Counted from the stretch's first letter, positions 1 to 64,000 are shown. The stretch: DNA of 64,000 nucleotides from Candidatus Omnitrophota bacterium (GCA_041663665.1 JBAYMG010000006.1:1918-65917), one strand, 5' to 3'. Notes: generated by a model from the letters alone, not told the origin. A program made the numbers and translations.

Positions 1-72
1 AAGCAATAAACCAATAGGCGAAAGCAATATTAAAACACCTAATCCAATCCATAATTTAGTCATTGTTTTCAT
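1..72 (-). CDS. cbiN: Co/Ni ECF-type transporter small membrane component CbiN (5' part only; the gene runs off the window start)
   Basis: Minus-strand ATG at 70-72 overlaps the cbiM stop (ATGA coupling). Translation MKTMTKLWIGLGVLILLSPIGLL is a single hydrophobic helix typical of CbiN. Under 60 aa inside the window, so absent from the ORF track. Confidence 0.5.
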   Translation of the reverse strand, partial: MKTMTKLWIGLGVLILLSPIGLLL

Positions 73-758
73 AATTTCACCTCTGCCTTTATACCTAAAA
101 GCTTAGATTCGTGTTTTTGCAAATACTTAACTACAAGTGCCGTAACAATACCTTCAACCCAGCCAAAAATTAAAAGGTGTTCACCAACCATGGCCGAAAC
201 AGCAACATTTAAACCGTAAGGACAATACAAAGTTTGGCCATTGGCAGTATGGTGCAATAAAGGCTGTAATCCAAATTCAATTCCGGCAAACAAAGCTGCA
301 AGATTTATAGCCAGATATCCGGCAATTCCAGCGGCAATCACTATGCGCTTAGAGCTAACCGCAGAATTATAGCTAATCATTTTATATATGTAGTATCCAG
401 CAAACGGTAAAACAAAAGCCATGTTAAAACAATTTGCGCCAATTGCCGTAATCCCGCCATCGCCGAATAACAACGCCTGAATTACCAAGGCCACAGTTAT
501 AGCAATACAAGCTGCCCAGGGGCCAAGCAATATTGCCACTATTACTCCTCCCACAGCATGCCCGGTGGTACCTCCGGGAATTGGGACATTAAACATCATT
601 ATCACAAAACTAAAAGCTGCGCCAATTGCCAGCATTGGCACTTGTTTTACACTCAGAGCTTTTTGGACAATCTTTGAGGCAATCGTCCAAATTGGCAACA
701 TCACTGCGTAAAAAAAACCACAAGTTAACGGCCCTAAATAACCATCTGGTATATGCAT
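69..758 (-). CDS. cbiM: Co/Ni uptake transporter substrate-capture component CbiM/NikM
   Basis: 229 aa. Starts MHIPDGYL and contains the HAVGG motif; multi-TM. Canonical CbiM N-terminus. Confidence 0.9.
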   Translation of the reverse strand: MHIPDGYLGPLTCGFFYAVMLPIWTIASKIVQKALSVKQVPMLAIGAAFSFVIMMFNVPIPGGTTGHAVGGVIVAILLGPWAACIAITVALVIQALLFGDGGITAIGANCFNMAFVLPFAGYYIYKMISYNSAVSSKRIVIAAGIAGYLAINLAALFAGIEFGLQPLLHHTANGQTLYCPYGLNVAVSAMVGEHLLIFGWVEGIVTALVVKYLQKHESKLLGIKAEVKL

Positions 759-887
759 ATTTCCTCCTTGTTTATCTAATCAGTGCTGACTAAATTTCCC
801 AGCCAGGCAACACTGGCGTACCCACCCTTCCAATCAAGCGGAGCATCTCGCACTAGCTCCGGGTGGCTACTTAGCGTTGGATATTCT
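759..887 (-). promoter_or_regulatory. GC-rich structured intercistronic leader upstream of cbiM (candidate riboswitch or attenuator)
   Basis: 129 nt of far higher GC than surrounding DNA. The minus-strand RNA has nested helices CCACCC/GGGUGG enclosing GGAGC/GCUCC, then GCCAG/CUGGC, with long-range CAGUG/CACUG pairing. It ends in an AAGGAGG SD before the cbiM AUG. Confidence 0.35.
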
Positions 888-1817
888 TTAAAAAGCATAC
901 ACTCCGGTTAGAACTATTGAATCATTGGCATCTGTATTTACCCCGGCTACCACTCTCTGATAAGCCAGCAATAATTGTACTTTATCGCATGACCAGCCTA
1001 TACCGGGAGAAATAGTAAGATAACTTACCGAAGTCGATACAGTTCTTTGCCCAGCTTCCCAGGTATCACCCTGTAAATATCCATTTGCCTCAAGCATTAA
1101 ATTAAAGCCTTTGGGCAAAAAGTACTCTACTCCCAAATCATAATTAGCATAACTGGCATATCTTGTTTTTATCCCATCGACCATAACTTTCTGCGGAAAA
1201 CTAAAAATGGCATCCGCATGAAGCACAAACGGTTTAAGCTTCTTAGTCAAATTGAAGCCAAAACCAGGATCCCAAGAACCGCTGCCCATAGCATCAGTTC
1301 CCAATTTATCTGGACTAAAATGCTGATATTTGCCTGTCGGCATTTTAAGTTGCAGTAATCCGGTTAAATGCGGCAACCAACCCTGATCCTCTAAAGCACA
1401 GTAGCGCAAAAATAAGTAGCTGTCACCAAAACCGTTTTTTTGAGCACTTGCGCCATCCTGCTTAACATAATTTTCCTGATAAACGGCTTGAGCATCAATT
1501 TCAATCCTGTCCGTAATTCCATATTGTATAAATAACTGCTCTTGATATTGAGATTGCCTATCCCCTTTAGCCAAACTGCGATATTTCCCGTCTGAGTCAA
1601 AGGTACCCCTGGTCCGATTATAAAAAATAAATGGCTGGATTACAAACTGCCCCTTGGAACAAACCGGAGCGGTCCAGGTAGTAAGCGTTCCTGCTGAAAC
1701 AGGATTCCATTCTTTTGAAACCTCAGACACTGCAGTCGCCTCTTCTGCCCAAACGCTTAAGGGAACGAGCAAAATGGCGGAACCGATTGAAACAAAAACT
1801 AAAAATTTACGTAACAT
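888..1817 (-). CDS. outer-membrane beta-barrel protein (MetA/phenol-pathway-like OM channel family), signal peptide, C-terminal ...GVYAF
   Basis: 309 aa. N-terminal signal peptide (AILLVPLSVWA) and alternating amphipathic beta strands. Terminal aromatic residue typical of OM barrels. Sits between nikR and cbiM. Confidence 0.6.
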   Translation of the reverse strand: MLRKFLVFVSIGSAILLVPLSVWAEEATAVSEVSKEWNPVSAGTLTTWTAPVCSKGQFVIQPFIFYNRTRGTFDSDGKYRSLAKGDRQSQYQEQLFIQYGITDRIEIDAQAVYQENYVKQDGASAQKNGFGDSYLFLRYCALEDQGWLPHLTGLLQLKMPTGKYQHFSPDKLGTDAMGSGSWDPGFGFNLTKKLKPFVLHADAIFSFPQKVMVDGIKTRYASYANYDLGVEYFLPKGFNLMLEANGYLQGDTWEAGQRTVSTSVSYLTISPGIGWSCDKVQLLLAYQRVVAGVNTDANDSIVLTGVYAF

Positions 1818-1831
1818 TCACTCTCCTTTTT

Positions 1832-1859
1832 TGTGTTACCAATAAATATTTCGTGTTAC
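1832..1859. promoter_or_regulatory. direct repeat TGTGTTAC(N12)TGTGTTAC in the nikR–OMP intergenic promoter region (candidate operator)
   Basis: Two identical octamers with 20-bp centre-to-centre spacing, immediately upstream of the OMP start. Confidence 0.25.
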
Positions 1860-1879
1860 TATAAAATAAAAAAATAAAC

Positions 1880-2290
1880 CTAAATACTTTTACCTACAGT
1901 TGACATGCTTAATATGCCATGTTTTACCCCTTTTATTGCTTTTAAACTATCTGCCAGTTTCTGGACATCCTTAGGGCTGCCCTTTACTGCCACTATCTCC
2001 AGGCAATTATCATGATCCAAATGAATATGCTGCGCGGAAATTATGGCCCCACCAAAATCGTGCTGGATATCCATAAGCTTATTAATTAATTCCTTCTTAT
2101 GATGGTTATAAATTAAGGTAACTGCTCCGGCAACCTCTTCTTTTCCCTGCCACTGCTTCTGAACCAGCTCCTGGCGGATTAAATCACGAAAAGCTTGCGA
2201 ACGATTAGTATATTTTTTATCTCTGATAAAATGATCGAACTTAATCAAAAGATCTTTATCTATCGAAACTCCGAAACGGATTAATGGCAT
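1880..2290 (-). CDS. nikR: nickel-responsive regulator NikR (RHH DNA-binding plus C-terminal metal-binding domain)
   Basis: 136 aa. MPLIRFGVSIDKDLL ribbon-helix-helix N-terminus. The C-terminal region carries His/Cys metal-site residues (HxHxDHxxCLE-type). Confidence 0.85.
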   Translation of the reverse strand: MPLIRFGVSIDKDLLIKFDHFIRDKKYTNRSQAFRDLIRQELVQKQWQGKEEVAGAVTLIYNHHKKELINKLMDIQHDFGGAIISAQHIHLDHDNCLEIVAVKGSPKDVQKLADSLKAIKGVKHGILSMSTVGKSI

Positions 2291-2309
2291 AATTCCCTCT
2301 TAAATAACG

Positions 2310-2334
2310 TGCTACTAATTTTAGAAATGTAGCA
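2310..2334. promoter_or_regulatory. palindrome TGCTAC-N13-GTAGCA upstream of nikR (candidate NikR autoregulatory operator)
   Basis: Perfect 6-bp arms separated by an AT-rich 13-bp spacer, about 20 bp upstream of the nikR start codon. Confidence 0.3.
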
Positions 2335-2336
2335 TA

Positions 2337-3563
2337 TTAAATATTCACTGTCAACACTTCTCTTTTTAAAATAAAGAAAACCGCAATAGCCGCTATTTCA
2401 ACAATAGTACTAAGCACAATAACCGCAAGTATGGAATTCTCATAAAGTAAACCGGTAATCAAGCTGCCAATGAATATTGCCAGCCCATAAGCGGCATTAA
2501 ATATGCCATAGCCGGTACCTCTCTTTTTTAACGAAGTCAGGTCCGCAATTGATGACCTCATCACTGTTTCATGAAAACCCATAACAATTCCCCAGACAAT
2601 TGCCCCGGTTAAAACTAGAGAAAATTTTTCCGAGAAAACCAGCACCGGGATAAATAATGAAAACGCCGGGATAGCAATTAAAGTAATTAACCCTGCTTTT
2701 TCATTTTTATGCTTGGTTTTAAAAATATCATAGGTTCGGCCAATAGCTAAAGCTGCCAGGGCATCGACTCCCATGGCTAAAGCATAAAATAAAGGAATTT
2801 GCGCATCAGTTAAAATATGCTTAGCTTTAAAATGATAACCAATTAAGGCAAAATTAGCAAACCCTAAAGTAGTAATAAAAGTAAAAATTGTATAAATCCA
2901 AAAAATCCTGCTTAATCTATCTGATTCCGGATTTTTAATTACCGAAGCCTCTAAGAGTTCAGGATTGGGAACCCGGCGATAGGCAAAAATAAGGCAGAAT
3001 ATAACCAAAACCAATGGAATCCAAAGTAAAGAATAACCAAGCTGGTAATCAACTAAAGACCTCTCTCCTCTGCCAAGAAACATGAAAAATATTGCAAATA
3101 TCAACGGGCCGCTGATAGCTCCAATTTGATCAAGTACTTCAGCTATAGCAAAACCTAACCCTGTTCCCACCTGCTTAGTGGCTTGCGAAAGAATAGTATC
3201 TCTTGCCGGACTGCGAATAGCTTTCCCAAGCCTTTCCATAATAATAAAAACAACTGCGATTTGCCATATCCCGGTTAATGAAAGTAGTGGAACGCTGACT
3301 AGCATTCCATACCCTAAGAAAGTAAACAGCCAATAGGCCCTGGTTTTATCTGCAAAATACCCGGAAACCAAACGTATCCCATAGCCCAAGAACTCAGCAA
3401 TCCCGGCAACCAAACCAACCATGGCCGCATTAGCCCCGAGAGTCTTTAGATACGGCCCATTAACGCTGCGCGCCCCTTCATAAACTATATCCCCAAAAAG
3501 GCTGACCAGCCCAAAAAGTAAAATAAGTTTAAAGGCAGTTTTTTTATGATTATTCGTAAGCAT
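2337..3563 (-). CDS. MFS transporter
   Basis: 408 aa with 12 predicted TM segments and the MFS-type loop motif GKAIRSPARD. Confidence 0.8.
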   Translation of the reverse strand: MLTNNHKKTAFKLILLFGLVSLFGDIVYEGARSVNGPYLKTLGANAAMVGLVAGIAEFLGYGIRLVSGYFADKTRAYWLFTFLGYGMLVSVPLLSLTGIWQIAVVFIIMERLGKAIRSPARDTILSQATKQVGTGLGFAIAEVLDQIGAISGPLIFAIFFMFLGRGERSLVDYQLGYSLLWIPLVLVIFCLIFAYRRVPNPELLEASVIKNPESDRLSRIFWIYTIFTFITTLGFANFALIGYHFKAKHILTDAQIPLFYALAMGVDALAALAIGRTYDIFKTKHKNEKAGLITLIAIPAFSLFIPVLVFSEKFSLVLTGAIVWGIVMGFHETVMRSSIADLTSLKKRGTGYGIFNAAYGLAIFIGSLITGLLYENSILAVIVLSTIVEIAAIAVFFILKREVLTVNI

Positions 3564-3567
3564 AAAA

Positions 3568-4695
3568 CTAATTCAATCCTTTCCGAAAACGCAAAGAACT
3601 TAAAGTAATAACGACTAACCCAATAAACAAAAGCGGCACCAACTGAGGCCAAAGTACTTCTATACCCACCCCTTTTAAAAAAACACTCCTGATAATTACC
3701 ATAAAATAACGCATAGGATTGAACACTGTAAACAACTGGACAACCTGAGGCATATTGGATATCGGGTAAGCAAAACCGGAAAGTAAAACTGCCGGCAAAT
3801 AAAAAAGAAATACCGACATATTTGCCTCCTGCTGAGTAGAGGATATCGTCGAAATAAACAAACCTATCCCCAGAGTAGTAAATAAATATATGCAGGTAGC
3901 AAATAACAGAAATAAAACATTTCCCCGCAAGGGTATATGAAACCAAAGCACACCCAGTATTGTAACCAGAACAACCTGAATCAACGCAATTATCCCAAAA
4001 GGCAAAAGCTTGCCAACGATTAGCTCAATCGGCCTTAAAGGGCTGACGGTTAATTGCTCCATCGTACCAATCTCTTTCTCTTTGACAATAGCCATAGCCG
4101 TTAACAAAAGAGACATCATAGTTACGATTGTGGCAATTACCCCAGGCAGGTAATAATTCCTGGAAATGAAATTTCCATTAAACCATGCGCGGTCGCGAAG
4201 CTCTACTCTAGGCACACTATTTGAAAATCCGGCTTTATCCGCCCGGTACTTAAGCAAGTTCTCCTGGTAAGTGCCAACCACTGCATTAGCATATCCCATA
4301 ATAATCATCGCGCTGTTTGAATCTGTTCCATCAAAAGCCAATGCAATACTAGCTTCCTTACCGGCATTAATGTTGCGGCCAAATCCACGGTCAATGCGGA
4401 TAACCGTGTTAACCGTACCTTTATCTAAAACATAATCCTGTTCCCGCTCACTAGAAATATATTTTTCCGGAACAAAATATTTAGAATAAGTAAACCTGCG
4501 CAAAAGGTCCCTGCTTTCAGCAGTGTTATCCTGGTCATAGATGGCAGTCGGGACATAAGTTATATCTTTATTGGCCGCATAACCAAATAAAATTATCTGA
4601 AGCAGCGGAGAGATAAAAATTATCACCTTCATCTGCCGATCACGGAAGATTTGCTTAAATTCCTTGATTAAAATTGCCTTTGCCCGTTCAAACAT
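3568..4695 (-). CDS. ABC-2 type exporter permease (YbhS/YbhR/YhhJ family)
   Basis: Family-typical N-terminus MFERAKAILIKEFKQIFRDRQ, a large periplasmic loop and 6 C-terminal TMs. The likely start is ATG at 4695, not the longest ORF. Confidence 0.8.
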   Translation of the reverse strand: MFERAKAILIKEFKQIFRDRQMKVIIFISPLLQIILFGYAANKDITYVPTAIYDQDNTAESRDLLRRFTYSKYFVPEKYISSEREQDYVLDKGTVNTVIRIDRGFGRNINAGKEASIALAFDGTDSNSAMIIMGYANAVVGTYQENLLKYRADKAGFSNSVPRVELRDRAWFNGNFISRNYYLPGVIATIVTMMSLLLTAMAIVKEKEIGTMEQLTVSPLRPIELIVGKLLPFGIIALIQVVLVTILGVLWFHIPLRGNVLFLLFATCIYLFTTLGIGLFISTISSTQQEANMSVFLFYLPAVLLSGFAYPISNMPQVVQLFTVFNPMRYFMVIIRSVFLKGVGIEVLWPQLVPLLFIGLVVITLSSLRFRKGLN

Positions 4696-4697
4696 GA

Positions 4698-4786
4698 GCA
4701 CCTCAAAGATTTTATTTAGCGAAACACTTACGAGCGCAAGCAAGTAAGTATGTGCACCTCAAAGATTTTATTTAGCGAAACACTTA
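4698..4786. repeat. 33-bp direct repeat (two copies 56 bp apart) duplicating the RBS/leader of the downstream ABC-2 permease
   Basis: gcacctcaaagattttatttagcgaaacactta at 4698-4730 and 4754-4786. Copy 1 ends 2 nt before the permease ATG and supplies its GAGGTG Shine-Dalgarno. Confidence 0.8.
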
Positions 4787-4793
4787 TAAATTT

Positions 4794-5936
4794 CTACGCC
4801 ACTTTCTTCTTAAATTTTCTTATAGCTAAAATAAACATCGAAAAAGCAAATATAAACAAGAATAATGCTTCATCCCATAAGGTAGCCATGCCATTACCTT
4901 TTAAGAATATATCCCTTAATACAGTAATATAATAACGTGCCGGGATAAGGTAAGTAAACGCTTGAATAACTTTCGGCATATTAAAGATCGGATAAATAAA
5001 TCCGGACAAAAGCATGGTCGGTATTAAAGTAGTGAGGCTGGCAAGCTGAGAGGCCATTAATTGTGTCTTAGAACTAACTGAGATTAATATTCCTTGCGAG
5101 AGAGCGCCGGTAAGGAACAAAGAACTTAAGATGATAAATAAAAAGAAATTGCCCCGAAAAGGCACGTTGAATAAAAAAACAGCCAAAATAACTCCAACAA
5201 ATAAATCAAAAAACGCAATAGCAAAATAGGGTATAAATTTACCAACAATCAGTTCCGGGCCTTTAATCGGGGTGGAAATTAACTGCTCCATGGTTCCTCT
5301 CTCCCATTCCCGGGCAAGCGTAATTGAAATAAGCAGCGCGGAAATAATCATGATAATCATCGCAATAACTCCGGGAATAATAAACCAAGTACTGACTTGG
5401 CCCATATTAAACCACATTCTCGGATGCGCATTCACCGATTTAACCGGGTTCATTCCGTGTTCTTCAAAAAGATTACTCAAAAGATCAATATTATATTTTG
5501 AAACAACTGAGTTAACGTAACCTAAAGCAATAGTTGCGGTATTAGCATCGCTGCCATCGACAATTAATTGTAACGGCGCAGCTTTGCCCGATCCCAAATA
5601 ATGCGAAAAATCTTTCGGAATGACTAAAGCCATTAACACCTGGCCGGAATCAATTTTATGCGTAATATCTTTATAATTATCTGTATAGCCGGTAATTTCA
5701 AAATATTTAGAATTTTTAAAATTGAGCAGGAAATTACGGGTGGTCTCCGAAGATGCATCCTGATTCCAGACAACGGTACGCACATGATCAATATCCAACG
5801 AAAGGCCATAGCCAAAAATTAAGAGCATAAATATCGGAATCGCCAAAGCCAGCCCCAGGCTACGCGGGTCGCGCTTAATCTGAACAAATTCCTTCCAGGC
5901 AACTGCTTTAATTCTTTTTAGGCTCTGTCCGGTCAT
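4794..5936 (-). CDS. ABC-2 type exporter permease (second paralogue)
   Basis: MTGQSLKRIKAVAWKEFVQIKRDPRS N-terminus, preceded by a GAGGAA SD. Same architecture as the neighbouring permease. Confidence 0.8.
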   Translation of the reverse strand: MTGQSLKRIKAVAWKEFVQIKRDPRSLGLALAIPIFMLLIFGYGLSLDIDHVRTVVWNQDASSETTRNFLLNFKNSKYFEITGYTDNYKDITHKIDSGQVLMALVIPKDFSHYLGSGKAAPLQLIVDGSDANTATIALGYVNSVVSKYNIDLLSNLFEEHGMNPVKSVNAHPRMWFNMGQVSTWFIIPGVIAMIIMIISALLISITLAREWERGTMEQLISTPIKGPELIVGKFIPYFAIAFFDLFVGVILAVFLFNVPFRGNFFLFIILSSLFLTGALSQGILISVSSKTQLMASQLASLTTLIPTMLLSGFIYPIFNMPKVIQAFTYLIPARYYITVLRDIFLKGNGMATLWDEALFLFIFAFSMFILAIRKFKKKVA

Positions 5937-6864
5937 ATTCCTCAATCGAAGAAACAAATACATCTTCTAAGGAAGGAACTATTTTACTCACACTGGATCC
6001 TTCCAAATCTTCATGCTTTAAAAATTCTTTTATTGCCCCCATTGCCTTCACGCTGTCATAAACCAGAGCGTGAATATTTGAACCAAAAAGCGCAGCTTCT
6101 TTAATCTGATCCAGCTTACTTATTTTTTCCAGCCAATTTTGAGAATGCGGCAATATAATTTCAAGCACATCATTTTTCATATAATTAGCCTTCATTTCAT
6201 TGGGGGTACCCATAGCAATGATTGTGCCGTGATAGATTAAAACCATCCGGTTACAATTTTCCGCTTCATCCATATAGTGAGTAGTTACAAATACCGTCAC
6301 CCCTTGAGAAGCTAAACGGTTAATAACCCCCCAAAAGTTAGCGCGGGTTATAGGATCAACCCCGCTAGTCGGTTCATCCAAAAATAGAATCTTAGGCTGA
6401 TGAATTAACGCGCATCCCAGAGCCAAGCGCTGTTTCCAACCGGCAGCTAAAGTAACCGTAAGATTTTTTTCCATGCCTTCTAAGCCCGCCGCACGGATAA
6501 CCGCATCAAAGCGTTCTTTTTTTTCTGCCTTTGGAATTTTATATATACCGCTATAAAAATTGATATTTTCTTCAACTGTCAAATCGTTATAAAGAGAAAA
6601 TTTCTGTGACATATAGCCAATATTCTCTTTGATTTTATTCTGTTCTTTAAAAATATCATATCCTCCGACATTCCCCCGTCCGGCAGTCGGAGCAATAATC
6701 CCACAAAGCATTCTGATGGTTGTCGATTTACCGGCCCCGTTTGGCCCCAAGAAACCGAACACCTCTCCCTGATTTACGGAAAAACTGATTTTATTCACCG
6801 CAGTAAAGCTGCCAAATTTTTTTTCAAGATTTTCTACGCTGACCGCGATATTATTTTGATTCAT
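5908..6864 (-). CDS. ABC transporter ATP-binding protein (second ATPase of a split YbhF-like pair)
   Basis: Walker A GPNGAGKST, ABC signature, Walker B. Confidence 0.85.
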   Translation of the reverse strand: MNQNNIAVSVENLEKKFGSFTAVNKISFSVNQGEVFGFLGPNGAGKSTTIRMLCGIIAPTAGRGNVGGYDIFKEQNKIKENIGYMSQKFSLYNDLTVEENINFYSGIYKIPKAEKKERFDAVIRAAGLEGMEKNLTVTLAAGWKQRLALGCALIHQPKILFLDEPTSGVDPITRANFWGVINRLASQGVTVFVTTHYMDEAENCNRMVLIYHGTIIAMGTPNEMKANYMKNDVLEIILPHSQNWLEKISKLDQIKEAALFGSNIHALVYDSVKAMGAIKEFLKHEDLEGSSVSKIVPSLEDVFVSSIEEYDRTEPKKN

Positions 6865-7582
6865 ATTCTTTGATGATAGTAATAAACGCCTCTTCTAAAG
6901 TTCTAACGTTACATTCCTTCTTAATATTATCCGGAGTATCGCACCTTAAAAGCTTTCCCTTATGCATCAGTCCAACCCGGTGGCAACGTTCCGCTTCGTC
7001 CAAATAAGAAGTAGAGCAAAAAATAGTCACCTTCTCTTTTAAAAGGTCATAAAGGATCTTCCAGAAATCCCGACGGCTGACCGGATCAACCCCATTAGTC
7101 GGCTCATCTAAAAATAAAACTTTGGGCGTGTGAATTAACGCACAGGCTAATCCCAATTTTTGTTTCATCCCTCCTGATAGTTTACCGGCAAACCGTTCTT
7201 TAAAAGGCAACAAGCCGGAAAACCCGAGTAAACGATCAACATCCGCTTGACGCTTATTTTTGGGAACACCATAAACATCGGCGTAGAAATTAATATTTTC
7301 AATCACGGTTAATTCTTCATAAAGCCCGAAACGTTGTGACATATAGGCAATACACTCTTTTAACTTCTCAGCTTCATTTACAGTATGCTGATTATAAACC
7401 CAAGCCTGGCCCTGGCTAGGGTCAAGGATACTGGTCAATAAACGCATAGTCGTAGTTTTACCCGCGCCGTCCGGGCCGACTAAACCAAAAATCTCCCCCT
7501 CTTCTACCTGGAGATTTAAATTATCTACAGCAGTGAGCGTTGCGAATTTTTTAGTTAAACCGACGGTTTTAATCGTAATCAT
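6851..7582 (-). CDS. ABC transporter ATP-binding protein (first ATPase of the split YbhF-like pair)
   Basis: Walker A GPDGAGKTT, LSGGMKQ signature, LFLDEPT Walker B. Confidence 0.85.
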   Translation of the reverse strand: MITIKTVGLTKKFATLTAVDNLNLQVEEGEIFGLVGPDGAGKTTTMRLLTSILDPSQGQAWVYNQHTVNEAEKLKECIAYMSQRFGLYEELTVIENINFYADVYGVPKNKRQADVDRLLGFSGLLPFKERFAGKLSGGMKQKLGLACALIHTPKVLFLDEPTNGVDPVSRRDFWKILYDLLKEKVTIFCSTSYLDEAERCHRVGLMHKGKLLRCDTPDNIKKECNVRTLEEAFITIIKEYESK

Positions 7583-7584
7583 TT

Positions 7585-8415
7585 TTACTCGATAATCAAG
7601 GCATCAGCCGGCATTCCCGGCTTTAATTCAAGGCTGGAATTATCTACCCTGACTTTAATCCGGTAGACTAATTTAACTCTCTCTTCTTGAGTTTGAATCG
7701 ATTTAGGAGTAAACTCTGCCTGACTGGAGATAAAAGAAATTTCACCCTTATATTTTCTATCTACGAAGGTATCAGTAACCACATCAGCCTGCTGGCCAAG
7801 TTTTACCTTGCCTAAATCTTTTTCATTAATATAAGCAGTAACCCAGATATTCTGCAGGTCAACTGCACTAAATACCGGAGCACCGGCTTTAACCACTTCT
7901 CCGCTTAAGCTGGACTTTACCAAAATATAACCATCCAAGGGAGAAGTCAGTTCCGCAAAACCAAGCCGCGTCTGGGATAAATCCAATGAAGCCTTTAACT
8001 GCTCGACTTTAGCTAAACTGGCATCATATTTTGTTTTATCCTGGTCTCTTTTCTGCATCGAGACTGCCCCCTCTTTAAGTAAATTCGCCGAACGCTCGAA
8101 ATCTACTTTTGCCAGTTGATAATCAAATTGCGCAGCCTTTAACGATGCTGCGGCGTTATCCCGCTCTTTAGCCAATTCATCAGTATTTAAACGCGCAACT
8201 AATTCATCTTTCTTAACGACTTTGCCCTCATCAGTAAGCAATTCAACAATCTGTCCGTCAACTCTAAAAGATATACGCACCACGTCCCCCTCAATGTTGC
8301 CAGAGACCTTAATAACCTTATTATATTTTTCTTTTTCTACAAAATACATTGCAGAGACTATTCCGGCAATAAAAACACCGATAATTAAAATTATCAAGTT
8401 AAGCTTTTTTTTCAT
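7585..8415 (-). CDS. HlyD-family membrane fusion protein (YbhG-like)
   Basis: N-terminal TM, coiled-coil and beta-barrel lipoyl-like regions. Overlaps the upstream TolC-like gene. Confidence 0.75.
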   Translation of the reverse strand: MKKKLNLIILIIGVFIAGIVSAMYFVEKEKYNKVIKVSGNIEGDVVRISFRVDGQIVELLTDEGKVVKKDELVARLNTDELAKERDNAAASLKAAQFDYQLAKVDFERSANLLKEGAVSMQKRDQDKTKYDASLAKVEQLKASLDLSQTRLGFAELTSPLDGYILVKSSLSGEVVKAGAPVFSAVDLQNIWVTAYINEKDLGKVKLGQQADVVTDTFVDRKYKGEISFISSQAEFTPKSIQTQEERVKLVYRIKVRVDNSSLELKPGMPADALIIE

Positions 8416-9778
8416 TTTTTTCTCCCTGTATATCAATTGGTCCGTTTACAACACCGGTGGCTAGGTTTAAAATTGACTTGCCGATACTCCGGTCGAGATA
8501 CGCGCGAGCCATTAAATAATCATATATACCTGAAACCAAATTTGTTTGTATTTGCGCCAAAGAAACCTGGCTATCTAAAACATCCAGGTTTATCGCCACT
8601 CCATTTCGGTAACTGACTTCCGCAATTCTTAAGGCTTCTTTTGCCTCTTCAACATTATCCTTTTGAGATTGAATAATTGAAGCGGCCTCTTTCAGATTAA
8701 GACAAGCCTTATGTATCTCAACAGCAATAGTATCAGTTAAATTATCTTTATCGATTTTTGATTTAGCATAAAGTGCGCTGGCTGCCTCCACCTTGGCTTT
8801 AGTCGAAAACCCCTCGAAAATCGGAATATTTATGGATACTCCCGCATTCCAATTTTGCTGTTTTTGATTTAACATATTGCCCAGGCTATTGGAGCGATAG
8901 CTAAGGTTTCCAAATAAATCTATCTTCGGCCGATAGCCGGATTTAGCCATTTGGATACCCCACTTATCAATATCTATCCCTAAGGTTTTTAATTTCATTT
9001 CCGGACGATTAAGATAAGCAGCCTTTAAAAATTCATTTTCCTTAATCCCGATAAAAGAATATTCCAGTCTTTCCTGGGTCTGAATCGGAGTTTCAATCTT
9101 GCGGGCTAACAGTTTATTTAGATCCGCCTTGAGAGAATTGATTTCATTCTTGGCCTTTACCACATTCGGTTCAAGCAAAGAAACCTGCACCCCGGATTGC
9201 AATAAGTCAAACTTCGAAGCTGTTCCATGCTTATACATCTGCTTAACATTTTCATAATGAGCAATCGCCTGATCTAATGCATCGCAAGCGATGCGTTCAG
9301 TCTCATAAGCAAGCAGGAGCCCGTAATAAATTCTTTTAGCCTCAAATTCTAAGTCCATTTTTTTTGTGCGCAGGGTTTCCTGCTGAACTTCCAATGAAAG
9401 TTTAGCCTGTTTTAAATTAGCCATATTTGCCCCGCCGCTATAAATAGATTGGCTAAGAGCAACCTGGGCTAAATTATCATTTCTGTATCCGGAATAGATG
9501 TTTGGCGGGGAAAGCACCTTATCATTACGGGTATAACCTGCCTGCAGATTTAACTGCGGCAAAAAAGAGCTGGTCGCCTCTAAAATATTAGCGCTGGCAA
9601 TAGCAACTTCTTGTTCCTGCATCTGAATATCTTTATTATTTTCAAAGGCAATTAAAACAGTATCGGAAAGAGTAAGATTTATATTAGGAGATGTTGAATC
9701 TTGAGCGAATAAAGCTAAAGGAATAAATAAAAAAAATGAGGCTGCCAAAATAAAAACTAGCTTGTTACTAAATGCCAA
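8399..9778 (-). CDS. TolC-family outer-membrane efflux protein
   Basis: 459 aa with a signal peptide and the two-repeat coiled-coil/beta architecture of outer membrane factors. Confidence 0.8.
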   Translation of the reverse strand: MAFSNKLVFILAASFFLFIPLALFAQDSTSPNINLTLSDTVLIAFENNKDIQMQEQEVAIASANILEATSSFLPQLNLQAGYTRNDKVLSPPNIYSGYRNDNLAQVALSQSIYSGGANMANLKQAKLSLEVQQETLRTKKMDLEFEAKRIYYGLLLAYETERIACDALDQAIAHYENVKQMYKHGTASKFDLLQSGVQVSLLEPNVVKAKNEINSLKADLNKLLARKIETPIQTQERLEYSFIGIKENEFLKAAYLNRPEMKLKTLGIDIDKWGIQMAKSGYRPKIDLFGNLSYRSNSLGNMLNQKQQNWNAGVSINIPIFEGFSTKAKVEAASALYAKSKIDKDNLTDTIAVEIHKACLNLKEAASIIQSQKDNVEEAKEALRIAEVSYRNGVAINLDVLDSQVSLAQIQTNLVSGIYDYLMARAYLDRSIGKSILNLATGVVNGPIDIQGEKNEKKA

Positions 9779-9873
9779 TTCCTGCCCCTTTCATAATTTA
9801 AATTTTCTTAATTTACATTATAAACAAAAAAATTTATTATAGCAAGAATTTAAAAACAAAACCTTTTAAGAAC

Positions 9874-9937
9874 AAATCGGGGACGCTCCTATTTATTTTT
9901 TCTGTTTCATAAGAATAAATAGGAGCGTCCCCGATTT
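9874..9937. repeat. 64-bp perfect palindromic repeat element, copy A
   Basis: aaatcggggacgctcctatttatt-N16-aataaataggagcgtccccgattt. Lies 6 nt after the DEAD-box helicase stop codon. Confidence 0.9.
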
Positions 9938-9943
9938 AATAAC

Positions 9944-11248
9944 TTAGCGGTAAAATTTTGGTTTAGGGTATCTATAGGGCTTTTTTGCTTGAGGCTGAGA
10001 CTGCCTGGACATTTTATTATTAGAATAATGCCCACTTTGACGGCCTCCCTGATGCCCTCCCTGGCGGACAGAATGATGTCCTGACTCACCAAATTTATCC
10101 AGAGTAAGATCTGCATGCTTGGATACAGGCAAAGTAGCTTTAATCAATTTTTCTATGTCCCGGACATCACTACCTTGATCGGGGGTAGCAAAAGAAATAG
10201 CATGCCCCTTATGCCCTGCACGGGCAGTGCGGCCGATACGATGTACGTAATTTTCCGCGTCCTCGGGCAAATCATAATTAAGCACCAGCTCAATGCCGGT
10301 AACATCAATACCGCGGGAAGCAATATCCGTTGCCACCAAAACCCGATATCTCCCGGATTTAAAACCTTCTAACGCATCTCTGCGCTGGGATAGAGAACGA
10401 TTAGAATGTATCTCTGAAGCAGAATAACCCATATCTCTAATTGAATGGACAATTTTTTTAGCATTATGCTTGGTGCGCGAAAACAATAAAACTGTTCCAT
10501 GGTATTGACCAAGAAGTTTCTTTAATAGCTGAGTTTTTGCCTCTTTTTTCACAATAAATAACTCTTGGGTAACAAGTTCGGCAGTAGTGCCCGAAGGAGC
10601 AATCTCAACACTTAAAGGCAATTTCATATATTTGTTAGCTATGCTCATAATTTCTTTTGGCATAGTTGCCGAAAATAGCATAGTTTGCCTTTCGCGGGGA
10701 AGAAAACGCAGTATTTTTTCAATTTGCGGGGCAAAACCCATATCCAACATACGATCTGCCTCATCCAATACCAACATCACTACGCTATCCGGCATAAAAT
10801 TCCACTGTGACATATGATCAATTAATCTGCCTGGGGTAGCAATAACTATATGCGGATCTCTGCGTAAAGCCTGCACCTGGGGAGGCATAGGCGCTCCACC
10901 AATAAGACAAGCGGTTCTCATGTTAAAAGCGCGGGCAATCTCATGAAAAGCTTCATCGATTTGAATTGCTAATTCCCTGGTCGGGGCAAGTACTAACCCA
11001 ATACCCTTTTTTTGAACTAAGCGTTGAACCATCGGAATAGCAAAAGAATGAGTTTTACCGGTTCCGGTTTGAGCAATACCCATAATATCTTTCCCCTCAA
11101 GAGCAAGAGGAATTGCCTTTAACTGGATAGGTGTAGGCACTTTAAACTTCATCCGCTCCAGAATATCTAAAATCTTCGGAGCAATACCTAAACCATAGAA
11201 GTTAGCCTGAACTTCCGGGACACTACTTGTAATCGTTTTATTTGTCAT
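9944..11248 (-). CDS. DEAD-box ATP-dependent RNA helicase with basic Gly/Arg/His-rich C-terminal tail
   Basis: Q-motif region, GTGKT Walker A, DEAD box, SAT and HRIGRTAR motifs. The tail reads GGHQGGRQSGH. Confidence 0.9.
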   Translation of the reverse strand: MTNKTITSSVPEVQANFYGLGIAPKILDILERMKFKVPTPIQLKAIPLALEGKDIMGIAQTGTGKTHSFAIPMVQRLVQKKGIGLVLAPTRELAIQIDEAFHEIARAFNMRTACLIGGAPMPPQVQALRRDPHIVIATPGRLIDHMSQWNFMPDSVVMLVLDEADRMLDMGFAPQIEKILRFLPRERQTMLFSATMPKEIMSIANKYMKLPLSVEIAPSGTTAELVTQELFIVKKEAKTQLLKKLLGQYHGTVLLFSRTKHNAKKIVHSIRDMGYSASEIHSNRSLSQRRDALEGFKSGRYRVLVATDIASRGIDVTGIELVLNYDLPEDAENYVHRIGRTARAGHKGHAISFATPDQGSDVRDIEKLIKATLPVSKHADLTLDKFGESGHHSVRQGGHQGGRQSGHYSNNKMSRQSQPQAKKPYRYPKPKFYR

Positions 11249-11510
11249 GCTACTTTAACCGCCTTAGGCTTATTATCGTATGCCAAAAGTCCAAGATGCA
11301 CGTGACAATAAGATTCATGATTATAAATACTCAAAATATGTTTACAATGCGAATATTTGCATTTTCTTCCTTTAAGTGACATCTTTATTTTTTTAATATT
11401 ACACCCCCTGATAACAAAAAAACCGCAAAGGTTAGTTCCAAGGTCCCTGGCGGCGTTAAATCCCTAATCTTTAGTTTATTATACTCCATTTACCCGGTAT
11501 GTCAATGAAA

Positions 11511-12629
11511 TTAAACCGGAGCAAATATCCGCTTTGAAAAGTCAGTAAGGAACTTAGATTTAAGCAGGCCTTCATCCCATTCTCCACTGGCAGTTGAATC
11601 CCAGACTATCCCGCCACCTATACCCATCTGGCCGCAAGAACCTTCAATTAAAAGCGTACGAATTGGGATATTAAAAAACATATTTTTATCCGGGCTAATA
11701 TAACCAATAGCCCCAGTATAAATTTTACGCTCCTCTTTCTCAAGTTCGCTAATTATCTTCATCGCACGAATCTTTGGCGCACCGGTAACTGAGCCGGAAG
11801 GAAAAATTGAAGAAAAAAGCTGATAAATTGATATATCTCTATCTACTCTTGCGGTAATTGTAGAAGTCATCTGGCAAAGAGTTTTATATCGAGCCACCTC
11901 AAAAAGCGTTGGCGCTTTAATGCTTGAGCCCAGCTTTCCTAAATCATTTCTTAAGAGATCAGCAATCATCACATTTTCTGAGCGATTTTTTAAATCATAT
12001 TTAAGTCGTAACGGCGCAATCAAATCAGCAAACGCACTCTTACCGCGCGGCCAAGTACCTTTCATCGGTTTGGTTACTAAGTGTGTAAGATTTTTCTTAA
12101 TAAATAACTCCGGAGAAAAGGAAAGAATATGAAATTTATCCGTTTGAATATAAGCAGGATACGGTACAGGCTGCTCTTTTAAAAGCTGATTATAAAAGGA
12201 TAGCGGATCGCCCCTGAATTCAAAAAGCAATTTGATACAATAGGTAATTTGATATACATCACCTAGAGCAATATAATTACGAATTGCCCCTATGTTCAAA
12301 GAGTACTGGTTTTTTGTAATATTTAATTTAAGATTTTCCGGATAGTTACAGTTTAACGGCTTGGGAAAATTTATTTTATCTTTTTGCGGTGTTTTGTACG
12401 CACCTAAATAAATCAGCGGGAAACCATACTCTTTATTTTTATACAGCTTCTCTTCAAAACAATACCCGGCTTCATAAGATAAAAAACCTGCCAGATAGTA
12501 TCCCTGCTTAAGCGCTTTTTCAATACTTTCAAAACTTTGCTTAAATAAAGATGGATCACTGCAAGTTATAATAAAATCCGGGTTTTGGAATAAAAGGGGC
12601 TTTCTTTCAAATTGCAGTAATACTTTCAT
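11511..12629 (-). CDS. chorismate-binding enzyme, aminodeoxychorismate/anthranilate synthase component I-like (short form)
   Basis: PSGSVTGAPKIRAMKII, YTGAIGY and GIGGGIVWDS motifs of the PabB/TrpE C-terminal domain. Confidence 0.7.
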   Translation of the reverse strand: MKVLLQFERKPLLFQNPDFIITCSDPSLFKQSFESIEKALKQGYYLAGFLSYEAGYCFEEKLYKNKEYGFPLIYLGAYKTPQKDKINFPKPLNCNYPENLKLNITKNQYSLNIGAIRNYIALGDVYQITYCIKLLFEFRGDPLSFYNQLLKEQPVPYPAYIQTDKFHILSFSPELFIKKNLTHLVTKPMKGTWPRGKSAFADLIAPLRLKYDLKNRSENVMIADLLRNDLGKLGSSIKAPTLFEVARYKTLCQMTSTITARVDRDISIYQLFSSIFPSGSVTGAPKIRAMKIISELEKEERKIYTGAIGYISPDKNMFFNIPIRTLLIEGSCGQMGIGGGIVWDSTASGEWDEGLLKSKFLTDFSKRIFAPV

Positions 12630-12648
12630 AATCTTTATTCATAGCGTT

Positions 12649-12712
12649 AAATCGGGGACGCTCCTATTTATTTTCTTGTTCCATAAGAATAAATAGGAGC
12701 GTCCCCGATTTA
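12649..12712. repeat. 64-bp perfect palindromic repeat element, copy B
   Basis: Same arms as copy A with a near-identical loop. Abuts the macB stop codon (TAA-ATCGGGG...). Fills the 80-bp gap to the next gene start. Confidence 0.9.
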
Positions 12713-14683
12713 TTCGTAACGCAAAGCTTCAATAGGATCCAATGCCGCTGCTTTCTTCGCCGGCCATAACCCAAAAACTACCCCTACGGCTAAAGAAAAG
12801 GAGGTTGAGAGAACTACGGAAAATAAAGAAACTTTTACAGTCCATCCGGCAAAAATAGTAATGAGAACTGCTACAGCCCATCCCAAAAGCACACCAAAAA
12901 TCCCCCCCAGGAAGGACATCAACATTGCTTCAATAAGAAACTGCACCATAATATCTTTGTTAGTTGCCCCGATTGCCTTGCGCAAGCCGATTTCACGCGT
13001 ACGCTCGGTAACTGAAACAAGCATAATATTCATAATACCAATACCGCCAACTAAAAGCGATATGCCGGCAATTACCCCCAGCAACAATGACATAGTACTA
13101 GTCGTAGTTTCCAATGTTTTCTTAATATCCGCCATATTACGAATTTGAAATGAATCCTCGGCATCTTTAGAATCAAGCCTATGTTGCTTAATAATCAGCT
13201 TGGATAAATCTTCCTGTGCCACATCAATGGCATTAGGATTTTTTGCTTCCACATAAATAGTATCTACATATTCCTTCCCAAAAACCCGATACATCGCTGT
13301 AGTAATCGGAATAACCGCCACATCATCCTGATCATGAAAAGTACTTGCTCCTTTGGCCGGCAAAATACCGATTACTTTAAAATTAAGAAGATTTATTTTT
13401 ATTGTCTGGCCAATCGGATTTGCTTCGCCAAACAATTCTTTAACTACGGTTGTGCCTAATAACACAACCTTGTCCCTCATTTTAATTTCACTTTCCGTAA
13501 AAAATCTTCCTAACGCCGGATAAGCTGCGCGGATCGAAGGATAATCAATCCCTACCCCTTCAACTTGAGTATTCCAGTTATTACTACCATAAACCATCTG
13601 GCCTCTTCCGGTTACTGAAGGACTAGCGCTCTTGACCACGTCAGTAAGCTTGGCAATGGCGGTAACATCCCCGAGAGTAAAACGCGTCACCGTACCTGAT
13701 TCCATCGCTACACCGTGCATTTTCGAAGAACCCGGCCGAATAACTAAAAGATTAGATCCTAAGGAAGCTAATTGTTTCTCGATAGAATCTTGAGCACCCT
13801 GCCCCAAAGCTAACATAGCAATGACTGCTGCAACTCCAATTAATATGCCCAGAATAGATAAAATCGAACGCATTTTATGAGCAAACATTGCAAACACTGC
13901 CTGACGCAAATAATCAACAAATTTAGTTTCCCCGGAAACTTTATGCGGTTTGGATAAAATATTATTTACCAAATTATCTTCGAGAACAGTTGCTTCCGAT
14001 GTCTTTGGCTCTGCTTGTTTACGCTGGTCAGAAATAATTACTCCGTCACGCATATGAATAATCCTCCGGCAAAAATCAGCAATCTCCTGCTCATGCGTAA
14101 CGATAATCACAGTCTTACCTTTTTGGTTAAGCTTTTGCAAAATTGTAATTATCTCTGTTTTACTTTTTGAATCTAAATTGCCCGTCGGTTCATCCCCGAA
14201 TATTATAAAAGGCTCATTGACTAAAGAACGGGCAATCGCTACTCTCTGCTGCTGGCCTCCGGACATTTCATTAGGCCGATGGAACATCCTGTCCTTTAAG
14301 CCGACATTCTCAATCTCCTGTTTTGCTTTTTCTTTTAAATGCCTCTTACCGGCATAAATCAAAGGAAGTTCGGCATTTTCCAAAGCAGTCATCCGCGGTA
14401 ATAAATGAAATTGTTGAAAAACAAAACCGATTATTCTATTTCTTAATGTCGCTAATTCTTCATCGGAAAGGTTGGTAATATCCCTTCCACCCAAATAATA
14501 AGAACCTGCATCCGGGCGGTCAAGTAGGCCCAAAATGTGCATCAACGTAGATTTGCCGGAACCGCTGGCGCCCATAATGGCAACAAATTCCCCACTTGAT
14601 ATTTTTAAGGATACATCAGATAGAGCCTTAACCTCGACTTTACCCATCTGGTAGGTTTTAAATATATTTTTTATCTCAATCAT
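12710..14683 (-). CDS. macB: MacB-type ABC transporter (N-terminal ATPase fused to FtsX-like permease)
   Basis: GASGSGKST Walker A, LSGGQQQR, a large periplasmic domain and 4 C-terminal TMs. Confidence 0.9.
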   Translation of the reverse strand: MIEIKNIFKTYQMGKVEVKALSDVSLKISSGEFVAIMGASGSGKSTLMHILGLLDRPDAGSYYLGGRDITNLSDEELATLRNRIIGFVFQQFHLLPRMTALENAELPLIYAGKRHLKEKAKQEIENVGLKDRMFHRPNEMSGGQQQRVAIARSLVNEPFIIFGDEPTGNLDSKSKTEIITILQKLNQKGKTVIIVTHEQEIADFCRRIIHMRDGVIISDQRKQAEPKTSEATVLEDNLVNNILSKPHKVSGETKFVDYLRQAVFAMFAHKMRSILSILGILIGVAAVIAMLALGQGAQDSIEKQLASLGSNLLVIRPGSSKMHGVAMESGTVTRFTLGDVTAIAKLTDVVKSASPSVTGRGQMVYGSNNWNTQVEGVGIDYPSIRAAYPALGRFFTESEIKMRDKVVLLGTTVVKELFGEANPIGQTIKINLLNFKVIGILPAKGASTFHDQDDVAVIPITTAMYRVFGKEYVDTIYVEAKNPNAIDVAQEDLSKLIIKQHRLDSKDAEDSFQIRNMADIKKTLETTTSTMSLLLGVIAGISLLVGGIGIMNIMLVSVTERTREIGLRKAIGATNKDIMVQFLIEAMLMSFLGGIFGVLLGWAVAVLITIFAGWTVKVSLFSVVLSTSFSLAVGVVFGLWPAKKAAALDPIEALRYE

Positions 14684-14694
14684 TTTCTAGATAA

Positions 14695-15666
14695 CTACTT
14701 TTTCGAAGTTGCTTTTTTCTGCTGGCCAAACGGTGTAAACGGACTGCTGCCCACATCACTTTTAGGAAGAACAAATTTCTTATTCTTTAATATTAACGTA
14801 TCTTTTTCGCTGACCCCGGAAAGAACCTCAATATTTTTATCATCGGTAATGCCTAAGGAAACTCTCTGCACAACAGGTTCAGCATCATCTCTTTTAATTA
14901 AAACGTAGCTTTCCTCTTTATCTTTATAAACAACTTCAACCGGTACCAGTAGGATATTCCCCTTACTTTGCTCGATAAAATTAATGGTGGTATTCATTCC
15001 TGAACGGAAAAATTCAGGGATTTTTTCAGGAGTCAAATCAACTTCGTAGATAGTAACATTATTTACAGTTTTTGATTCATAATAAATATGTTCAACAACC
15101 GCCTTTATTGAAACATCAGGGTAAGCATCCAGCAGGATTACCGCCGCTTGTCCTAATTTTACTTTTCCAATATCAGTTTCATCAACCTGCGCACGGGCAA
15201 TAAGCTGGTCTGACAAAACTAACACTGCATCCGCGGTAGTCACAGTTTGCCCAGGTTGAGTTGTAGCGACAATAACCTCGCCATCGATCGGAGCCAATAA
15301 CGCTATGGCCTTATAAGCCTCCTGCCAGTATTTTAATTTTTCTTCACTCTGCCCGCGGGCAGCATCTAAGAGCGCAGCTCTTTCGGTTGAACTCATCCAG
15401 GCGAGTGTCTCTCCAGCTTTAACTTTCTGGCCTTCTTTAACTAAAATGCTTTCTATGCGCCCTCCAACCGGAGGCCTGATCTCCAGGCGATTTTTAGGCA
15501 GGACTGTTCCGGTAGTTGAAATAATCGTTTGGATCGACCCCCGGGTAAGAGTTATTTCTTTAATAATATTATCGGTATCTTTCTTGGGTTTAAGTTTCAT
15601 TACAACAAAACCTATGGCAATTAAAATTACGATAATAATTAAACTCATTTTTAATTTTTTATTCAT
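14695..15666 (-). CDS. MacA-like periplasmic membrane fusion protein
   Basis: N-terminal anchor followed by HlyD/RND-MFP-like coiled-coil and beta-barrel domains. Overlaps the TolC-like gene. Confidence 0.8.
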   Translation of the reverse strand: MNKKLKMSLIIIVILIAIGFVVMKLKPKKDTDNIIKEITLTRGSIQTIISTTGTVLPKNRLEIRPPVGGRIESILVKEGQKVKAGETLAWMSSTERAALLDAARGQSEEKLKYWQEAYKAIALLAPIDGEVIVATTQPGQTVTTADAVLVLSDQLIARAQVDETDIGKVKLGQAAVILLDAYPDVSIKAVVEHIYYESKTVNNVTIYEVDLTPEKIPEFFRSGMNTTINFIEQSKGNILLVPVEVVYKDKEESYVLIKRDDAEPVVQRVSLGITDDKNIEVLSGVSEKDTLILKNKKFVLPKSDVGSSPFTPFGQQKKATSKK

Positions 15667-16942
15667 ACTCAATTGTTTCTCCTTTCGCCTGAATCCATTT
15701 TGCTTCAGCCAACAATGCAGCAGCTTGAGCATTTAAATAACTTCGCTTAGCTTTGACTAAATTATCTTCGATGATCGTCCAGTTATCAAAAGCGATAAAC
15801 CCGATAGAATATTGTGCCTGGGCAATAGTTGAACGCTCTTGAGTAGCAATGATTACTTTCTTCTGTACATTAACATTATCTAATGCATCCTGCAAGGCGG
15901 CCCAAGTCTGCTCTAAAGTTAAAACTGCACTATCCAAAGCACTCCTTTGGTTCTCTTCTAGCTGTTTAACCAAAGCTTGAGCTTGAGCAACCTGAGCAGA
16001 TCTTAATCCGCCCTCGAACAATGGCAGTGATAAACTAAGCCCTAAATCCATCTGGTCTCCCCGCGGAGCCCAATTGGCCCCGGTACGGTTAACTCCGGTA
16101 TTACCTGTAAGTAAAGGCAAAAAATTAGCATAAGTAGATTTCAAACTAAATTCGGCTGAACGTTTCTGATAAATTAACTGTTGCAAAGAAGGATTATTCT
16201 TGGCTAAAGCAGCAAAATCAGGCCTCTCTAGTGCAGCATCCTTAACCTCGAAATCACCTTCCACAAACATTGAAGTTAATTCTTTCCTGCCCATTTCCTT
16301 AACCAGCTCCTCCTGCCCAACTACGAGCCCTCGTCTAGCTTGAGATATACCATAGGTAGCTTCCGCAAGATCCGATTCGGCAGTTAATAATGCGCCCTTA
16401 TTTTCCAAGCCGGAAACATAGCGTAAAGTGATTAGCTCTAAATTTCCTCGGCGAATATTATAAATTTCCTGGGCAATACGCAACATTTCCTGGGCTTGCA
16501 AAAGATCAATAAAAGACGAACGCAGTTTATATCTTACACTAGTTGAAGTAAATCTAAAACCCTGCTTTGCCGCTAAGATATTTTCGGAAGCCGCCCTGAC
16601 ATTATTAATTGTCTTAGCCCCGTCGAATATAAGCTGAGTTGCGCCAACCCCATAACTAAAAGCATTTGCACTAGTCTTGCCTAAATTACCGCCGGTTTTA
16701 GCCGTAGATGCATCAAGGCTGGCGGTCACTTGAGGAAACAAACCACTGGCAGTTTGTTTTTTGATTGCTTCTGACTGCTTGATACTTTCCTGAGCAGCAA
16801 TTAAATCCGGATGATTCTTGGCAGCTTCCTGGATACAATTACCCCAAGTAAGCACCTCTTCAGCCTGCACTCTGCCAAAACAAGCAAAAAAGAATAATAC
16901 TAATAATAAGGATAACTTAAAATATTGACGCAAATTAATCAT
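15659..16942 (-). CDS. TolC-family outer-membrane factor (partner of MacAB)
   Basis: 427 aa with a signal peptide and two OEP repeats. Confidence 0.8.
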   Translation of the reverse strand: MINLRQYFKLSLLLVLFFFACFGRVQAEEVLTWGNCIQEAAKNHPDLIAAQESIKQSEAIKKQTASGLFPQVTASLDASTAKTGGNLGKTSANAFSYGVGATQLIFDGAKTINNVRAASENILAAKQGFRFTSTSVRYKLRSSFIDLLQAQEMLRIAQEIYNIRRGNLELITLRYVSGLENKGALLTAESDLAEATYGISQARRGLVVGQEELVKEMGRKELTSMFVEGDFEVKDAALERPDFAALAKNNPSLQQLIYQKRSAEFSLKSTYANFLPLLTGNTGVNRTGANWAPRGDQMDLGLSLSLPLFEGGLRSAQVAQAQALVKQLEENQRSALDSAVLTLEQTWAALQDALDNVNVQKKVIIATQERSTIAQAQYSIGFIAFDNWTIIEDNLVKAKRSYLNAQAAALLAEAKWIQAKGETIEYE

Positions 16943-16974
16943 TTATTAGAACATCCTGGTTAACACCACAAATA

Positions 16975-19149
16975 TCACTTATTCGAAATTAAAACTTTAT
17001 ACAAATCTTCATTCGAGCGACAAGATAACATCTTTTGCCGATTTTCATCACTCATTAAAAAATTAGCTACTTCAGCCATGTGTTTTAAATATGGATAAGC
17101 AAAAGCTCTAGGAACTAAAGTAATCACAAATATCAAAGATGGTTTTTTGTCCAACGAATTAAAATCAACCCCTGCTTTTTTTATCCCGATTGCAGATACT
17201 AAATGGCTGACTTCATCGGTTTTAACATGCGGAAGCGCAATACCATCCTGCATCCCGGTTGAAATAATCAACTCCCTTTCAAGCAGATCCTTTAAAATTT
17301 TATCCTTGTTTTGATTGACACCCAGCTGGCCTGACCTGGCTAAAACATCAACTAATTCCCGCATAATTTCTTCCTTAGTATTACCTTTAAGATTTATTTC
17401 CACTGCTGCTTTGTTAATAATCTGGGAAAATTTTACGCGCCCATTCTTAACCTTGCCTTTATTTTCAAATATACTCCTGCCGATCTTCTCTTTATCCGGA
17501 AGAACTTCCAGATGTTTAATAATATATTCCAGATCAACTAGAACATCATAAAAAAGGGTCTGAATAAACGAACTATCACCGGCTGAACAGGAAAAGATCA
17601 AAGATTGCGGGGTATATTTCAAAACAATAAATGTTTGATCTTTTCGAATCTGGTAGATCTTCTCCGGGACCTCTGTAAGGTATATATAAAAATTTTCCCG
17701 TTTAAACGCCTCAATTACCCTAATTAAGATTAACTCCGAAGTCTCTAAATTAGGCATAGAATACTGAATTTCAGTTTGTTCAAGTCTAATTTTTAACTTT
17801 TTTCTTAAACCCGTCCCATCTAAGGCGAATAGTTTAGCTAAAAAAGGCGGCGTAACCAGGGTGGTAATTAATGTCATCATTACCGAAATACTAAAAATAT
17901 CACGCGGGATTATATTTGCAGAAAGCCCGATGCCGGCGATAATTAAAGCTACCTCTCCCCTGGGAATCATGCCCACGCCAATTCTTGTTGCGCCGATTAA
18001 GTTAAAATTACAAAATAAAGCCGGAAGCCCGCATCCGAATACTTTTCCCACTATGGCAAAAACCAGATACATTGAACTAAAAAGAAGAACCTTGGAGGAA
18101 AATATCTCTTGTAGATTAACCAACATGCCCATCACGCAAAAGAAAACCGGAATAAAAAATTTCTGCAGCACAGACAAATTTTCCTGAATTATATAAGAAA
18201 GATCAGTTTTGGAAAGAGAAAGCCCCATAACATAGGCACCAATAATCATAGCTAAACCTGATCTTTCAAATATACCTGCCAAAAATAAAGCTAAAGCCAA
18301 ACTAATAATAGAAATCGCGGCTTTATCTTTAAACTTTTTTAACAAACCACTTAACTGGCGGGCAAAAGTTATTCCGACAACTGTAAACCCCAACCAGATA
18401 ATAATCGCCTTTAGAGAAATAAAACAAACTTGTTTCCAGGCAACCTGCCCGCTCTTGCAGATACCAATAATAATCGCCAGGACGATAATCCCAATTACAT
18501 CATCAATAACCGCAGCTGAAATAATCGTAATGCCTTCCGGTGAATCCAGCTTCCGGCTGTCTGACAAAGTCCTGGCAGTAACTCCAACCGAAGTAGCTGT
18601 TGAAATAATTCCCAAAAACAACGGTACAGGATGGCCAAAACCATATTGCAGGCCAAAAACATACTTAGAAAATAAAACCCCGGCTAAATCTCCAAGGACA
18701 AAACTTAAAATTGCCCCAAAAAGAGCAATAAAAGAACCAGCTAAAGAAAACCTGAATAAAGTATCTATATCTGTTTCCAACCCAACAATAAAAAGCAAAA
18801 TAATCGAAGCAATTGTCGAAATACCATAGAGCTCGATCGAAACCGGAAATCCGGCATAAAGGGGAAAAAATCCCTGCGCTAAACCAGGAAGCTTGATCCC
18901 GCCTAGAAAATAAGGGCTGATAATGATCCCGGCAACTATTTCTCCAACAACTGTAGGTAATTTAAGTTTATTAAACAATACCCCGCCGGCTTTGGCAGCA
19001 AATATAATTATGCCCAATTGTAAAACTAAAACCGCCATACTATCAACAATATCTGCATGCGCCGGCACCTCTTGAGCATACAAGCTGGAAAATGACGCAA
19101 AGAAGAAGAATGCAAAAATTGTAAGTATAAAAATATTTTTTATTTTCAT
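16975..19149 (-). CDS. CPA2-family cation/proton antiporter fused to a C-terminal PTS EIIA type-2 (PtsN-like) domain
   Basis: Roughly 400-aa Na/H-exchanger-type membrane domain, then a linker, then the EIIA-2 signature GIALPHVKT with the phosphorylatable His. N-terminal signal-like sequence. Confidence 0.75.
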   Translation of the reverse strand: MKIKNIFILTIFAFFFFASFSSLYAQEVPAHADIVDSMAVLVLQLGIIIFAAKAGGVLFNKLKLPTVVGEIVAGIIISPYFLGGIKLPGLAQGFFPLYAGFPVSIELYGISTIASIILLFIVGLETDIDTLFRFSLAGSFIALFGAILSFVLGDLAGVLFSKYVFGLQYGFGHPVPLFLGIISTATSVGVTARTLSDSRKLDSPEGITIISAAVIDDVIGIIVLAIIIGICKSGQVAWKQVCFISLKAIIIWLGFTVVGITFARQLSGLLKKFKDKAAISIISLALALFLAGIFERSGLAMIIGAYVMGLSLSKTDLSYIIQENLSVLQKFFIPVFFCVMGMLVNLQEIFSSKVLLFSSMYLVFAIVGKVFGCGLPALFCNFNLIGATRIGVGMIPRGEVALIIAGIGLSANIIPRDIFSISVMMTLITTLVTPPFLAKLFALDGTGLRKKLKIRLEQTEIQYSMPNLETSELILIRVIEAFKRENFYIYLTEVPEKIYQIRKDQTFIVLKYTPQSLIFSCSAGDSSFIQTLFYDVLVDLEYIIKHLEVLPDKEKIGRSIFENKGKVKNGRVKFSQIINKAAVEINLKGNTKEEIMRELVDVLARSGQLGVNQNKDKILKDLLERELIISTGMQDGIALPHVKTDEVSHLVSAIGIKKAGVDFNSLDKKPSLIFVITLVPRAFAYPYLKHMAEVANFLMSDENRQKMLSCRSNEDLYKVLISNK

Positions 19150-19183
19150 AATTTAATAACTAATCATTGGCCTACTTTAAAAT

Positions 19184-21739
19184 TTACTCGGAAACAAATT
19201 TCTTATTTAATGCTTTAAAACCTTCAAACCAAACTAAACTTATTATACCACTGACAAACGCAATAAGTAAATCCCCTACTGATAAAACTGAAAAATGGAA
19301 AAGATTGCGTAACGCCGGAACATAGATAACCAACATAAGTGCAGCTAAAGCCCCACACATAACCGCTAATAATGCTTTATTTTTTGACCTTAGAATTCCC
19401 ACTAGATTCTTAGACCAGGAAAGATTAGTAATGATTAGCATGACATTAGCAAAAACCAATGTTGCAAAAGCCAGAGTGCGCGCTTCAAGTTCACCTTTCT
19501 TTAAAAATAGCGCGAACATAAACACGGCAAATACAACTGCCAGCACACTAAGCCCCTGTAATAAACTAAAAATAAACGACTTTTTATTAAATAGTGACTC
19601 CCGTAAATTACGCGGAGGCCTTTTCATAATATTATTTTCTTCCACAGAAGCCTCAAATACTGTTGAGCAGGCCGGATCAATGATCAATTCCAGAAAAGCT
19701 ATATGCGCCGGTAAAAGCGCTATCGGTAAATTAAATAAAACCGGCAAGAATGACATCCCGGCAATCGGTACATGTATCGAAAAAATATACGCAATTGCTT
19801 TCTTTAAATTATCAAAGATTCTCCTGCCTAAACGCACCGCATGTACAATTGAAGAAAAATCATCATTAAGCAACACCAGAGCAGAGGCCTCGCGCGCCAC
19901 GTCAGTACCCCTCTCACCCATCGCAATGCCGATATGCGCCGACTTTAAAGCCGGAGCATCGTTAACTCCGTCTCCGGTCATTGCCACAACCTCTCCGTTA
20001 GCTTTTAAAGCATTGACGATCGCCAATTTTTGCTCCGGGACAACTCGCGCAAACACGTTAACTGTTTTTATTCTTTCTCTAAGCTGCAAATGATTCATTG
20101 TTTCAAGTTCAGGCCCGGTTATACACTGTCCAGGATTCTTAAGTCCAATTTGTTTTGCAATATAAATGGCTGTACCCGAATAATCTCCAGTTATCATAAT
20201 CACCCGCATACCCGCATCGTGGGCCTCCTTTATCGCCGCCGGAACAGTTGAGCGTATCGGATCAATAAACCCAAGTAAACCGATAAATTCAAAAATAAAA
20301 TCATGCTGGATATCCGGTAGATCAGCCTTCTTAAAAGAAGCTCTGGCAACACCTAAAATACGCAGGCCTCGATTAGCCATCTCTTCTATGTTTTTAGCAA
20401 GCTCCCTGTGTTGAGCTTGACTAAAATGGCAAAGTTCTCCTATGGCCTCAGGAGAACCTTTAGTAGCAATTATAAAATGCTGCTTATCAGGAGACTCCCA
20501 AACATGCGATAAAGCGAGCAGTTGTTTTGAAAGCGGATATTCTTTAATCAGCTTCCAGTTTTTGTGGATATGCTCGGAACCGGATAAATAAAATTCCCCA
20601 ATACGTTTTAATTCTTTCTCAATCGGATCAAAAGGGTCTTTCTGACTAGCCAAGATACCATACTCCATAAGATCATGCACTGTTTCAGGTAAAGATTTTA
20701 ACTCTTTTGTATCAACATCATAATAAGTTCCCTTAACGCATAAGGTAGTCAGATGCATCGCATTTAAAGTAAGTGTCCCGGTCTTATCTGTACATAAGAC
20801 TGTCGCAGCACCCAAGGTTTCAATAGCGGCAGAACGCCTGGTTAAAACCTGGCTCTTAGAAATTCGCCAAGCACCTAAAGTAAGAAAAATAATTAAAACT
20901 ACCGGAAACTCTTCCGGCAGCATTGCCATGCTTAAGGTTAATCCGGAAAGTATACCGTTTAGCCAATTCCCGCGTGTTGCCCCATAAATGACGATAACCA
21001 ACACGCAGAGAATTATTCCGGCGATGGAAAAATTACGTACAATCTTGCCTGTTTCTTTTTGCAGCAGAGTATCTTCTTCACGGATATTTTGCAAAGCCCG
21101 GCCGATTTTTCCCATTTCGGTATGCACACCGATAAAGGTTACCCGGGCAACACCCCGGCCCCCGACTACCAATGTACCGGAATAAACAAAGGGAAGGTCA
21201 TCTCCCCCCGGATGCCGATTAAACTCTTCCTTATCCCATTCTGATTTACGCACTGGCACAGATTCGCCAGTTAGCAAGGATTCATCTACAGACAAATTTG
21301 AACAAGACAAAATCACCGCATCTGCCGGAACCCGGTCGCCTTCTTTTAAAATAATTAGATCTTCAACAACGACCTCTCTACCGGCAATCCTCTTCTGTTG
21401 GGCTTGGCGGATAACCAGCGCCCTGGGGCTTGAAAGATCGCGTAATGCCTCTAAAGTTCTTTCTGTTTTTCGCTCCTGGTAAAAGGTAATTCCGACTACC
21501 ACAAATACAAAGGTAAGTAACATCAATGCATCCCTGGGCTCACCTAAAATCAAATAAATGGAACCGGTAAATATTAATAAAAGCAGCATCGGCTCTTTTA
21601 TAACATTAAAAAATATTATAAAAACATTACGCTTTTTTTGAGAAGGGATTTCATTATAGCCATACTGCTTAAGTTTCTCGACAACCTCTTTTTCTGATAA
21701 TCCTTCCAGCTCTTCAATTTCCCGTTCACAAAACCCCAT
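19184..21739 (-). CDS. P-type cation-transporting ATPase (P2-type, Ca/Mg-ATPase-like)
   Basis: CTDKTGTLT phosphorylation motif, TGDGVNDAPALK hinge, PEEFP in TM4, 10 predicted TMs. Start chosen at MGFCEREIEEL. Confidence 0.85.
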   Translation of the reverse strand: MGFCEREIEELEGLSEKEVVEKLKQYGYNEIPSQKKRNVFIIFFNVIKEPMLLLLIFTGSIYLILGEPRDALMLLTFVFVVVGITFYQERKTERTLEALRDLSSPRALVIRQAQQKRIAGREVVVEDLIILKEGDRVPADAVILSCSNLSVDESLLTGESVPVRKSEWDKEEFNRHPGGDDLPFVYSGTLVVGGRGVARVTFIGVHTEMGKIGRALQNIREEDTLLQKETGKIVRNFSIAGIILCVLVIVIYGATRGNWLNGILSGLTLSMAMLPEEFPVVLIIFLTLGAWRISKSQVLTRRSAAIETLGAATVLCTDKTGTLTLNAMHLTTLCVKGTYYDVDTKELKSLPETVHDLMEYGILASQKDPFDPIEKELKRIGEFYLSGSEHIHKNWKLIKEYPLSKQLLALSHVWESPDKQHFIIATKGSPEAIGELCHFSQAQHRELAKNIEEMANRGLRILGVARASFKKADLPDIQHDFIFEFIGLLGFIDPIRSTVPAAIKEAHDAGMRVIMITGDYSGTAIYIAKQIGLKNPGQCITGPELETMNHLQLRERIKTVNVFARVVPEQKLAIVNALKANGEVVAMTGDGVNDAPALKSAHIGIAMGERGTDVAREASALVLLNDDFSSIVHAVRLGRRIFDNLKKAIAYIFSIHVPIAGMSFLPVLFNLPIALLPAHIAFLELIIDPACSTVFEASVEENNIMKRPPRNLRESLFNKKSFIFSLLQGLSVLAVVFAVFMFALFLKKGELEARTLAFATLVFANVMLIITNLSWSKNLVGILRSKNKALLAVMCGALAALMLVIYVPALRNLFHFSVLSVGDLLIAFVSGIISLVWFEGFKALNKKFVSE

Positions 21740-21919
21740 GCACTCCCCCGATATCCTTAATAAAAAAAGCAAGCTCTCATTTCTGGACCAAGTATTCCGA
21801 AACTTTCGGAAACCCAATAGCAAAAACTATTGCCATACTTTCACCCGGCATGAGAACCTGCTCTTCATTAATAATAATTATTTCAAAACAAACAATCTCT
21901 TTATCAATTAGATTCTAAT

Positions 21920-22438
21920 TTAAGAACGCTCTTTGCGTCTCGGAGAAAATGAACCTCTTCTTTTAGCAAACCCTGAGCCCCTTGACGGTGCGCGATTATC
22001 AAAACTGCGGTGGCGGGAAAAACCTCCGGTTCTTGGCCGATCACCGAATCCCCCTTTGGATGGAGCAGAATCCTTGCGTGCCGAAAAACAATCTCGGCAA
22101 TACACCGGACGATCACCGGTTGGCTTAAAAGGAATCTCGCATTCTTTACCGCATTCCGAACAAACTGCTTGAGTAAAATTAGTTTCTCTCGGCCGCTCAT
22201 CATACCTGGAACCCCCAGAACGACCGGCAGGTCTAAAACGCCCAGGCCTCTCAAACCTATCGCCCCCGGCAGCTGCAGCACGGTCTGGAGCGCGATTAAT
22301 TAAAGTATCCAGTTTTTTCTCCAGGGAAACTAATTGATCACACATTTTATTAACTAAACCGGTTAGATCATTCTGCGCTTCAGGCATAACCAGATCTGCC
22401 GGCTCAGCAACATTTTTGCGCTTGATTATTTTCTTCAT
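21920..22438 (-). CDS. RGG/Arg-Gly-rich protein with a zf-trcl-like double-CxxC zinc ribbon
   Basis: Core CSECGKECEIPFKPTGDRPVYCRDCF. Flanking sequence is Arg/Gly/Ser/Pro-rich low complexity. The gene is locally GC-rich, which generates spurious overlapping ORFs. Confidence 0.6.
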   Translation of the reverse strand: MKKIIKRKNVAEPADLVMPEAQNDLTGLVNKMCDQLVSLEKKLDTLINRAPDRAAAAGGDRFERPGRFRPAGRSGGSRYDERPRETNFTQAVCSECGKECEIPFKPTGDRPVYCRDCFSARKDSAPSKGGFGDRPRTGGFSRHRSFDNRAPSRGSGFAKRRGSFSPRRKERS

Positions 22439-22722
22439 TTTACTCCTTTTTTTGTAACGCTTTGGTTAAAAAAATTAACAATTAATCTCAATTTTTCTTT
22501 TCTAGTGAAACTTTTAATCTGGGCTTCGCGTTTTAACGCCCCGGAACGATTAGCAGCCAATTCGCTATAGGCCAGCTCTACCGGGATTCTATATCTTGTA
22601 AAACGACAGCCATTACCGCTATTATGTTCTTTAATCCGACGATTAAGGTCGCTGGTAATACCAGTGTAAAACAGGCCGTCCTTGCATTTAATTATATAAA
22701 CCTGCCAACTGGCAATAAGCAT
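22435..22722 (-). CDS. GIY-YIG nuclease-superfamily small protein (UPF0213/YhbQ-like)
   Basis: YIIKCKDGLFYTGITSDLNRRIKEHN GIY-YIG core. 4-bp overlap with the downstream zinc-ribbon gene. Confidence 0.8.
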   Translation of the reverse strand: MLIASWQVYIIKCKDGLFYTGITSDLNRRIKEHNSGNGCRFTRYRIPVELAYSELAANRSGALKREAQIKSFTRKEKLRLIVNFFNQSVTKKGVK

Positions 22723-22744
22723 CTTAAATATTTAAAAAAATAAT

Positions 22745-23290
22745 TTACCTTTTATCCTTACCATACCGTAAGGATCCAAAAGCCGGCAGCAAAATAGATA
22801 CAAATATTATACTAAATATGACTAGCGAAAAATTTTCTTTAACCCAAGGTAAGTTACCGAAAAAGAAACCGCCCACAACAAACACAACAATCCAGAGAAA
22901 CGCGCCGATGACATTATAAGAGAAGAAATAACCGTAACTCATTTTCCCGGCTCCGGCGACAAACGGGGCAAATGTCCTGACAATCGGAACAAATCTTGCT
23001 AAAACAATAGTTTTACCGCCGTATTTTTCGTAAAACGCATGGGTCTTAACTAAGTATTCTTTTTTAAAAAAACGGGAATTTTCTTTAAAAACTTTTTCAC
23101 CAATTTTTTTGCCAAAAGCATAATTCAAGGCATCACCGGCAACCGCAGCCAGAAATAAAATTAGAATAACCCCGATTAGATTAAAAGAACCCAAAGCCGA
23201 ATAAGTACCAACGACAAAAAGCAACGAATCACCGGGCAGAAAAGGCATAACCACCAAACCCGTTTCAGCAAAAATTATTAAAAAAAGCAA
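22745..23290 (-). CDS. DedA-family (SNARE-associated/TVP38) membrane protein
   Basis: GDALNYAFGKKIG and RFVPIVRTFAPFVAG motifs. Confidence 0.8.
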   Translation of the reverse strand: MLFLIIFAETGLVVMPFLPGDSLLFVVGTYSALGSFNLIGVILILFLAAVAGDALNYAFGKKIGEKVFKENSRFFKKEYLVKTHAFYEKYGGKTIVLARFVPIVRTFAPFVAGAGKMSYGYFFSYNVIGAFLWIVVFVVGGFFFGNLPWVKENFSLVIFSIIFVSILLPAFGSLRYGKDKR

Positions 23291-23423
23291 AGCATAAGAC
23301 CAGATGCCGCAGATCTGTATGGCCAGATTTAAATACTCATCCAGATGGAAAAATAAATCAATAATATTTATTTTTACTCCTAATTTAACTAAGTTTTAAT
23401 TATATCTGCAATACTTTGATAAA

Positions 23424-24083
23424 TCAAGAATACTTTATTTTTTTGCCATAAATGTACACAAAGAAATCCCGATGCAATAAGTAACGGAAATAAGAACGCT
23501 GGGTACGTGACAAAACGACAAACCCCTGTTTATTAAAAAATTGCGCAGCCTTATCCGACATAGTAGCAAAATGCACAGCCGTAACCCCTTCATCTTTAAG
23601 GTAGGCAAGGTAACGGGCAATCAGTTGTGAACCAATACCCAGGTTACGAAAATCAGGATGCATATTAATGTGCAGCGTAGCCGGATATTCATGCGCAACT
23701 AGCGGCTGACGAAACTCCCCTTTAAGCATGCTGCCAAAGCAGCTTCCGATAAAAACAATATTTTTAAACTTAAAGAGCACTCCTGAAGAAAACGCTTTGA
23801 CCAGCAATTTTAGCATAATCTTTTTTGCGAAAATCTTCTCCATCTGCCTTACGTCTTTTGCGCCAATTAAATACCCGACAACTTCCCCGTTTTTTTCAGC
23901 AACAAAACAAGATTGACTCTCATAATCAGTAAAATATCCAGTCAAGGCATCGGCAAAAATATCATCACCATCAAAAAAATTAGAACAAGGCTGGCCGAAA
24001 AAAGCTGTATTAAAACAAATCTGCCTCACCCTTTGCCGATCAGAAGAACAATACTTTCTTATCACCGCCTTAGTATCATTCAT
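23424..24083 (-). CDS. GNAT-family N-acetyltransferase
   Basis: Acetyl-CoA-binding-type RNLGIGSQLI motif. Confidence 0.7.
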   Translation of the reverse strand: MNDTKAVIRKYCSSDRQRVRQICFNTAFFGQPCSNFFDGDDIFADALTGYFTDYESQSCFVAEKNGEVVGYLIGAKDVRQMEKIFAKKIMLKLLVKAFSSGVLFKFKNIVFIGSCFGSMLKGEFRQPLVAHEYPATLHINMHPDFRNLGIGSQLIARYLAYLKDEGVTAVHFATMSDKAAQFFNKQGFVVLSRTQRSYFRYLLHRDFFVYIYGKKIKYS

Positions 24084-24550
24084 TACGCCCTCTTCTGCTT
24101 AATCAGGTAAACAATACAAAATACAACAATATAAAAAAATATTCCACAGACAATACCCAGGACCAAGCTCCCGGTAAATAACGGCAGATAAAGATTCTTA
24201 ATTACCTGAAGTATTCCCCATATTGATAAGTGACTAAGGCTGGTAAAATATGCTCCGCTAAAAACAGGATAATTACCGCGTAAGATAGACCTGCCGATTT
24301 CATACCCGCCCCAGGTAATAAACGGTAATGTCACCGGCAAAGAAACGTTAGTACCTAAGAGAATTGCCAATTTATTCGCCTGCGGAATCAAACAGGCGGC
24401 AACAACTGCCAGTAATGTATGAAATCCGTAAACAGGCATAATTGCAATAAATGCCCCCAGCGAAACACCTAAAGCAATTCCATGCGGCGTATTATTAAGT
24501 TTAAGCAAACTAATAAAAGTAGTTTTAATTTTTTCAAACTTACCAGCCAT
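24083..24550 (-). CDS. DUF2062-family membrane protein
   Basis: TPHGIALGVSLGAFIAIMPVYGFHT... family pattern with 4 TMs. Start overlaps the upstream stop. Confidence 0.6.
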   Translation of the reverse strand: MAGKFEKIKTTFISLLKLNNTPHGIALGVSLGAFIAIMPVYGFHTLLAVVAACLIPQANKLAILLGTNVSLPVTLPFITWGGYEIGRSILRGNYPVFSGAYFTSLSHLSIWGILQVIKNLYLPLFTGSLVLGIVCGIFFYIVVFCIVYLIKQKRA

Positions 24551-24570
24551 ATTCTTTTCTACGCTTAGAG

Positions 24571-25638
24571 CTAATTCTTCTTCACCTCTTCAACCAACTC
24601 AGCAATTAGTTCTGGAACCGAAACTATTTTATTAATCCGATAAGCACTGCTGCCGCACATCGCAAACCCTTTATCTAAATGACCCCGGGAAGCGTTAAGC
24701 AAAGCCTTGGCTATGCAATAATTGACATTTTTAGGGTTACAAGTAATCAAACAGTTATAATCACAGCTAAAATCTATTTTTTCACCTGAAGTTATTCTTT
24801 TAACAAACTCGCTATTCAGCACTCTCCCCGGCAAACCTACCGGGCTCTGGATAATCACAATATCCTCTTTTTTAGCATTGACATACATCTCTTTATATTT
24901 TATGGAAACATCACACTCATGTGTACAAACAAACCTGGTCGCCATCTGTACACCGCTAGCCCCCAGCCTCATTACCCGGGCAATATCCTGTCCATCAAAA
25001 ATACCTCCGGCAGCAATTACCGGAATTCTATGTTTATCGGTTTCGAAATTCTTTACAACTTTAAGCACATCAACTAAAATTTTGTCCAGATAAAAATGCT
25101 CCGGATCATTTAATTCCGCCAAACTATAACCCAAATGCCCTCCGGCCAGCGGCCCTTCCACAATGATTGCGTCAGGTAAACGGTTAGATTTTCTCTTCCA
25201 GCTGGTACAAATAATCTGCGCTGCACGACCAGAAGAAACAATAGGAAACAATTTAGTCCGGGGATCCTTAACCAATAATGGCAGTTTCATCGGTAACCCT
25301 GCGCCTGAAATAATAACCTCTACTCTTTCTTCCTCAGCTACAGCCACCAATTGATCATAATTAGATAAAGCGCACATAATATTTACACCAAAAGGCTTAT
25401 CCGTGCGTTTTCTGGTTTCCCTGATACTTGCCCGCAAAGCTGCATCTGATCTTTTCTTATAATCGCTGAGCGGATCATTAACTGTTTCGCCAAGACCAAC
25501 TGCGGCAATTACCCCCAAGGCACCGGTTTTGGATACTGCCGAGACTAATGAATAATTAGACACGCCTACGCCCATACCACCTTGAATTATTGGTATTTCA
25601 ATCCTTAGATCCCCTATCTGCAAAGCCTTAAAATCCAA
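24571..25638 (-). CDS. nitronate monooxygenase / FabK-like enoyl-ACP reductase family (NMO, FMN TIM barrel)
   Basis: IIQGGMGVGVS N-terminal glycine-rich FMN motif; AAGGIFDGQDIARVM. Confidence 0.85.
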   Translation of the reverse strand: MDFKALQIGDLRIEIPIIQGGMGVGVSNYSLVSAVSKTGALGVIAAVGLGETVNDPLSDYKKRSDAALRASIRETRKRTDKPFGVNIMCALSNYDQLVAVAEEERVEVIISGAGLPMKLPLLVKDPRTKLFPIVSSGRAAQIICTSWKRKSNRLPDAIIVEGPLAGGHLGYSLAELNDPEHFYLDKILVDVLKVVKNFETDKHRIPVIAAGGIFDGQDIARVMRLGASGVQMATRFVCTHECDVSIKYKEMYVNAKKEDIVIIQSPVGLPGRVLNSEFVKRITSGEKIDFSCDYNCLITCNPKNVNYCIAKALLNASRGHLDKGFAMCGSSAYRINKIVSVPELIAELVEEVKKN

Positions 25639-25671
25639 TTTATCTCCTTATGGTAATATATCTTTTAGGCA

Positions 25672-26946
25672 TCAAATATTTTTACTTGTCGAAGCAGCCT
25701 TATATTTTCGAGCGACAAAAGCAATATCCTGCGTAGTCATCCAATCAGTATCAAAATCAGCTCCGGCGGAAAAATAAAGTGGACGGCGTTTTTTAAACAA
25801 ATTGATTCCATATTTCTCCGGATTATCCAAAACATCCGTACCAAAAAAAAGAATTAGCTGCTGTCCGGCGGAATTACCATTGACCTTAACACCTAAACCT
25901 TGCAAAAAACTTAGAGTCTTAAGTGCTGACTGCCGCGTCTGGTGCGGCAGGCCATACAAAGTAAAAACCTCAGGGTCAATGCCTGCCGCTTGAGTCAACT
26001 TAATAGTCTCTTTGAACTTACGCAAATCAATGCGTTTATTAATCGCTCTATTGACTACCGGATCAACTGATTCTAGGCCATAAGCAAGATATTTTACCCC
26101 GGCGCAAGCCATAAGATTAAGCAGCTGCGCATCCACTAATTCTGCGCGCGTCTCACACCAAATTTCAATTTTCCAACGCTTCTTTATAATTCCCTGCATG
26201 ATCGTTTGAACCCTTTTCTTATCAAAAGTAAAAGAAGGATCAGCAAAGAAAAATCTTTTGATTCTATTTTTAACACAGATGCTCATATCAGCAAGCACCC
26301 GATTAGTCGAATGCGATCGAATACTCCGCTTAAAAGCTCTAGGGGTATAACAAAAATTACAGTTATATGTGCAACCCCGGGAGGTAAGCATAGCAGCTCC
26401 GGTATGATCGCTCCAGCGAAATACCCCTGTCTGATAAGGAGAAGGAAATGTGTCTAAATTACGAACGTGCATCTGCGGAGCTGTTTCGCAAATCCTATCT
26501 GCTAGCCGAAAAGCTATACCTTTAACTTTTGCAATATCCCTTTGGTTCTTTAAACAATTAACCAGAGCAGGAAGCACTACCTCACCTTCTCCCCGAATAA
26601 TTAAATCAATATCGGGCATTTGCATTAACGCCGCCCCTGGCATAAAAGTTGCCTGTGGTCCGCCTAAAACGACTACAATAGACGAATCACACATCTTAAT
26701 CAATTTCGCCAATTGCATCGCCAAGCTGACATTCACCTGGTATACTGCTAACCCCACTACCGCAGGTTTAAATTTAAGGACAAAATTACTAATTGACTTA
26801 TCCGTCAAAACAGTAAGTGAATCTATCTCAGCGATAACTGAATCTATATTATGGTTGGCTAAGCTTGCGGCAATATAACCCAATGATATAGGGAAAAGAT
26901 CACCTCCTAAAGGAGGTAAATTAAAAAGTAAAACTCTTGTCTTCAT
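25672..26946 (-). CDS. B12-binding-domain radical SAM protein
   Basis: N-terminal Rossmann-like B12-binding region, then CTYNCNFC (CxxxCxxC). Confidence 0.8.
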   Translation of the reverse strand: MKTRVLLFNLPPLGGDLFPISLGYIAASLANHNIDSVIAEIDSLTVLTDKSISNFVLKFKPAVVGLAVYQVNVSLAMQLAKLIKMCDSSIVVVLGGPQATFMPGAALMQMPDIDLIIRGEGEVVLPALVNCLKNQRDIAKVKGIAFRLADRICETAPQMHVRNLDTFPSPYQTGVFRWSDHTGAAMLTSRGCTYNCNFCYTPRAFKRSIRSHSTNRVLADMSICVKNRIKRFFFADPSFTFDKKRVQTIMQGIIKKRWKIEIWCETRAELVDAQLLNLMACAGVKYLAYGLESVDPVVNRAINKRIDLRKFKETIKLTQAAGIDPEVFTLYGLPHQTRQSALKTLSFLQGLGVKVNGNSAGQQLILFFGTDVLDNPEKYGINLFKKRRPLYFSAGADFDTDWMTTQDIAFVARKYKAASTSKNI

Positions 26947-26968
26947 AATGAGAGTGATGCTTCTGATT

Positions 26969-27025
26969 AAATCGGGGACGTTTCTATTTATTTAGACATA
27001 TTAGATAATAAATAGAAGCGCCCCC
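26969..27025. repeat. palindromic repeat element, degenerate copy C
   Basis: aaatcggggacgtttctatttattt ... aataaatagaagcgccccc. The arm mismatches break the perfect palindrome. Confidence 0.7.
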
Positions 27026-27045
27026 ATGGGAAAACATCCTCTTTA

Positions 27046-27213
27046 TTAACTACGGCCCTCGTTCTTACGCTTTGAATAACAATCCCTGCAATATATCGGA
27101 CGATCTTCTCTGGGCTTAAAGGGGACTTCACATTCTTTTTTGCATTCTGAACATGTAGCTTTGTGCATCTCTTTTGGCCCTGAACCAAATCCACCACCTG
27201 ATTGATACCCCAT
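27046..27213 (-). CDS. small (55 aa) zf-trcl-like zinc-ribbon protein, paralogue of the 21920..22438 core
   Basis: Hand translation gives MGYQSGGGFGSGPKEMHKATCSECKKECEVPFKPREDRPIYCRDCYSKRKNEGRS. Below the 60-aa ORF-track cutoff. Confidence 0.55.
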   Translation of the reverse strand: MGYQSGGGFGSGPKEMHKATCSECKKECEVPFKPREDRPIYCRDCYSKRKNEGRS

Positions 27214-27609
27214 GCTCTCTCCTTTTTAGATTATACTTTTTTAATCTTTACTAAACGGCTGCGCCCCCACTACCTGCAGTTTGCTCTGGATTATCTTTGT
27301 TTTTCTTAGCTAACTTAATCAGCCTTCTTTCCTCTTTCTTCTTTTTATTCGCCAATTCTTTTTGTTGTTTTATATACGAATAATTTTCTCTTGCCAAAAT
27401 AACCTCCTTTTAAATTAACGCTTAATTTATAAACCTAATAGCACGAGTAGATTAATCTGGAATTTAACCTGCCGAATAATTTGAGTAGGAACTCTCTTAA
27501 AGTTTACTTGGCTGGCCACCATATTTAACAAACAAAACCTGATTATATTATATTCTGCCTTTCGATGTTCTACAAGCACTTTCGTAACAATTAATTTTCT
27601 AAAATATTT

Positions 27610-29502
27610 TTAGAGGGCTAGCTCTTCTAGATAATCCCACCGCTGATAAGCTTGCTTAAGTTCTTCCGAGATATCCTCAGACCTTGCCTTGGCGAGATTA
27701 ATCTCAACCGGTGTTTTCTGATAAAATGCGTAATCTGCAAACTGACCGTAAAGAGACCGCTGTTCTTCTTCCAGTTTTTCAATTTTTAATGGCAGGCTAT
27801 CCAATTCCCGCTGCTCTTTATAGTCTAATTTGCGCGGAACAATAGGTTTTTCCTTTTTTCCCGGATCTTTTTTTATTTTATCTTTTACTAGCTCATTTGG
27901 CTTCACCATCTTGCTTTGGCTCAACCAATCGTCATACCCTCCGGGATATTCGTTAATTACCCCATTCCCCTCTAAAGCAAAAGTTGAAGTAACCACATTA
28001 TTTAAAAATTGACGATCGTGGCTAACCAATAATAATGTACCCGGATATTCAAGCAGCAATTCCTCTAAAAGCTCCAGGGTCTCAATATCCAAATCATTAG
28101 TCGGTTCATCCATGACTAACACATTTGAAGGCTTAGAAAATAATCGCGCCAGGAACAAACGATTACGCTCTCCTCCGGAAAGAACTTTGACTTTTGTCCG
28201 GCTGCGGTCAGGAGCAAAAAGGAAATCCTGCAAATACCCAAGAATATGTTTAGGCCTACCGTTAATCATAATAGTTTCACTGACACCATTAATGTTTTCG
28301 GCCACAGTCTTTTCTTCATCAAGCTGCTCGCGCAGTTGATCATAATAAGCGATCTCTAAATTAGTCCCCAGGACTACTTTCCCTTTTTCCGGAGCAAGGA
28401 CCCCTAATAGAATACGTAAAAGGGTAGTTTTGCCGCTGCCATTTGGCCCAATCAGGCCGATTTTATCCTGACGCATAATCTGAGTGGAAAAATCACGAAT
28501 CAAACATTTGTCCCCGTAACTAAAACCAAGATTAACGGCCTTAATCACTCTGTGCCCGGAGATAATGGATTTTTGCGCAACCATGCGCACAGCGCCCTCC
28601 TGTTTACGCTGAGTTTTCTTTTCCTCCCTCAAGCGTTCCAGGGCTTTTACCCGCCCTTCATTACGGCACCTTCTAGCCTTGACCCCTTTGCGAATCCATA
28701 TTTCTTCCTCGGCTAACTTTTTATCAAAATGATTCCACTCAACTTCCTCGATATCTAAGGCTGCTTGTTTACGTTGTAAAAATGTACTGTAATCACACGC
28801 CCAGCTATAGATTTTACCCCGGTCAAGCTCAACAATTCTAGTTGCCAGATGAGTCATAAACATCCTGTCATGGGTCACAAAAAAAACTGTACCCGGGTAA
28901 CTACGCAGGAATTCTTCCAGCCAATTAATCGAATCAATATCCAAATGATTGGTCGGTTCATCAAGCAGCAAAACATCCGGCTTAATCACCAACGCCCGGG
29001 CTAAAAGTACCCGCCGTTTCTGCCCGCCGGATAAAGATTGAAAATCACACCCGGCATCAAGCTTCATCTGGACTATAACATTTTCAACTTGAGCATTAAG
29101 ATCCCAGCTACCAGTATGATCTATCTCAGCCTGCAAAGTATCCAACTGGCTAAGTAATACAGCTGAATGTTCAGTTTGAAGGCGTTGAGCAAGATGATGA
29201 TAGCGGCTTAAAAGATCAGCGCGCTCTCCTAAACCAGAAAGAACAATATCAAAAACATCGCCCTTCATATCCATGGGGATCTCTTGAGGCAAATGGGTAA
29301 CCTGAATCCCCTTCTGAAAAATCACTGTACCGGTATCAACCTCAAGCTGGCCGGATAATACCTTAATTAAGGTAGTTTTCCCTGAGCCATTACGGCCCAA
29401 AAGAGCAATTTTTTCCCCCGACTCCAGCTGCAAGTTTAAACGGTCAAAGATCAACGGGCCGCTAAACCTCAAATTAACTTCCTGCAAACTAATTAAAGCC
29501 AT
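27610..29502 (-). CDS. ABC-F family ATPase (tandem ABC domains, Uup/YheS-like, C-terminal coiled coil)
   Basis: Two Walker A (GRNGSGKTT, GPNGSGKTT), two signature and two Walker B motifs. No TM region. Confidence 0.9.
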   Translation of the reverse strand: MALISLQEVNLRFSGPLIFDRLNLQLESGEKIALLGRNGSGKTTLIKVLSGQLEVDTGTVIFQKGIQVTHLPQEIPMDMKGDVFDIVLSGLGERADLLSRYHHLAQRLQTEHSAVLLSQLDTLQAEIDHTGSWDLNAQVENVIVQMKLDAGCDFQSLSGGQKRRVLLARALVIKPDVLLLDEPTNHLDIDSINWLEEFLRSYPGTVFFVTHDRMFMTHLATRIVELDRGKIYSWACDYSTFLQRKQAALDIEEVEWNHFDKKLAEEEIWIRKGVKARRCRNEGRVKALERLREEKKTQRKQEGAVRMVAQKSIISGHRVIKAVNLGFSYGDKCLIRDFSTQIMRQDKIGLIGPNGSGKTTLLRILLGVLAPEKGKVVLGTNLEIAYYDQLREQLDEEKTVAENINGVSETIMINGRPKHILGYLQDFLFAPDRSRTKVKVLSGGERNRLFLARLFSKPSNVLVMDEPTNDLDIETLELLEELLLEYPGTLLLVSHDRQFLNNVVTSTFALEGNGVINEYPGGYDDWLSQSKMVKPNELVKDKIKKDPGKKEKPIVPRKLDYKEQRELDSLPLKIEKLEEEQRSLYGQFADYAFYQKTPVEINLAKARSEDISEELKQAYQRWDYLEELAL

Positions 29503-29527
29503 TATTTCTCCAATTCATTTCAAAATT

Positions 29528-29590
29528 AGGGGACGTTTCTATTTATTTTATCGTTTTATACATCTAAATAAATAGGAGCGTCCCCGATTT
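29528..29590. repeat. palindromic repeat element, copy D (left arm variant gtttc)
   Basis: aggggacgtttctatttatttt-N15-aaataaataggagcgtccccgattt. Ends 6 nt before the stop of the 83-aa gene. Confidence 0.8.
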
Positions 29591-29596
29591 AATTGA

Positions 29597-29848
29597 TTAT
29601 TGATAATTAAAAAGATCTTTAAGTAAATAACTTTTACCCGCAGCTTTATTCAAAGCATTCAGGATTTTAATTTGCACATGCGCAGTCAGCCTTTTGCCTT
29701 TTACGGCACGAGCAACCATTTTGTGCGTAATTTGTTCGGCTGAATTTCTTACCAGATCATTTGGTTTCAACTCATGTTCAGCAATAATTTTTGCAATCGG
29801 CTGTTGCCCGAAATTTCTTTCAAGTTTTTGAAATTTATTTTCTATCAT
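29597..29848 (-). CDS. hypothetical small protein (83 aa)
   Basis: ORF with start codon. Basic/helical, no recognised domain. Confidence 0.4.
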   Translation of the reverse strand: MIENKFQKLERNFGQQPIAKIIAEHELKPNDLVRNSAEQITHKMVARAVKGKRLTAHVQIKILNALNKAAGKSYLLKDLFNYQ

Positions 29849-30199
29849 TTAAATTAAATAACCCAACCGTCGCAATTCGAGTTCTGCTTTTTCAACCTGC
29901 TGGCCCTGCAATTGGATCGTATAATCCTTTACCGCTCCGCCTGTGCCGAAAGTACTTTTTAATTTCGCAGCCAAATCCTCAAGCTGTTCTTGGCTTAAAG
30001 GTAAACCATAAATTATCGTTACACCTTTATTTTTTCTACCCGCTGTTTCATGCCGAACCCTAACCTTACCGCTAGTCTCAGGTAAAACACTCCTTTTTAT
30101 TTGTTGACAAATACACTCCTTAACCGGTTTAGAGCAACCCGGGCAAATTGCGCCATGGAGAGTGGAATAAACAAAATTAGATTCGGTATTATTTTCCAT
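29849..30199 (-). CDS. yciH: SUI1/eIF1-family translation factor YciH
   Basis: KVRVRHETAGRKNKGVTIIYGL and GTGGAVKDYTIQLQG are SUI1-domain signatures. Confidence 0.85.
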   Translation of the reverse strand: MENNTESNFVYSTLHGAICPGCSKPVKECICQQIKRSVLPETSGKVRVRHETAGRKNKGVTIIYGLPLSQEQLEDLAAKLKSTFGTGGAVKDYTIQLQGQQVEKAELELRRLGYLI

Positions 30200-30225
30200 A
30201 TTTTAATATTACATCTCTCAAATTA

Positions 30226-30555
30226 TTACGCCTTGGCTAATAGCCCGCGAAACATGAAAAAGGCTGCAGCCAAAATACATAGTGCTGCCCAGAGATAATC
30301 TTTCTTTAAACCCTCTTTCATATAAAATACGCAAAACGGCACGAACACTGATAAAGTTATTAGCTCTTGCAGAATCTTAAGCTGCCCAAGATTCATTACC
30401 TGATGGCCAATTCGATTTGCCGGAACTTGCAGAAGATATTCAAATAAAGCTACTCCCCAGCTGATTATAGCCGCGAAAATCCAGGGTTTTTGGCTATAAT
30501 TTTTTAAGTGGCCATACCAAGCAAAAGTCATAAACACATTACTGCATATCAACAT
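30226..30555 (-). CDS. DUF486/DMT-superfamily small membrane protein
   Basis: SNVFMTFAWYGHLK N-terminal family signature; 4 TMs. Confidence 0.7.
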   Translation of the reverse strand: MLICSNVFMTFAWYGHLKNYSQKPWIFAAIISWGVALFEYLLQVPANRIGHQVMNLGQLKILQELITLSVFVPFCVFYMKEGLKKDYLWAALCILAAAFFMFRGLLAKA

Positions 30556-30805
30556 TAAAACCGTAATAGGATACTTATTAATTTTTAACCTCTTTTCTAA
30601 AAAATCCTCCGGTTCTTTACCGTTAACCTTTTAAAACTTAATAATTAAGTACCCTTTTAGCTTAAGGAAACTAAACCTCTTACTAATTTATGCCCCCGGG
30701 CCTTTCTATTTATTAAGGTGTATTATACGGCTCAAAACAACTGTTATCAAGACAATTCGAGTTTGCACCGGATGTTTGATATTGCTGAGGGGTAATTATG
30801 TTTAT

Positions 30806-31222
30806 CTATTTACGCAGCTCAATTTCACTACGCAGTTGTTTACAGATAATTCTTTCAATTTCTGCTTTTGTATCAGCCAAAGCAATAAGCTCTTCTTGTA
30901 GTTTTATGCGTTCAGCAGTTTCCTTCTTTAACTCCAACCACCTGCGCCAAGAAAAAACAGCAAAAACAATACTTAAAGTCAGGAACCCGACAATGACTTC
31001 ATCAACATAAACTATTTTATGCGGATGTTTCTCAAGGTAGCGGACAATAAAAATAAATACATCAAAAAAATATGAAAGAATCGATACAATAATTAAAACA
31101 ATACTCCCGGCGAACAAATCTTTAAGTGAATTTGAAAATTGAATTTTGTTATTTTTCTTTTTAATTTTTTGCATATTAACCCTTATTTTACTTTTTAAGC
31201 CCGACACTTTTACTATACTCAA
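30806..31222 (-). CDS. hypothetical membrane protein with C-terminal coiled coil
   Basis: ATGA overlap with the response-regulator stop; 2 TMs then a charged coiled-coil region. Confidence 0.4.
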   Translation of the reverse strand: MSIVKVSGLKSKIRVNMQKIKKKNNKIQFSNSLKDLFAGSIVLIIVSILSYFFDVFIFIVRYLEKHPHKIVYVDEVIVGFLTLSIVFAVFSWRRWLELKKETAERIKLQEELIALADTKAEIERIICKQLRSEIELRK

Positions 31223-31587
31223 CTTCCCCCGGTAAATTCTTTAATCTTAAATAACAAATCTGCCGGCTCAAAAGGTTTTAATATATAAGCATCCGCACCC
31301 ATCTCTATTATTTTTTCAGGAATACGGATAATGCTGGCGGTAAATATGATTATGGGAATTTGCTTGAATTCCGGATCAGCTTTGAGCTGTTTACAAAGAG
31401 TGCCTCCCTGCATATCCGGCAACAACAGATCCAGTAATATTAAATCCGGCTTGTTCTTTTTTAACACTTCCAATGCCTCTTCACTGCTGGCTGCCTGCAA
31501 AACTTCATATCCTGAGGTCTCAAGCCTAGCCACGGTAACAGCAAGTAAGTCTGGCTCATCGTCTACAATCAGAATTTTTTTAAGCAT
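31219..31587 (-). CDS. single-domain response regulator (CheY-like receiver)
   Basis: ILIVDDEP, phospho-acceptor Asp in LILLDLLLPD, conserved T/K positions. Confidence 0.85.
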   Translation of the reverse strand: MLKKILIVDDEPDLLAVTVARLETSGYEVLQAASSEEALEVLKKNKPDLILLDLLLPDMQGGTLCKQLKADPEFKQIPIIIFTASIIRIPEKIIEMGADAYILKPFEPADLLFKIKEFTGGS

Positions 31588-31729
31588 TTGATCTCCTCCG
31601 TTCTACTATCTACGGTCGGCAGCCGCTGTCCCCTGATAAAACAACACTACGAATTTATGCTAAAGCTATTCCTTTCTTGTTTATACATCTAATTTTTAAT
31701 ATCGGCTCACATTTATTTACTTTTAAAGC

Positions 31730-32080
31730 TTATTTACCGGCCTTAACCGTGATTTCTTTTAATAATTTCCCGCTGATACTGCAATAACCTTCGACAGATA
31801 GTATGTCGCCGTCTTTCACATCCGGAATCAGATAACTAACGGTTTGATTTTCAAAATTATCTTCCCTGGAAATAACCTGCTCAATAATCTCTTTACCATT
31901 TAAGCCTACATCAACCTTTTTAATATAATGAGTTAGCGGATTATTTGTATTGTGCATAATTATAGCTTTAAGTATTTTGGTATTTGGATCAAAATCAATC
32001 TTGATATCAGATGGCGGATGCGCATAAGCAGCTGAAACAACTGACATAAAAATAACCAAAAACATTACAATTTTTTTCAT
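31730..32080 (-). CDS. secreted hypothetical protein (116 aa, signal peptide)
   Basis: Signal peptide MKKIVMFLVIFMSVVSAAYA. Overlaps the upstream gene stop. Confidence 0.5.
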   Translation of the reverse strand: MKKIVMFLVIFMSVVSAAYAHPPSDIKIDFDPNTKILKAIIMHNTNNPLTHYIKKVDVGLNGKEIIEQVISREDNFENQTVSYLIPDVKDGDILSVEGYCSISGKLLKEITVKAGK

Positions 32081-32832
32081 ACCCGGCCTCCTTTGGTTAA
32101 TGATAATTTATTTAATAACGGAACAACGGCATTCATAGCCAACAAACTGAAAAGCTCAACATCAAACCTCGCTCCAAATTCAGTTAAAACAAAAATAAGC
32201 CCGGCAAGGCCTGCGCCGAAAAGATATTTTCCGATTGGTTTTACAGGTGAAGTCATTGGCTCAATGATCATAACAAATATATAAAAGTAACTTAATAAAC
32301 CAAAAATATTCCCCAAAGGAACCTTTTGATAAAATGCCTGAGTGCCGAATAATAATAAAGAAACAACAGCATAGCCGATAATTACTTCCGTTTTTCTAAT
32401 CCTCCGGGCAAAATAAAATCCAAAAGGTAAAAGCATGTACCAAAGATAGGTTCCTTTCCACTGAGTAGAAGCGCCAAAAACAATAAGCGTCAAAAATATA
32501 CCACAAGAGGCTGGGTTAAATATATGCTTCTTCCGGAAACGAATTACATGCTTAGAGAGAATGGCTAAAAATGAAGCTGCTATAAATCTCCACCACGCTT
32601 GGTCACTGGCAAGCACATAACCGATAATTAATCCCGTGATAATTGAGCTTTCGGTTACCTGAAAAACTTTTGTCCGAAGATACAGGATAACTGACTCTAC
32701 TGTCAAGCTTGAAACAACAGCAATAAATACTCCCGACAGAAATACAGGATCTTTATCTTTAAGCGACAGAAAAAAGGCAAAACCAATTAAATAGAGAATT
32801 AACTGGGTTTTAATAGATTCAAGTTTTAGCAT
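32077..32832 (-). CDS. polytopic membrane protein, possibly NqrB/RnfD-like (short)
   Basis: About 8 TMs. The HIFNPASCGIFL motif resembles the FNPAL motif of NqrB/RnfD-family subunits. Assignment is tentative. Confidence 0.35.
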   Translation of the reverse strand: MLKLESIKTQLILYLIGFAFFLSLKDKDPVFLSGVFIAVVSSLTVESVILYLRTKVFQVTESSIITGLIIGYVLASDQAWWRFIAASFLAILSKHVIRFRKKHIFNPASCGIFLTLIVFGASTQWKGTYLWYMLLPFGFYFARRIRKTEVIIGYAVVSLLLFGTQAFYQKVPLGNIFGLLSYFYIFVMIIEPMTSPVKPIGKYLFGAGLAGLIFVLTEFGARFDVELFSLLAMNAVVPLLNKLSLTKGGRV

Positions 32833-32894
32833 GCGGGCTTTTAGCTGTTCCTTTTTTAAGAAATCAAAAACAAATATTATTCTTGCTAGAAATT

Positions 32895-33848
32895 CTATTT
32901 AAGCTGCTCTTTTAACCGGTACATAACACCCGAAGCTATCTCAGGCTTAGGAAGGCCGAATTCACGCGCTGAGATAGTGACTTGAGTTGAGCCTTCCGAA
33001 AGTTTTTTTAGTTTTAAAATTACTTTTGCTCCGTCAACCTCAGCACTAATTAAACCATCGGCTTTATTTTCCTGCTGAACCTTTCCGGCAATTTTAATAG
33101 CTTTAAACCCGGCATCATAAGCTTGCTCTATCGTTAGGTTAAAAATCCCCTGAGCATAGTCCTTGCCTGTTAAGGTAAACACTACTCCAACCGGCAGAAA
33201 CGCCACACCGGCAAACATAGCAGCTCCGTACATTTTAAGTCCTTGGATACCAGCTACTTTTAATGGTTCCGATATAATTAAAACGATAAGCTGCTGAACA
33301 CTAGTAATATTTTTGTAAGTCTTTTTCAAATTAATATCATATACCTTAACTACCGATGAATTTCCCCCTGCACTATAATCCCTGCTTACCACTCTGCCCA
33401 TATCTAAACTTACAATGTCAATTTGGACAACCGGTTGTTTACCAGGTTTTTTTTCTTTTTTACCGGATTTTTCCGCAACTATTTTTAAAGAATCAACATT
33501 AAGTTTACCATCCTTATTCTTAACCATGCCTATTTCTTTAATTTCCAGCTCTAAATGCTTAAGATGAATCCTGCCGGTAACAAGAGCTTTCAAATTGCAG
33601 GCAACACCTATCTTAGGAATATCTACCAGAATATCCTTAGAAAACCCCTTAGGATTATACATCCTAAAATTAGATATTCTTACCGACTGCTTTATTATAC
33701 TTAGCGAAAGCCCGCCTATATGAGTAGGAGCGCCGGTAATGCTGCTTGTCACGGTGCCGATTAGCGACTTAATACAAAAATCCCTAATCCAGCAGAATAC
33801 AAAGAGCAAAACGACTACCAGGATTACTACCCTGATTTTTTTCTGCAT
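32895..33848 (-). CDS. membrane-anchored hypothetical protein, AsmA-like repeat pattern
   Basis: N-terminal TM then a beta-rich domain with AsmA-like NPKGF and DIPKIGV motifs. Confidence 0.35.
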   Translation of the reverse strand: MQKKIRVVILVVVLLFVFCWIRDFCIKSLIGTVTSSITGAPTHIGGLSLSIIKQSVRISNFRMYNPKGFSKDILVDIPKIGVACNLKALVTGRIHLKHLELEIKEIGMVKNKDGKLNVDSLKIVAEKSGKKEKKPGKQPVVQIDIVSLDMGRVVSRDYSAGGNSSVVKVYDINLKKTYKNITSVQQLIVLIISEPLKVAGIQGLKMYGAAMFAGVAFLPVGVVFTLTGKDYAQGIFNLTIEQAYDAGFKAIKIAGKVQQENKADGLISAEVDGAKVILKLKKLSEGSTQVTISAREFGLPKPEIASGVMYRLKEQLK

Positions 33849-34053
33849 TTAATAACTCCCTTCTTAACGCCCCTTATCAACAAAAAAGCAACCCCCAATT
33901 TTAGAGATTGCCACTTCAATTAAACTTTAATCTGCTCTCATTTTCACCTCTTCATATTAAAATTATTCTATACCTTACTCCTTTGCTGTCAACCTTTTTA
34001 TGTAATACACAAAAGCTTTTAATATATTATATAAAAAAAACGAGCAGGCTAGA

Positions 34054-34728
34054 TTAGCTTTTTATCTTGCCTAATAATCTTAATAACCCATCGAGAATAG
34101 TTAAGGGATGCGGCGGGCATCCGGGAATAAAAAGATCTACTGGAATAATCGTCTCCAGGCCTCCAGACACTTCCGGACTGCCAAGAAAAATCCCCCCGGA
34201 GATCGCACAGCTTCCCACCGCAATAACAATCTTCGGGCCTGGCATTGCCTCATAAGTTTTTAAAAGAGCTTCTCTCATATTACGGGAAATAGGACCGGTA
34301 ACTACAATACCATCAGCATGCCGCGGAGAAGCCACAAATTGAATGCCAAAACGGCCTAGCGCAAAAACCGGGGTATTTAAAACATTCAAATCCAGCTCAC
34401 AGGAATTGCAGCCTCCGGCTGAAACTTGGCGCAATTTAAGTGAGCGGCCAAAAATCCTCAACATTTCCCGATTAAGTGCCGCAGCCAAGACCTTTTCATT
34501 TTTCGTAATAATCAAATGTTCCCGTTTCGCTGCAGCCATTCGATAATCATTCGAATATCTCACATCGCTATCCGGAATAAAAGTTATCTTTCCTATGTCC
34601 AAACTTTCCGGATCCCGGGCAATGATCGGACAACCTCGATAACGCGCAGGAAAACTTGGGGCGTTACCTTTGGGGAAAGGCAATGTCCGGCACCCTTGTT
34701 GAAATAATGTTTTAATAATCTTTAGCAT
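34054..34728 (-). CDS. NuoB / group-4 hydrogenase small-subunit-like protein (4Fe-4S), Ehr-type S subunit
   Basis: GGCNSCELDL, GSCAISGG and IPGCPPHP cysteines match the HycG/EchC type (CxxC rather than the NuoB CC). Extra N-terminal extension of about 80 aa. Confidence 0.85.
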   Translation of the reverse strand: MLKIIKTLFQQGCRTLPFPKGNAPSFPARYRGCPIIARDPESLDIGKITFIPDSDVRYSNDYRMAAAKREHLIITKNEKVLAAALNREMLRIFGRSLKLRQVSAGGCNSCELDLNVLNTPVFALGRFGIQFVASPRHADGIVVTGPISRNMREALLKTYEAMPGPKIVIAVGSCAISGGIFLGSPEVSGGLETIIPVDLFIPGCPPHPLTILDGLLRLLGKIKS

Positions 34729-34740
34729 TAATGTTTTATA

Positions 34741-36261
34741 CTATAAGTCGTGCCCGCAATAAGATAAATTAAAGCTCTTATTGCATAATGGAAAATCAGA
34801 AATTTCCTGGTTGCGCATTGCCAAACTTAAAGCCGGCCAATTATGAAACGATGGATCTTTAATCTTGTACCTGGACAAGTTCCCCTGGGCATCTGTAATA
34901 CCAACATGTGCAATTTCGCCTCTCCACCCTTCAACCAGAGATATTGCAAGTGTATCTTTTGCCATTGAAGTTACCGGTGTAAAAATTTCCCCGCTGGGCA
35001 AAGACGGTAAAATCTTCAACAAAAATTCCAAAGACCGCAGCACTTCCTGACGCTTTACCAGCGCCCGGGAATACACATCTCCTGTTACACCCAAAGAAAT
35101 AGGAACATGATGAAACTGCCACATCCCTGAGGAATAATTAATCCGCACATCAGTCTCTAGCTGACTGGCTCTGCCCGCAGGACCAACCAGGCCAAGCATT
35201 TTTGCATCTTTCATCGAGATCGAGCCGATATCTTCAAAACGAGCCAAAACTGAAGACTGGCTAAATAAAAGATCACTAACAGAATCAAACTCTTTCTTAT
35301 ACTCTTTAAGTTTACGGCAAAATTCATTGGACATAGCAGCATCAATATCAAACAAAACACCTCCTGGACGGCATAACCCTTTACCGAACCTGTTCCCGAC
35401 CAAAGAAAGTAATAAATTCAGGTAGTCGCCCCGCATGCGCCCAAAATATGAACTTGTTGGCAAAAAACCTGCATCCATTCCCATGGCTCCCAAATCGCCC
35501 ACATGATTGGCCAGCCTCTCAAGCTCTAAACCAACCGCGCGGACCGCCTGCGCCCGGGAAGGAATCAAGCATCCGGAAAGAGATTCAATAACTTCGCAAA
35601 AAGCTATAGAGTGACCAAGGGATGTATCTCCGGCAATAGACTCGCTCAAAAGAACACTGCGCTTCAAATCTTTTCCACACATTAAAGGCTCGATCCCGCG
35701 ATGTTGGTACCCAAGCTGAATCTCCAAATGCAAGATTTCTTCACCATGGCATTGAAACCGAAAATGTCCAGGCTCAATAATACCAGCATGCACCGGTCCA
35801 ACACCCACTTCATGAACTTCCTCGCCACCCACAAAATAAAAAGGATAAGAACCAGGAATAGTCCGCTGTTTAATATCCGGCCAAAGATCAGGCACACCGC
35901 GGTAATTGGCATGATAACGCAAAGGCTTAAGCCACGGATGGCCAACAGGCATAATTGCCCACTGCTCAGCAATCTCCCGTTCAAACAAATTAGCCTGAAG
36001 CAAATCCTTAGTTAGAGATTCATAGCTCGGATATTCAGACAGAATTTTAGTTGATAATATCTGCAGTCCTCCCCCCTCATCTTCCCCCAGAATCGCAAAC
36101 AAACGCACATCCTGCCTGTCTTCCGGGCTGCCGAAAAAATTAATTAACCGGGCATCTAAACGGCAACGACGGATCACCTCAGCACGGAATTCTTGCGCCG
36201 TAAGCAAAGGAACATCCGTCAATGCAATATTACCGCCATTAAATAATTCCATAGATTTCAC
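34741..36261 (-). CDS. NuoC-NuoD / HycE-like large subunit lacking the canonical [NiFe]-binding cysteines (Ehr-type L subunit)
   Basis: GPVHAGIIEPGHFRF and HRGIEPL signatures of group-4 large subunits. The position of the RxCGxCxxxH motif reads SIAGDTSLGH. The C-terminus is DFPLCNKSFNLSYCGHDL rather than DPCxxCxxH/R. Confidence 0.85.
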   Translation of the reverse strand: MKSMELFNGGNIALTDVPLLTAQEFRAEVIRRCRLDARLINFFGSPEDRQDVRLFAILGEDEGGGLQILSTKILSEYPSYESLTKDLLQANLFEREIAEQWAIMPVGHPWLKPLRYHANYRGVPDLWPDIKQRTIPGSYPFYFVGGEEVHEVGVGPVHAGIIEPGHFRFQCHGEEILHLEIQLGYQHRGIEPLMCGKDLKRSVLLSESIAGDTSLGHSIAFCEVIESLSGCLIPSRAQAVRAVGLELERLANHVGDLGAMGMDAGFLPTSSYFGRMRGDYLNLLLSLVGNRFGKGLCRPGGVLFDIDAAMSNEFCRKLKEYKKEFDSVSDLLFSQSSVLARFEDIGSISMKDAKMLGLVGPAGRASQLETDVRINYSSGMWQFHHVPISLGVTGDVYSRALVKRQEVLRSLEFLLKILPSLPSGEIFTPVTSMAKDTLAISLVEGWRGEIAHVGITDAQGNLSRYKIKDPSFHNWPALSLAMRNQEISDFPLCNKSFNLSYCGHDL

Positions 36262-36266
36262 CTTTT

Positions 36267-37676
36267 TTACGCACCCACTAAAACAGTCGCCGCACGCAGT
36301 ACATTAACCAACGGTGTCGGCATCCATATGCCAATACCCACTAAAGCTGCAATCGAAACGATAATAGCCGCATTCATAAAAAAATTCTCCTTATTGGCTA
36401 AAACCGGTTTTGTCGATGAGCCATAAACAATCTCCAAAACAATCCGGGCAATCCCAATAAAAATAAAAGCCAGGCAGATGATAAAAAGAGCAGCCAAAAT
36501 ATAATGTTGACCAATAATTACGGCATTCAGAATCATCAGTTCACTGTGAAACGTCGCAAAAGGGAACATTCCTGTTCCGGCCAAAAGCGAAACGATCAAA
36601 AACGCTCCCGTCAGCGGATAAACATGAATAACACCCTTTATTTTATCAACCGATGATGAGCCGTATTTCTGAGCAACCGATCCGGCAGTTAAAAACATAA
36701 TTGCCTTAGCTATTGCGTTGTTAATCATATGAAACAATGCGCCAAATACACCAACTCCTCCTAAAGCCAAACCCAAAACAAGAATACCCATATGTTCAAC
36801 CGAAGAATACCCAAACGCCCTTTTAATATTTTTTTCACCTAAAATAAAAATAGCCGGCACCAAAAATGATAACAAAGCCATCATAATCAGCATTGAAGAA
36901 TAAAACTGGCTCAATCCAGTCTTATTACATATCTGCGCGACTCTAATCAATGCCAAAAAAGCACATTGCGTTAATACTCCGGACATTAAAACCGCCACCA
37001 TTCCGGTGGCCTGCCCGTAAACCTCCGGTTTCCAACTATGCATTGGAGCTAGCCCCATCTTGCAGCCATAACCAACCAATAAAAAAATAACACTCAGCTT
37101 TAACCAATTCACTGTCAAAGATGCTGCGCCGTTTAAAAGCGCAGGTAAAAGAAGAGAATGTAAATCATGCGCGGCAATCGCTAAGAAAAATGTGCCCATC
37201 AATGCCAAGGCAATACCCACAGAACAAACCAATAAATACTTCCAGGTTACATCCAGAGTTTGCTGGTTACGATGAAAACTAATCAAAGGAGCACTGAGGA
37301 GTGTAGTTGTTTCAACCGCTATCCACAAAAGGCCCATATGGTAGCTAAGCGAAACAACAGTCATGGTTGATAACAAAATAAAAAGACAGGCAGTAAAAGT
37401 CCGGTTACTGCGTTGCTCATGCTTAAAATAACCAACCATAAAAACAGATACAATAAGAAAAAGGAAGCTCACAACTGATAACAGAATCAACCCTAAAGAA
37501 TCAAGCACTAAATAGCCGTTAAATTCTGAAACTGGAAGCTTAAGCCAAAACGAAGAAACAATAATGGAATGAATAAAGGACACCGCGCACAAAAGCCCTC
37601 CGCGGAAGATACGCCTCACCGGAAGAAAAACAGCAAACGCACAAAAAAGCGGCAGAAAAAGCAAGATTAACAGCAT
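36267..37676 (-). CDS. antiporter-like membrane subunit (NuoN/HyfF/MrpD-like)
   Basis: 469 aa, about 14 TMs, with a conserved charged pattern in TM7/TM12-like helices. Confidence 0.75.
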   Translation of the reverse strand: MLLILLFLPLFCAFAVFLPVRRIFRGGLLCAVSFIHSIIVSSFWLKLPVSEFNGYLVLDSLGLILLSVVSFLFLIVSVFMVGYFKHEQRSNRTFTACLFILLSTMTVVSLSYHMGLLWIAVETTTLLSAPLISFHRNQQTLDVTWKYLLVCSVGIALALMGTFFLAIAAHDLHSLLLPALLNGAASLTVNWLKLSVIFLLVGYGCKMGLAPMHSWKPEVYGQATGMVAVLMSGVLTQCAFLALIRVAQICNKTGLSQFYSSMLIMMALLSFLVPAIFILGEKNIKRAFGYSSVEHMGILVLGLALGGVGVFGALFHMINNAIAKAIMFLTAGSVAQKYGSSSVDKIKGVIHVYPLTGAFLIVSLLAGTGMFPFATFHSELMILNAVIIGQHYILAALFIICLAFIFIGIARIVLEIVYGSSTKPVLANKENFFMNAAIIVSIAALVGIGIWMPTPLVNVLRAATVLVGA

Positions 37677-38329
37677 CAGAAACTTTCCCCTGTCTCAGAG
37701 CGGCTCTCAGCAACCGGTGCACGCTCAAACTCCTCATTAATATGATTAATGATAATTGCCATAATAAAAACAGCGACAAAAATATCCAGCAGAATACCCA
37801 TTTCAATAAGAGTCGGCATGCCGTCAAATAATAATAGGGCAAATAGAAAAATCCCATTCTCCATAATCATATAGCCCAACACCTGGGTCACCGCCCGGGT
37901 ACGCGTAACCATAATCATAAAACCTAAAAGAACTGTTGAAAGCGAACATGGAAGAACTAAGTTAGAAACCGCTTTTCCCGGTAACTGCAATGATAAAGAA
38001 ACCCAAAATGCCCCTGCAATCAAAAGCGATCCAAGGATAATCGATAAACCAAACCCGATAAAAGGTTTAACTTCCGAACGTATCGAAACATGGCGGATAG
38101 CCCAAAGTAAAATATAAGGCACTAATATCCCCTTAAAAACTATCGTAACAATCGCAATGGCAATAACCCGGGCGGAAAGGGCTTCTGCATGCAGAAAAAA
38201 TGGCACGCAGCCTAAAACAAAAGACTGCAGTGCGAAAATATGGATCATACCGACAATACGGTACGTCGCAAGAATAGCCAGCGCAAAAAACACAATGAAA
38301 ATACAGCCGGCATCAATCCAAGCTGTCAT
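37676..38329 (-). CDS. small membrane subunit, HyfE-like
   Basis: 217 aa, 6-7 TMs. Size and position match HyfE/EhrC-like subunits. Confidence 0.55.
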   Translation of the reverse strand: MTAWIDAGCIFIVFFALAILATYRIVGMIHIFALQSFVLGCVPFFLHAEALSARVIAIAIVTIVFKGILVPYILLWAIRHVSIRSEVKPFIGFGLSIILGSLLIAGAFWVSLSLQLPGKAVSNLVLPCSLSTVLLGFMIMVTRTRAVTQVLGYMIMENGIFLFALLLFDGMPTLIEMGILLDIFVAVFIMAIIINHINEEFERAPVAESRSETGESF

Positions 38330-38332
38330 ACT

Positions 38333-39259
38333 TTACCCCCTCCAGATTGTAATGACAAAACCAAAAAATGCTAAAGCAAAAGCAATTAACAACAAATTCC
38401 TTACACGGTTAAGCCTCAAACGCGCCATCGACGACTCAATGACTCCGACCAAAACGGCTAATCCCAGCATGCCGGTTAAAAATATCAGCATATCTTTAAC
38501 CGGATTACCAGTCTGAAATGGAATAATCAATATCATAACCAAGATCCCAGAGAACAGAAAAAGTTTCACTGCCGAGGCATAATGCATATACGCCAAATCC
38601 ACCCCGCTGTGATCCAGGATCATAACTTCATGAATCATGGTTAATTCCAAATGAGTATCCGGATCATCAACAGGAATCCGGCAATTTTCCGCAAGAAGCA
38701 CGATAAAGAAACTGGCGACAACTAAAAGCAAAACGGGATCCAAATTCCAAGGTATCAAAATATTAACCCCGATCATTTCGGATAAAGAAATACTCTGGGT
38801 CAGGCAAGCAAGCGTAATAAAATTCATAAAAAGCGCTAATTCCGATAAACATGAAAAAAAAGCTTCACGGCTGGCACCAGCGCCTTCCAGGCTTAGCCCG
38901 GTATCCAGGGCCGAAGCAATCATAAAGAATCTGGACAAAGCAAGCAAATAAGCCAATAAAAGGATATCTCCTGAAAACTGTAGAGGCGCCTTAAGTATAC
39001 CTAACGGTATTTCGAGAGAAACAACAAATACCGAAGCTAAAGCAACAACCGGTGCAGCTCGAAAAACCCAGGATGTAGTTTGGCTATAAATACACTGCTT
39101 CCGAGAAAGTTTAACCAGATCAAAATACGGCTGAAAAACCGAAGGCCCCTTCTTCCCGGCAAAGAATGCTTTAACCTTAACAACCAGGCCGACAAACAAC
39201 GGCGCAAGCAAAAATACGAATAACCAATGAATCAGAATTAAAAAAATACCAATCAACAT
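38333..39259 (-). CDS. NuoH/HycD-like membrane subunit
   Basis: FFAGKKGPSVFQPYFDLVKL matches the NuoH/HycD N-terminal signature; 8 TMs. Confidence 0.85.
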   Translation of the reverse strand: MLIGIFLILIHWLFVFLLAPLFVGLVVKVKAFFAGKKGPSVFQPYFDLVKLSRKQCIYSQTTSWVFRAAPVVALASVFVVSLEIPLGILKAPLQFSGDILLLAYLLALSRFFMIASALDTGLSLEGAGASREAFFSCLSELALFMNFITLACLTQSISLSEMIGVNILIPWNLDPVLLLVVASFFIVLLAENCRIPVDDPDTHLELTMIHEVMILDHSGVDLAYMHYASAVKLFLFSGILVMILIIPFQTGNPVKDMLIFLTGMLGLAVLVGVIESSMARLRLNRVRNLLLIAFALAFFGFVITIWRG

Positions 39260-39263
39260 AGAT

Positions 39264-41093
39264 TTATCTCATTTTCCAAACTAACAAAAATATTAAAAAC
39301 AAAAAGATGTACATTAAATAAATCTGGGTATATCGAATACGGCCATCATCAATCTTTTTAGAAAGAATGGCCAACCTGGAAAACAATGGACGAAATACAA
39401 AATCTTCAGCAGCATCACGCACCAAAGAATGCATCTGTGTCGGCAAAGGAAAATCCCCCTTCACTCGGCCACCATGGCGGCGTAAGAATAAAATATTTTT
39501 CACAAAATCCAAAATAGAATGCGCAAAGGAAGAAGACGTATACTGAAATCTAGAAGTCACTTGCGAAAAACCGCAGCTCCAAGTTTCCAAACGTGAAATT
39601 ACTAAAACCGGAGTTTTCTTTAATAAGTGCCGGCGTAAAAATATTAAAAACAAAACCAGCACAAGAAAGATAAAAAAACCGTTATTAACCATCGAAAGCG
39701 AAACTAAAATTCCTGAAAAATTAATACTCGAAGCTGCCACATGCGACAAGTATTCCCCAGCTAAAATAACTAAATTTACCGCGTATTTCGGGACAAAACC
39801 AATCCAGATGCAAAGCCCAGCCAAAACCAACATCGGGGCAATCATCAAAGGGGATGCCTCCCTCCTTATCGACAACACCAATTCTTTGCGTAATTTGCCT
39901 AAAAAAACAGTGCCATAAACCTTGGTGAAACATGCTAAGGCCAACGCCCCCATCAAAGCTAGAAATAAAATACCCAAAACACAAGCCACCATTCCAGCTA
40001 AAGGCAAAGTCAATAACCCCTGGAACAATCCGAAAAAAATAATAAATTCACTGATAAACCCATTAAACAATGGCAGCCCGCAAATAGCCAAAGCACCGAC
40101 AAGAAATAATGCACTGGTAATCGGCATAGACTTGGCTAATCCGCCTAATTGATCCAGCTGTCCGGTATGAGTTTTTTGAATAACAGAACCTGCGCCCAAA
40201 AACAAAAGCCCCTTAAAAATAGAATGATTTAAAACATGGAGCAACCCCCCCGCAAAACCAATAGTCGCAAGCAAAGGCAAAGCGTAACTCCGCCCCAATA
40301 AACCAACACCGAGTCCCAAAGCAATAATCCCGATGTTTTCAATACTGTGATAGGCTAAAAGTTGCTTAAGCTCATGCTGCCCTAAAGCATACAAAACACC
40401 CATAATCCCAGACACAACACCTGTCATGAGAAGCATATACCCGCACCAATCAGGAAATACGCCAACCATCCATAAAACACGGCAGATCCCATATATACCG
40501 ATCTTAATCGCCACCCCTGATAAAAGCGCAGAAACATGAGCTGGAGCTGCGGGATGAGCATGCGGCAGCCAAATATGTACCGGCAAGAAACCAGCCTTAA
40601 CACCAAAACCAAACAAAGCTAAAATAAAAACTGTACCGGCTAAAACCGGAGATAAATTCACCCGCGAGATCAAATCAAAGTTCATTGAGCCTGCTGCATG
40701 CGAAAGTAAAAAAAACATAATAAAAAGGAGAAATGTCCCGCAATGAGCCATGGCCAAATATAGAAAACCCGCTCTACGCACAGAGGCCTGCTCATCATCA
40801 AAGATAATCAGGAAGTATACCGCAATCGACATTGTTTCCCAGGCGCCTAAAAAAAGAATTACATTGTTAGCTGTAACAATAACAACCAACGCCAGTACAA
40901 GCAGGCAATAAAAAAAGATGTGTGCCCCAAGAGGCTTCTTCCCTTTATATGGCTGCAAATAACCTGCGGCATAAATCCCGGAACAGGCAACTAGAATGAA
41001 AATGCAAATTAAAAATAATAAGCTAAGCGGATCAACCTTAAACGAGATTTCTCCAAACGGAACCTGCCAGGGCAATTGAAAAATATTTTTCAT
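39264..41093 (-). CDS. NuoL/HyfB/HycC-like antiporter-like large membrane subunit
   Basis: 609 aa, about 16 TMs, Mrp/NuoL-type core. Confidence 0.85.
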   Translation of the reverse strand: MKNIFQLPWQVPFGEISFKVDPLSLLFLICIFILVACSGIYAAGYLQPYKGKKPLGAHIFFYCLLVLALVVIVTANNVILFLGAWETMSIAVYFLIIFDDEQASVRRAGFLYLAMAHCGTFLLFIMFFLLSHAAGSMNFDLISRVNLSPVLAGTVFILALFGFGVKAGFLPVHIWLPHAHPAAPAHVSALLSGVAIKIGIYGICRVLWMVGVFPDWCGYMLLMTGVVSGIMGVLYALGQHELKQLLAYHSIENIGIIALGLGVGLLGRSYALPLLATIGFAGGLLHVLNHSIFKGLLFLGAGSVIQKTHTGQLDQLGGLAKSMPITSALFLVGALAICGLPLFNGFISEFIIFFGLFQGLLTLPLAGMVACVLGILFLALMGALALACFTKVYGTVFLGKLRKELVLSIRREASPLMIAPMLVLAGLCIWIGFVPKYAVNLVILAGEYLSHVAASSINFSGILVSLSMVNNGFFIFLVLVLFLIFLRRHLLKKTPVLVISRLETWSCGFSQVTSRFQYTSSSFAHSILDFVKNILFLRRHGGRVKGDFPLPTQMHSLVRDAAEDFVFRPLFSRLAILSKKIDDGRIRYTQIYLMYIFLFLIFLLVWKMR

Positions 41094-41776
41094 TAAACTT
41101 TCCTTACTGACTTTGATTCTGCAACATGAAACGCGACAAGGATCTCTTCTCTGCTTACCTTGCGGCTTAATGCTGACTTAACACCTTCATCCTGCAGACA
41201 AAAAACCAGGCGCGATAATAATGATAAATGCTCTTTAAAAGAAGAAGACAAGATTACGAATAACGTATGCACGAACTCTCCATCTAAAGCAGAAAAATCA
41301 ACCGGCTTCTCCAAAAAAAATAGCCCAATCACCGGATCCATACCCGCAAAAACAACCGGATGCTTAACATGTGGAATAGCAATCCCATTGCCGATACCGG
41401 TAGTCCCGGCCTGCTGGCGGGATAAAAGCATTTCCTTTAATGGATTTTTTTGAACTTGCTCAGGCAAGGGCAAAAAATCCAGGACTTTATCCAAAATATC
41501 TCCACTGCTAGAACCTTTTAACCCGGAATAAACTCCCCCTCGCATAATAGCCGAAGAAACAGGATCCTGTCCGTGCCGGCTATTCTCACATAACTTCAGC
41601 ACTCCGGAAGTTAAAAGAATCCGCTTCTTTAAAGCCCACTCTAAAACTTCCACGGAATTAAAATAATACTGATCATTCGCCCTTAAGGCCGGCATTCCCT
41701 GGTTATTCAACCACTGGTAAAGAATCCTCTCTTCGATCTCAAACGCTTTTTCTATATCATGGAAAGTCAGTTGCAT
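41093..41776 (-). CDS. HTH (excisionase/MerR-like) domain fused to PTS EIIA type-2 (EIIA-Ntr/PtsN-like) domain
   Basis: N-terminal MQLTFHDIEKAFEIEERILYQWL helix-turn-helix. C-terminal GNGIAIPHVKH with the phosphorylatable His. Stop overlaps the first gene of the Ehr-like module. Confidence 0.7.
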   Translation of the reverse strand: MQLTFHDIEKAFEIEERILYQWLNNQGMPALRANDQYYFNSVEVLEWALKKRILLTSGVLKLCENSRHGQDPVSSAIMRGGVYSGLKGSSSGDILDKVLDFLPLPEQVQKNPLKEMLLSRQQAGTTGIGNGIAIPHVKHPVVFAGMDPVIGLFFLEKPVDFSALDGEFVHTLFVILSSSFKEHLSLLSRLVFCLQDEGVKSALSRKVSREEILVAFHVAESKSVRKV

Positions 41777-41781
41777 AAATT

Positions 41782-42120
41782 TTACCCCTCTCGGACAAGC
41801 CTTTCCAAAAGTTTTCCACTTCGCTTAAATTTCTTTCTCAACAACTCAGCAATGGGGCGCAGTATCTTAAAAACATCGCGATCGAGTAGCCGGTAATACA
41901 CGCTTTGTTTCTCCTGTCTGGCCGAAAGAATCCCCAAATCACGTAAAATTGCCAAATGACGCGATAAGCTCGACTGTTCGACTCCTAACTCTAGCACAAG
42001 CTTACCAACAGCAGCCTCTCCAGCCCTAAGGTATTCAATAACCTGAAGCCGGACAGGATGCGACAAACCCCTTAAGAAGTCAGCCTTAATTTTAAAAACC
42101 ATGTCATCGCCGTTTTTCAT
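41782..42120 (-). CDS. ArsR/SmtB-family transcriptional regulator (no metal-binding Cys motif)
   Basis: HPVRLQVIEYL...SSLSRHLAILRDLGIL winged HTH. Confidence 0.85.
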   Translation of the reverse strand: MKNGDDMVFKIKADFLRGLSHPVRLQVIEYLRAGEAAVGKLVLELGVEQSSLSRHLAILRDLGILSARQEKQSVYYRLLDRDVFKILRPIAELLRKKFKRSGKLLERLVREG

Positions 42121-42291
42121 TAATCCCTCCCTTAAGCCTTCTCTCCTTTTAAAAATACCTTAGGCTTTTGCCCAACCTGGCGATTAATTTTATCGAATAA
42201 ACCAGCCGCAGCAAAAAAACAACGGCCATTAAATTAACGCCTATTATATGTCAATTTTGTAATATGTAAATGTATATTATTTATAACAATT

Positions 42292-42735
42292 TCACTTATC
42301 CTGCCTGGCAGATTGTTGTAAAATCTGATTTGCAGCACAGGCGTCATCATCCTGATCATCGCCGCTTCCGGCATTAAGATTAGCCGGATTACTCTCCAGC
42401 TTGATTATGTCATTATCCGAATACATTGCAACTTTATCTTGATATTTGTTTTGATAAATCTTGCCTTCAAAAACATTTCCCCAGACATGAATATCTTTCA
42501 ATTGTTTCGGATCAACTGCCAAAGGATCCTGTTGAAGAACAGTAAAATCGGCAAGCTTGCCCACAGCAATGCTGCCAATCTCTTTTTCCTTTCGCAAGAC
42601 AAAGGCAGCGTTAATGGTAATGGTTTTAAGCGCATCTTTAACGCTTATTTTTTCTTCGGTCCCGGCAACTTTGCCGGACATAGTCAAGCGATTTACCGCG
42701 CACCAGACAAGCGTAAGCGGACTAGCTGGCGCCAT
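42292..42735 (-). pseudogene. C-terminal remnant of an amidohydrolase-family gene with a low-complexity acidic tail
   Basis: The protein ends with the GKLADFTVLQQDPLAVDPKQLKDIHVWGNVFEGKIY motif typical of metal-dependent amidohydrolase C-termini. It lacks the roughly 300-aa catalytic barrel. A stop lies 4 codons upstream of the ATG. Confidence 0.45.
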
Positions 42736-42908
42736 TGGTGTGATTATACCACTTCCATTCCAAAATAAAAAGGCTATTGACCGTTATCAATCAATAGCCT
42801 GAATATATTCTAAATTTAAAAACGCAAATTCTTACAAACTACCAACAATATAAGAATAGGTCGATTCTCTCTTGCTAATGAAAAAGCCAATCTCCTTCTA
42901 AAAACTCT

Positions 42909-44435
42909 TTAGTGCTCCGACTTTATAAGCTTAGAACCCAGCAATGAAAGAACATTATCTTCAAAAGAATCCCGGCTAACTGGCCCGCGTTCATTCGAAT
43001 CCTCCTTAGCACCTCCGCCCAGTACCGCATAAATCCTAACTTCGTTTATAAGCTTAGTCAGTTGCATAGTAATAAGCCCTTGTTCTGCGCCATAAAGCGA
43101 ACGCTGTGCATCAAGGACACTTAAATAGTTATCAATCCCATTTGTATAGCGTTTATTTGAAAGCAGATAAACTTTCTCTGCAGAATCAACCATCGACTGT
43201 TGCGAAGCTATTTGTTGATCCACCGTACCTTTTACGGCAAGGACATCAGCTACTTCCTTAAAAGCCGTCTGAATAACTTTCTCATATTGGGTCAATGCGA
43301 TTTTTCTATCCGCCTGGCTAACCCGATATGCCGCCCATGTGCGGGCATCAAAAATCGGCATCACCACCTGCGGTGCGTAAGTCCACGTACCCTTGCCGGC
43401 TTTAAACAAACCTGAAAACTCATTGCTTGCCGAACCCAGGGTAGTTGTTAACGAAATACTCGGGAAGAAAGCAGCTCGAGCTGCCCCAATATTAGCATAA
43501 GCGCCTTTTAACTGATGCTCCACAGCCATAATATCCGGACGCCTAAAAAGCACCTCGGAAGATAAACCGGGATAAATATCCATAAGCGGACTAACACCTG
43601 TCAAATCAGAAGGTAAAAGATCTTCCGGCACCAAAGAACCAGCCAAAAGGTCTAACGCATTTTGATCCTGTGCTTCCTGCTGTATATAACTCATAACATT
43701 AACCATCGCTGTATCCACCTGAGTTTGCGCCCGGCGTAAATCTATTTCTTGCGCAATCTTAACTTTATATCTGCGCAATACTAAATTATAAGCACTTCTC
43801 TGCGCCTCAAGGGTAGACCGAGCCAGATTAAGATTTGCCCGATCCGCAGCAATGGTTAGATAAACCCTGGCAACTTCAGACACCAGCGTAATCTGGGCAC
43901 TACGCCGGGCCTCTTGCGTACCCAGATAATCTTGCAATGCCTGTTCTTTCAGGCTGCGGATACGGCCGAAAAAATCAATCTCCCAGGCAGTAATACCTAA
44001 ATCAACACTGTACTGGTTAATTGTCCTGGAAGCTCCAGGACTAACAAAATCGGAAGAATAACGTTGTTTAGCTTGTCCTCCCTCCAGATTAACAACTGGA
44101 AGCAGCTTGGCCCGTTGAACCCCATACAAAGCACGCGCCTTTTCCACATTTAAAACCGCAAGCCGCAAATCCCGGTTGTTATCAAGAGCCATCTTGATAA
44201 TTCTTTGCAGTTTTGAATCAGTGAAAAATTCCTGCCACCTCATTTGCGTAACATCTGAAACTTTAACCTTCGGCTGTGCCTTTAAATAAGCAGCACCGCT
44301 TGGCCATTGGTCAGCAACCGGAGCTTTCGGCTGGCTATATTTAGGAATCATAGTACAGCCGCTTAAACAAATAACCATGCCTAAAATTAAAACAAGTACT
44401 CGCCTCATATTATTGTTTTTTACCCGGCCCAACAT
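42909..44435 (-). CDS. RND-efflux outer-membrane factor lipoprotein (NodT/OprM family)
   Basis: Lipobox LSGC with two OEP repeats. The start is probably MRRVL at 44408. Confidence 0.85.
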   Translation of the reverse strand: MLGRVKNNNMRRVLVLILGMVICLSGCTMIPKYSQPKAPVADQWPSGAAYLKAQPKVKVSDVTQMRWQEFFTDSKLQRIIKMALDNNRDLRLAVLNVEKARALYGVQRAKLLPVVNLEGGQAKQRYSSDFVSPGASRTINQYSVDLGITAWEIDFFGRIRSLKEQALQDYLGTQEARRSAQITLVSEVARVYLTIAADRANLNLARSTLEAQRSAYNLVLRRYKVKIAQEIDLRRAQTQVDTAMVNVMSYIQQEAQDQNALDLLAGSLVPEDLLPSDLTGVSPLMDIYPGLSSEVLFRRPDIMAVEHQLKGAYANIGAARAAFFPSISLTTTLGSASNEFSGLFKAGKGTWTYAPQVVMPIFDARTWAAYRVSQADRKIALTQYEKVIQTAFKEVADVLAVKGTVDQQIASQQSMVDSAEKVYLLSNKRYTNGIDNYLSVLDAQRSLYGAEQGLITMQLTKLINEVRIYAVLGGGAKEDSNERGPVSRDSFEDNVLSLLGSKLIKSEH

Positions 44436-47400
44436 TCAAATCTCCGATAGTAACAGGTTGCTGCTGTTTGTTCTTAAGGCTAGATATAATAATAAAGAAT
44501 AGCGGAATAAAAATAAGGTCGATAAATGTAGCTGAAATCATACCCCCGGTAACTGCCGTACCAATAGCATTCATGGCTCCGGCGCCTGCGCCAGTGGCAG
44601 TAGCCAAAGGCAGAGTTCCAAAGAAAAACGCCAGCGATGTCATGATAACCGGACGAAATCGGATTCTTACTGCCGCAAGAGTTGCTTCTACAAGCCCTAG
44701 CCTCTGATGCTGCATCTGTTCTTTTATAAACTGAATAATTAAAATTGCGTTCTTGGTTGAAAGCCCCATCGTCGTCAAAAATCCAATCTGGAAATAAACA
44801 TCATTAGGCAGACCGCGTAGGAAAGTTGCCATCAACGCACCAAACACGCCTAAAGGCAACATCAATAAATTGACAAAAGGAATGCTCCAGCTTTCATACA
44901 ACGCCGCCACACAAAGAAAAATTACTAGAATCGAAAACAAATAAAGTATTGGCCCCTGAGAAGTTGCCATTCGTTCCTGGTAAGAAAGCCCCGCCCAATC
45001 ATAACCAATACCTTTCGGCAATTTCGAAGAGATATCCTCCATAGCCTGCATAGCCTCACCGGAACTCCGATGCAAAGCAGGTTCACCCCAGATATTCAAA
45101 GAAGAGAATCCGTTAAAACGTTCCAACTGAGGAGAACCATACGTCCATCGCGTCGATGCAAACGATGTAAATGGAACCATTTTACCTGTGGTATTACGGA
45201 CATATAGTTTCTCTAAATCTTTAGGAAGCATACGATAAGGAGCATCAGCTTGAACATACACTCGCTTGACCCGTCCAGACTGAATAAAATCATTGGCATA
45301 CGCGCCGCCAAAAGCTGCCGAGATAGTGTTATGAATAGAATTAATAGGAAGACCTAAAACACCCGCCTTTTCCCAATCCACATCTACCCGAAACTGAGGC
45401 ACGTCTTCCATACCATTAGCCCTAACACTAGCTAACCGCGTATCCTTAGCCGACAGGTCAAGCAGCTGATTACGAGCATCCATCAAAGCCTCGTGGCCGA
45501 GTCCACCTCTGTCCACCAATTGAAAATCCACCCCTTGAGCATTACCTAACTCAATAACCGCAGGTGGAGAGAAAACAAAAACCGTGGCCTTACGGATATT
45601 GGGCGAAAAATTCTTCATGGCTCTTGCCGCTATAGCCTTAGCTTTCAAATCTTTCCGGGAACGCAGTTTCCAATCTTTTAATTTGACAAACACCATGCCA
45701 TTATTTTGTGCTCTTCCGGAGAATCCTGCGCCGGCAATCGTCATACAGGATTCAACTGCCTCCTTTTCATTATCTTGAAAATAACGCTGAACATCATCGG
45801 CAACAATCCGAGTCTGCTCAAGAGTAACTCCTGTTGGCATAAGAATCTGCGCCAATAGCATGCCCTGATCTTCATCCGGTATATATCCCGTAGGTAACCG
45901 AAAAAATAGAAAGCAAATCGTTCCCAAAATCACAACATAAACAAACAGATAACGCAATTTCTTAGTTAAAGAATGCCTTACAATCCAGACATAACCATCC
46001 CTAATCTTGAAAAAGACGCGATCGAACCAAAGAAAAAACGGGCGCAGGAACCAAATAGCATTTTCCGCTGACTCATGGCCTCTAGGAACAGGCTTAAGCA
46101 ATGAGGCACAAAGTACCGGAGTCAAAATCAAAGCAACAATCACAGATAAAATCATGGAAGCAATAATGGTAACAGAAAACTGGCGATAAATAACACCCGT
46201 AGATCCGGCAAAAAATGCCATAGGGCCAAAAACCGCCGCCAGCACCAAACCAATACCAATCAGGGCACTAGTGATCTGCCCCATAGACTTAGCAGTAGCA
46301 TCCCGAGGAGAAAGCCCCTCCTCGCTCATAATTCTTTCTACATTTTCCACTACAACAATAGCATCATCCACCAATAAACCGATAGCCAACACCATCGCAA
46401 ACATGGTTAACATATTGATTGAGAAACCGAACAAACCTAACACTGCGAAGGTACCCAAAAGAACCACTGGTACTGCAATAGTCGGAATCAGCGTAGCCCG
46501 CAAGTTCCCCATAAACAAAAACATAACTAGAAAAACTAACAAAATTGCCTCAAGAAGAGTCTTAATTACTTCATCGATAGCTACCTTCACAAAAGGCGTA
46601 GTATCGTAAGGATACACTACCTTCATGCCTTGAGGGAAATACTGGCTCATCTCTTTCATTTTCGCCTTAATCGCATCTGCCGTATCCAACGCATTAGCTC
46701 CCGGAGCCTGACGAATAGCCATAGCAGCAGAAGGCTTACCATTATAAGAGCCTTCAACATCATAAGACTCAGTGCCCAATTCTGTCCTGCCAACATCTTT
46801 GATCCGTATAATGGAACCATCGGGATTAGTCCGAAGCGGAATATTGGCAAATTCATCCGGAGTCTGGAGTAAATTCTGAATAATAATCGAAGCGTTTAAG
46901 CGCTGGCCGGATACTGCCGGAAGGCCACCAAACTGACCAGAGGAAACCTCGACGTTATAAACCCGCACCGAGCCAATAATATCTTCCATAGTCAGTTTAT
47001 AATCATTCAGCTTATCAGGATTCAACCAAACACGCATTGAATATTGCGAACCAAAATTCTCAACTTCACCGACTCCGGGCACACGCGCTAACACCTTTTC
47101 CAGGTTAGACTGAGCATAATCCCGCAGATCATTACCATCCATGCTGCCGTCCTCCGAAATCAGGCCGACGATAATCAGATAATTACGCGTAGATTTGCTA
47201 ACCTTAACGCCTGAACGCTGGACCGCTTCCGGGAGACTAGCCATAGCAAGCTGGAGTTTATTTTGCACCTTGGACCAAGCAAGATCCGGATCAGCCCCGG
47301 CCCTAAAGGTTAATTCAATACGGGAAGAACCAGCCGAATCACTTTTTGCAGACATATAAAGTAAATCTTCAAATCCGGTCATCTTTTGCTCGATAATCTG

Positions 47401-47589
47401 AGTCACGGTATTTTCTACCGTTTCAGCTGAGGCCCCCGGATAAACAGAACTAATGGCAATAGAAGGCGGCGCAATAGGAGGATACTGCGATATGGGCAAT
47501 TGAGAGATAGACAATAAACCCAGTACCATCAAAATAATGGCAATAACCCAGGCAAAAACCGGACGATCAAGAAAAAATCTGGATATCAT
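44410..47589 (-). CDS. RND multidrug efflux permease (AcrB/MexB family)
   Basis: 1059 aa, 12 TMs and two large periplasmic loops with family-wide conservation. Confidence 0.95.
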   Translation of the reverse strand: MISRFFLDRPVFAWVIAIILMVLGLLSISQLPISQYPPIAPPSIAISSVYPGASAETVENTVTQIIEQKMTGFEDLLYMSAKSDSAGSSRIELTFRAGADPDLAWSKVQNKLQLAMASLPEAVQRSGVKVSKSTRNYLIIVGLISEDGSMDGNDLRDYAQSNLEKVLARVPGVGEVENFGSQYSMRVWLNPDKLNDYKLTMEDIIGSVRVYNVEVSSGQFGGLPAVSGQRLNASIIIQNLLQTPDEFANIPLRTNPDGSIIRIKDVGRTELGTESYDVEGSYNGKPSAAMAIRQAPGANALDTADAIKAKMKEMSQYFPQGMKVVYPYDTTPFVKVAIDEVIKTLLEAILLVFLVMFLFMGNLRATLIPTIAVPVVLLGTFAVLGLFGFSINMLTMFAMVLAIGLLVDDAIVVVENVERIMSEEGLSPRDATAKSMGQITSALIGIGLVLAAVFGPMAFFAGSTGVIYRQFSVTIIASMILSVIVALILTPVLCASLLKPVPRGHESAENAIWFLRPFFLWFDRVFFKIRDGYVWIVRHSLTKKLRYLFVYVVILGTICFLFFRLPTGYIPDEDQGMLLAQILMPTGVTLEQTRIVADDVQRYFQDNEKEAVESCMTIAGAGFSGRAQNNGMVFVKLKDWKLRSRKDLKAKAIAARAMKNFSPNIRKATVFVFSPPAVIELGNAQGVDFQLVDRGGLGHEALMDARNQLLDLSAKDTRLASVRANGMEDVPQFRVDVDWEKAGVLGLPINSIHNTISAAFGGAYANDFIQSGRVKRVYVQADAPYRMLPKDLEKLYVRNTTGKMVPFTSFASTRWTYGSPQLERFNGFSSLNIWGEPALHRSSGEAMQAMEDISSKLPKGIGYDWAGLSYQERMATSQGPILYLFSILVIFLCVAALYESWSIPFVNLLMLPLGVFGALMATFLRGLPNDVYFQIGFLTTMGLSTKNAILIIQFIKEQMQHQRLGLVEATLAAVRIRFRPVIMTSLAFFFGTLPLATATGAGAGAMNAIGTAVTGGMISATFIDLIFIPLFFIIISSLKNKQQQPVTIGDLNVGPGKKQ

Positions 47590-47655
47590 AGTTTTCTCCG
47601 TTTAATGCATATTCGAAATTATCCAAGCCACTCTCTTTAAACAACTAAAACTATC

Positions 47656-48759
47656 TTAGCCACCGGAGTCAAGCGGAACAATCTTTACTGAAATGCCAGG
47701 CTTTACTTTTTGAAGTCCCTCAACAATTATCCGGTCACCAGAATTAATCCCTGAAGAAACAAGCCATTTATCACCAATAGCCCGATCAAGCGTAAGCATC
47801 CGCTGCTGAACTTTACTTTCAGCATCTACAATTAGCGTAATAGGTTCGCCTTTCGGATTACGAGAAACTCCTTGCTGAGGAATAAGAATAGCCTGCTCAT
47901 TGACACCTTCTGTAATAATTGCCCGGACAAACATACCCGGTAAAAGAATATTTTTCGGATTTGGGAAAATCACCCGCAGAATAACTGAACCAGTAGTTGA
48001 ATCCACTGTAATATCCTGGAACTGAAAAGTCCCATCCAAAGGATACGGTGTACCGTCTCCTAGAATAAGCTTTACCTTATTCTGATTAGCTACATCATGC
48101 TTAAGGCGCCCATCCTCTAAACTACGCTCCAGGCGTAGTAACTCCGTAGTAGACTGTGGGATATCTACATAAATAGGATCTAACTGCTGAATAGTCGCTA
48201 AAGCTGTAGGTTGATATGCTGTCACAATATCGCCATCTGTTACAGTAGAAGCTCCAATACGGCCGGAGATTGGTGAAACAATTGTAGTATAATTAAGATT
48301 GATCTTGGCTGTTTGAAGCTCTGCTTCTGCTTGTTTTAAAGCGGCATCCGCATCATCAAATTCCTGCTGACTGACCGCTTTATCAATTAATGCTTCCTTA
48401 TAACGATCAGCTCTCAACTTAAGGGCAGGGAGATTAGCTTTGGCTTTATCAAATACTGCCTGAAATGGAGCCGGATCAATCTGATAAAGTACCTGGCCAG
48501 CCTTTATTTCAGAGCCTTCGATAAATAACCGTTTTTGAATAAGGCCATTGATCTGAGGACGAATTTCATCAACAAGAAAAGCAGCTGTGCGCCCAGACAA
48601 TTCAGTAGTCATAACTAACCGCTCAGGACGCATATAAACTACAGAGACCTTAGGGTCCTGAGGCAAAGATACATCCTTCTTTGTACAACCAGTTATCGTC
48701 GTCAAGGTCAAGAATAAAATACCCAGAAATAAAACAACGGGATTTAATTTACTTTGCAT
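47656..48759 (-). CDS. RND-efflux membrane fusion lipoprotein (AcrA/MexA family)
   Basis: Lipobox ITGC; MFP lipoyl, beta-barrel and MP domains. Confidence 0.85.
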   Translation of the reverse strand: MQSKLNPVVLFLGILFLTLTTITGCTKKDVSLPQDPKVSVVYMRPERLVMTTELSGRTAAFLVDEIRPQINGLIQKRLFIEGSEIKAGQVLYQIDPAPFQAVFDKAKANLPALKLRADRYKEALIDKAVSQQEFDDADAALKQAEAELQTAKINLNYTTIVSPISGRIGASTVTDGDIVTAYQPTALATIQQLDPIYVDIPQSTTELLRLERSLEDGRLKHDVANQNKVKLILGDGTPYPLDGTFQFQDITVDSTTGSVILRVIFPNPKNILLPGMFVRAIITEGVNEQAILIPQQGVSRNPKGEPITLIVDAESKVQQRMLTLDRAIGDKWLVSSGINSGDRIIVEGLQKVKPGISVKIVPLDSGG

Positions 48760-48784
48760 TTTTTCTCCAAGTAACATTGTATTG

Positions 48785-49027
48785 CTATTTATTGTTAGAA
48801 ACTGCTTCTTTTAAATTAGCGACATGTTCCTCAAAAAACTTCAAAAATTTATTAAACTCATTTTCGGGAACAAGGCTGATTAATTTATCATGATGAGGCG
48901 GACCAGAAATAACAATAACATTATCCCCCGGCTTAATACCCATTGCCTTCCTCGCTTCTGCCGGAATAACAATCTGCCCTTTAGTCCCCACAGGTACCTT
49001 ACCGTAAAACTTTTTCGGATTACTCAT
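48785..49027 (-). CDS. AbrB/SpoVT-family looped-hinge-helix DNA-binding protein
   Basis: KGQIVIPAEARKAMGIKPGDNV swapped-hairpin motif. Sits directly upstream of the RND operon. Confidence 0.75.
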   Translation of the reverse strand: MSNPKKFYGKVPVGTKGQIVIPAEARKAMGIKPGDNVIVISGPPHHDKLISLVPENEFNKFLKFFEEHVANLKEAVSNNK

Positions 49028-49163
49028 CTATTAACCTCCCCTTAATTTTTCCCAAGAACTTAGTATTACTAGTATGAAATGTATTACTTTCTATACAAAA
49101 TTTACCATAAACCACAATTATTGTCAATATTATTTTCTAAGAAAAGATATTTCTCAATATCAA

Positions 49164-50387
49164 TCAATAATCTGAAGCAACGCAGCGAATTCCCTTTCCT
49201 TGCAATAAGTCCAAGGCTTGTCTAATCCTTGTCAGAATCATCTCCCCTGGAATTTTATTACTCATCCCGGAAGAAAAAGAATCATGCCCCTCATAATATG
49301 CGAAAAAAAGAGCAGCATCGAAATCTATCGTTTCTACAGCATCCAGAGTTTCCTGAAAATCTTTTTCGGTTTCTGAGGGAAAACCAACTATGAGTTGTGT
49401 ATCAAGCCGTAATTTTGGTTGTAATTTTTTAAATTTTATTAATATTTCTGTTATCTCTTCAATTTTATAATGCCTATTCATCAGCTCTAATATTCTGTTA
49501 CTGCCTGATTGTATAGGACAAATTATATATGCTATCTTCCCCTTAACAATATATTCTGACAAAAAATCGTTATATTTAATAGCCCATTTTGGATCTAATC
49601 CATAGAGAGCCCAACTCACCGATAACCCCTTATCAACTTCTGATAAACTCTTAAGTAATTCCGGAAAAGTACTGCCAAAATCTAATCCATAAGCACCTAA
49701 GTTATCAGCGTTCAACTCAAAATTACGATACCCTTGCTTCAATAATAAGCTGTACTCGCGCACACATTCATTAATTTTTTTACTTTTTAATCTTCCAACA
49801 GCCCGGAATATAGTACAATAAGCACAACACTCTAGGCATCCGGAACTTATCCGCAACACAACTTTCTTAGTTTTTAATTTTATATATTGGGTTATAAATC
49901 TCAGGCTTAAAACTCTCCTTAACATAGCCCCGTGCCTTAAACACTTCTCAAGGATCCCTTTAATAAATACAAATTTTGAAACGAAACGCTGCAGCAACGG
50001 AATAGGCACCTGATATAGAAAGTGAGCATCCGGGACACTGTTAAATTTTACTTTAAAATCATTAAATAGGGCATCTATCTGATCCAGGTTTCTTGTTTCG
50101 ATAATTCTACCCTTAAATACTTCCTTGAGGCGATTCGGAGATATGTCTGGCAGGCAACCAATAATTATTAACTCACCCTTACATTTTAAAAACTTGTTTA
50201 TTTCTCTCAAACATTCTTCTTCTTTTGTTTTCTTAAAACAACAGGTAACAAAAATAATATAATCTGCGGTTTTTTCGGTTTTTACAATAACACAATTGTT
50301 TAATTTAAAAAAATTATCTAATCTAGTAGAATCTAGCGATCTTCTATCGCACCCATTTGTAATAATAAATACTCTCTTTTTATTCAT
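49164..50387 (-). CDS. radical SAM protein with MiaB/RimO-like methylthiotransferase N-terminal domain
   Basis: VFIITNGCDRR MTTase-N-like motif; CLECCAYC (CxxxCxxC). AT-rich gene. Confidence 0.6.
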   Translation of the reverse strand: MNKKRVFIITNGCDRRSLDSTRLDNFFKLNNCVIVKTEKTADYIIFVTCCFKKTKEEECLREINKFLKCKGELIIIGCLPDISPNRLKEVFKGRIIETRNLDQIDALFNDFKVKFNSVPDAHFLYQVPIPLLQRFVSKFVFIKGILEKCLRHGAMLRRVLSLRFITQYIKLKTKKVVLRISSGCLECCAYCTIFRAVGRLKSKKINECVREYSLLLKQGYRNFELNADNLGAYGLDFGSTFPELLKSLSEVDKGLSVSWALYGLDPKWAIKYNDFLSEYIVKGKIAYIICPIQSGSNRILELMNRHYKIEEITEILIKFKKLQPKLRLDTQLIVGFPSETEKDFQETLDAVETIDFDAALFFAYYEGHDSFSSGMSNKIPGEMILTRIRQALDLLQGKGIRCVASDY

Positions 50388-50701
50388 TGGGAATACCTCT
50401 TAAGAACCAAACACAGGCATTTCCGCGTCCAACCCTAAAACCCCGATGTCGCACTTCCGAACATTACCGCCCGTATCTTTTAACGAAAATAATAAAGAAC
50501 TTCTATTTCAACTTCTTACCGCAAAAGCTTTTACACCTGCATAACATTCGATTGCAGCAGGATACTCACAATAATTTATTATAGCACTACCAAATAATAA
50601 TACAATTTTACGTTTAGATTAAAAATTAAGAATGTAATTCGATAATATCCATAAATCTTTCATTGGGGAATCAACTAGTCTTTCTAAACTTCAAAAGCTG
50701 A

Positions 50702-52369
50702 TTATTTAGGCAGGATTTCAATCTTTAAAATATATTCATTCCCGATAACCTTTAACACTGTATATTTAAATTCCCCGGGAGAAAACCGCTCAATATCTTT
50801 TACAGAATTCTTTTTTAAAATACAATAAGTAACTTTTTGTTTACGCAGGAAATCAAGTAACTTATCTCTAGTATTCAAGAAAAGTATAGGATGCGGACTA
50901 AAAAAAGGCGTACCCGGCATATCAATCACCGCCACCTCTTTGTCTGTATAATATTTTACTCCACGCACGAAAAACTTCGAGCTTAAAATAGCATTATCAA
51001 TCTTATAATTCTTAAGCAGATATTCGCTGGATTCTTTAGGAGAAAGATAAGGTTCAATACTATTACGAACAAGCGGGATAGAATATATCATTAGTGGAAC
51101 AAACAAAGCAAGACAGTAAATACTTTTTATTAATTTCCTCCTAAGCATCAAGAGAAGAATAACCAACCCAAAAACTAGGAATATATATATAAATAAATTA
51201 GTAACCAATTTCCCTGGAATATACGGGTTTAAATAATATTCAAACCAGACAGAAGCAATAATTAAGGCTGCCGGTACTAAAAAAATAACAAGTAAACTAA
51301 AGGATAGGGCCCAATAAACCTGAGGATTCTTCTCTTTCTGTTCAATTGCATCAATAATAAATCCTCCACAAAGAAGGCCAAGTGCCGGAAAAAGCGGGAA
51401 TATATAGCTCACCAGCTTAGAATGCGCGCTCTGAAAAACCATAAATACAACAGTAATCAGGCAAATCAGAAACAAATAGAATGAATTATCTTTAAGTTTT
51501 AAATAATTCGGAAGAGAAAATAACGAAATAATCAAAAATACGCTCCAAGGGAAAATACAGCTAACCATAGACAAAGGATAAAAATACCAAGTATCATTAC
51601 TACAGTGCTCCGCCTCAATAAGCCTCCTAAAGTGATCGTTATAAAAAAACTCACGAATAAAAGTATTCCCGTATAACTTAAACATCAGGCTATACCAGGG
51701 AAAGGAGACTAAAGAAAAAAGCACTAGCCCCCAAATAAAATACTGATTAAACAAAAATTTTATATCTTTTTTTATTAATAAAAATGTTACTATAGTTAAC
51801 AATGGAATGGCTAGCCCTAGTGGGCCTTTGCTTAAAACCGCTAAAGCCGAAAAAACAAAAAATAGTAATGTTCCTAGGCTTTTCCTGTTCCTAAAAGAAT
51901 AGCCCCAATAAAAAGATAGTAGGGATAAAAGAATAAAAACAGAAAAAATCAAATCCGTAAATACTGTCCGCGCCAAACCTATATAGAGACCGCTAGTCAT
52001 TAAAATAACTGCTGAAATGAATGCCTTCTTCTTATTCTTAAAACCACATACCCCTAGAAGATAAGTTGCCACTACCCCAACCATCCCTAATAATGCAGGA
52101 AAAAATCTGGCAGCAAAACTTGTCAAACCAAAGATCATGAAAGCGATCCTTAAAAACCAATAAAGAAGAATAGGCTTTTCAAACTGTGGCTGGCCAAATA
52201 AATACGGGGTCATCCAACTGTGAAGCTGAACCATCTCTTTGGCAGTTTGGGTATAAAAAACCTCATCCGGTATAGTCAAGCTAAGCAAGCCGTTACCAAA
52301 CATAAAACAAAAATACGATAATATGATTAACAGGATAACCTGCTTTATTGTCTTTTTATTGCTTTCCAT
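50702..52369 (-). CDS. glycosyltransferase family 39 (ArnT/PMT-like, undecaprenyl-phosphate-sugar-dependent), polytopic
   Basis: N-terminal DE-containing loop (IPDEVFYTQTAKEM), about 13 TMs and a C-terminal periplasmic domain. Confidence 0.75.
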   Translation of the reverse strand: MESNKKTIKQVILLIILSYFCFMFGNGLLSLTIPDEVFYTQTAKEMVQLHSWMTPYLFGQPQFEKPILLYWFLRIAFMIFGLTSFAARFFPALLGMVGVVATYLLGVCGFKNKKKAFISAVILMTSGLYIGLARTVFTDLIFSVFILLSLLSFYWGYSFRNRKSLGTLLFFVFSALAVLSKGPLGLAIPLLTIVTFLLIKKDIKFLFNQYFIWGLVLFSLVSFPWYSLMFKLYGNTFIREFFYNDHFRRLIEAEHCSNDTWYFYPLSMVSCIFPWSVFLIISLFSLPNYLKLKDNSFYLFLICLITVVFMVFQSAHSKLVSYIFPLFPALGLLCGGFIIDAIEQKEKNPQVYWALSFSLLVIFLVPAALIIASVWFEYYLNPYIPGKLVTNLFIYIFLVFGLVILLLMLRRKLIKSIYCLALFVPLMIYSIPLVRNSIEPYLSPKESSEYLLKNYKIDNAILSSKFFVRGVKYYTDKEVAVIDMPGTPFFSPHPILFLNTRDKLLDFLRKQKVTYCILKKNSVKDIERFSPGEFKYTVLKVIGNEYILKIEILPK

Positions 52370-53111
52370 TTATTTTATGTAATTCTAAAAGCTCACTAAT
52401 AGTTACAAACCTATAGCCCTTATCTTTTAATTTCTCAATTAGCCTGGGTATAGTTTTTACCGTCTCTTCCCTATTACCATTGTCTGGATGGAAAACACCG
52501 CCGCTATCATGAAAAAGCAAAATATCCCCCGGCCTTACATAATGTAATATATACTTTATAATATAACGATCATCAAAATTAACCCAATCTTTAGAATTTA
52601 ATGACCAAAGAACTGTCTCATACCCTATTCTCTTAATTTCTTTCTTTTCTCTGGCGGTAAGCCAAGCTTTAGGCGGCCGAAAATATTTTGTGGTTATCCC
52701 GACTGCTTTATATATTTCTTCCTGGGTATCTCTTATCTCTTTATCCAACTCCTCTGTTTTATAATAAAAAATACCGTGGTGGTCATAAGTATGATTACCT
52801 ATCTCATGGCCTTCATCCGCTACGCGCTTAGCCAAATCCGGATACAATTTTACATGCTCGCCGATCATAAAAAATGTAGCTTTAACTTGCGCGGCTTTAA
52901 GCGCATCTAAAATTTCCGGGGTCCATTTAGGAGATGGCCCATCATCAAAAGTAATAGCCACCACCCTTTCTGAAACAGGAACGTGGTAAATCGTATTTTT
53001 TCTTACAATTACTGACTGGTCAAAAAATACAGTAAGTAAGCCTGCTGTTAAAACAATAAAAAAAGCGGCTAAAATTAAAATAAATATAATCCTTTTCATA
53101 AGTTTAAGCAT
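52356..53111 (-). CDS. polysaccharide deacetylase (NodB homology domain) with N-terminal TM anchor
   Basis: AITFDDGP catalytic motif, HTYDH metal-binding His. Confidence 0.85.
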   Translation of the reverse strand: MLKLMKRIIFILILAAFFIVLTAGLLTVFFDQSVIVRKNTIYHVPVSERVVAITFDDGPSPKWTPEILDALKAAQVKATFFMIGEHVKLYPDLAKRVADEGHEIGNHTYDHHGIFYYKTEELDKEIRDTQEEIYKAVGITTKYFRPPKAWLTAREKKEIKRIGYETVLWSLNSKDWVNFDDRYIIKYILHYVRPGDILLFHDSGGVFHPDNGNREETVKTIPRLIEKLKDKGYRFVTISELLELHKINGKQ

Positions 53112-53228
53112 AACCGGTTCCCTCTGTTAAGATTAAATCATTTAAATTTAAAATAGAAAGAGATTGCTTAAAAAAACTGCAGTTATTTCTGACCGAATAA
53201 CTCATCTTCTCATTCTTATTTATCAACT

Positions 53229-53558
53229 TTATTTTTTACCAGATTCTTTGGTTGTCTTAATAATTTTTCTTACACTTTCAGCGACATTACTTCCCACTTT
53301 AAGCGCAACCTCCAACTCATCATTAACCTCCAAAGACGAAATTGCCTTCAGGGTAACCACTATAGTCTTTTCTGTCCCCGTTTTATTTTCTTTTACCAAT
53401 ATCTCATTCTTTACGGCATTAATAGAGATAATTTTACCTCTAACAATCTCAGTTCTGACTTCGTTTTTTTTCAAGCTGGTTGCCGTTTGAGCAGAACTCA
53501 ACGTAACCATTCCGCATATTAAAAATAATACAGCTAAAATAACAGTTTTATTTTTCAT
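53229..53558 (-). CDS. small secreted Lys-rich hypothetical protein
   Basis: Signal peptide ending SSAQTA. Confidence 0.4.
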   Translation of the reverse strand: MKNKTVILAVLFLICGMVTLSSAQTATSLKKNEVRTEIVRGKIISINAVKNEILVKENKTGTEKTIVVTLKAISSLEVNDELEVALKVGSNVAESVRKIIKTTKESGKK

Positions 53559-53623
53559 ATTTAATATCCTTTTTAAATATAATGATTCCGATTAATATTG
53601 AATCTTCAATTAGATCTTAGCTT

Positions 53624-53914
53624 TTAGGAAAAAATTATCGGGTTAAAGGGCGGGGATTTTTCATGTCTTTCCAGATACGCCATAAATGATTTAGGCGGAA
53701 TCGCGGTACTATGCTCATACAAAACTCCTGATTGAAACAAAATTCCAGCAAAAAGTTCATCATACCTGAAAAAACCATCTATATCGCAGAATATATCCAA
53801 TGCCGAATCTTCATCATCACAAGCCGCCGTAAAGAAAGCTATAAGAAAAACTGATAATACAAAAACTAAAATTAATTTTAAAAAGCCAAATTTTTCCATT
53901 TTTGAAAATGACAC
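53624..53914 (-). CDS. hypothetical small membrane protein
   Basis: ORF with one TM. Weak support. Confidence 0.3.
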   Translation of the reverse strand: MSFSKMEKFGFLKLILVFVLSVFLIAFFTAACDDEDSALDIFCDIDGFFRYDELFAGILFQSGVLYEHSTAIPPKSFMAYLERHEKSPPFNPIIFS

Positions 53915-53957
53915 CCATCGTATAATCCTGAAGGAAGATTCTTTTAATCTATAGAGT

Positions 53958-54080
53958 CAATTATAAACTCAATGCCTTACTATATCAAGAGCATTCTAGA
54001 CTTAAGAGAGACAAATTATTGTGGCCTCCCGTAGTATTTTACAAAACTAATCATATCTGATTATAAAGCTTATTTTACCA
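53958..54080. repeat. mosaic intergenic repeat (family also at 54840-54895 and 62110-62190)
   Basis: The blocks ccttaNtatatcaagagNattctNgaNttaa and ttatYgtggcctcYcgtaK...acaaaRNtaat...attataRRgcttaat are shared between the three sites in permuted order. Confidence 0.6.
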
Positions 54081-54183
54081 TTAGGAATCGTATCTTATTA
54101 AGAGAATTTTAGATTAATCCCTGCGAGCAATTCTTAAGCCTAAAGCAACCATGTTCAGAATAAAAATTCACCTAAAAAATAAT

Positions 54184-54610
54184 TACTTTAATCATCGGAT
54201 TCAGTGACGGCCGTAATTTCCTACTATCAATGGCAGCTTTATTTTTTAGCGGAGTTTTCGACGGAGTCAGTATGGTCATCCGGCGTTCCATGGTAAGGCT
54301 ACTTTCTCCGGATGAATTACGCGGGCGGGTTGCTTCGGCTAACTGGATTTTTGTCTGCGCTTCTAACGAATTAGGGCTTTCGAAAGCGGGATATTGGCTG
54401 CCTGGTGGCACAATTCCCTGCGTAGCCGTAGGAGGCGTTATTACTCTTGAGATAGTAGCTTTAACCGCGGGTATCGCCAAACAATTGCGTAATTTACATT
54501 TCGATATCTATACGCTCGAACAAAAAAAATACCCCAGCGCCGCCTTTCCCGTATTAGATCAGAAAAACACTGACATTTTACAGAATAACCGTCTATTAAA
54601 AAAGTATTAG
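54184..54610 (+). pseudogene. C-terminal fragment of an MFS_3 (EntS-like) transporter, GC-rich foreign remnant
   Basis: Translation FSGVFDGVSMVIRRSMVRLLSPDELRGRV matches the last TMs of enterobactin-exporter-type MFS. The frame opens at a stop with no N-terminal 300 aa. GC is about 50% versus a much lower surrounding value. The only plus-strand coding sequence in the window. Confidence 0.5.
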
Positions 54611-54768
54611 CAAGCTTACTAAAAAAATAGCGCTGCTTGATTATCAAAGCAACGCTATTCAGAAAGACTTTCTAGATTTATTAAATACGAAGACTTAAAA
54701 CTTGTGCAAAACCTACTAGATTGCCTATAAATAATCCAGAGAGGCCAGCTTTAAAAATGGAGGGACAT

Positions 54769-54805
54769 AAAAATAGCGTTGATCTTATTTAAGAATCAAC
54801 GCTAT
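54769..54805 (-). terminator. intrinsic terminator downstream of glnK
   Basis: Minus-strand RNA AUAGCGUUGAU-loop-AUCAACGCUAU (11-bp perfect stem) followed by UUUUU. It is preceded by a second hairpin, CCUCUU-AAUGG-AAGAGG. Confidence 0.55.
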
Positions 54806-54895
54806 AAAACTACAAGCCTCTTCCATTAAGAGGTAGTTTATCGTGGCCTCTCTCGTATCGCACAAAGTTAATTATAGGCTTAATACCTTACCCTA

Positions 54896-55234
54896 TTACA
54901 CCGCCACCTCGCCTTTTTCTCCAGTACGAATCCTAACAATATTCTCAATCGGATAAATAAATATCTTACCGTCACCTATTTCTCCAGTTTTAACGGTACT
55001 CATAATCAATTGTATAATTTTATCTGTATCAACATCCTTAACTACGATTTCTATTTTTATCTTGGGAATAAAGTTTACTTTAAATTCCCTGCCCCGGAAC
55101 TGCTCAGTTATGCCTTTCTGTCTACCATGCCCTTCAATATGGGTAACCATCATCCCGGGACATCCGAATTTCTCAAGCGCGTCAGTAACTTCTTCTAACT
55201 TCTCTACACGTATTACAGCCTCTATTTTCCTCAT
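54896..55234 (-). CDS. glnK: nitrogen regulatory protein PII (GlnK-type, T-loop Tyr51 replaced by Phe)
   Basis: 112 aa with a canonical PII fold. The T-loop reads GHGRQKGITEQFRGREF. Immediately downstream of amt. Confidence 0.9.
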   Translation of the reverse strand: MRKIEAVIRVEKLEEVTDALEKFGCPGMMVTHIEGHGRQKGITEQFRGREFKVNFIPKIKIEIVVKDVDTDKIIQLIMSTVKTGEIGDGKIFIYPIENIVRIRTGEKGEVAV

Positions 55235-55298
55235 TTTATCAGCTCCTTTTCAACTCTCTGCCTGCGCATACCGCAGACAGAGAGCATAATTAAGTAAA

Positions 55299-56699
55299 CT
55301 AGTTATTAAAAGTATAGAAATTGGGATAAGCAGGCGTACCATGTTCACCGATATCCAACCCCTTTATCTCTTCATGGGGTAAAACCCTGACTCCAAAACA
55401 CTTATCCATAACCTTGAATATTATCAGGCCTAAACCAAATGCCCAGGCCACGCAAACAACCGCTCCAATAGCTTGAGCGATCAACTGCCCTAAGCCTCCT
55501 CCATAAAATAACCCCTTTACTAAAGGACCTTCTGTAGTACCCAAACCATAAGTGCCATCTGCGAAAAGCCCAACACTAATCAGCCCCCAGAATCCGTTTA
55601 CCGCATGGACACTTACTGCACCAACCGGATCATCTACCCCTATATTCTCCCAAAAATAAACACTCAATACAACTAATAGTCCGGCTATTGAACCAATGAC
55701 CACTGCTGCCCAAGCCTCAATCCAAGCACAAGGAGCGGTAACCGCAACTAATCCTGCCAAACAACCATTAAGCATCATGCCAACATCCCATTTCTTAGTT
55801 TTGAGAAAAACAAGCAGAATAGCCACGGCTGCGCCAGCTGCCGCTGCTAGATTTGTATTTACCGCAATAACTGCAATCCTAAGTTGATGCGCCGAGAAAG
55901 TTGACCCTGGGTTAAAACCAAACCAACCAAACCAGAGAATGAACGTACCTAAAGCAGCTAAAACAATACTGTGTCCAGGTATAGCCCTTGGCTTACCATC
56001 TTTTCCGAATTTCCCGAACCGCGGACCAAGAACAATAGCTCCAGCTAATCCTACAAACCCACCGATAGTGTGCACAACTCCGGAACCGGCAAAATCAACA
56101 TGGCCTACTCCAAAAGGAAGTTTAGATAGCCATCCACCACCCCAAACCCAATGCCCATATATAGGATATACTATTGCTGTAACTGCCAGACTATACAAAA
56201 AATAAGCCTTGAATTTTAGCCTTTCTGCAACCGCCCCCGAAACAATAGTCGCTGCAGTGCCAGCGAAAACTAGCTGCCAAAAAAACATTAAATATTTCCC
56301 CACATCATAATTGGCTCCGTGTAAAAACCAGCCTGAAGTACCAATCAAGCCCTTATAGTCATTCCCCATCATAAGAGCAAAACCAAAAGCCATAAAAACT
56401 AAAGAAGCAACTACGAAATCAATAGTATTCTTAGCCATCAGGTTAGTCGCATTTTTTGCGCGGCAAAACCCAGCTTCTACCATTGCAAAACCTGCCTGCA
56501 TAAAGAATACAAGAAACCCGCAAACCAACACCCATACATAATCAACCGGCGACTGTGGATTATGCGCAAGAGTCTCTGCCCCCGAAGGATCAGCGGCAAA
56601 GGCAGAAAAAGGAACCGCCAGATAAACAAGCAACCCTATTATAACGGCCAACATTGCCGTTTTCATGCTGATAAACCACTTACCCAATCTTTTCCCCAT
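55299..56699 (-). CDS. amtB: ammonium transporter Amt
   Basis: Signal peptide and 11 TMs, with the family Phe gate and twin-His region. Confidence 0.9.
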   Translation of the reverse strand: MGKRLGKWFISMKTAMLAVIIGLLVYLAVPFSAFAADPSGAETLAHNPQSPVDYVWVLVCGFLVFFMQAGFAMVEAGFCRAKNATNLMAKNTIDFVVASLVFMAFGFALMMGNDYKGLIGTSGWFLHGANYDVGKYLMFFWQLVFAGTAATIVSGAVAERLKFKAYFLYSLAVTAIVYPIYGHWVWGGGWLSKLPFGVGHVDFAGSGVVHTIGGFVGLAGAIVLGPRFGKFGKDGKPRAIPGHSIVLAALGTFILWFGWFGFNPGSTFSAHQLRIAVIAVNTNLAAAAGAAVAILLVFLKTKKWDVGMMLNGCLAGLVAVTAPCAWIEAWAAVVIGSIAGLLVVLSVYFWENIGVDDPVGAVSVHAVNGFWGLISVGLFADGTYGLGTTEGPLVKGLFYGGGLGQLIAQAIGAVVCVAWAFGLGLIIFKVMDKCFGVRVLPHEEIKGLDIGEHGTPAYPNFYTFNN

Positions 56700-56713
56700 C
56701 TCTTACTCCTTTC

Positions 56714-58018
56714 TTAAAATACATAAATTGCTTCTAAACCGATAGTACCCTGATGATCTATTGCCTTTGAACCAACAGTGTATACATCAGAAGTTGAGTG
56801 ATCATAGCGATATTCCAGGCGCGTGATAAGGTCTTTAAGCGGCCTGTATTCCAGCGTCGAAGTATTCTCCCAGTAATCTGCAGGACTTCCACTAACAACT
56901 CTGACTCCATTAGGATCACTGAAATATTCCATGCGGTTTGAAAAACTCCATTTATCGTTAACATCATAGCGCGCGTATCCAGCTATTCCCGACCAAGTCG
57001 CAGCCTTTCCAGAAGCAACAAGATTTTGCTCTTGAGCATAATCGGCATTAATCTTAAGTGTCAACTTTTCAAAAGGCTTATAGGTCGCAATGAAATCAAC
57101 TAAACCCCGATTTGAATGATTATCCCCTGATTCTTCGGGCCCGTAATAACTTGCTAAGTTAAACGAAAGCCGGTCGCTAGGACTCCATGCTAACGCTGAC
57201 TCTATAGTCTTGCCTTTGTTATTATCTTTTATGTCATCCCAACCGTTATTCACTCCCAAATATGCGGTCAAAGTATCAAAAACCGGATAACTGGCACGCA
57301 CACCTGTATGCGTAAAAGGTATGGCGTAACCAAAAAGCAACGAACGTGAAAAATTCCAATTATCTTTTGACTCGATTACTTCAGCTCCGGCCAAAGTTAC
57401 AAATTTACCAGCCTTCACATCCAATCCTTTGCCAACCGGTATCAACACATCCAAATATGCCTGCTCTAAATTAATATCATCTGTATTCCACCCATAAGGC
57501 TTGATGACTTTTGCGTCATCCCCAATCAGAAGATCGGCCCTAAAACCCACTCCGCCTGTTTTAGCCGGCAATTTTTCAAGAGCTATCTTTGCAGCCTGCA
57601 AATTAAAACTGTTTGCCTCGGTATCAAATACCCGGCCGGTAGTCTTGCCGGAATCAGGATGATTAAAACTGTATGTATACGAAGTATCCACAAAACCGCT
57701 CAAAGTAATATCTTTTAATGCTTCAGGGAGTTGAAAGCCTCCCCCTTGTTTTGCCTGCGCTACTTTTTCATCAACTATTGCCTCAACATCTCCTTTGGTT
57801 ACAACAGGAGAAACTTCTTTCTGCGGCTGCTTACCCTCTAAAGATTGAAGCCTCTTCTCTAATTCTGCTATTTTCCGAAGCAACTTATCTTCAGCCACAT
57901 CATCCGCCAGGACGTAAGGAATACGAAAACATAAACCCAAAACTATAGCTACCGCACTAACAACGATGACGCCCTTAGAACTTCTATAAAACTTAACCAT
58001 GTGACTTACTCCTTTCAT
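56714..58018 (-). CDS. outer-membrane beta-barrel porin with N-terminal coiled-coil segment
   Basis: Signal peptide, then a coiled coil, then alternating beta strands. Ends EAIYVF. Sits between the PII-like gene and amt. Confidence 0.6.
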   Translation of the reverse strand: MKGVSHMVKFYRSSKGVIVVSAVAIVLGLCFRIPYVLADDVAEDKLLRKIAELEKRLQSLEGKQPQKEVSPVVTKGDVEAIVDEKVAQAKQGGGFQLPEALKDITLSGFVDTSYTYSFNHPDSGKTTGRVFDTEANSFNLQAAKIALEKLPAKTGGVGFRADLLIGDDAKVIKPYGWNTDDINLEQAYLDVLIPVGKGLDVKAGKFVTLAGAEVIESKDNWNFSRSLLFGYAIPFTHTGVRASYPVFDTLTAYLGVNNGWDDIKDNNKGKTIESALAWSPSDRLSFNLASYYGPEESGDNHSNRGLVDFIATYKPFEKLTLKINADYAQEQNLVASGKAATWSGIAGYARYDVNDKWSFSNRMEYFSDPNGVRVVSGSPADYWENTSTLEYRPLKDLITRLEYRYDHSTSDVYTVGSKAIDHQGTIGLEAIYVF

Positions 58019-58338
58019 TAAATAATTGCCTTATCCATTTTATCTTTTGTGCGTATCCGAATACAGTTATCCATTGGCATTACGACGATTTTCCCATCTC
58101 CGGCCCTGCCGGAAAAACATTCTTTCATAATCACACCAAGAATTTCATTTGCCTGTGAATCCAAAGCATAGATTTCTAATTTAGTCTTGTGCACGAAAAG
58201 AAAAGTTTCCGGCCTCATCCTTTGGATACCGAAGCCGCGCACTTCACTTACGGTCATCCCTCCTATCCCAACATTAAGAAGTGCATCGGTTACATCTTTT
58301 AGTTTTTCCGAACGAATAATACATTCGATTTTCTTCAT
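58018..58338 (-). CDS. divergent PII-like protein (GlnB superfamily) with a shortened, atypical T-loop
   Basis: MKKIECIIRSEKLKDVTDAL...GMTVSEVRGFGIQRMRPETFLF. Retains the PII core but lacks Tyr51 and the RQKG motif. Start overlaps the porin stop. Confidence 0.75.
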   Translation of the reverse strand: MKKIECIIRSEKLKDVTDALLNVGIGGMTVSEVRGFGIQRMRPETFLFVHKTKLEIYALDSQANEILGVIMKECFSGRAGDGKIVVMPMDNCIRIRTKDKMDKAII

Positions 58339-58398
58339 TATTTTATCCAGTTTAAGTGCTCCACCATGTAATTAGTTACACACTTGTACAGTAAAAAT

Positions 58399-58510
58399 AA
58401 AAAGCGCCCCTTAATCCATCCTTGGAATTAAAAGACGCTATCGTCTTAAATAACTGCTTAAAAATAAAATGGCGTTCCTTATCTTGGAACGCCGATGTCT
58501 TTTACGCTTC
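58399..58510. repeat. about 110-bp duplicated double-hairpin module, copy 1 (3' of the HTH gene)
   Basis: X hairpin GCGCCCCTTAATCCATCCTTGGAATTAAAAGACGC, a spacer, then Y hairpin GGCGTTCC-TTATCTT-GGAACGCC flanked by an A-run and a T-run. Confidence 0.8.
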
Positions 58511-58570
58511 ACTGCGTGTTTTATGCTTCTCACTCATACAAGTTAAAAAAACCCAAGCCTGGTAACCTTA

Positions 58571-58981
58571 TTAAACAAAATTCCTAAATTCCCGACACTT
58601 ATTTTTAATTCTACTTCTTAACTTAATTACCATTACATGAGAAATACCCAATATCCTGCCGATTTCTCTTGTAGTCAGATCTTTCGAACAAAGAAGCAAA
58701 ACTTCTTTTTCCCTTTTGCTTAAACCATTATTCAGAATCTTTTTGACTAAAGTCTGCCTATCCTGATCATCAAAATACAACCTGGCATCTTTTGAATAAT
58801 AAATTGTTTCTAATTCTGAATCATCTTTAACGCTATCAAAAGTATCCATACTGATTAACTGAGCTTTATCTTTAAATTTACGGATATAATTTCTGAGATA
58901 AAAATAACATCCCTGTAATATATAGCTATCCGTCTTATCGCACAACTTACCCCTTTTATAGTCATCCCAGAGATGTATCAT
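58571..58981 (-). CDS. small HTH protein with sigma-70 region-4 / LuxR-type C-terminal helix-turn-helix
   Basis: LSKREKEVLLLCSKDLTTREIGRILGISHVMVIKLRSRIKNK. AT-rich. Confidence 0.5.
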   Translation of the reverse strand: MIHLWDDYKRGKLCDKTDSYILQGCYFYLRNYIRKFKDKAQLISMDTFDSVKDDSELETIYYSKDARLYFDDQDRQTLVKKILNNGLSKREKEVLLLCSKDLTTREIGRILGISHVMVIKLRSRIKNKCREFRNFV

Positions 58982-59143
58982 CGCCTCCTGGTAAAGATCT
59001 TCTTCATTAAAAGCCCCGGCGCATCAATTAAGTTTACGAGTTATTCCTTTTAATTTAGACGATAACCTGCCTGAAAGTTCTTCAAAACTCATTTTAACCT
59101 CTCGTATTCACCAGTAATAACCACACCAAGTTATTCCACAAGC

Positions 59144-59250
59144 AAAAAAGGTGCCGCATATCCATCTCTTGGATAAAGGACACCTTTGTCTTAACAACTA
59201 TTTAAAAATAAAGGCGTTCCTTATCTTGGAACGCCGATGTCTTTTTGCGC
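59144..59250. repeat. duplicated double-hairpin module, copy 2 (3' of nadE)
   Basis: aaggtgccgcatatccatctcttggataaaggacacctttgtctt ... aaaaataaaggcgttccttatcttggaacgccgatgtcttttt. The Y hairpin is identical to copy 1. Confidence 0.8.
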
Positions 59251-59294
59251 TTCTGTGCGCGGATGAACCTTGCAATATATAGCTATCTATCTTA

Positions 59295-60989
59295 TTATTT
59301 AAATTTACTGTACTTATTAGTAACTGGCATTCTCCTGTCTTTACCAAAAGCCTTGGATGTAATCTTGATTCCCGGCGGAGCCTGCCGGCGCTTATATTCA
59401 CTTCTATCAACAAGGCTGACTACCTGCCTTACCACATCCTGATCAAAACCGCTTTCAATAATCTCTTGAGCGCTTTTATCTTCCTCGATATATGCCTTAA
59501 GTATGGGATCCAGTAAATCATATGGGGGAAGAAAATCTGAGTCTTTTTGATCCGACCTTAACTCTGCTGTCGGTTCTTTAGTCAATACCCGCGCAGGGAT
59601 AACTCTTTTTAAGCTATTACGATAACTTGCTAAATCATAGACCACGGTTTTAAATACATCTTTTATCACCGCAAAACCACCGGCCATATCACCGTAAAGC
59701 GTGGCGTAACCAGTACTCATCTCAGATTTATTGCCCGTTGTCAAAACAAGCCACCCGAATTTATTTGAAAAGGCCATTAAAACATTACCTCTGATCCTGG
59801 CTTGGATATTCTCTTCGGTGATGTCGCGGCTTAAACCCGCGAAGTGCGATTCAAAAAACAAAAGATACATTTTATAGATATGCTCTATGGAAACACTTTT
59901 AAACTCAATTCCTAAGTTTTTAGCCAATAATTGCGCGTCTACTTCGGATTCTTGCGAAGAATAACGCGATGGCATAAATATGCCGATGACATTATCCTTT
60001 CCGAAAGCATCCACTGCTATTGCCGCAACCAGCGAAGAATCAATGCCACCGCTTAAACCTATAACTACTTTCTTAAAGCCGTTCTTGATTACATAATCCT
60101 TTAACCCCAGGACAAGTGCTTTATAAATCTCTTCAGCGGCCTTAAGCGGCTCGCATTCTACTCCCGCAAGAATCGACTTCTCTTCGCTAAAAAATGAAGC
60201 AGTAATTTGCACAATGTCCTTCTGTATCTTATCTTCATGTAAAGGAATCTGAACGTCAGCAAACACAAGTTCCTCTTCGAATGCTGCGCCGCGTTTGATT
60301 ATCCCCCCCTGCTCATCTGCAATCATACTTTGTCCGTCGAAAACTAACTCATCCTGGCCTCCGATCAGATTTGCATAGGAAATCACGATGCCATTTGTTT
60401 TTGCCTGATTAAGTATAACTTTCTCGCGTTTAGCAATTTTTCCCGCATAATACGGAGAGGCACTAATGTTTAAAATAAGCTTTGCCCCAGAGGCAACCTG
60501 CTGTGCCAATGGCCCTTGCTCATACCAGATATCTTCGCAGATATTAACGGCAAAAATAATGCCATTAATATTGAAAACGCCTGGATTATCCCCTTGAGAA
60601 AAATATCTCTTTTCGTCAAAAACACCGTAATTAGGTAATAACTCTTTATGGTAAATCCCTTTTATGCCGCCCTGATAAATAATCGCGGCTGCGTTATAAA
60701 GTTTTGCATCCTTACTATCCACAAATCCAACGATTGCTACAATGTCTTTTACGCAGGCTGCGATTTCCTTAATTTTCTCCAGATTATCTTGGATGAATTT
60801 AGGCTGAAGTAACAAATCCTCCGGAGGATAACCGGTAACTGATAATTCCGGAAAGGAGACAATATCCGCCTGGCGATCTGTAGCCTCCTGGATAAATCTG
60901 ATAATTTTATCCCGGTTTCCTTCCAAATCGCCAACGGTAGGATTTATTTGTGCTATTGCTATACGCAATTTTTGCCTTCCCATAATCAC
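59295..60989 (-). CDS. nadE: glutamine-dependent NAD+ synthetase (N-terminal nitrilase/CN-hydrolase domain plus NAD synthetase domain)
   Basis: 564 aa. The catalytic triad region FPEL...; SGGIDSS PP-loop. Confidence 0.9.
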   Translation of the reverse strand: MIMGRQKLRIAIAQINPTVGDLEGNRDKIIRFIQEATDRQADIVSFPELSVTGYPPEDLLLQPKFIQDNLEKIKEIAACVKDIVAIVGFVDSKDAKLYNAAAIIYQGGIKGIYHKELLPNYGVFDEKRYFSQGDNPGVFNINGIIFAVNICEDIWYEQGPLAQQVASGAKLILNISASPYYAGKIAKREKVILNQAKTNGIVISYANLIGGQDELVFDGQSMIADEQGGIIKRGAAFEEELVFADVQIPLHEDKIQKDIVQITASFFSEEKSILAGVECEPLKAAEEIYKALVLGLKDYVIKNGFKKVVIGLSGGIDSSLVAAIAVDAFGKDNVIGIFMPSRYSSQESEVDAQLLAKNLGIEFKSVSIEHIYKMYLLFFESHFAGLSRDITEENIQARIRGNVLMAFSNKFGWLVLTTGNKSEMSTGYATLYGDMAGGFAVIKDVFKTVVYDLASYRNSLKRVIPARVLTKEPTAELRSDQKDSDFLPPYDLLDPILKAYIEEDKSAQEIIESGFDQDVVRQVVSLVDRSEYKRRQAPPGIKITSKAFGKDRRMPVTNKYSKFK

Positions 60990-61002
60990 CCAAAATAAAT
61001 AA

Positions 61003-61108
61003 AAAAGCGCCTTTCATCCACTTCTGGATTTAAGACGCCTATGTCTTTCTTAAAAAATTAAACCCTTTTTAAAGCATTCTTTGCTTCAAAAAGGGCACCT
61101 TTGTCCTT
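61003..61108. repeat. X-type hairpin copy 3 plus partial copy 4
   Basis: aagcgcctttcatccacttctggatttaagacgcc and aaagggcacctttgtcctt. Confidence 0.6.
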
Positions 61109-61114
61109 ATAAAT

Positions 61115-61146
61115 GAAAAAACCCCAAAACAACTTGGGGCTTCTTT
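61115..61146 (-). terminator. intrinsic terminator downstream of the 61270..61986 gene
   Basis: The minus-strand RNA forms a GCCCCAAGUUGUUUUGGGGU hairpin followed by UUUUUU. Confidence 0.6.
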
Positions 61147-61269
61147 GCCTATCAGCATTTCTTTACTGATAAAATAAGTTTAACACGTTTATCCTATTTG
61201 TCAAGTTTTTCCATTGCTTCTCCTTCCAGGAAGAAATGAATATTCTAACTCTGATTGTTAAATATACGG

Positions 61270-61986
61270 CTATTTAACAACTGCGGGGCTATATTCTTTT
61301 AAATTAAATGTGTATTTAAAATCTCCTTTGCCCTTAATCTTAAGCGGGATATGCGGCTGATTACTATCTACCCAAAATTCAAATTTATCCGGCTGGCTAT
61401 TAAAATGGTAGGCAGTATAGATTTTATCTCGAATTTTTATTTTATCAATCGAAGTTAACGTAACCTCAAATTTATTAGGCACAAAGAATACTCTGCTCCA
61501 CCCCAACTTAAGCCCGGAAACTTGAGCAGCGCGAAACATTAGGAATACAGCATTATAAATCGGCTCTTTAGCACGAAATACCAACTGACTGACTTTATGA
61601 CTTCTTTTATATTTAGTTATGGTAACTGAAAAATTAACCTGATCGTATTCTTCAATAATATATTCTCCCCCGATCAATTTCTTTATGTCTCTCTCCACGC
61701 GCAGAGGTAATGAATTTTGTTGCAGGCTGTAAATGGTTTCAGTGTCATCAAACCCTAAGACACGAGTATGAAATGTTGACTTATTTACCTCTTTACCCTC
61801 AAGATTAACTAAACCGTAATCAGTATACTCCGCTCTGCCGCCTAAGGGCTTGATTGTGTAAACTATCCGCTCCGGCTTAACGGCATTTGCTTCAGCACAA
61901 ACTATACCTAAAACATTACAGGACAAAATACAAAATAAAATAAACCCACAAGAACCAGAAAAATATTTTGAGATTTTATTATTCAT
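61270..61986 (-). CDS. secreted hypothetical protein (possibly DUF3108-like)
   Basis: Signal peptide after MNNKISKYF. About 240 aa and beta-rich. Confidence 0.4.
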   Translation of the reverse strand: MNNKISKYFSGSCGFILFCILSCNVLGIVCAEANAVKPERIVYTIKPLGGRAEYTDYGLVNLEGKEVNKSTFHTRVLGFDDTETIYSLQQNSLPLRVERDIKKLIGGEYIIEEYDQVNFSVTITKYKRSHKVSQLVFRAKEPIYNAVFLMFRAAQVSGLKLGWSRVFFVPNKFEVTLTSIDKIKIRDKIYTAYHFNSQPDKFEFWVDSNQPHIPLKIKGKGDFKYTFNLKEYSPAVVK

Positions 61987-62109
61987 ATTATAAAATTTCG
62001 AATAAAAATTATAGAAACCCACTTTCAGAAATGACTATTTTCTTAAAACTATTACCTTAAATAATTTAGCCTCTCTTGTATGAACCGAAGAAAAAACTCT
62101 CTGAATTTA

Positions 62110-62190
62110 AGAAAACGATTATAGGTCTAATACCTTAATATATCAAGAGTATTCTGGATTTAAAGTGATAGTTCGTAGCTCAATTTGTTT
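62110..62190. repeat. copy of the mosaic intergenic repeat (same family as 53958-54080)
   Basis: attataggtctaataccttaatatatcaagagtattctggatttaaagtgatag. Confidence 0.6.
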
Positions 62191-62390
62191 GAAATTTCCG
62201 GCATGATGATGACAAGCTAAGCTAGATCCTGTCCTACTTATTCGGTCATTTTTAGCTGAGAATCGCACAATTTAAAACAAAAAAGTCAAAATTTGTCCAG
62301 TTCAAAGTATCGGACAATAGCCCCAATTAAATATATTAGTTATTCGGTATAAGGCCGCCTGACCGTTATTCTTTGTTACTCGCCTACCTG

Positions 62391-63605
62391 TTAAAAAACG
62401 ATCAACAAACGGGTTCCAATGACAACATCGCAAGAAGAACTTTTATCGCCATCAGGATGAGTTACGATCTGAAGATTAGGTATAATTTTTACAAAAGGGT
62501 GCGCGCTAAAATTGTAGTAAACCTCATACATCGTTTCGGCGGATGCTTTGGCGTTAGCCTGCCGGTAATCTTCTCCTAAAATAGATTGCGCCATTCCAAC
62601 TCCGAGAAGATCATTCTTGCGCCCAGATATCGGCTCACTGAGCTGCCCGCCGCAGGACCAAAAGTATTGAATATTACGGACCTCTTTATCGGCAAATCCG
62701 TAACGGCAAAAAAGCGTTATATGCTTGGATATCTGCTGGTCAAAACTTAAAGCATAAGCATAATCTCCATTCTTCTGGCCCGATCCGTCTATACATTCCA
62801 GCTTTTCGCGGTCCGAGTTAACAATAAACCTGTAATTTCCCTGAAAGCCTCTGATTTGAGGGGAAATCCCGAATTCACTGATAAGAAAAGTTCCCTGAAA
62901 TGAATTGTTAAGGCCTACTTTTGTGGAAACTGATTTAGCATCCGAGGCGCCGGCCTGAAAATAAAACCAATCCACAGGTTTAAATTTAGCCATCGCGCCC
63001 AGGCCCTTCTGTGGAAAAGGAATGATCAAATTATTAACTAATGAGTCCGAAAGAAACTGTTTATCGCTGCTGCCGGCCGCCTTATTTACATCAAACCAAT
63101 CGGATAAATCCAGCCTTCCTGCAGCCAAAAATAACTTTTTCTCAAAAGTTTCCTGTTTTAAATAAAACTTAGTAATATAAGCATAACAGGGTTGGCCGGC
63201 ATTACTGTTAAACCCTGAAAAAGTAGGCAGAAGTTTATCTATGCCTTTATTATGCCCGCCTTTAAATTCAAAATCAACAGATGCACCGCTCCAAAGTTTT
63301 TGATCCAACGCTACATTATAATACCAGCTCGGGCGGCTTCTTCCTTCATTTGTTTTAGCGTGGAGTGCCGACTGGATCTGTACATTGGTCAGGAAGGAAA
63401 TGGTTGTGCCGTATTTATCTTTTAAGTCCTTTTTTGCCTTCAGAATTTTTTCAACCAGGCTTTTTGGCTTGGCCTCGGCCTCGGCGGCCTTATCTACTTC
63501 TTCGGATAACTCCAGGGATGGCTCATTTGCCAATGCCGTAGAAAATACAACCGTAGCATTAATAAATATTAAAAGAATAATTACACTAATCTTAATTTTC
63601 AGCAT
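62391..63605 (-). CDS. outer-membrane porin, carbohydrate-selective OprB-like
   Basis: Signal peptide after MLKIKISVIILL, beta-barrel pattern, terminal RLLIVF. Confidence 0.5.
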   Translation of the reverse strand: MLKIKISVIILLIFINATVVFSTALANEPSLELSEEVDKAAEAEAKPKSLVEKILKAKKDLKDKYGTTISFLTNVQIQSALHAKTNEGRSRPSWYYNVALDQKLWSGASVDFEFKGGHNKGIDKLLPTFSGFNSNAGQPCYAYITKFYLKQETFEKKLFLAAGRLDLSDWFDVNKAAGSSDKQFLSDSLVNNLIIPFPQKGLGAMAKFKPVDWFYFQAGASDAKSVSTKVGLNNSFQGTFLISEFGISPQIRGFQGNYRFIVNSDREKLECIDGSGQKNGDYAYALSFDQQISKHITLFCRYGFADKEVRNIQYFWSCGGQLSEPISGRKNDLLGVGMAQSILGEDYRQANAKASAETMYEVYYNFSAHPFVKIIPNLQIVTHPDGDKSSSCDVVIGTRLLIVF

Positions 63606-63621
63606 ATTCTCCTTATTCTCC

Positions 63622-64000
63622 TTATTTTTTTGTCTCTGCGTACACAGCCTGAGCAAAACGGATACCCATCGACCTGATAGCGTCCTTACCACGCACAGTA
63701 AGATCAGTTATAAACAGAAATTGCTGCCGGCTCTCTTTTACATACGCCTTAAGCCTATAGTGTGTCCCCCATGGCTTCTCAAATACAATTACAGTAACGG
63801 ATGTTCCCGGCTTAAGATAGGAACTCGTTTCAGCAACCTCTGCTAAACGTTTACGCACTGAAGAAGCGTCGTGTTCCGGATGCAGATAGAAATCAGCAAC
63901 ACATAATAAACTGCGATTGCCGCTTGTGGCGTTAAAGATACTGGTTGACCATAGGCGCGAATGCGGAATAATAACTTCAGTATCATCCGGCGTTACTATA
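63622..64000 (-). CDS. hypothetical protein, 3' portion (reading frame stays open to the window end)
   Basis: The frame upstream of the listed 78-aa ORF remains open to 64000 (...IVTPDDTEVIIPHSRLWSTSIFNATSGNRSLLCVADFYLHPEHDASS...). No recognised domain. Confidence 0.35.
   Translation of the reverse strand, partial: IVTPDDTEVIIPHSRLWSTSIFNATSGNRSLLCVADFYLHPEHDASSVRKRLAEVAETSSYLKPGTSVTVIVFEKPWGTHYRLKAYVKESRQQFLFITDLTVRGKDAIRSMGIRFAQAVYAETKK

Follow-up and report, generated by a model that had tools for sequence, protein, structure and literature searches.

The window is a 64,000-nt stretch of DNA from a Candidatus Omnitrophota bacterium, and all coordinates given here count from its first letter. 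A gene series on the minus strand leads from arsR (42120..41782) through a gene for an HTH-EIIA fusion protein (41776..41093) into six Ehr genes (41093..34054). The features referred to below are these.

42246..42271, no strand: AT-rich boxes ATATGTCAAT and ATATGTAAAT with 16-nt spacing, which fill the promoter spacer; probable ArsR operator
42243..42270, minus strand: sigma-70-like operon promoter (11/12 consensus matches)
41782..42120, minus strand: gene for an ArsR/SmtB-family regulator of 112 aa, first gene of the window's transcription unit (HTH_5, 2.4e-11)
41093..41776, minus strand: HTH-EIIA gene, 227 aa, first conserved gene of the Ehr operon (open reading frame and PF00359)
41612..41776, minus strand: N-terminal MerR/excisionase-type winged HTH, residues 1-55 (AlphaFold and Foldseek)
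41102..41533, minus strand: PtsN-like EIIA-2 domain, residues 82-225 (profile and Foldseek)
41369..41371, minus strand: codon of His136, the predicted phospho-acceptor in GNGIAIPH (motif GNGIAIPHVKH present)
39264..41093, minus strand: Ehr antiporter-like subunit, HyfB/NuoL-like, 609 aa (Proton_antipo_M, 6.8e-55; NF005086, 8e-164)
38333..39259, minus strand: Ehr NuoH/HyfC-like subunit (PF00146, 1.3e-30)
37676..38329, minus strand: Ehr HyfE-like membrane subunit (NF008556, 3e-27)
36267..37676, minus strand: Ehr antiporter-like subunit, HyfF-like (NF005044, 4e-85)
34741..36261, minus strand: Ehr large subunit, NuoCD/HycE-like, without NiFe-binding CxxC motifs (NCBIfam and alignment A3)
34054..34728, minus strand: Ehr small subunit, NuoB-like (NF005012, 123 bits)
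16975..19149, minus strand: second EIIA-2 domain, fused to a Na+/H+ exchanger (PF00999, 2.8e-50; PF00359, 2.7e-26)

Five nucleotides separate the arsR and HTH-EIIA reading frames, and the HTH-EIIA stop codon shares one base with the ATG of the 609-aa HyfB/NuoL-like gene (TAATG, 41091-41095), an overlap with the first membrane-subunit gene to which an earlier note on this DNA had already drawn attention. Purifying selection on the HTH-EIIA protein is strong, and its translation is coupled to that of the first membrane subunit. Judged by their sequences, the six genes downstream of it are an Ehr-type module in which the large subunit lacks both NiFe CxxC motifs; AGDTxxGH stands where the N-terminal CxxC would be, and the C-terminal DFPLCNKSFNLSYCGHDL is conserved (alignment A3). 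The module fits the definition of Ehr as a group-4-hydrogenase-like subunit set whose large subunit is without NiFe CxxC motifs (PMC6349859, PMC10284858), and it matches the Geobacter sulfurreducens Ehr, GSU0739-0745, in its subunit set and in a large subunit without NiFe cysteines (PMC7894505, PMC10284858). It differs from other Ehr in that the Omnitrophota version is without NuoI-like FeS motifs: the small subunit has no CxxCxxCxxxC ferredoxin motif, compared with 1-2 in other phyla. Complexes of the Ehr type are widespread and related to complex I and group-4 hydrogenases. Their function has been called unknown or never investigated (PMC7894505, PMC10284858, PMC6349859), and the Ehr papers that we found do not mention an associated EIIA regulator.

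The 227-aa protein had been described as an N-terminal HTH joined to a C-terminal EIIA-2 domain with a phosphorylatable His, and Pfam, the structural model and the motif GNGIAIPHVKH agree on this architecture. A domain search for the two parts gave a clear match to PTS_EIIA_2 (PF00359; residues 89-213, E 1.7e-18, 67.4 bits against a cut-off of 27), while HTH_17 (PF12728) scored only 16.6 bits, under its cut-off of 27. Most of the protein's 787 homologues have a precomputed PF12728 match, graded weak or faint at the loci with a rating. PF00359 is the only Pfam domain found in the 227 residues, which contain neither a PRD nor an EIIB-like domain. In a profile comparison with PDB sequences the EIIA domain matched PtsN at 1.4e-26, and its nearest folds in Foldseek are the PtsN structures 3urr, 4gqx, 2a0j and 1a6j (E 3e-9 to 6e-8; target-normalised TM 0.72-0.82). 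The best NCBIfam match, TIGR01419, fell under its cut-off (62.3 against 138.7 bits), as did NF008145 (48.7 against 221 bits); because these equivalog models are not reached, we describe the protein as PtsN-like and not as a PtsN orthologue. H136 is kept in 100% of the Omnitrophota clade and 96% of the broad family, so that the conservation of the His in relatives, which the earlier note had made a test of its proposal, is borne out. Every locus has the RH(K/R)H residue pattern, and R120, H136, K/R138 and H183 are near-invariant across 95 diverse sequences.

The N-terminal fold, chosen beforehand as a second point on which the proposal should stand or fall, proved to be of a DNA-binding type. 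Confident AlphaFold models (pLDDT 92.4 and 91.8) begin with a β-α-α-β-β-α winged HTH, which Foldseek matched to 7lwr, 5i44 (RacA-DNA), 1j9i, 6ama/6amk (BldC-DNA) and 8dgl with TM 0.6-0.78 and an rmsd of about 2 Å. The nearest solved folds are thus DNA-bound RacA, BldC, gpNu1 and RdfS; profile matches were obtained to RacA (2.3e-4) and BldC (0.012).

Three kinds of known regulator share parts of this design. MtlR, LicR and ManR are transcription factors with an EIIA(Mtl/Fru)-type domain that are controlled by PTS histidine phosphorylation; they have about 650-700 aa, a DeoR-type HTH, two PRDs and an EIIB-like domain. Compared with these, HTH-EIIA is pared down to two domains, its HTH belongs to another class and its target is not sugar-related. 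The fold, the GxGxAIPH motif, the Arg and the second His of its EIIA domain are those of PtsN/EIIA(Ntr) of E. coli, Pseudomonas and rhizobia. PtsN is a regulatory, non-transport EIIA with links to ion transport through TrkA, KdpD and YcgO (PMC13104625, PMC11808508). HTH-EIIA differs from it by a winged HTH added at the N-terminus, with a helical linker, and by heading an Ehr operon instead of lying in the rpoN-ptsN-ptsO context. PtsN is not known to bind DNA, and a 2026 review mentions neither an HTH nor DNA binding nor a fusion for it. The β-α-α-β-β-α fold of the N-domain is common to BldC, RacA, Xis/RdfS and terminase small-subunit domains, of which BldC and the excisionases bind direct repeats as head-to-tail multimers (PMC5859096). 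The BldC, RacA and Xis-type proteins stand alone, with about 55-70 aa and no sensor, whereas HTH-EIIA carries a fused EIIA phospho-sensor; a further difference is the substitution of the basic, DNA-reading residues in the clade of the window.

The association of the HTH-EIIA gene with Ehr extends far beyond the window. At all 85 informative loci, from at least 11 phyla, the gene lies directly 5′ of the Ehr cluster on the same strand, with stop/start overlaps of 1-4 nt in more than 25 of them, and no other neighbouring gene family is conserved at these loci. In the reciprocal count, 22 of about 30 informative Ehr loci found via the large subunit have HTH-EIIA (about 73%). Its absence from about 8/30 rules out a role as an obligatory Ehr subunit. 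Our literature search found no published account of an HTH-EIIA/Ehr association or of a fusion of HTH_17 with PTS_EIIA_2; the linkage over at least 11 phyla and the operator that goes with it are new here.

That operator consists of 2-4 T(G/T)GACAT boxes with 10-bp phasing, found in most HTH-EIIA promoters outside Omnitrophota. They reach into the -35 element and the region of the transcription start: they coincide with the predicted -35 TTGACA and also lie just past the -10. Since the first box is the sigma-70 -35 consensus, part of the operator signal is promoter sequence. The density of [GT]GACA-N5-[GT]GACA is 3.8 per kb in -150..-1 and 0.0074 per kb elsewhere, and in about 50 loci the PWM box pair, at -77 and/or -51, is the top match of the entire 20-kb locus. 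Presence of the operator follows two residues of the HTH: it occurs in 52/63 loci with R21 and R38 and in 0/21 without them (p = 4e-12), a co-variation that rests largely on one clade and is phylogenetically non-independent. Loci outside Omnitrophota without this pair have no operator either (0/4; p = 0.002), and neither do those of an independent metagenome set (0/8). Only 5/21 promoters in the metagenome set reach the operator threshold, so the operator is typical of a core subfamily and not universal; about 5 further promoters of the set have GACA/TGTC boxes at other spacings.

The 10-bp phasing matches the direct-repeat binding of BldC and the excisionases, and the boxes are confined to loci whose protein has both R21 and R38, which speaks for a DNA-binding factor that regulates its own gene. 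Given their overlap with the -35 and the -10/start region, HTH-EIIA would act on its own operon, most likely as a repressor. The boxes could instead be read by some other factor, such as an OmpR/PhoB-type response regulator, which binds direct repeats with 10-11 bp phasing. The TGTC/GACA core of the direct repeats and their phasing of roughly 10 bp do recall Pho-box-like sites, and response-regulator genes lie near some loci. Three observations make this very improbable: no response-regulator family is conserved beside the operon, the boxes follow R21 and R38 of the adjacent HTH, and the nearest structural relatives of that HTH bind direct repeats (PMC5859096). Control of Ehr operon transcription by HTH-EIIA at the level of the family is strongly backed by the conserved operator and its co-variation with R21 and R38, with DNA binding, phosphorylation and the sign of regulation all predicted.

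The clade that includes the window departs from this pattern. Its HTH carries the clade-specific residues Q21 (84%), Y38 and S41, along with N24 in 100%, and has a net charge of -1.1 (against +0.7); even so, its N-domain is 79% identical to that of the window protein, compared with 70% for EIIA. No canonical operator was found near the window operon, either by a GACA motif search of the 64 kb or by a PWM pair scan. The sole 64-kb match to GACA-N6-GACA, inside arsR (42052-42065), was rejected as chance (expected 0.48; 41/100 shuffles match). Omnitrophota stand apart in several features at once: the regulator's DNA-reading residues, the operator, the ArsR upstream and the small subunit's FeS content. 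The phosphorylation-dependent transcriptional control that the earlier note proposed is well supported in the family, where the operator co-varies with R21/R38, and only partly in the window itself, with Q21/Y38/S41 and no boxes.

ArsR lies directly upstream of HTH-EIIA in the window, as had been noted. The 112-aa reading frame passes the ArsR/SmtB model NF033788 (75.1 against a cut-off of 55 bits) and falls under the cut-offs for the BigR, CmtR and SdpR models. Unlike the ArsR/SmtB metalloregulators it has, on reading its sequence, no cysteine and no recognisable metal site. By gene neighbourhood ArsR is a lineage-specific addition and not a conserved partner, as it adjoins HTH-EIIA in 6/18 loci of the Omnitrophota clade and is essentially absent outside Omnitrophota. 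The operon promoter (-35 TTTACA at 42265-42270, 16-nt spacer, -10 TATAAT at 42243-42248) contains the AT-rich boxes, with an imperfect 20-bp palindrome at 42246-42265. The same element (31/34 nt) is found in L004 upstream of SulP-arsR-EIIA, and in L085 it forms a perfect 20-bp palindrome, ATATGTAAAT.ATTTACATAT.

Repeats in 42121-42291 had been expected to mark the HTH-EIIA site. An AT-rich box is indeed there, but it goes with ArsR: the 10-mer is present in 5/6 loci with ArsR and in 0/12 loci without (p = 7e-4), though all 18 have HTH-EIIA. An AT-rich, palindrome-like box at the promoter is typical of autoregulated ArsR operons, and the boxes at 42246..42271 are probably the ArsR operator. We also considered that the window HTH-EIIA is still an autoregulator and itself binds AT-rich TT(T/G)ACATAT boxes in the arsR promoter, with the change from R21 and K/R24 to Q21 and N24 retuning recognition from TGGACAT to TTTACAT. 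The boxes resemble the canonical half-site (T[TG][GT]ACAT) and occur at the operon promoter in the window, L004, L085 and L168, and Q21 and N24 are conserved polar residues of the recognition helix in a well-conserved N-domain. Such a switch of specificity is unlikely, given the distribution of the 10-mer, the net acidic HTH surface and the perfect palindrome of L085; perfect palindromes are typical of dimeric ArsR/SmtB operators. A separate search of 42100-42310 for inverted repeats gave one 10-nt AT-rich pair only, 34 nt apart. In the leader of about 115 nt, a terminator-like hairpin (42175-42160) was rejected as a riboswitch or attenuator, with no Rfam match and a fold z-score of 0.05.

The earlier note had suggested a search for ptsP, ptsO and hprK; neither these nor ptsH were found in the 64-kb window (tblastn with HPr, NPr, EI and HprK probes). 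Applied to the 85 loci, the same probes detected HPr in L027 only, where a genuine HPr gene directly follows the Ehr small subunit. The second EIIA-2 domain of the genome, reported earlier as fused to a cation/proton antiporter, was recovered as such, and its EIIA part, at roughly 16987-17421, keeps the His motif GIALPHVK. The EIIA of the window protein might conceivably be a ligand- or partner-binding sensor, as in the cytoplasmic domains of band-3/AE proteins, with a structural His. The lack of PTS genes in the window, the score under the PtsN equivalog cut-off and the occurrence of this fold in non-PTS regulatory domains of anion exchangers would all suit a non-phosphorylated domain. We nonetheless regard this as quite improbable in view of the near-invariant R120, H136, K/R138 and H183 across phyla, the HPr gene adjacent in L027 and the His kept in the second EIIA.

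A separate question is whether the protein acts on the Ehr complex and not on its promoter. EIIA, together with the remodelled HTH in Omnitrophota, could bind the Ehr antiporter-like subunits or the neighbouring SulP/STAS transporter, and its phosphorylation state would then gate the translocation of ions; DNA binding would be a secondary function or have disappeared. PtsN works through contacts with other proteins, a CPA1 antiporter among them (PMC11808508, PMC13104625), and the window genome fuses EIIA-2 to a Na+/H+ exchanger. The HTH-EIIA stop codon overlaps the start of the first membrane subunit in the window, as it does at more than 25 loci, and this points the same way, as does the conservation of the N-domain in Omnitrophota despite the loss of operator and arginines; SulP lies directly upstream in many Omnitrophota loci. 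A post-translational regulator or peripheral partner of this kind is possible but rather doubtful, because the operator conserved across the family argues for DNA binding and about a quarter of Ehr operons are without the gene, which is hence not an obligatory subunit; HTH-EIIA also lacks cofactor motifs.

On balance, the most probable explanation of the whole is an autoregulatory, PTS-sensing HTH-EIIA family whose circuit has been rewired in Omnitrophota. One-component regulators of this kind form a widespread, uncharacterised family; the window's 227-aa protein is one of them, and in the family the HTH would bind 2-4 boxes spaced 10 bp apart in the promoter of its own operon. The affinity of HTH-EIIA for DNA would depend on whether HPr or NPr has phosphorylated His136, and Ehr expression would in this way be coupled to the PEP-dependent phosphorelay. 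In Omnitrophota, Q21, Y38 and S41 stand in place of the operator-linked arginines and the boxes are gone; transcription of the window operon would start at a promoter with an AT-rich, palindrome-like box, and this box goes with the ArsR-family repressor encoded just upstream. In the window, HTH-EIIA most likely continues to convey the PTS phosphorylation state to Ehr, through a changed output that may be another DNA target or a PtsN-like contact with the membrane complex or associated transporters. A bolder and more speculative version, which we hold to be somewhat unlikely, adds to phylum-spanning, PTS-gated Ehr transcription factors an Omnitrophota branch in which ArsR took over the promoter, the acidic HTH became a docking module and phospho-EIIA gates the complex-I-like machine, or SulP/malic-enzyme partners, directly.

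An operon-encoded PtsN-type sensor with an identifiable operator would give a first regulatory entry point to Ehr. On this view Ehr expression should follow the PEP-dependent phosphorelay and thereby carbon, nitrogen or energy status. The sensor also supplies the reagents: the regulator, the His136 switch and the T(G/T)GACAT operator. PTS-Ntr has been described mainly in Proteobacteria (PMC13104625); our reading would add a DNA-binding form to this type of signalling and take it to phyla far outside that group, with the Omnitrophota rewiring as a natural experiment.

Some loci have inserts between EIIA and HyfB, in most cases plus-strand reading frames of about 650-770 aa. In L053 (Geobacteraceae), where HTH-EIIA is directly upstream of the Ehr genes, the first next gene is a plus-strand reading frame of 668 aa that matches the extra antiporter-like subunits of other loci in size, and the insert of L104 is an antiporter-like subunit.

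The genes concerned lie on the reverse strand. A gene for a 227-aa protein, here HTH-EIIA, stands between arsR and six genes of an Ech-hydrogenase-related (Ehr) complex:

42270-42243, sigma-70-like promoter 5′ of arsR (TTTACA, 16-nt spacer, TATAAT; 11/12 consensus matches)
42120..41782, reverse strand, arsR, 112 aa
41776..41093, reverse strand, HTH-EIIA gene, 227 aa, after a 5-nt gap
39264-41093, reverse strand, HyfB/NuoL-like gene, 609 aa; its ATG and the preceding TAA share one base (TAATG, 41091-41095)
39259..38333, reverse strand, HyfC/NuoH-like gene
38329..37676, reverse strand, HyfE-like gene
37676..36267, reverse strand, HyfF-like gene
36261..34741, reverse strand, NuoCD-like large subunit
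34728..34054, reverse strand, NuoB-like small subunit

All assignments were borne out by Pfam and NCBIfam, and the earlier note was correct in placing a fused HTH and EIIA gene, with ArsR, at the head of an Ehr-like module. The large subunit carries AGDTxxGH in place of the N-terminal CxxC of group-4 hydrogenases, and its C-terminal DFPLCNKSFNLSYCGHDL is conserved across phyla; by these features the module is Ehr-type as defined in the literature (PMC6349859, PMC10284858). The 227-aa protein is 100% identical to one from a Candidatus Omnitrophota MAG. Just 5′ of the promoter, a 147-aa ORF (42292-42735) aligns to no more than the last quarter of the Amidohydro_3 model (profile positions 379-470 of 472) and probably represents a truncated gene or the remnant of a pseudogene.

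The C-terminal part of the protein is a PTS EIIA-2 domain (67 bits) that is nearest PtsN by three measures. TIGR01419 is its top NCBIfam match, with a score under the equivalog cut-off; with the family profile, PtsN structures reach 1.4e-26 and EIIA-Mtl 3e-10; and Foldseek returns 3urr, 4gqx, 2a0j and 1a6j with target-normalised TM of 0.72-0.82. R120, H136 (in GNGIAIPH), K138 and H183 show almost no variation, either among 95 sequences of 29-62% identity or in any locus examined, so the histidine is conserved in orthologues, and this conservation of active-site residues argues for histidine phosphorylation. Residues 1-55 score only 16.6 bits against HTH_17. AlphaFold models of the full-length protein and of the N-domain alone are both confident (pLDDT 92.4 and 91.8), with a strand at 2-4, helices at 5-12 and 16-25, a hairpin at 31-40 and a helix at 41-50. 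This is a winged HTH, and the solved structures closest to it are without exception DNA-binding winged HTHs of the MerR-like or excisionase kind, among them the terminase small subunit 7lwr, the RacA-DNA complex 5i44, lambda gpNu1 1j9i, the BldC-DNA complexes 6ama and 6amk and the RdfS excisionase 8dgl. Sequence matches of the family profile include RacA (2.3e-4) and BldC (0.012). The proposed DNA-binding fold of the N-terminus thus held.

Homologues of the 227-aa protein number 787 at E below 1e-5; with 50% clustering there were 4492 matches, 115 of them below 1e-30, and nearly all of the best 150 listed are full length. A genome scan yielded 80 loci, assigned by record titles to Omnitrophota, Planctomycetota, Verrucomicrobiota (including Lentisphaerae and Kiritimatiellae), Acidobacteriota (Thermoanaerobaculia), several Desulfobacterota lineages including Geobacteraceae, Myxococcota, Elusimicrobiota, Methylomirabilota, Binatia, Eisenbacteria and Goldbacteria. 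Wherever the sequence extends past the gene, the six Ehr genes come next in the same orientation (76/76 from the scan and 9/9 exact-protein retrievals). The first membrane-subunit ORF usually starts -4 to +50 nt from the EIIA stop, overlapping it in more than 25 loci, and clustering of neighbouring ORFs across loci revealed no other gene family conserved around the operon. In the reverse direction, metagenome contigs were searched with a large-subunit alignment, and about 30 of the loci reach far enough upstream to be counted. HTH-EIIA directly precedes the first antiporter-like gene in 22 of these and is absent from about 8, which rules it out as an obligatory Ehr subunit and makes it a frequent accessory, as a regulator would be. 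In one locus lacking it (L135), an ISL3-family transposase (3351-4595) lies immediately 5′ of the Ehr operon; here the regulator may have been lost through insertion. Our literature search found no published description of the HTH-EIIA/Ehr association, and a 2026 review of PTS-Ntr makes no mention of HTH, DNA binding or fusion.

Upstream of the gene in relatives, k-mer and dyad enrichment over 200 nt identified T(G/T)GACAT boxes at 10-bp phasing. The -150..-1 regions contain 46 copies of the pattern [GT]GACA-N5-[GT]GACA (3.8 per kb), the other 1.35 Mb contain 10 (0.0074 per kb), and in about 50 loci the PWM box pair is the top match of the whole 20-kb locus, at about -77 (forward) and/or -51 (reverse). 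The usual arrangement is convergent, ATTGACATnnnTGGACAT, about 15 nt, then ATGTCCAnnnATGTCCA, with up to four boxes. In loci L069 and L039 the first box coincides with a TTGACA predicted as the -35, and those in reverse orientation start where the predicted -10 ends; bound boxes would occlude RNA polymerase at such promoters, and from these positions we infer autorepression. BldC, structurally the closest protein, binds direct repeats as head-to-tail multimers (PMC5859096), a mode that we liken to the phased boxes. Six Verrucomicrobiota loci (L028, L030, L047, L070, L076, L080) have, besides boxes at -75 and -49/-39, an extra forward TGGACAT box that adjoins the ribosome-binding region, at about -14 relative to the EIIA start.

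Boxes and protein co-vary: pairs with a score of 14 or more are found in 52/63 loci with R21 and R38 and in 0/21 without both (p = 4e-12); four independent non-Omnitrophota exceptions lacking these residues (L015, L029, L045, L053) are also without boxes (p = 0.002). Replication was weaker in an independent, more divergent metagenome set: 5/21 loci reach the threshold, about 5 more have GACA/TGTC boxes at other spacings, and boxes occur in 0/8 loci without R21 and R38. The operator is thus typical of the core subfamily, and R21 and R38 together look needed but not enough for the boxes.

The Omnitrophota clade departs from this pattern. Its loci, the window included, have no canonical T(G/T)GACAT boxes, and its 119 sequences carry R21 to Q (84%), R38 to Y (94%) and R41 to S (98%) substitutions and acidic residues at positions 9, 13 and 15. 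Residues 1-55 carry a net charge of -1.1 versus +0.7 in the broad family, and identity to the window protein is 79% in the N-domain versus 70% in the EIIA domain. Operons of this clade are joined to variable upstream genes, [FKBP]-ArsR-[malic enzyme]-[SulP/STAS]-EIIA-Ehr. In the window promoter, ATATGTCAAT and ATATGTAAAT stand at a 16-nt spacing (42246-42271); this AT-rich element recurs (31/34 nt) 5′ of SulP-arsR-EIIA in locus L004, and L085 and L168 have the palindrome ATATGTA(A/G)AT.AT(T/A)TACATAT between arsR and EIIA. Only 7 copies of the AT-rich 10-mer exist in 281 kb, and it lies at the operon promoter in 5/6 loci with an adjacent ArsR versus 0/12 without (p = 7e-4). Since it tracks ArsR while HTH-EIIA is present in all 18 loci, the AT-rich box is most likely an ArsR operator. 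ArsR, a lineage-specific addition, probably controls the window promoter; the window copy has no cysteine and matched no specific metal-sensor model. Locus L009 has an inverted pair of the AT-rich, ArsR-associated type (TTGACATAT / TTTACATAT, about 1302-1315), some 7.4 kb 5′ of EIIA, with no ArsR gene detected in the locus.

A SulP/STAS anion transporter and/or NAD(P)-malic enzyme often lies 5′ of the Omnitrophota operon on the same strand (L084 2332-5983, L166 2643-5987, L167 4586-6010, L002 8328-9980; also L004, L005, L007, L009, L011, L013 and L014), at times together with FKBP and ArsR. In two Ehr loci without EIIA, a SulP or DASS transporter is likewise found upstream (L137 2422-4587, L126 36-635). 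These neighbours may be a hint that Ehr is connected with dicarboxylate or bicarbonate handling.

Control of Ehr by phosphorylation-dependent DNA binding, as the earlier note proposed, is the best reading for the family, given its synteny, operator and protein-operator co-variation, with DNA binding, phosphorylation and the sign of regulation all inferred steps. HTH-EIIA would be kin to PtsN-type and PTS-controlled regulators and would give a defined sensory input to a relative of complex I that is widespread and enigmatic. For the window itself the proposal is only partly supported, as the canonical DNA-reading residues and operator are missing; there the output of the still-conserved protein may be a new DNA target or a PtsN-like protein contact.

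No EI, HPr/NPr or HprK genes were found in the 64-kb window or in the loci, except in L027 (Planctomycetota MAG), where a genuine HPr gene (20368-20640; GFHARP His-15 and GKSVMG Ser-46 motifs) follows the gene for the Ehr small subunit at a distance of 164 nt, the sole PTS phosphocarrier found beside any locus. The window's second EIIA-2 domain, fused to a Na+/H+ exchanger (16975-19149), retains its histidine, which suggests that the organism applies EIIA signalling to ion transport; a comparable case is the control of the CPA1 antiporter YcgO by PtsN in E. coli (PMC11808508). Directly 5′ of the exchanger, on the same strand, is the gene for a P-type cation ATPase (19184-21823).

The Ehr complex also varies. 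The Omnitrophota-clade small subunit (about 224 aa, 5-6 Cys; window 34054-34728) has lost the CxxCxxCxxxC ferredoxin motif, whereas that of all other phyla has 1-2 such motifs, 11-17 Cys and a NuoI-like N-terminal domain fused to NuoB (L001-L013 versus L015-L079). A NuoI-like RTLPFP...RYRGCP remnant is still present at the N-terminus in the clade, where complex and control appear to have been altered together. The window has the six-gene form. Many loci have an extra ORF, about 650-700 aa long, that separates the HyfB- and HyfC-like genes or else EIIA and HyfB (for example L044 12740-14716, L104 3003-5003, L053 10681-12687); that of L044 clusters with antiporter-like subunits and that of L104 matches Proton_antipo_M, so at least these two are a seven-gene variant. 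The window HyfB-like subunit (39264-41093) aligns to the HyfB model from profile position 62 onward, without the roughly 60-aa N-terminal extension seen in L003 and in most non-Omnitrophota loci.

Elsewhere in the window, genes for a NikR-type nickel regulator (1880-2290) and a CbiM-type Ni/Co uptake component (69-758) are close together, separated by a Phenol_MetA_deg-family ORF (888-1817); nickel is thus handled by this genome, though the Ehr large subunit lacks a NiFe site. Downstream of the Ehr genes are:

32895-33848, AsmA/DUF748-like protein
32077-32832, short stand-alone RnfD/NqrB-family membrane protein
31730-32080, ORF with a hydrophobic, signal-like N-terminus (by eye) and no Pfam match
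31219-31587, 122-aa ORF, CheY-type receiver-like by eye
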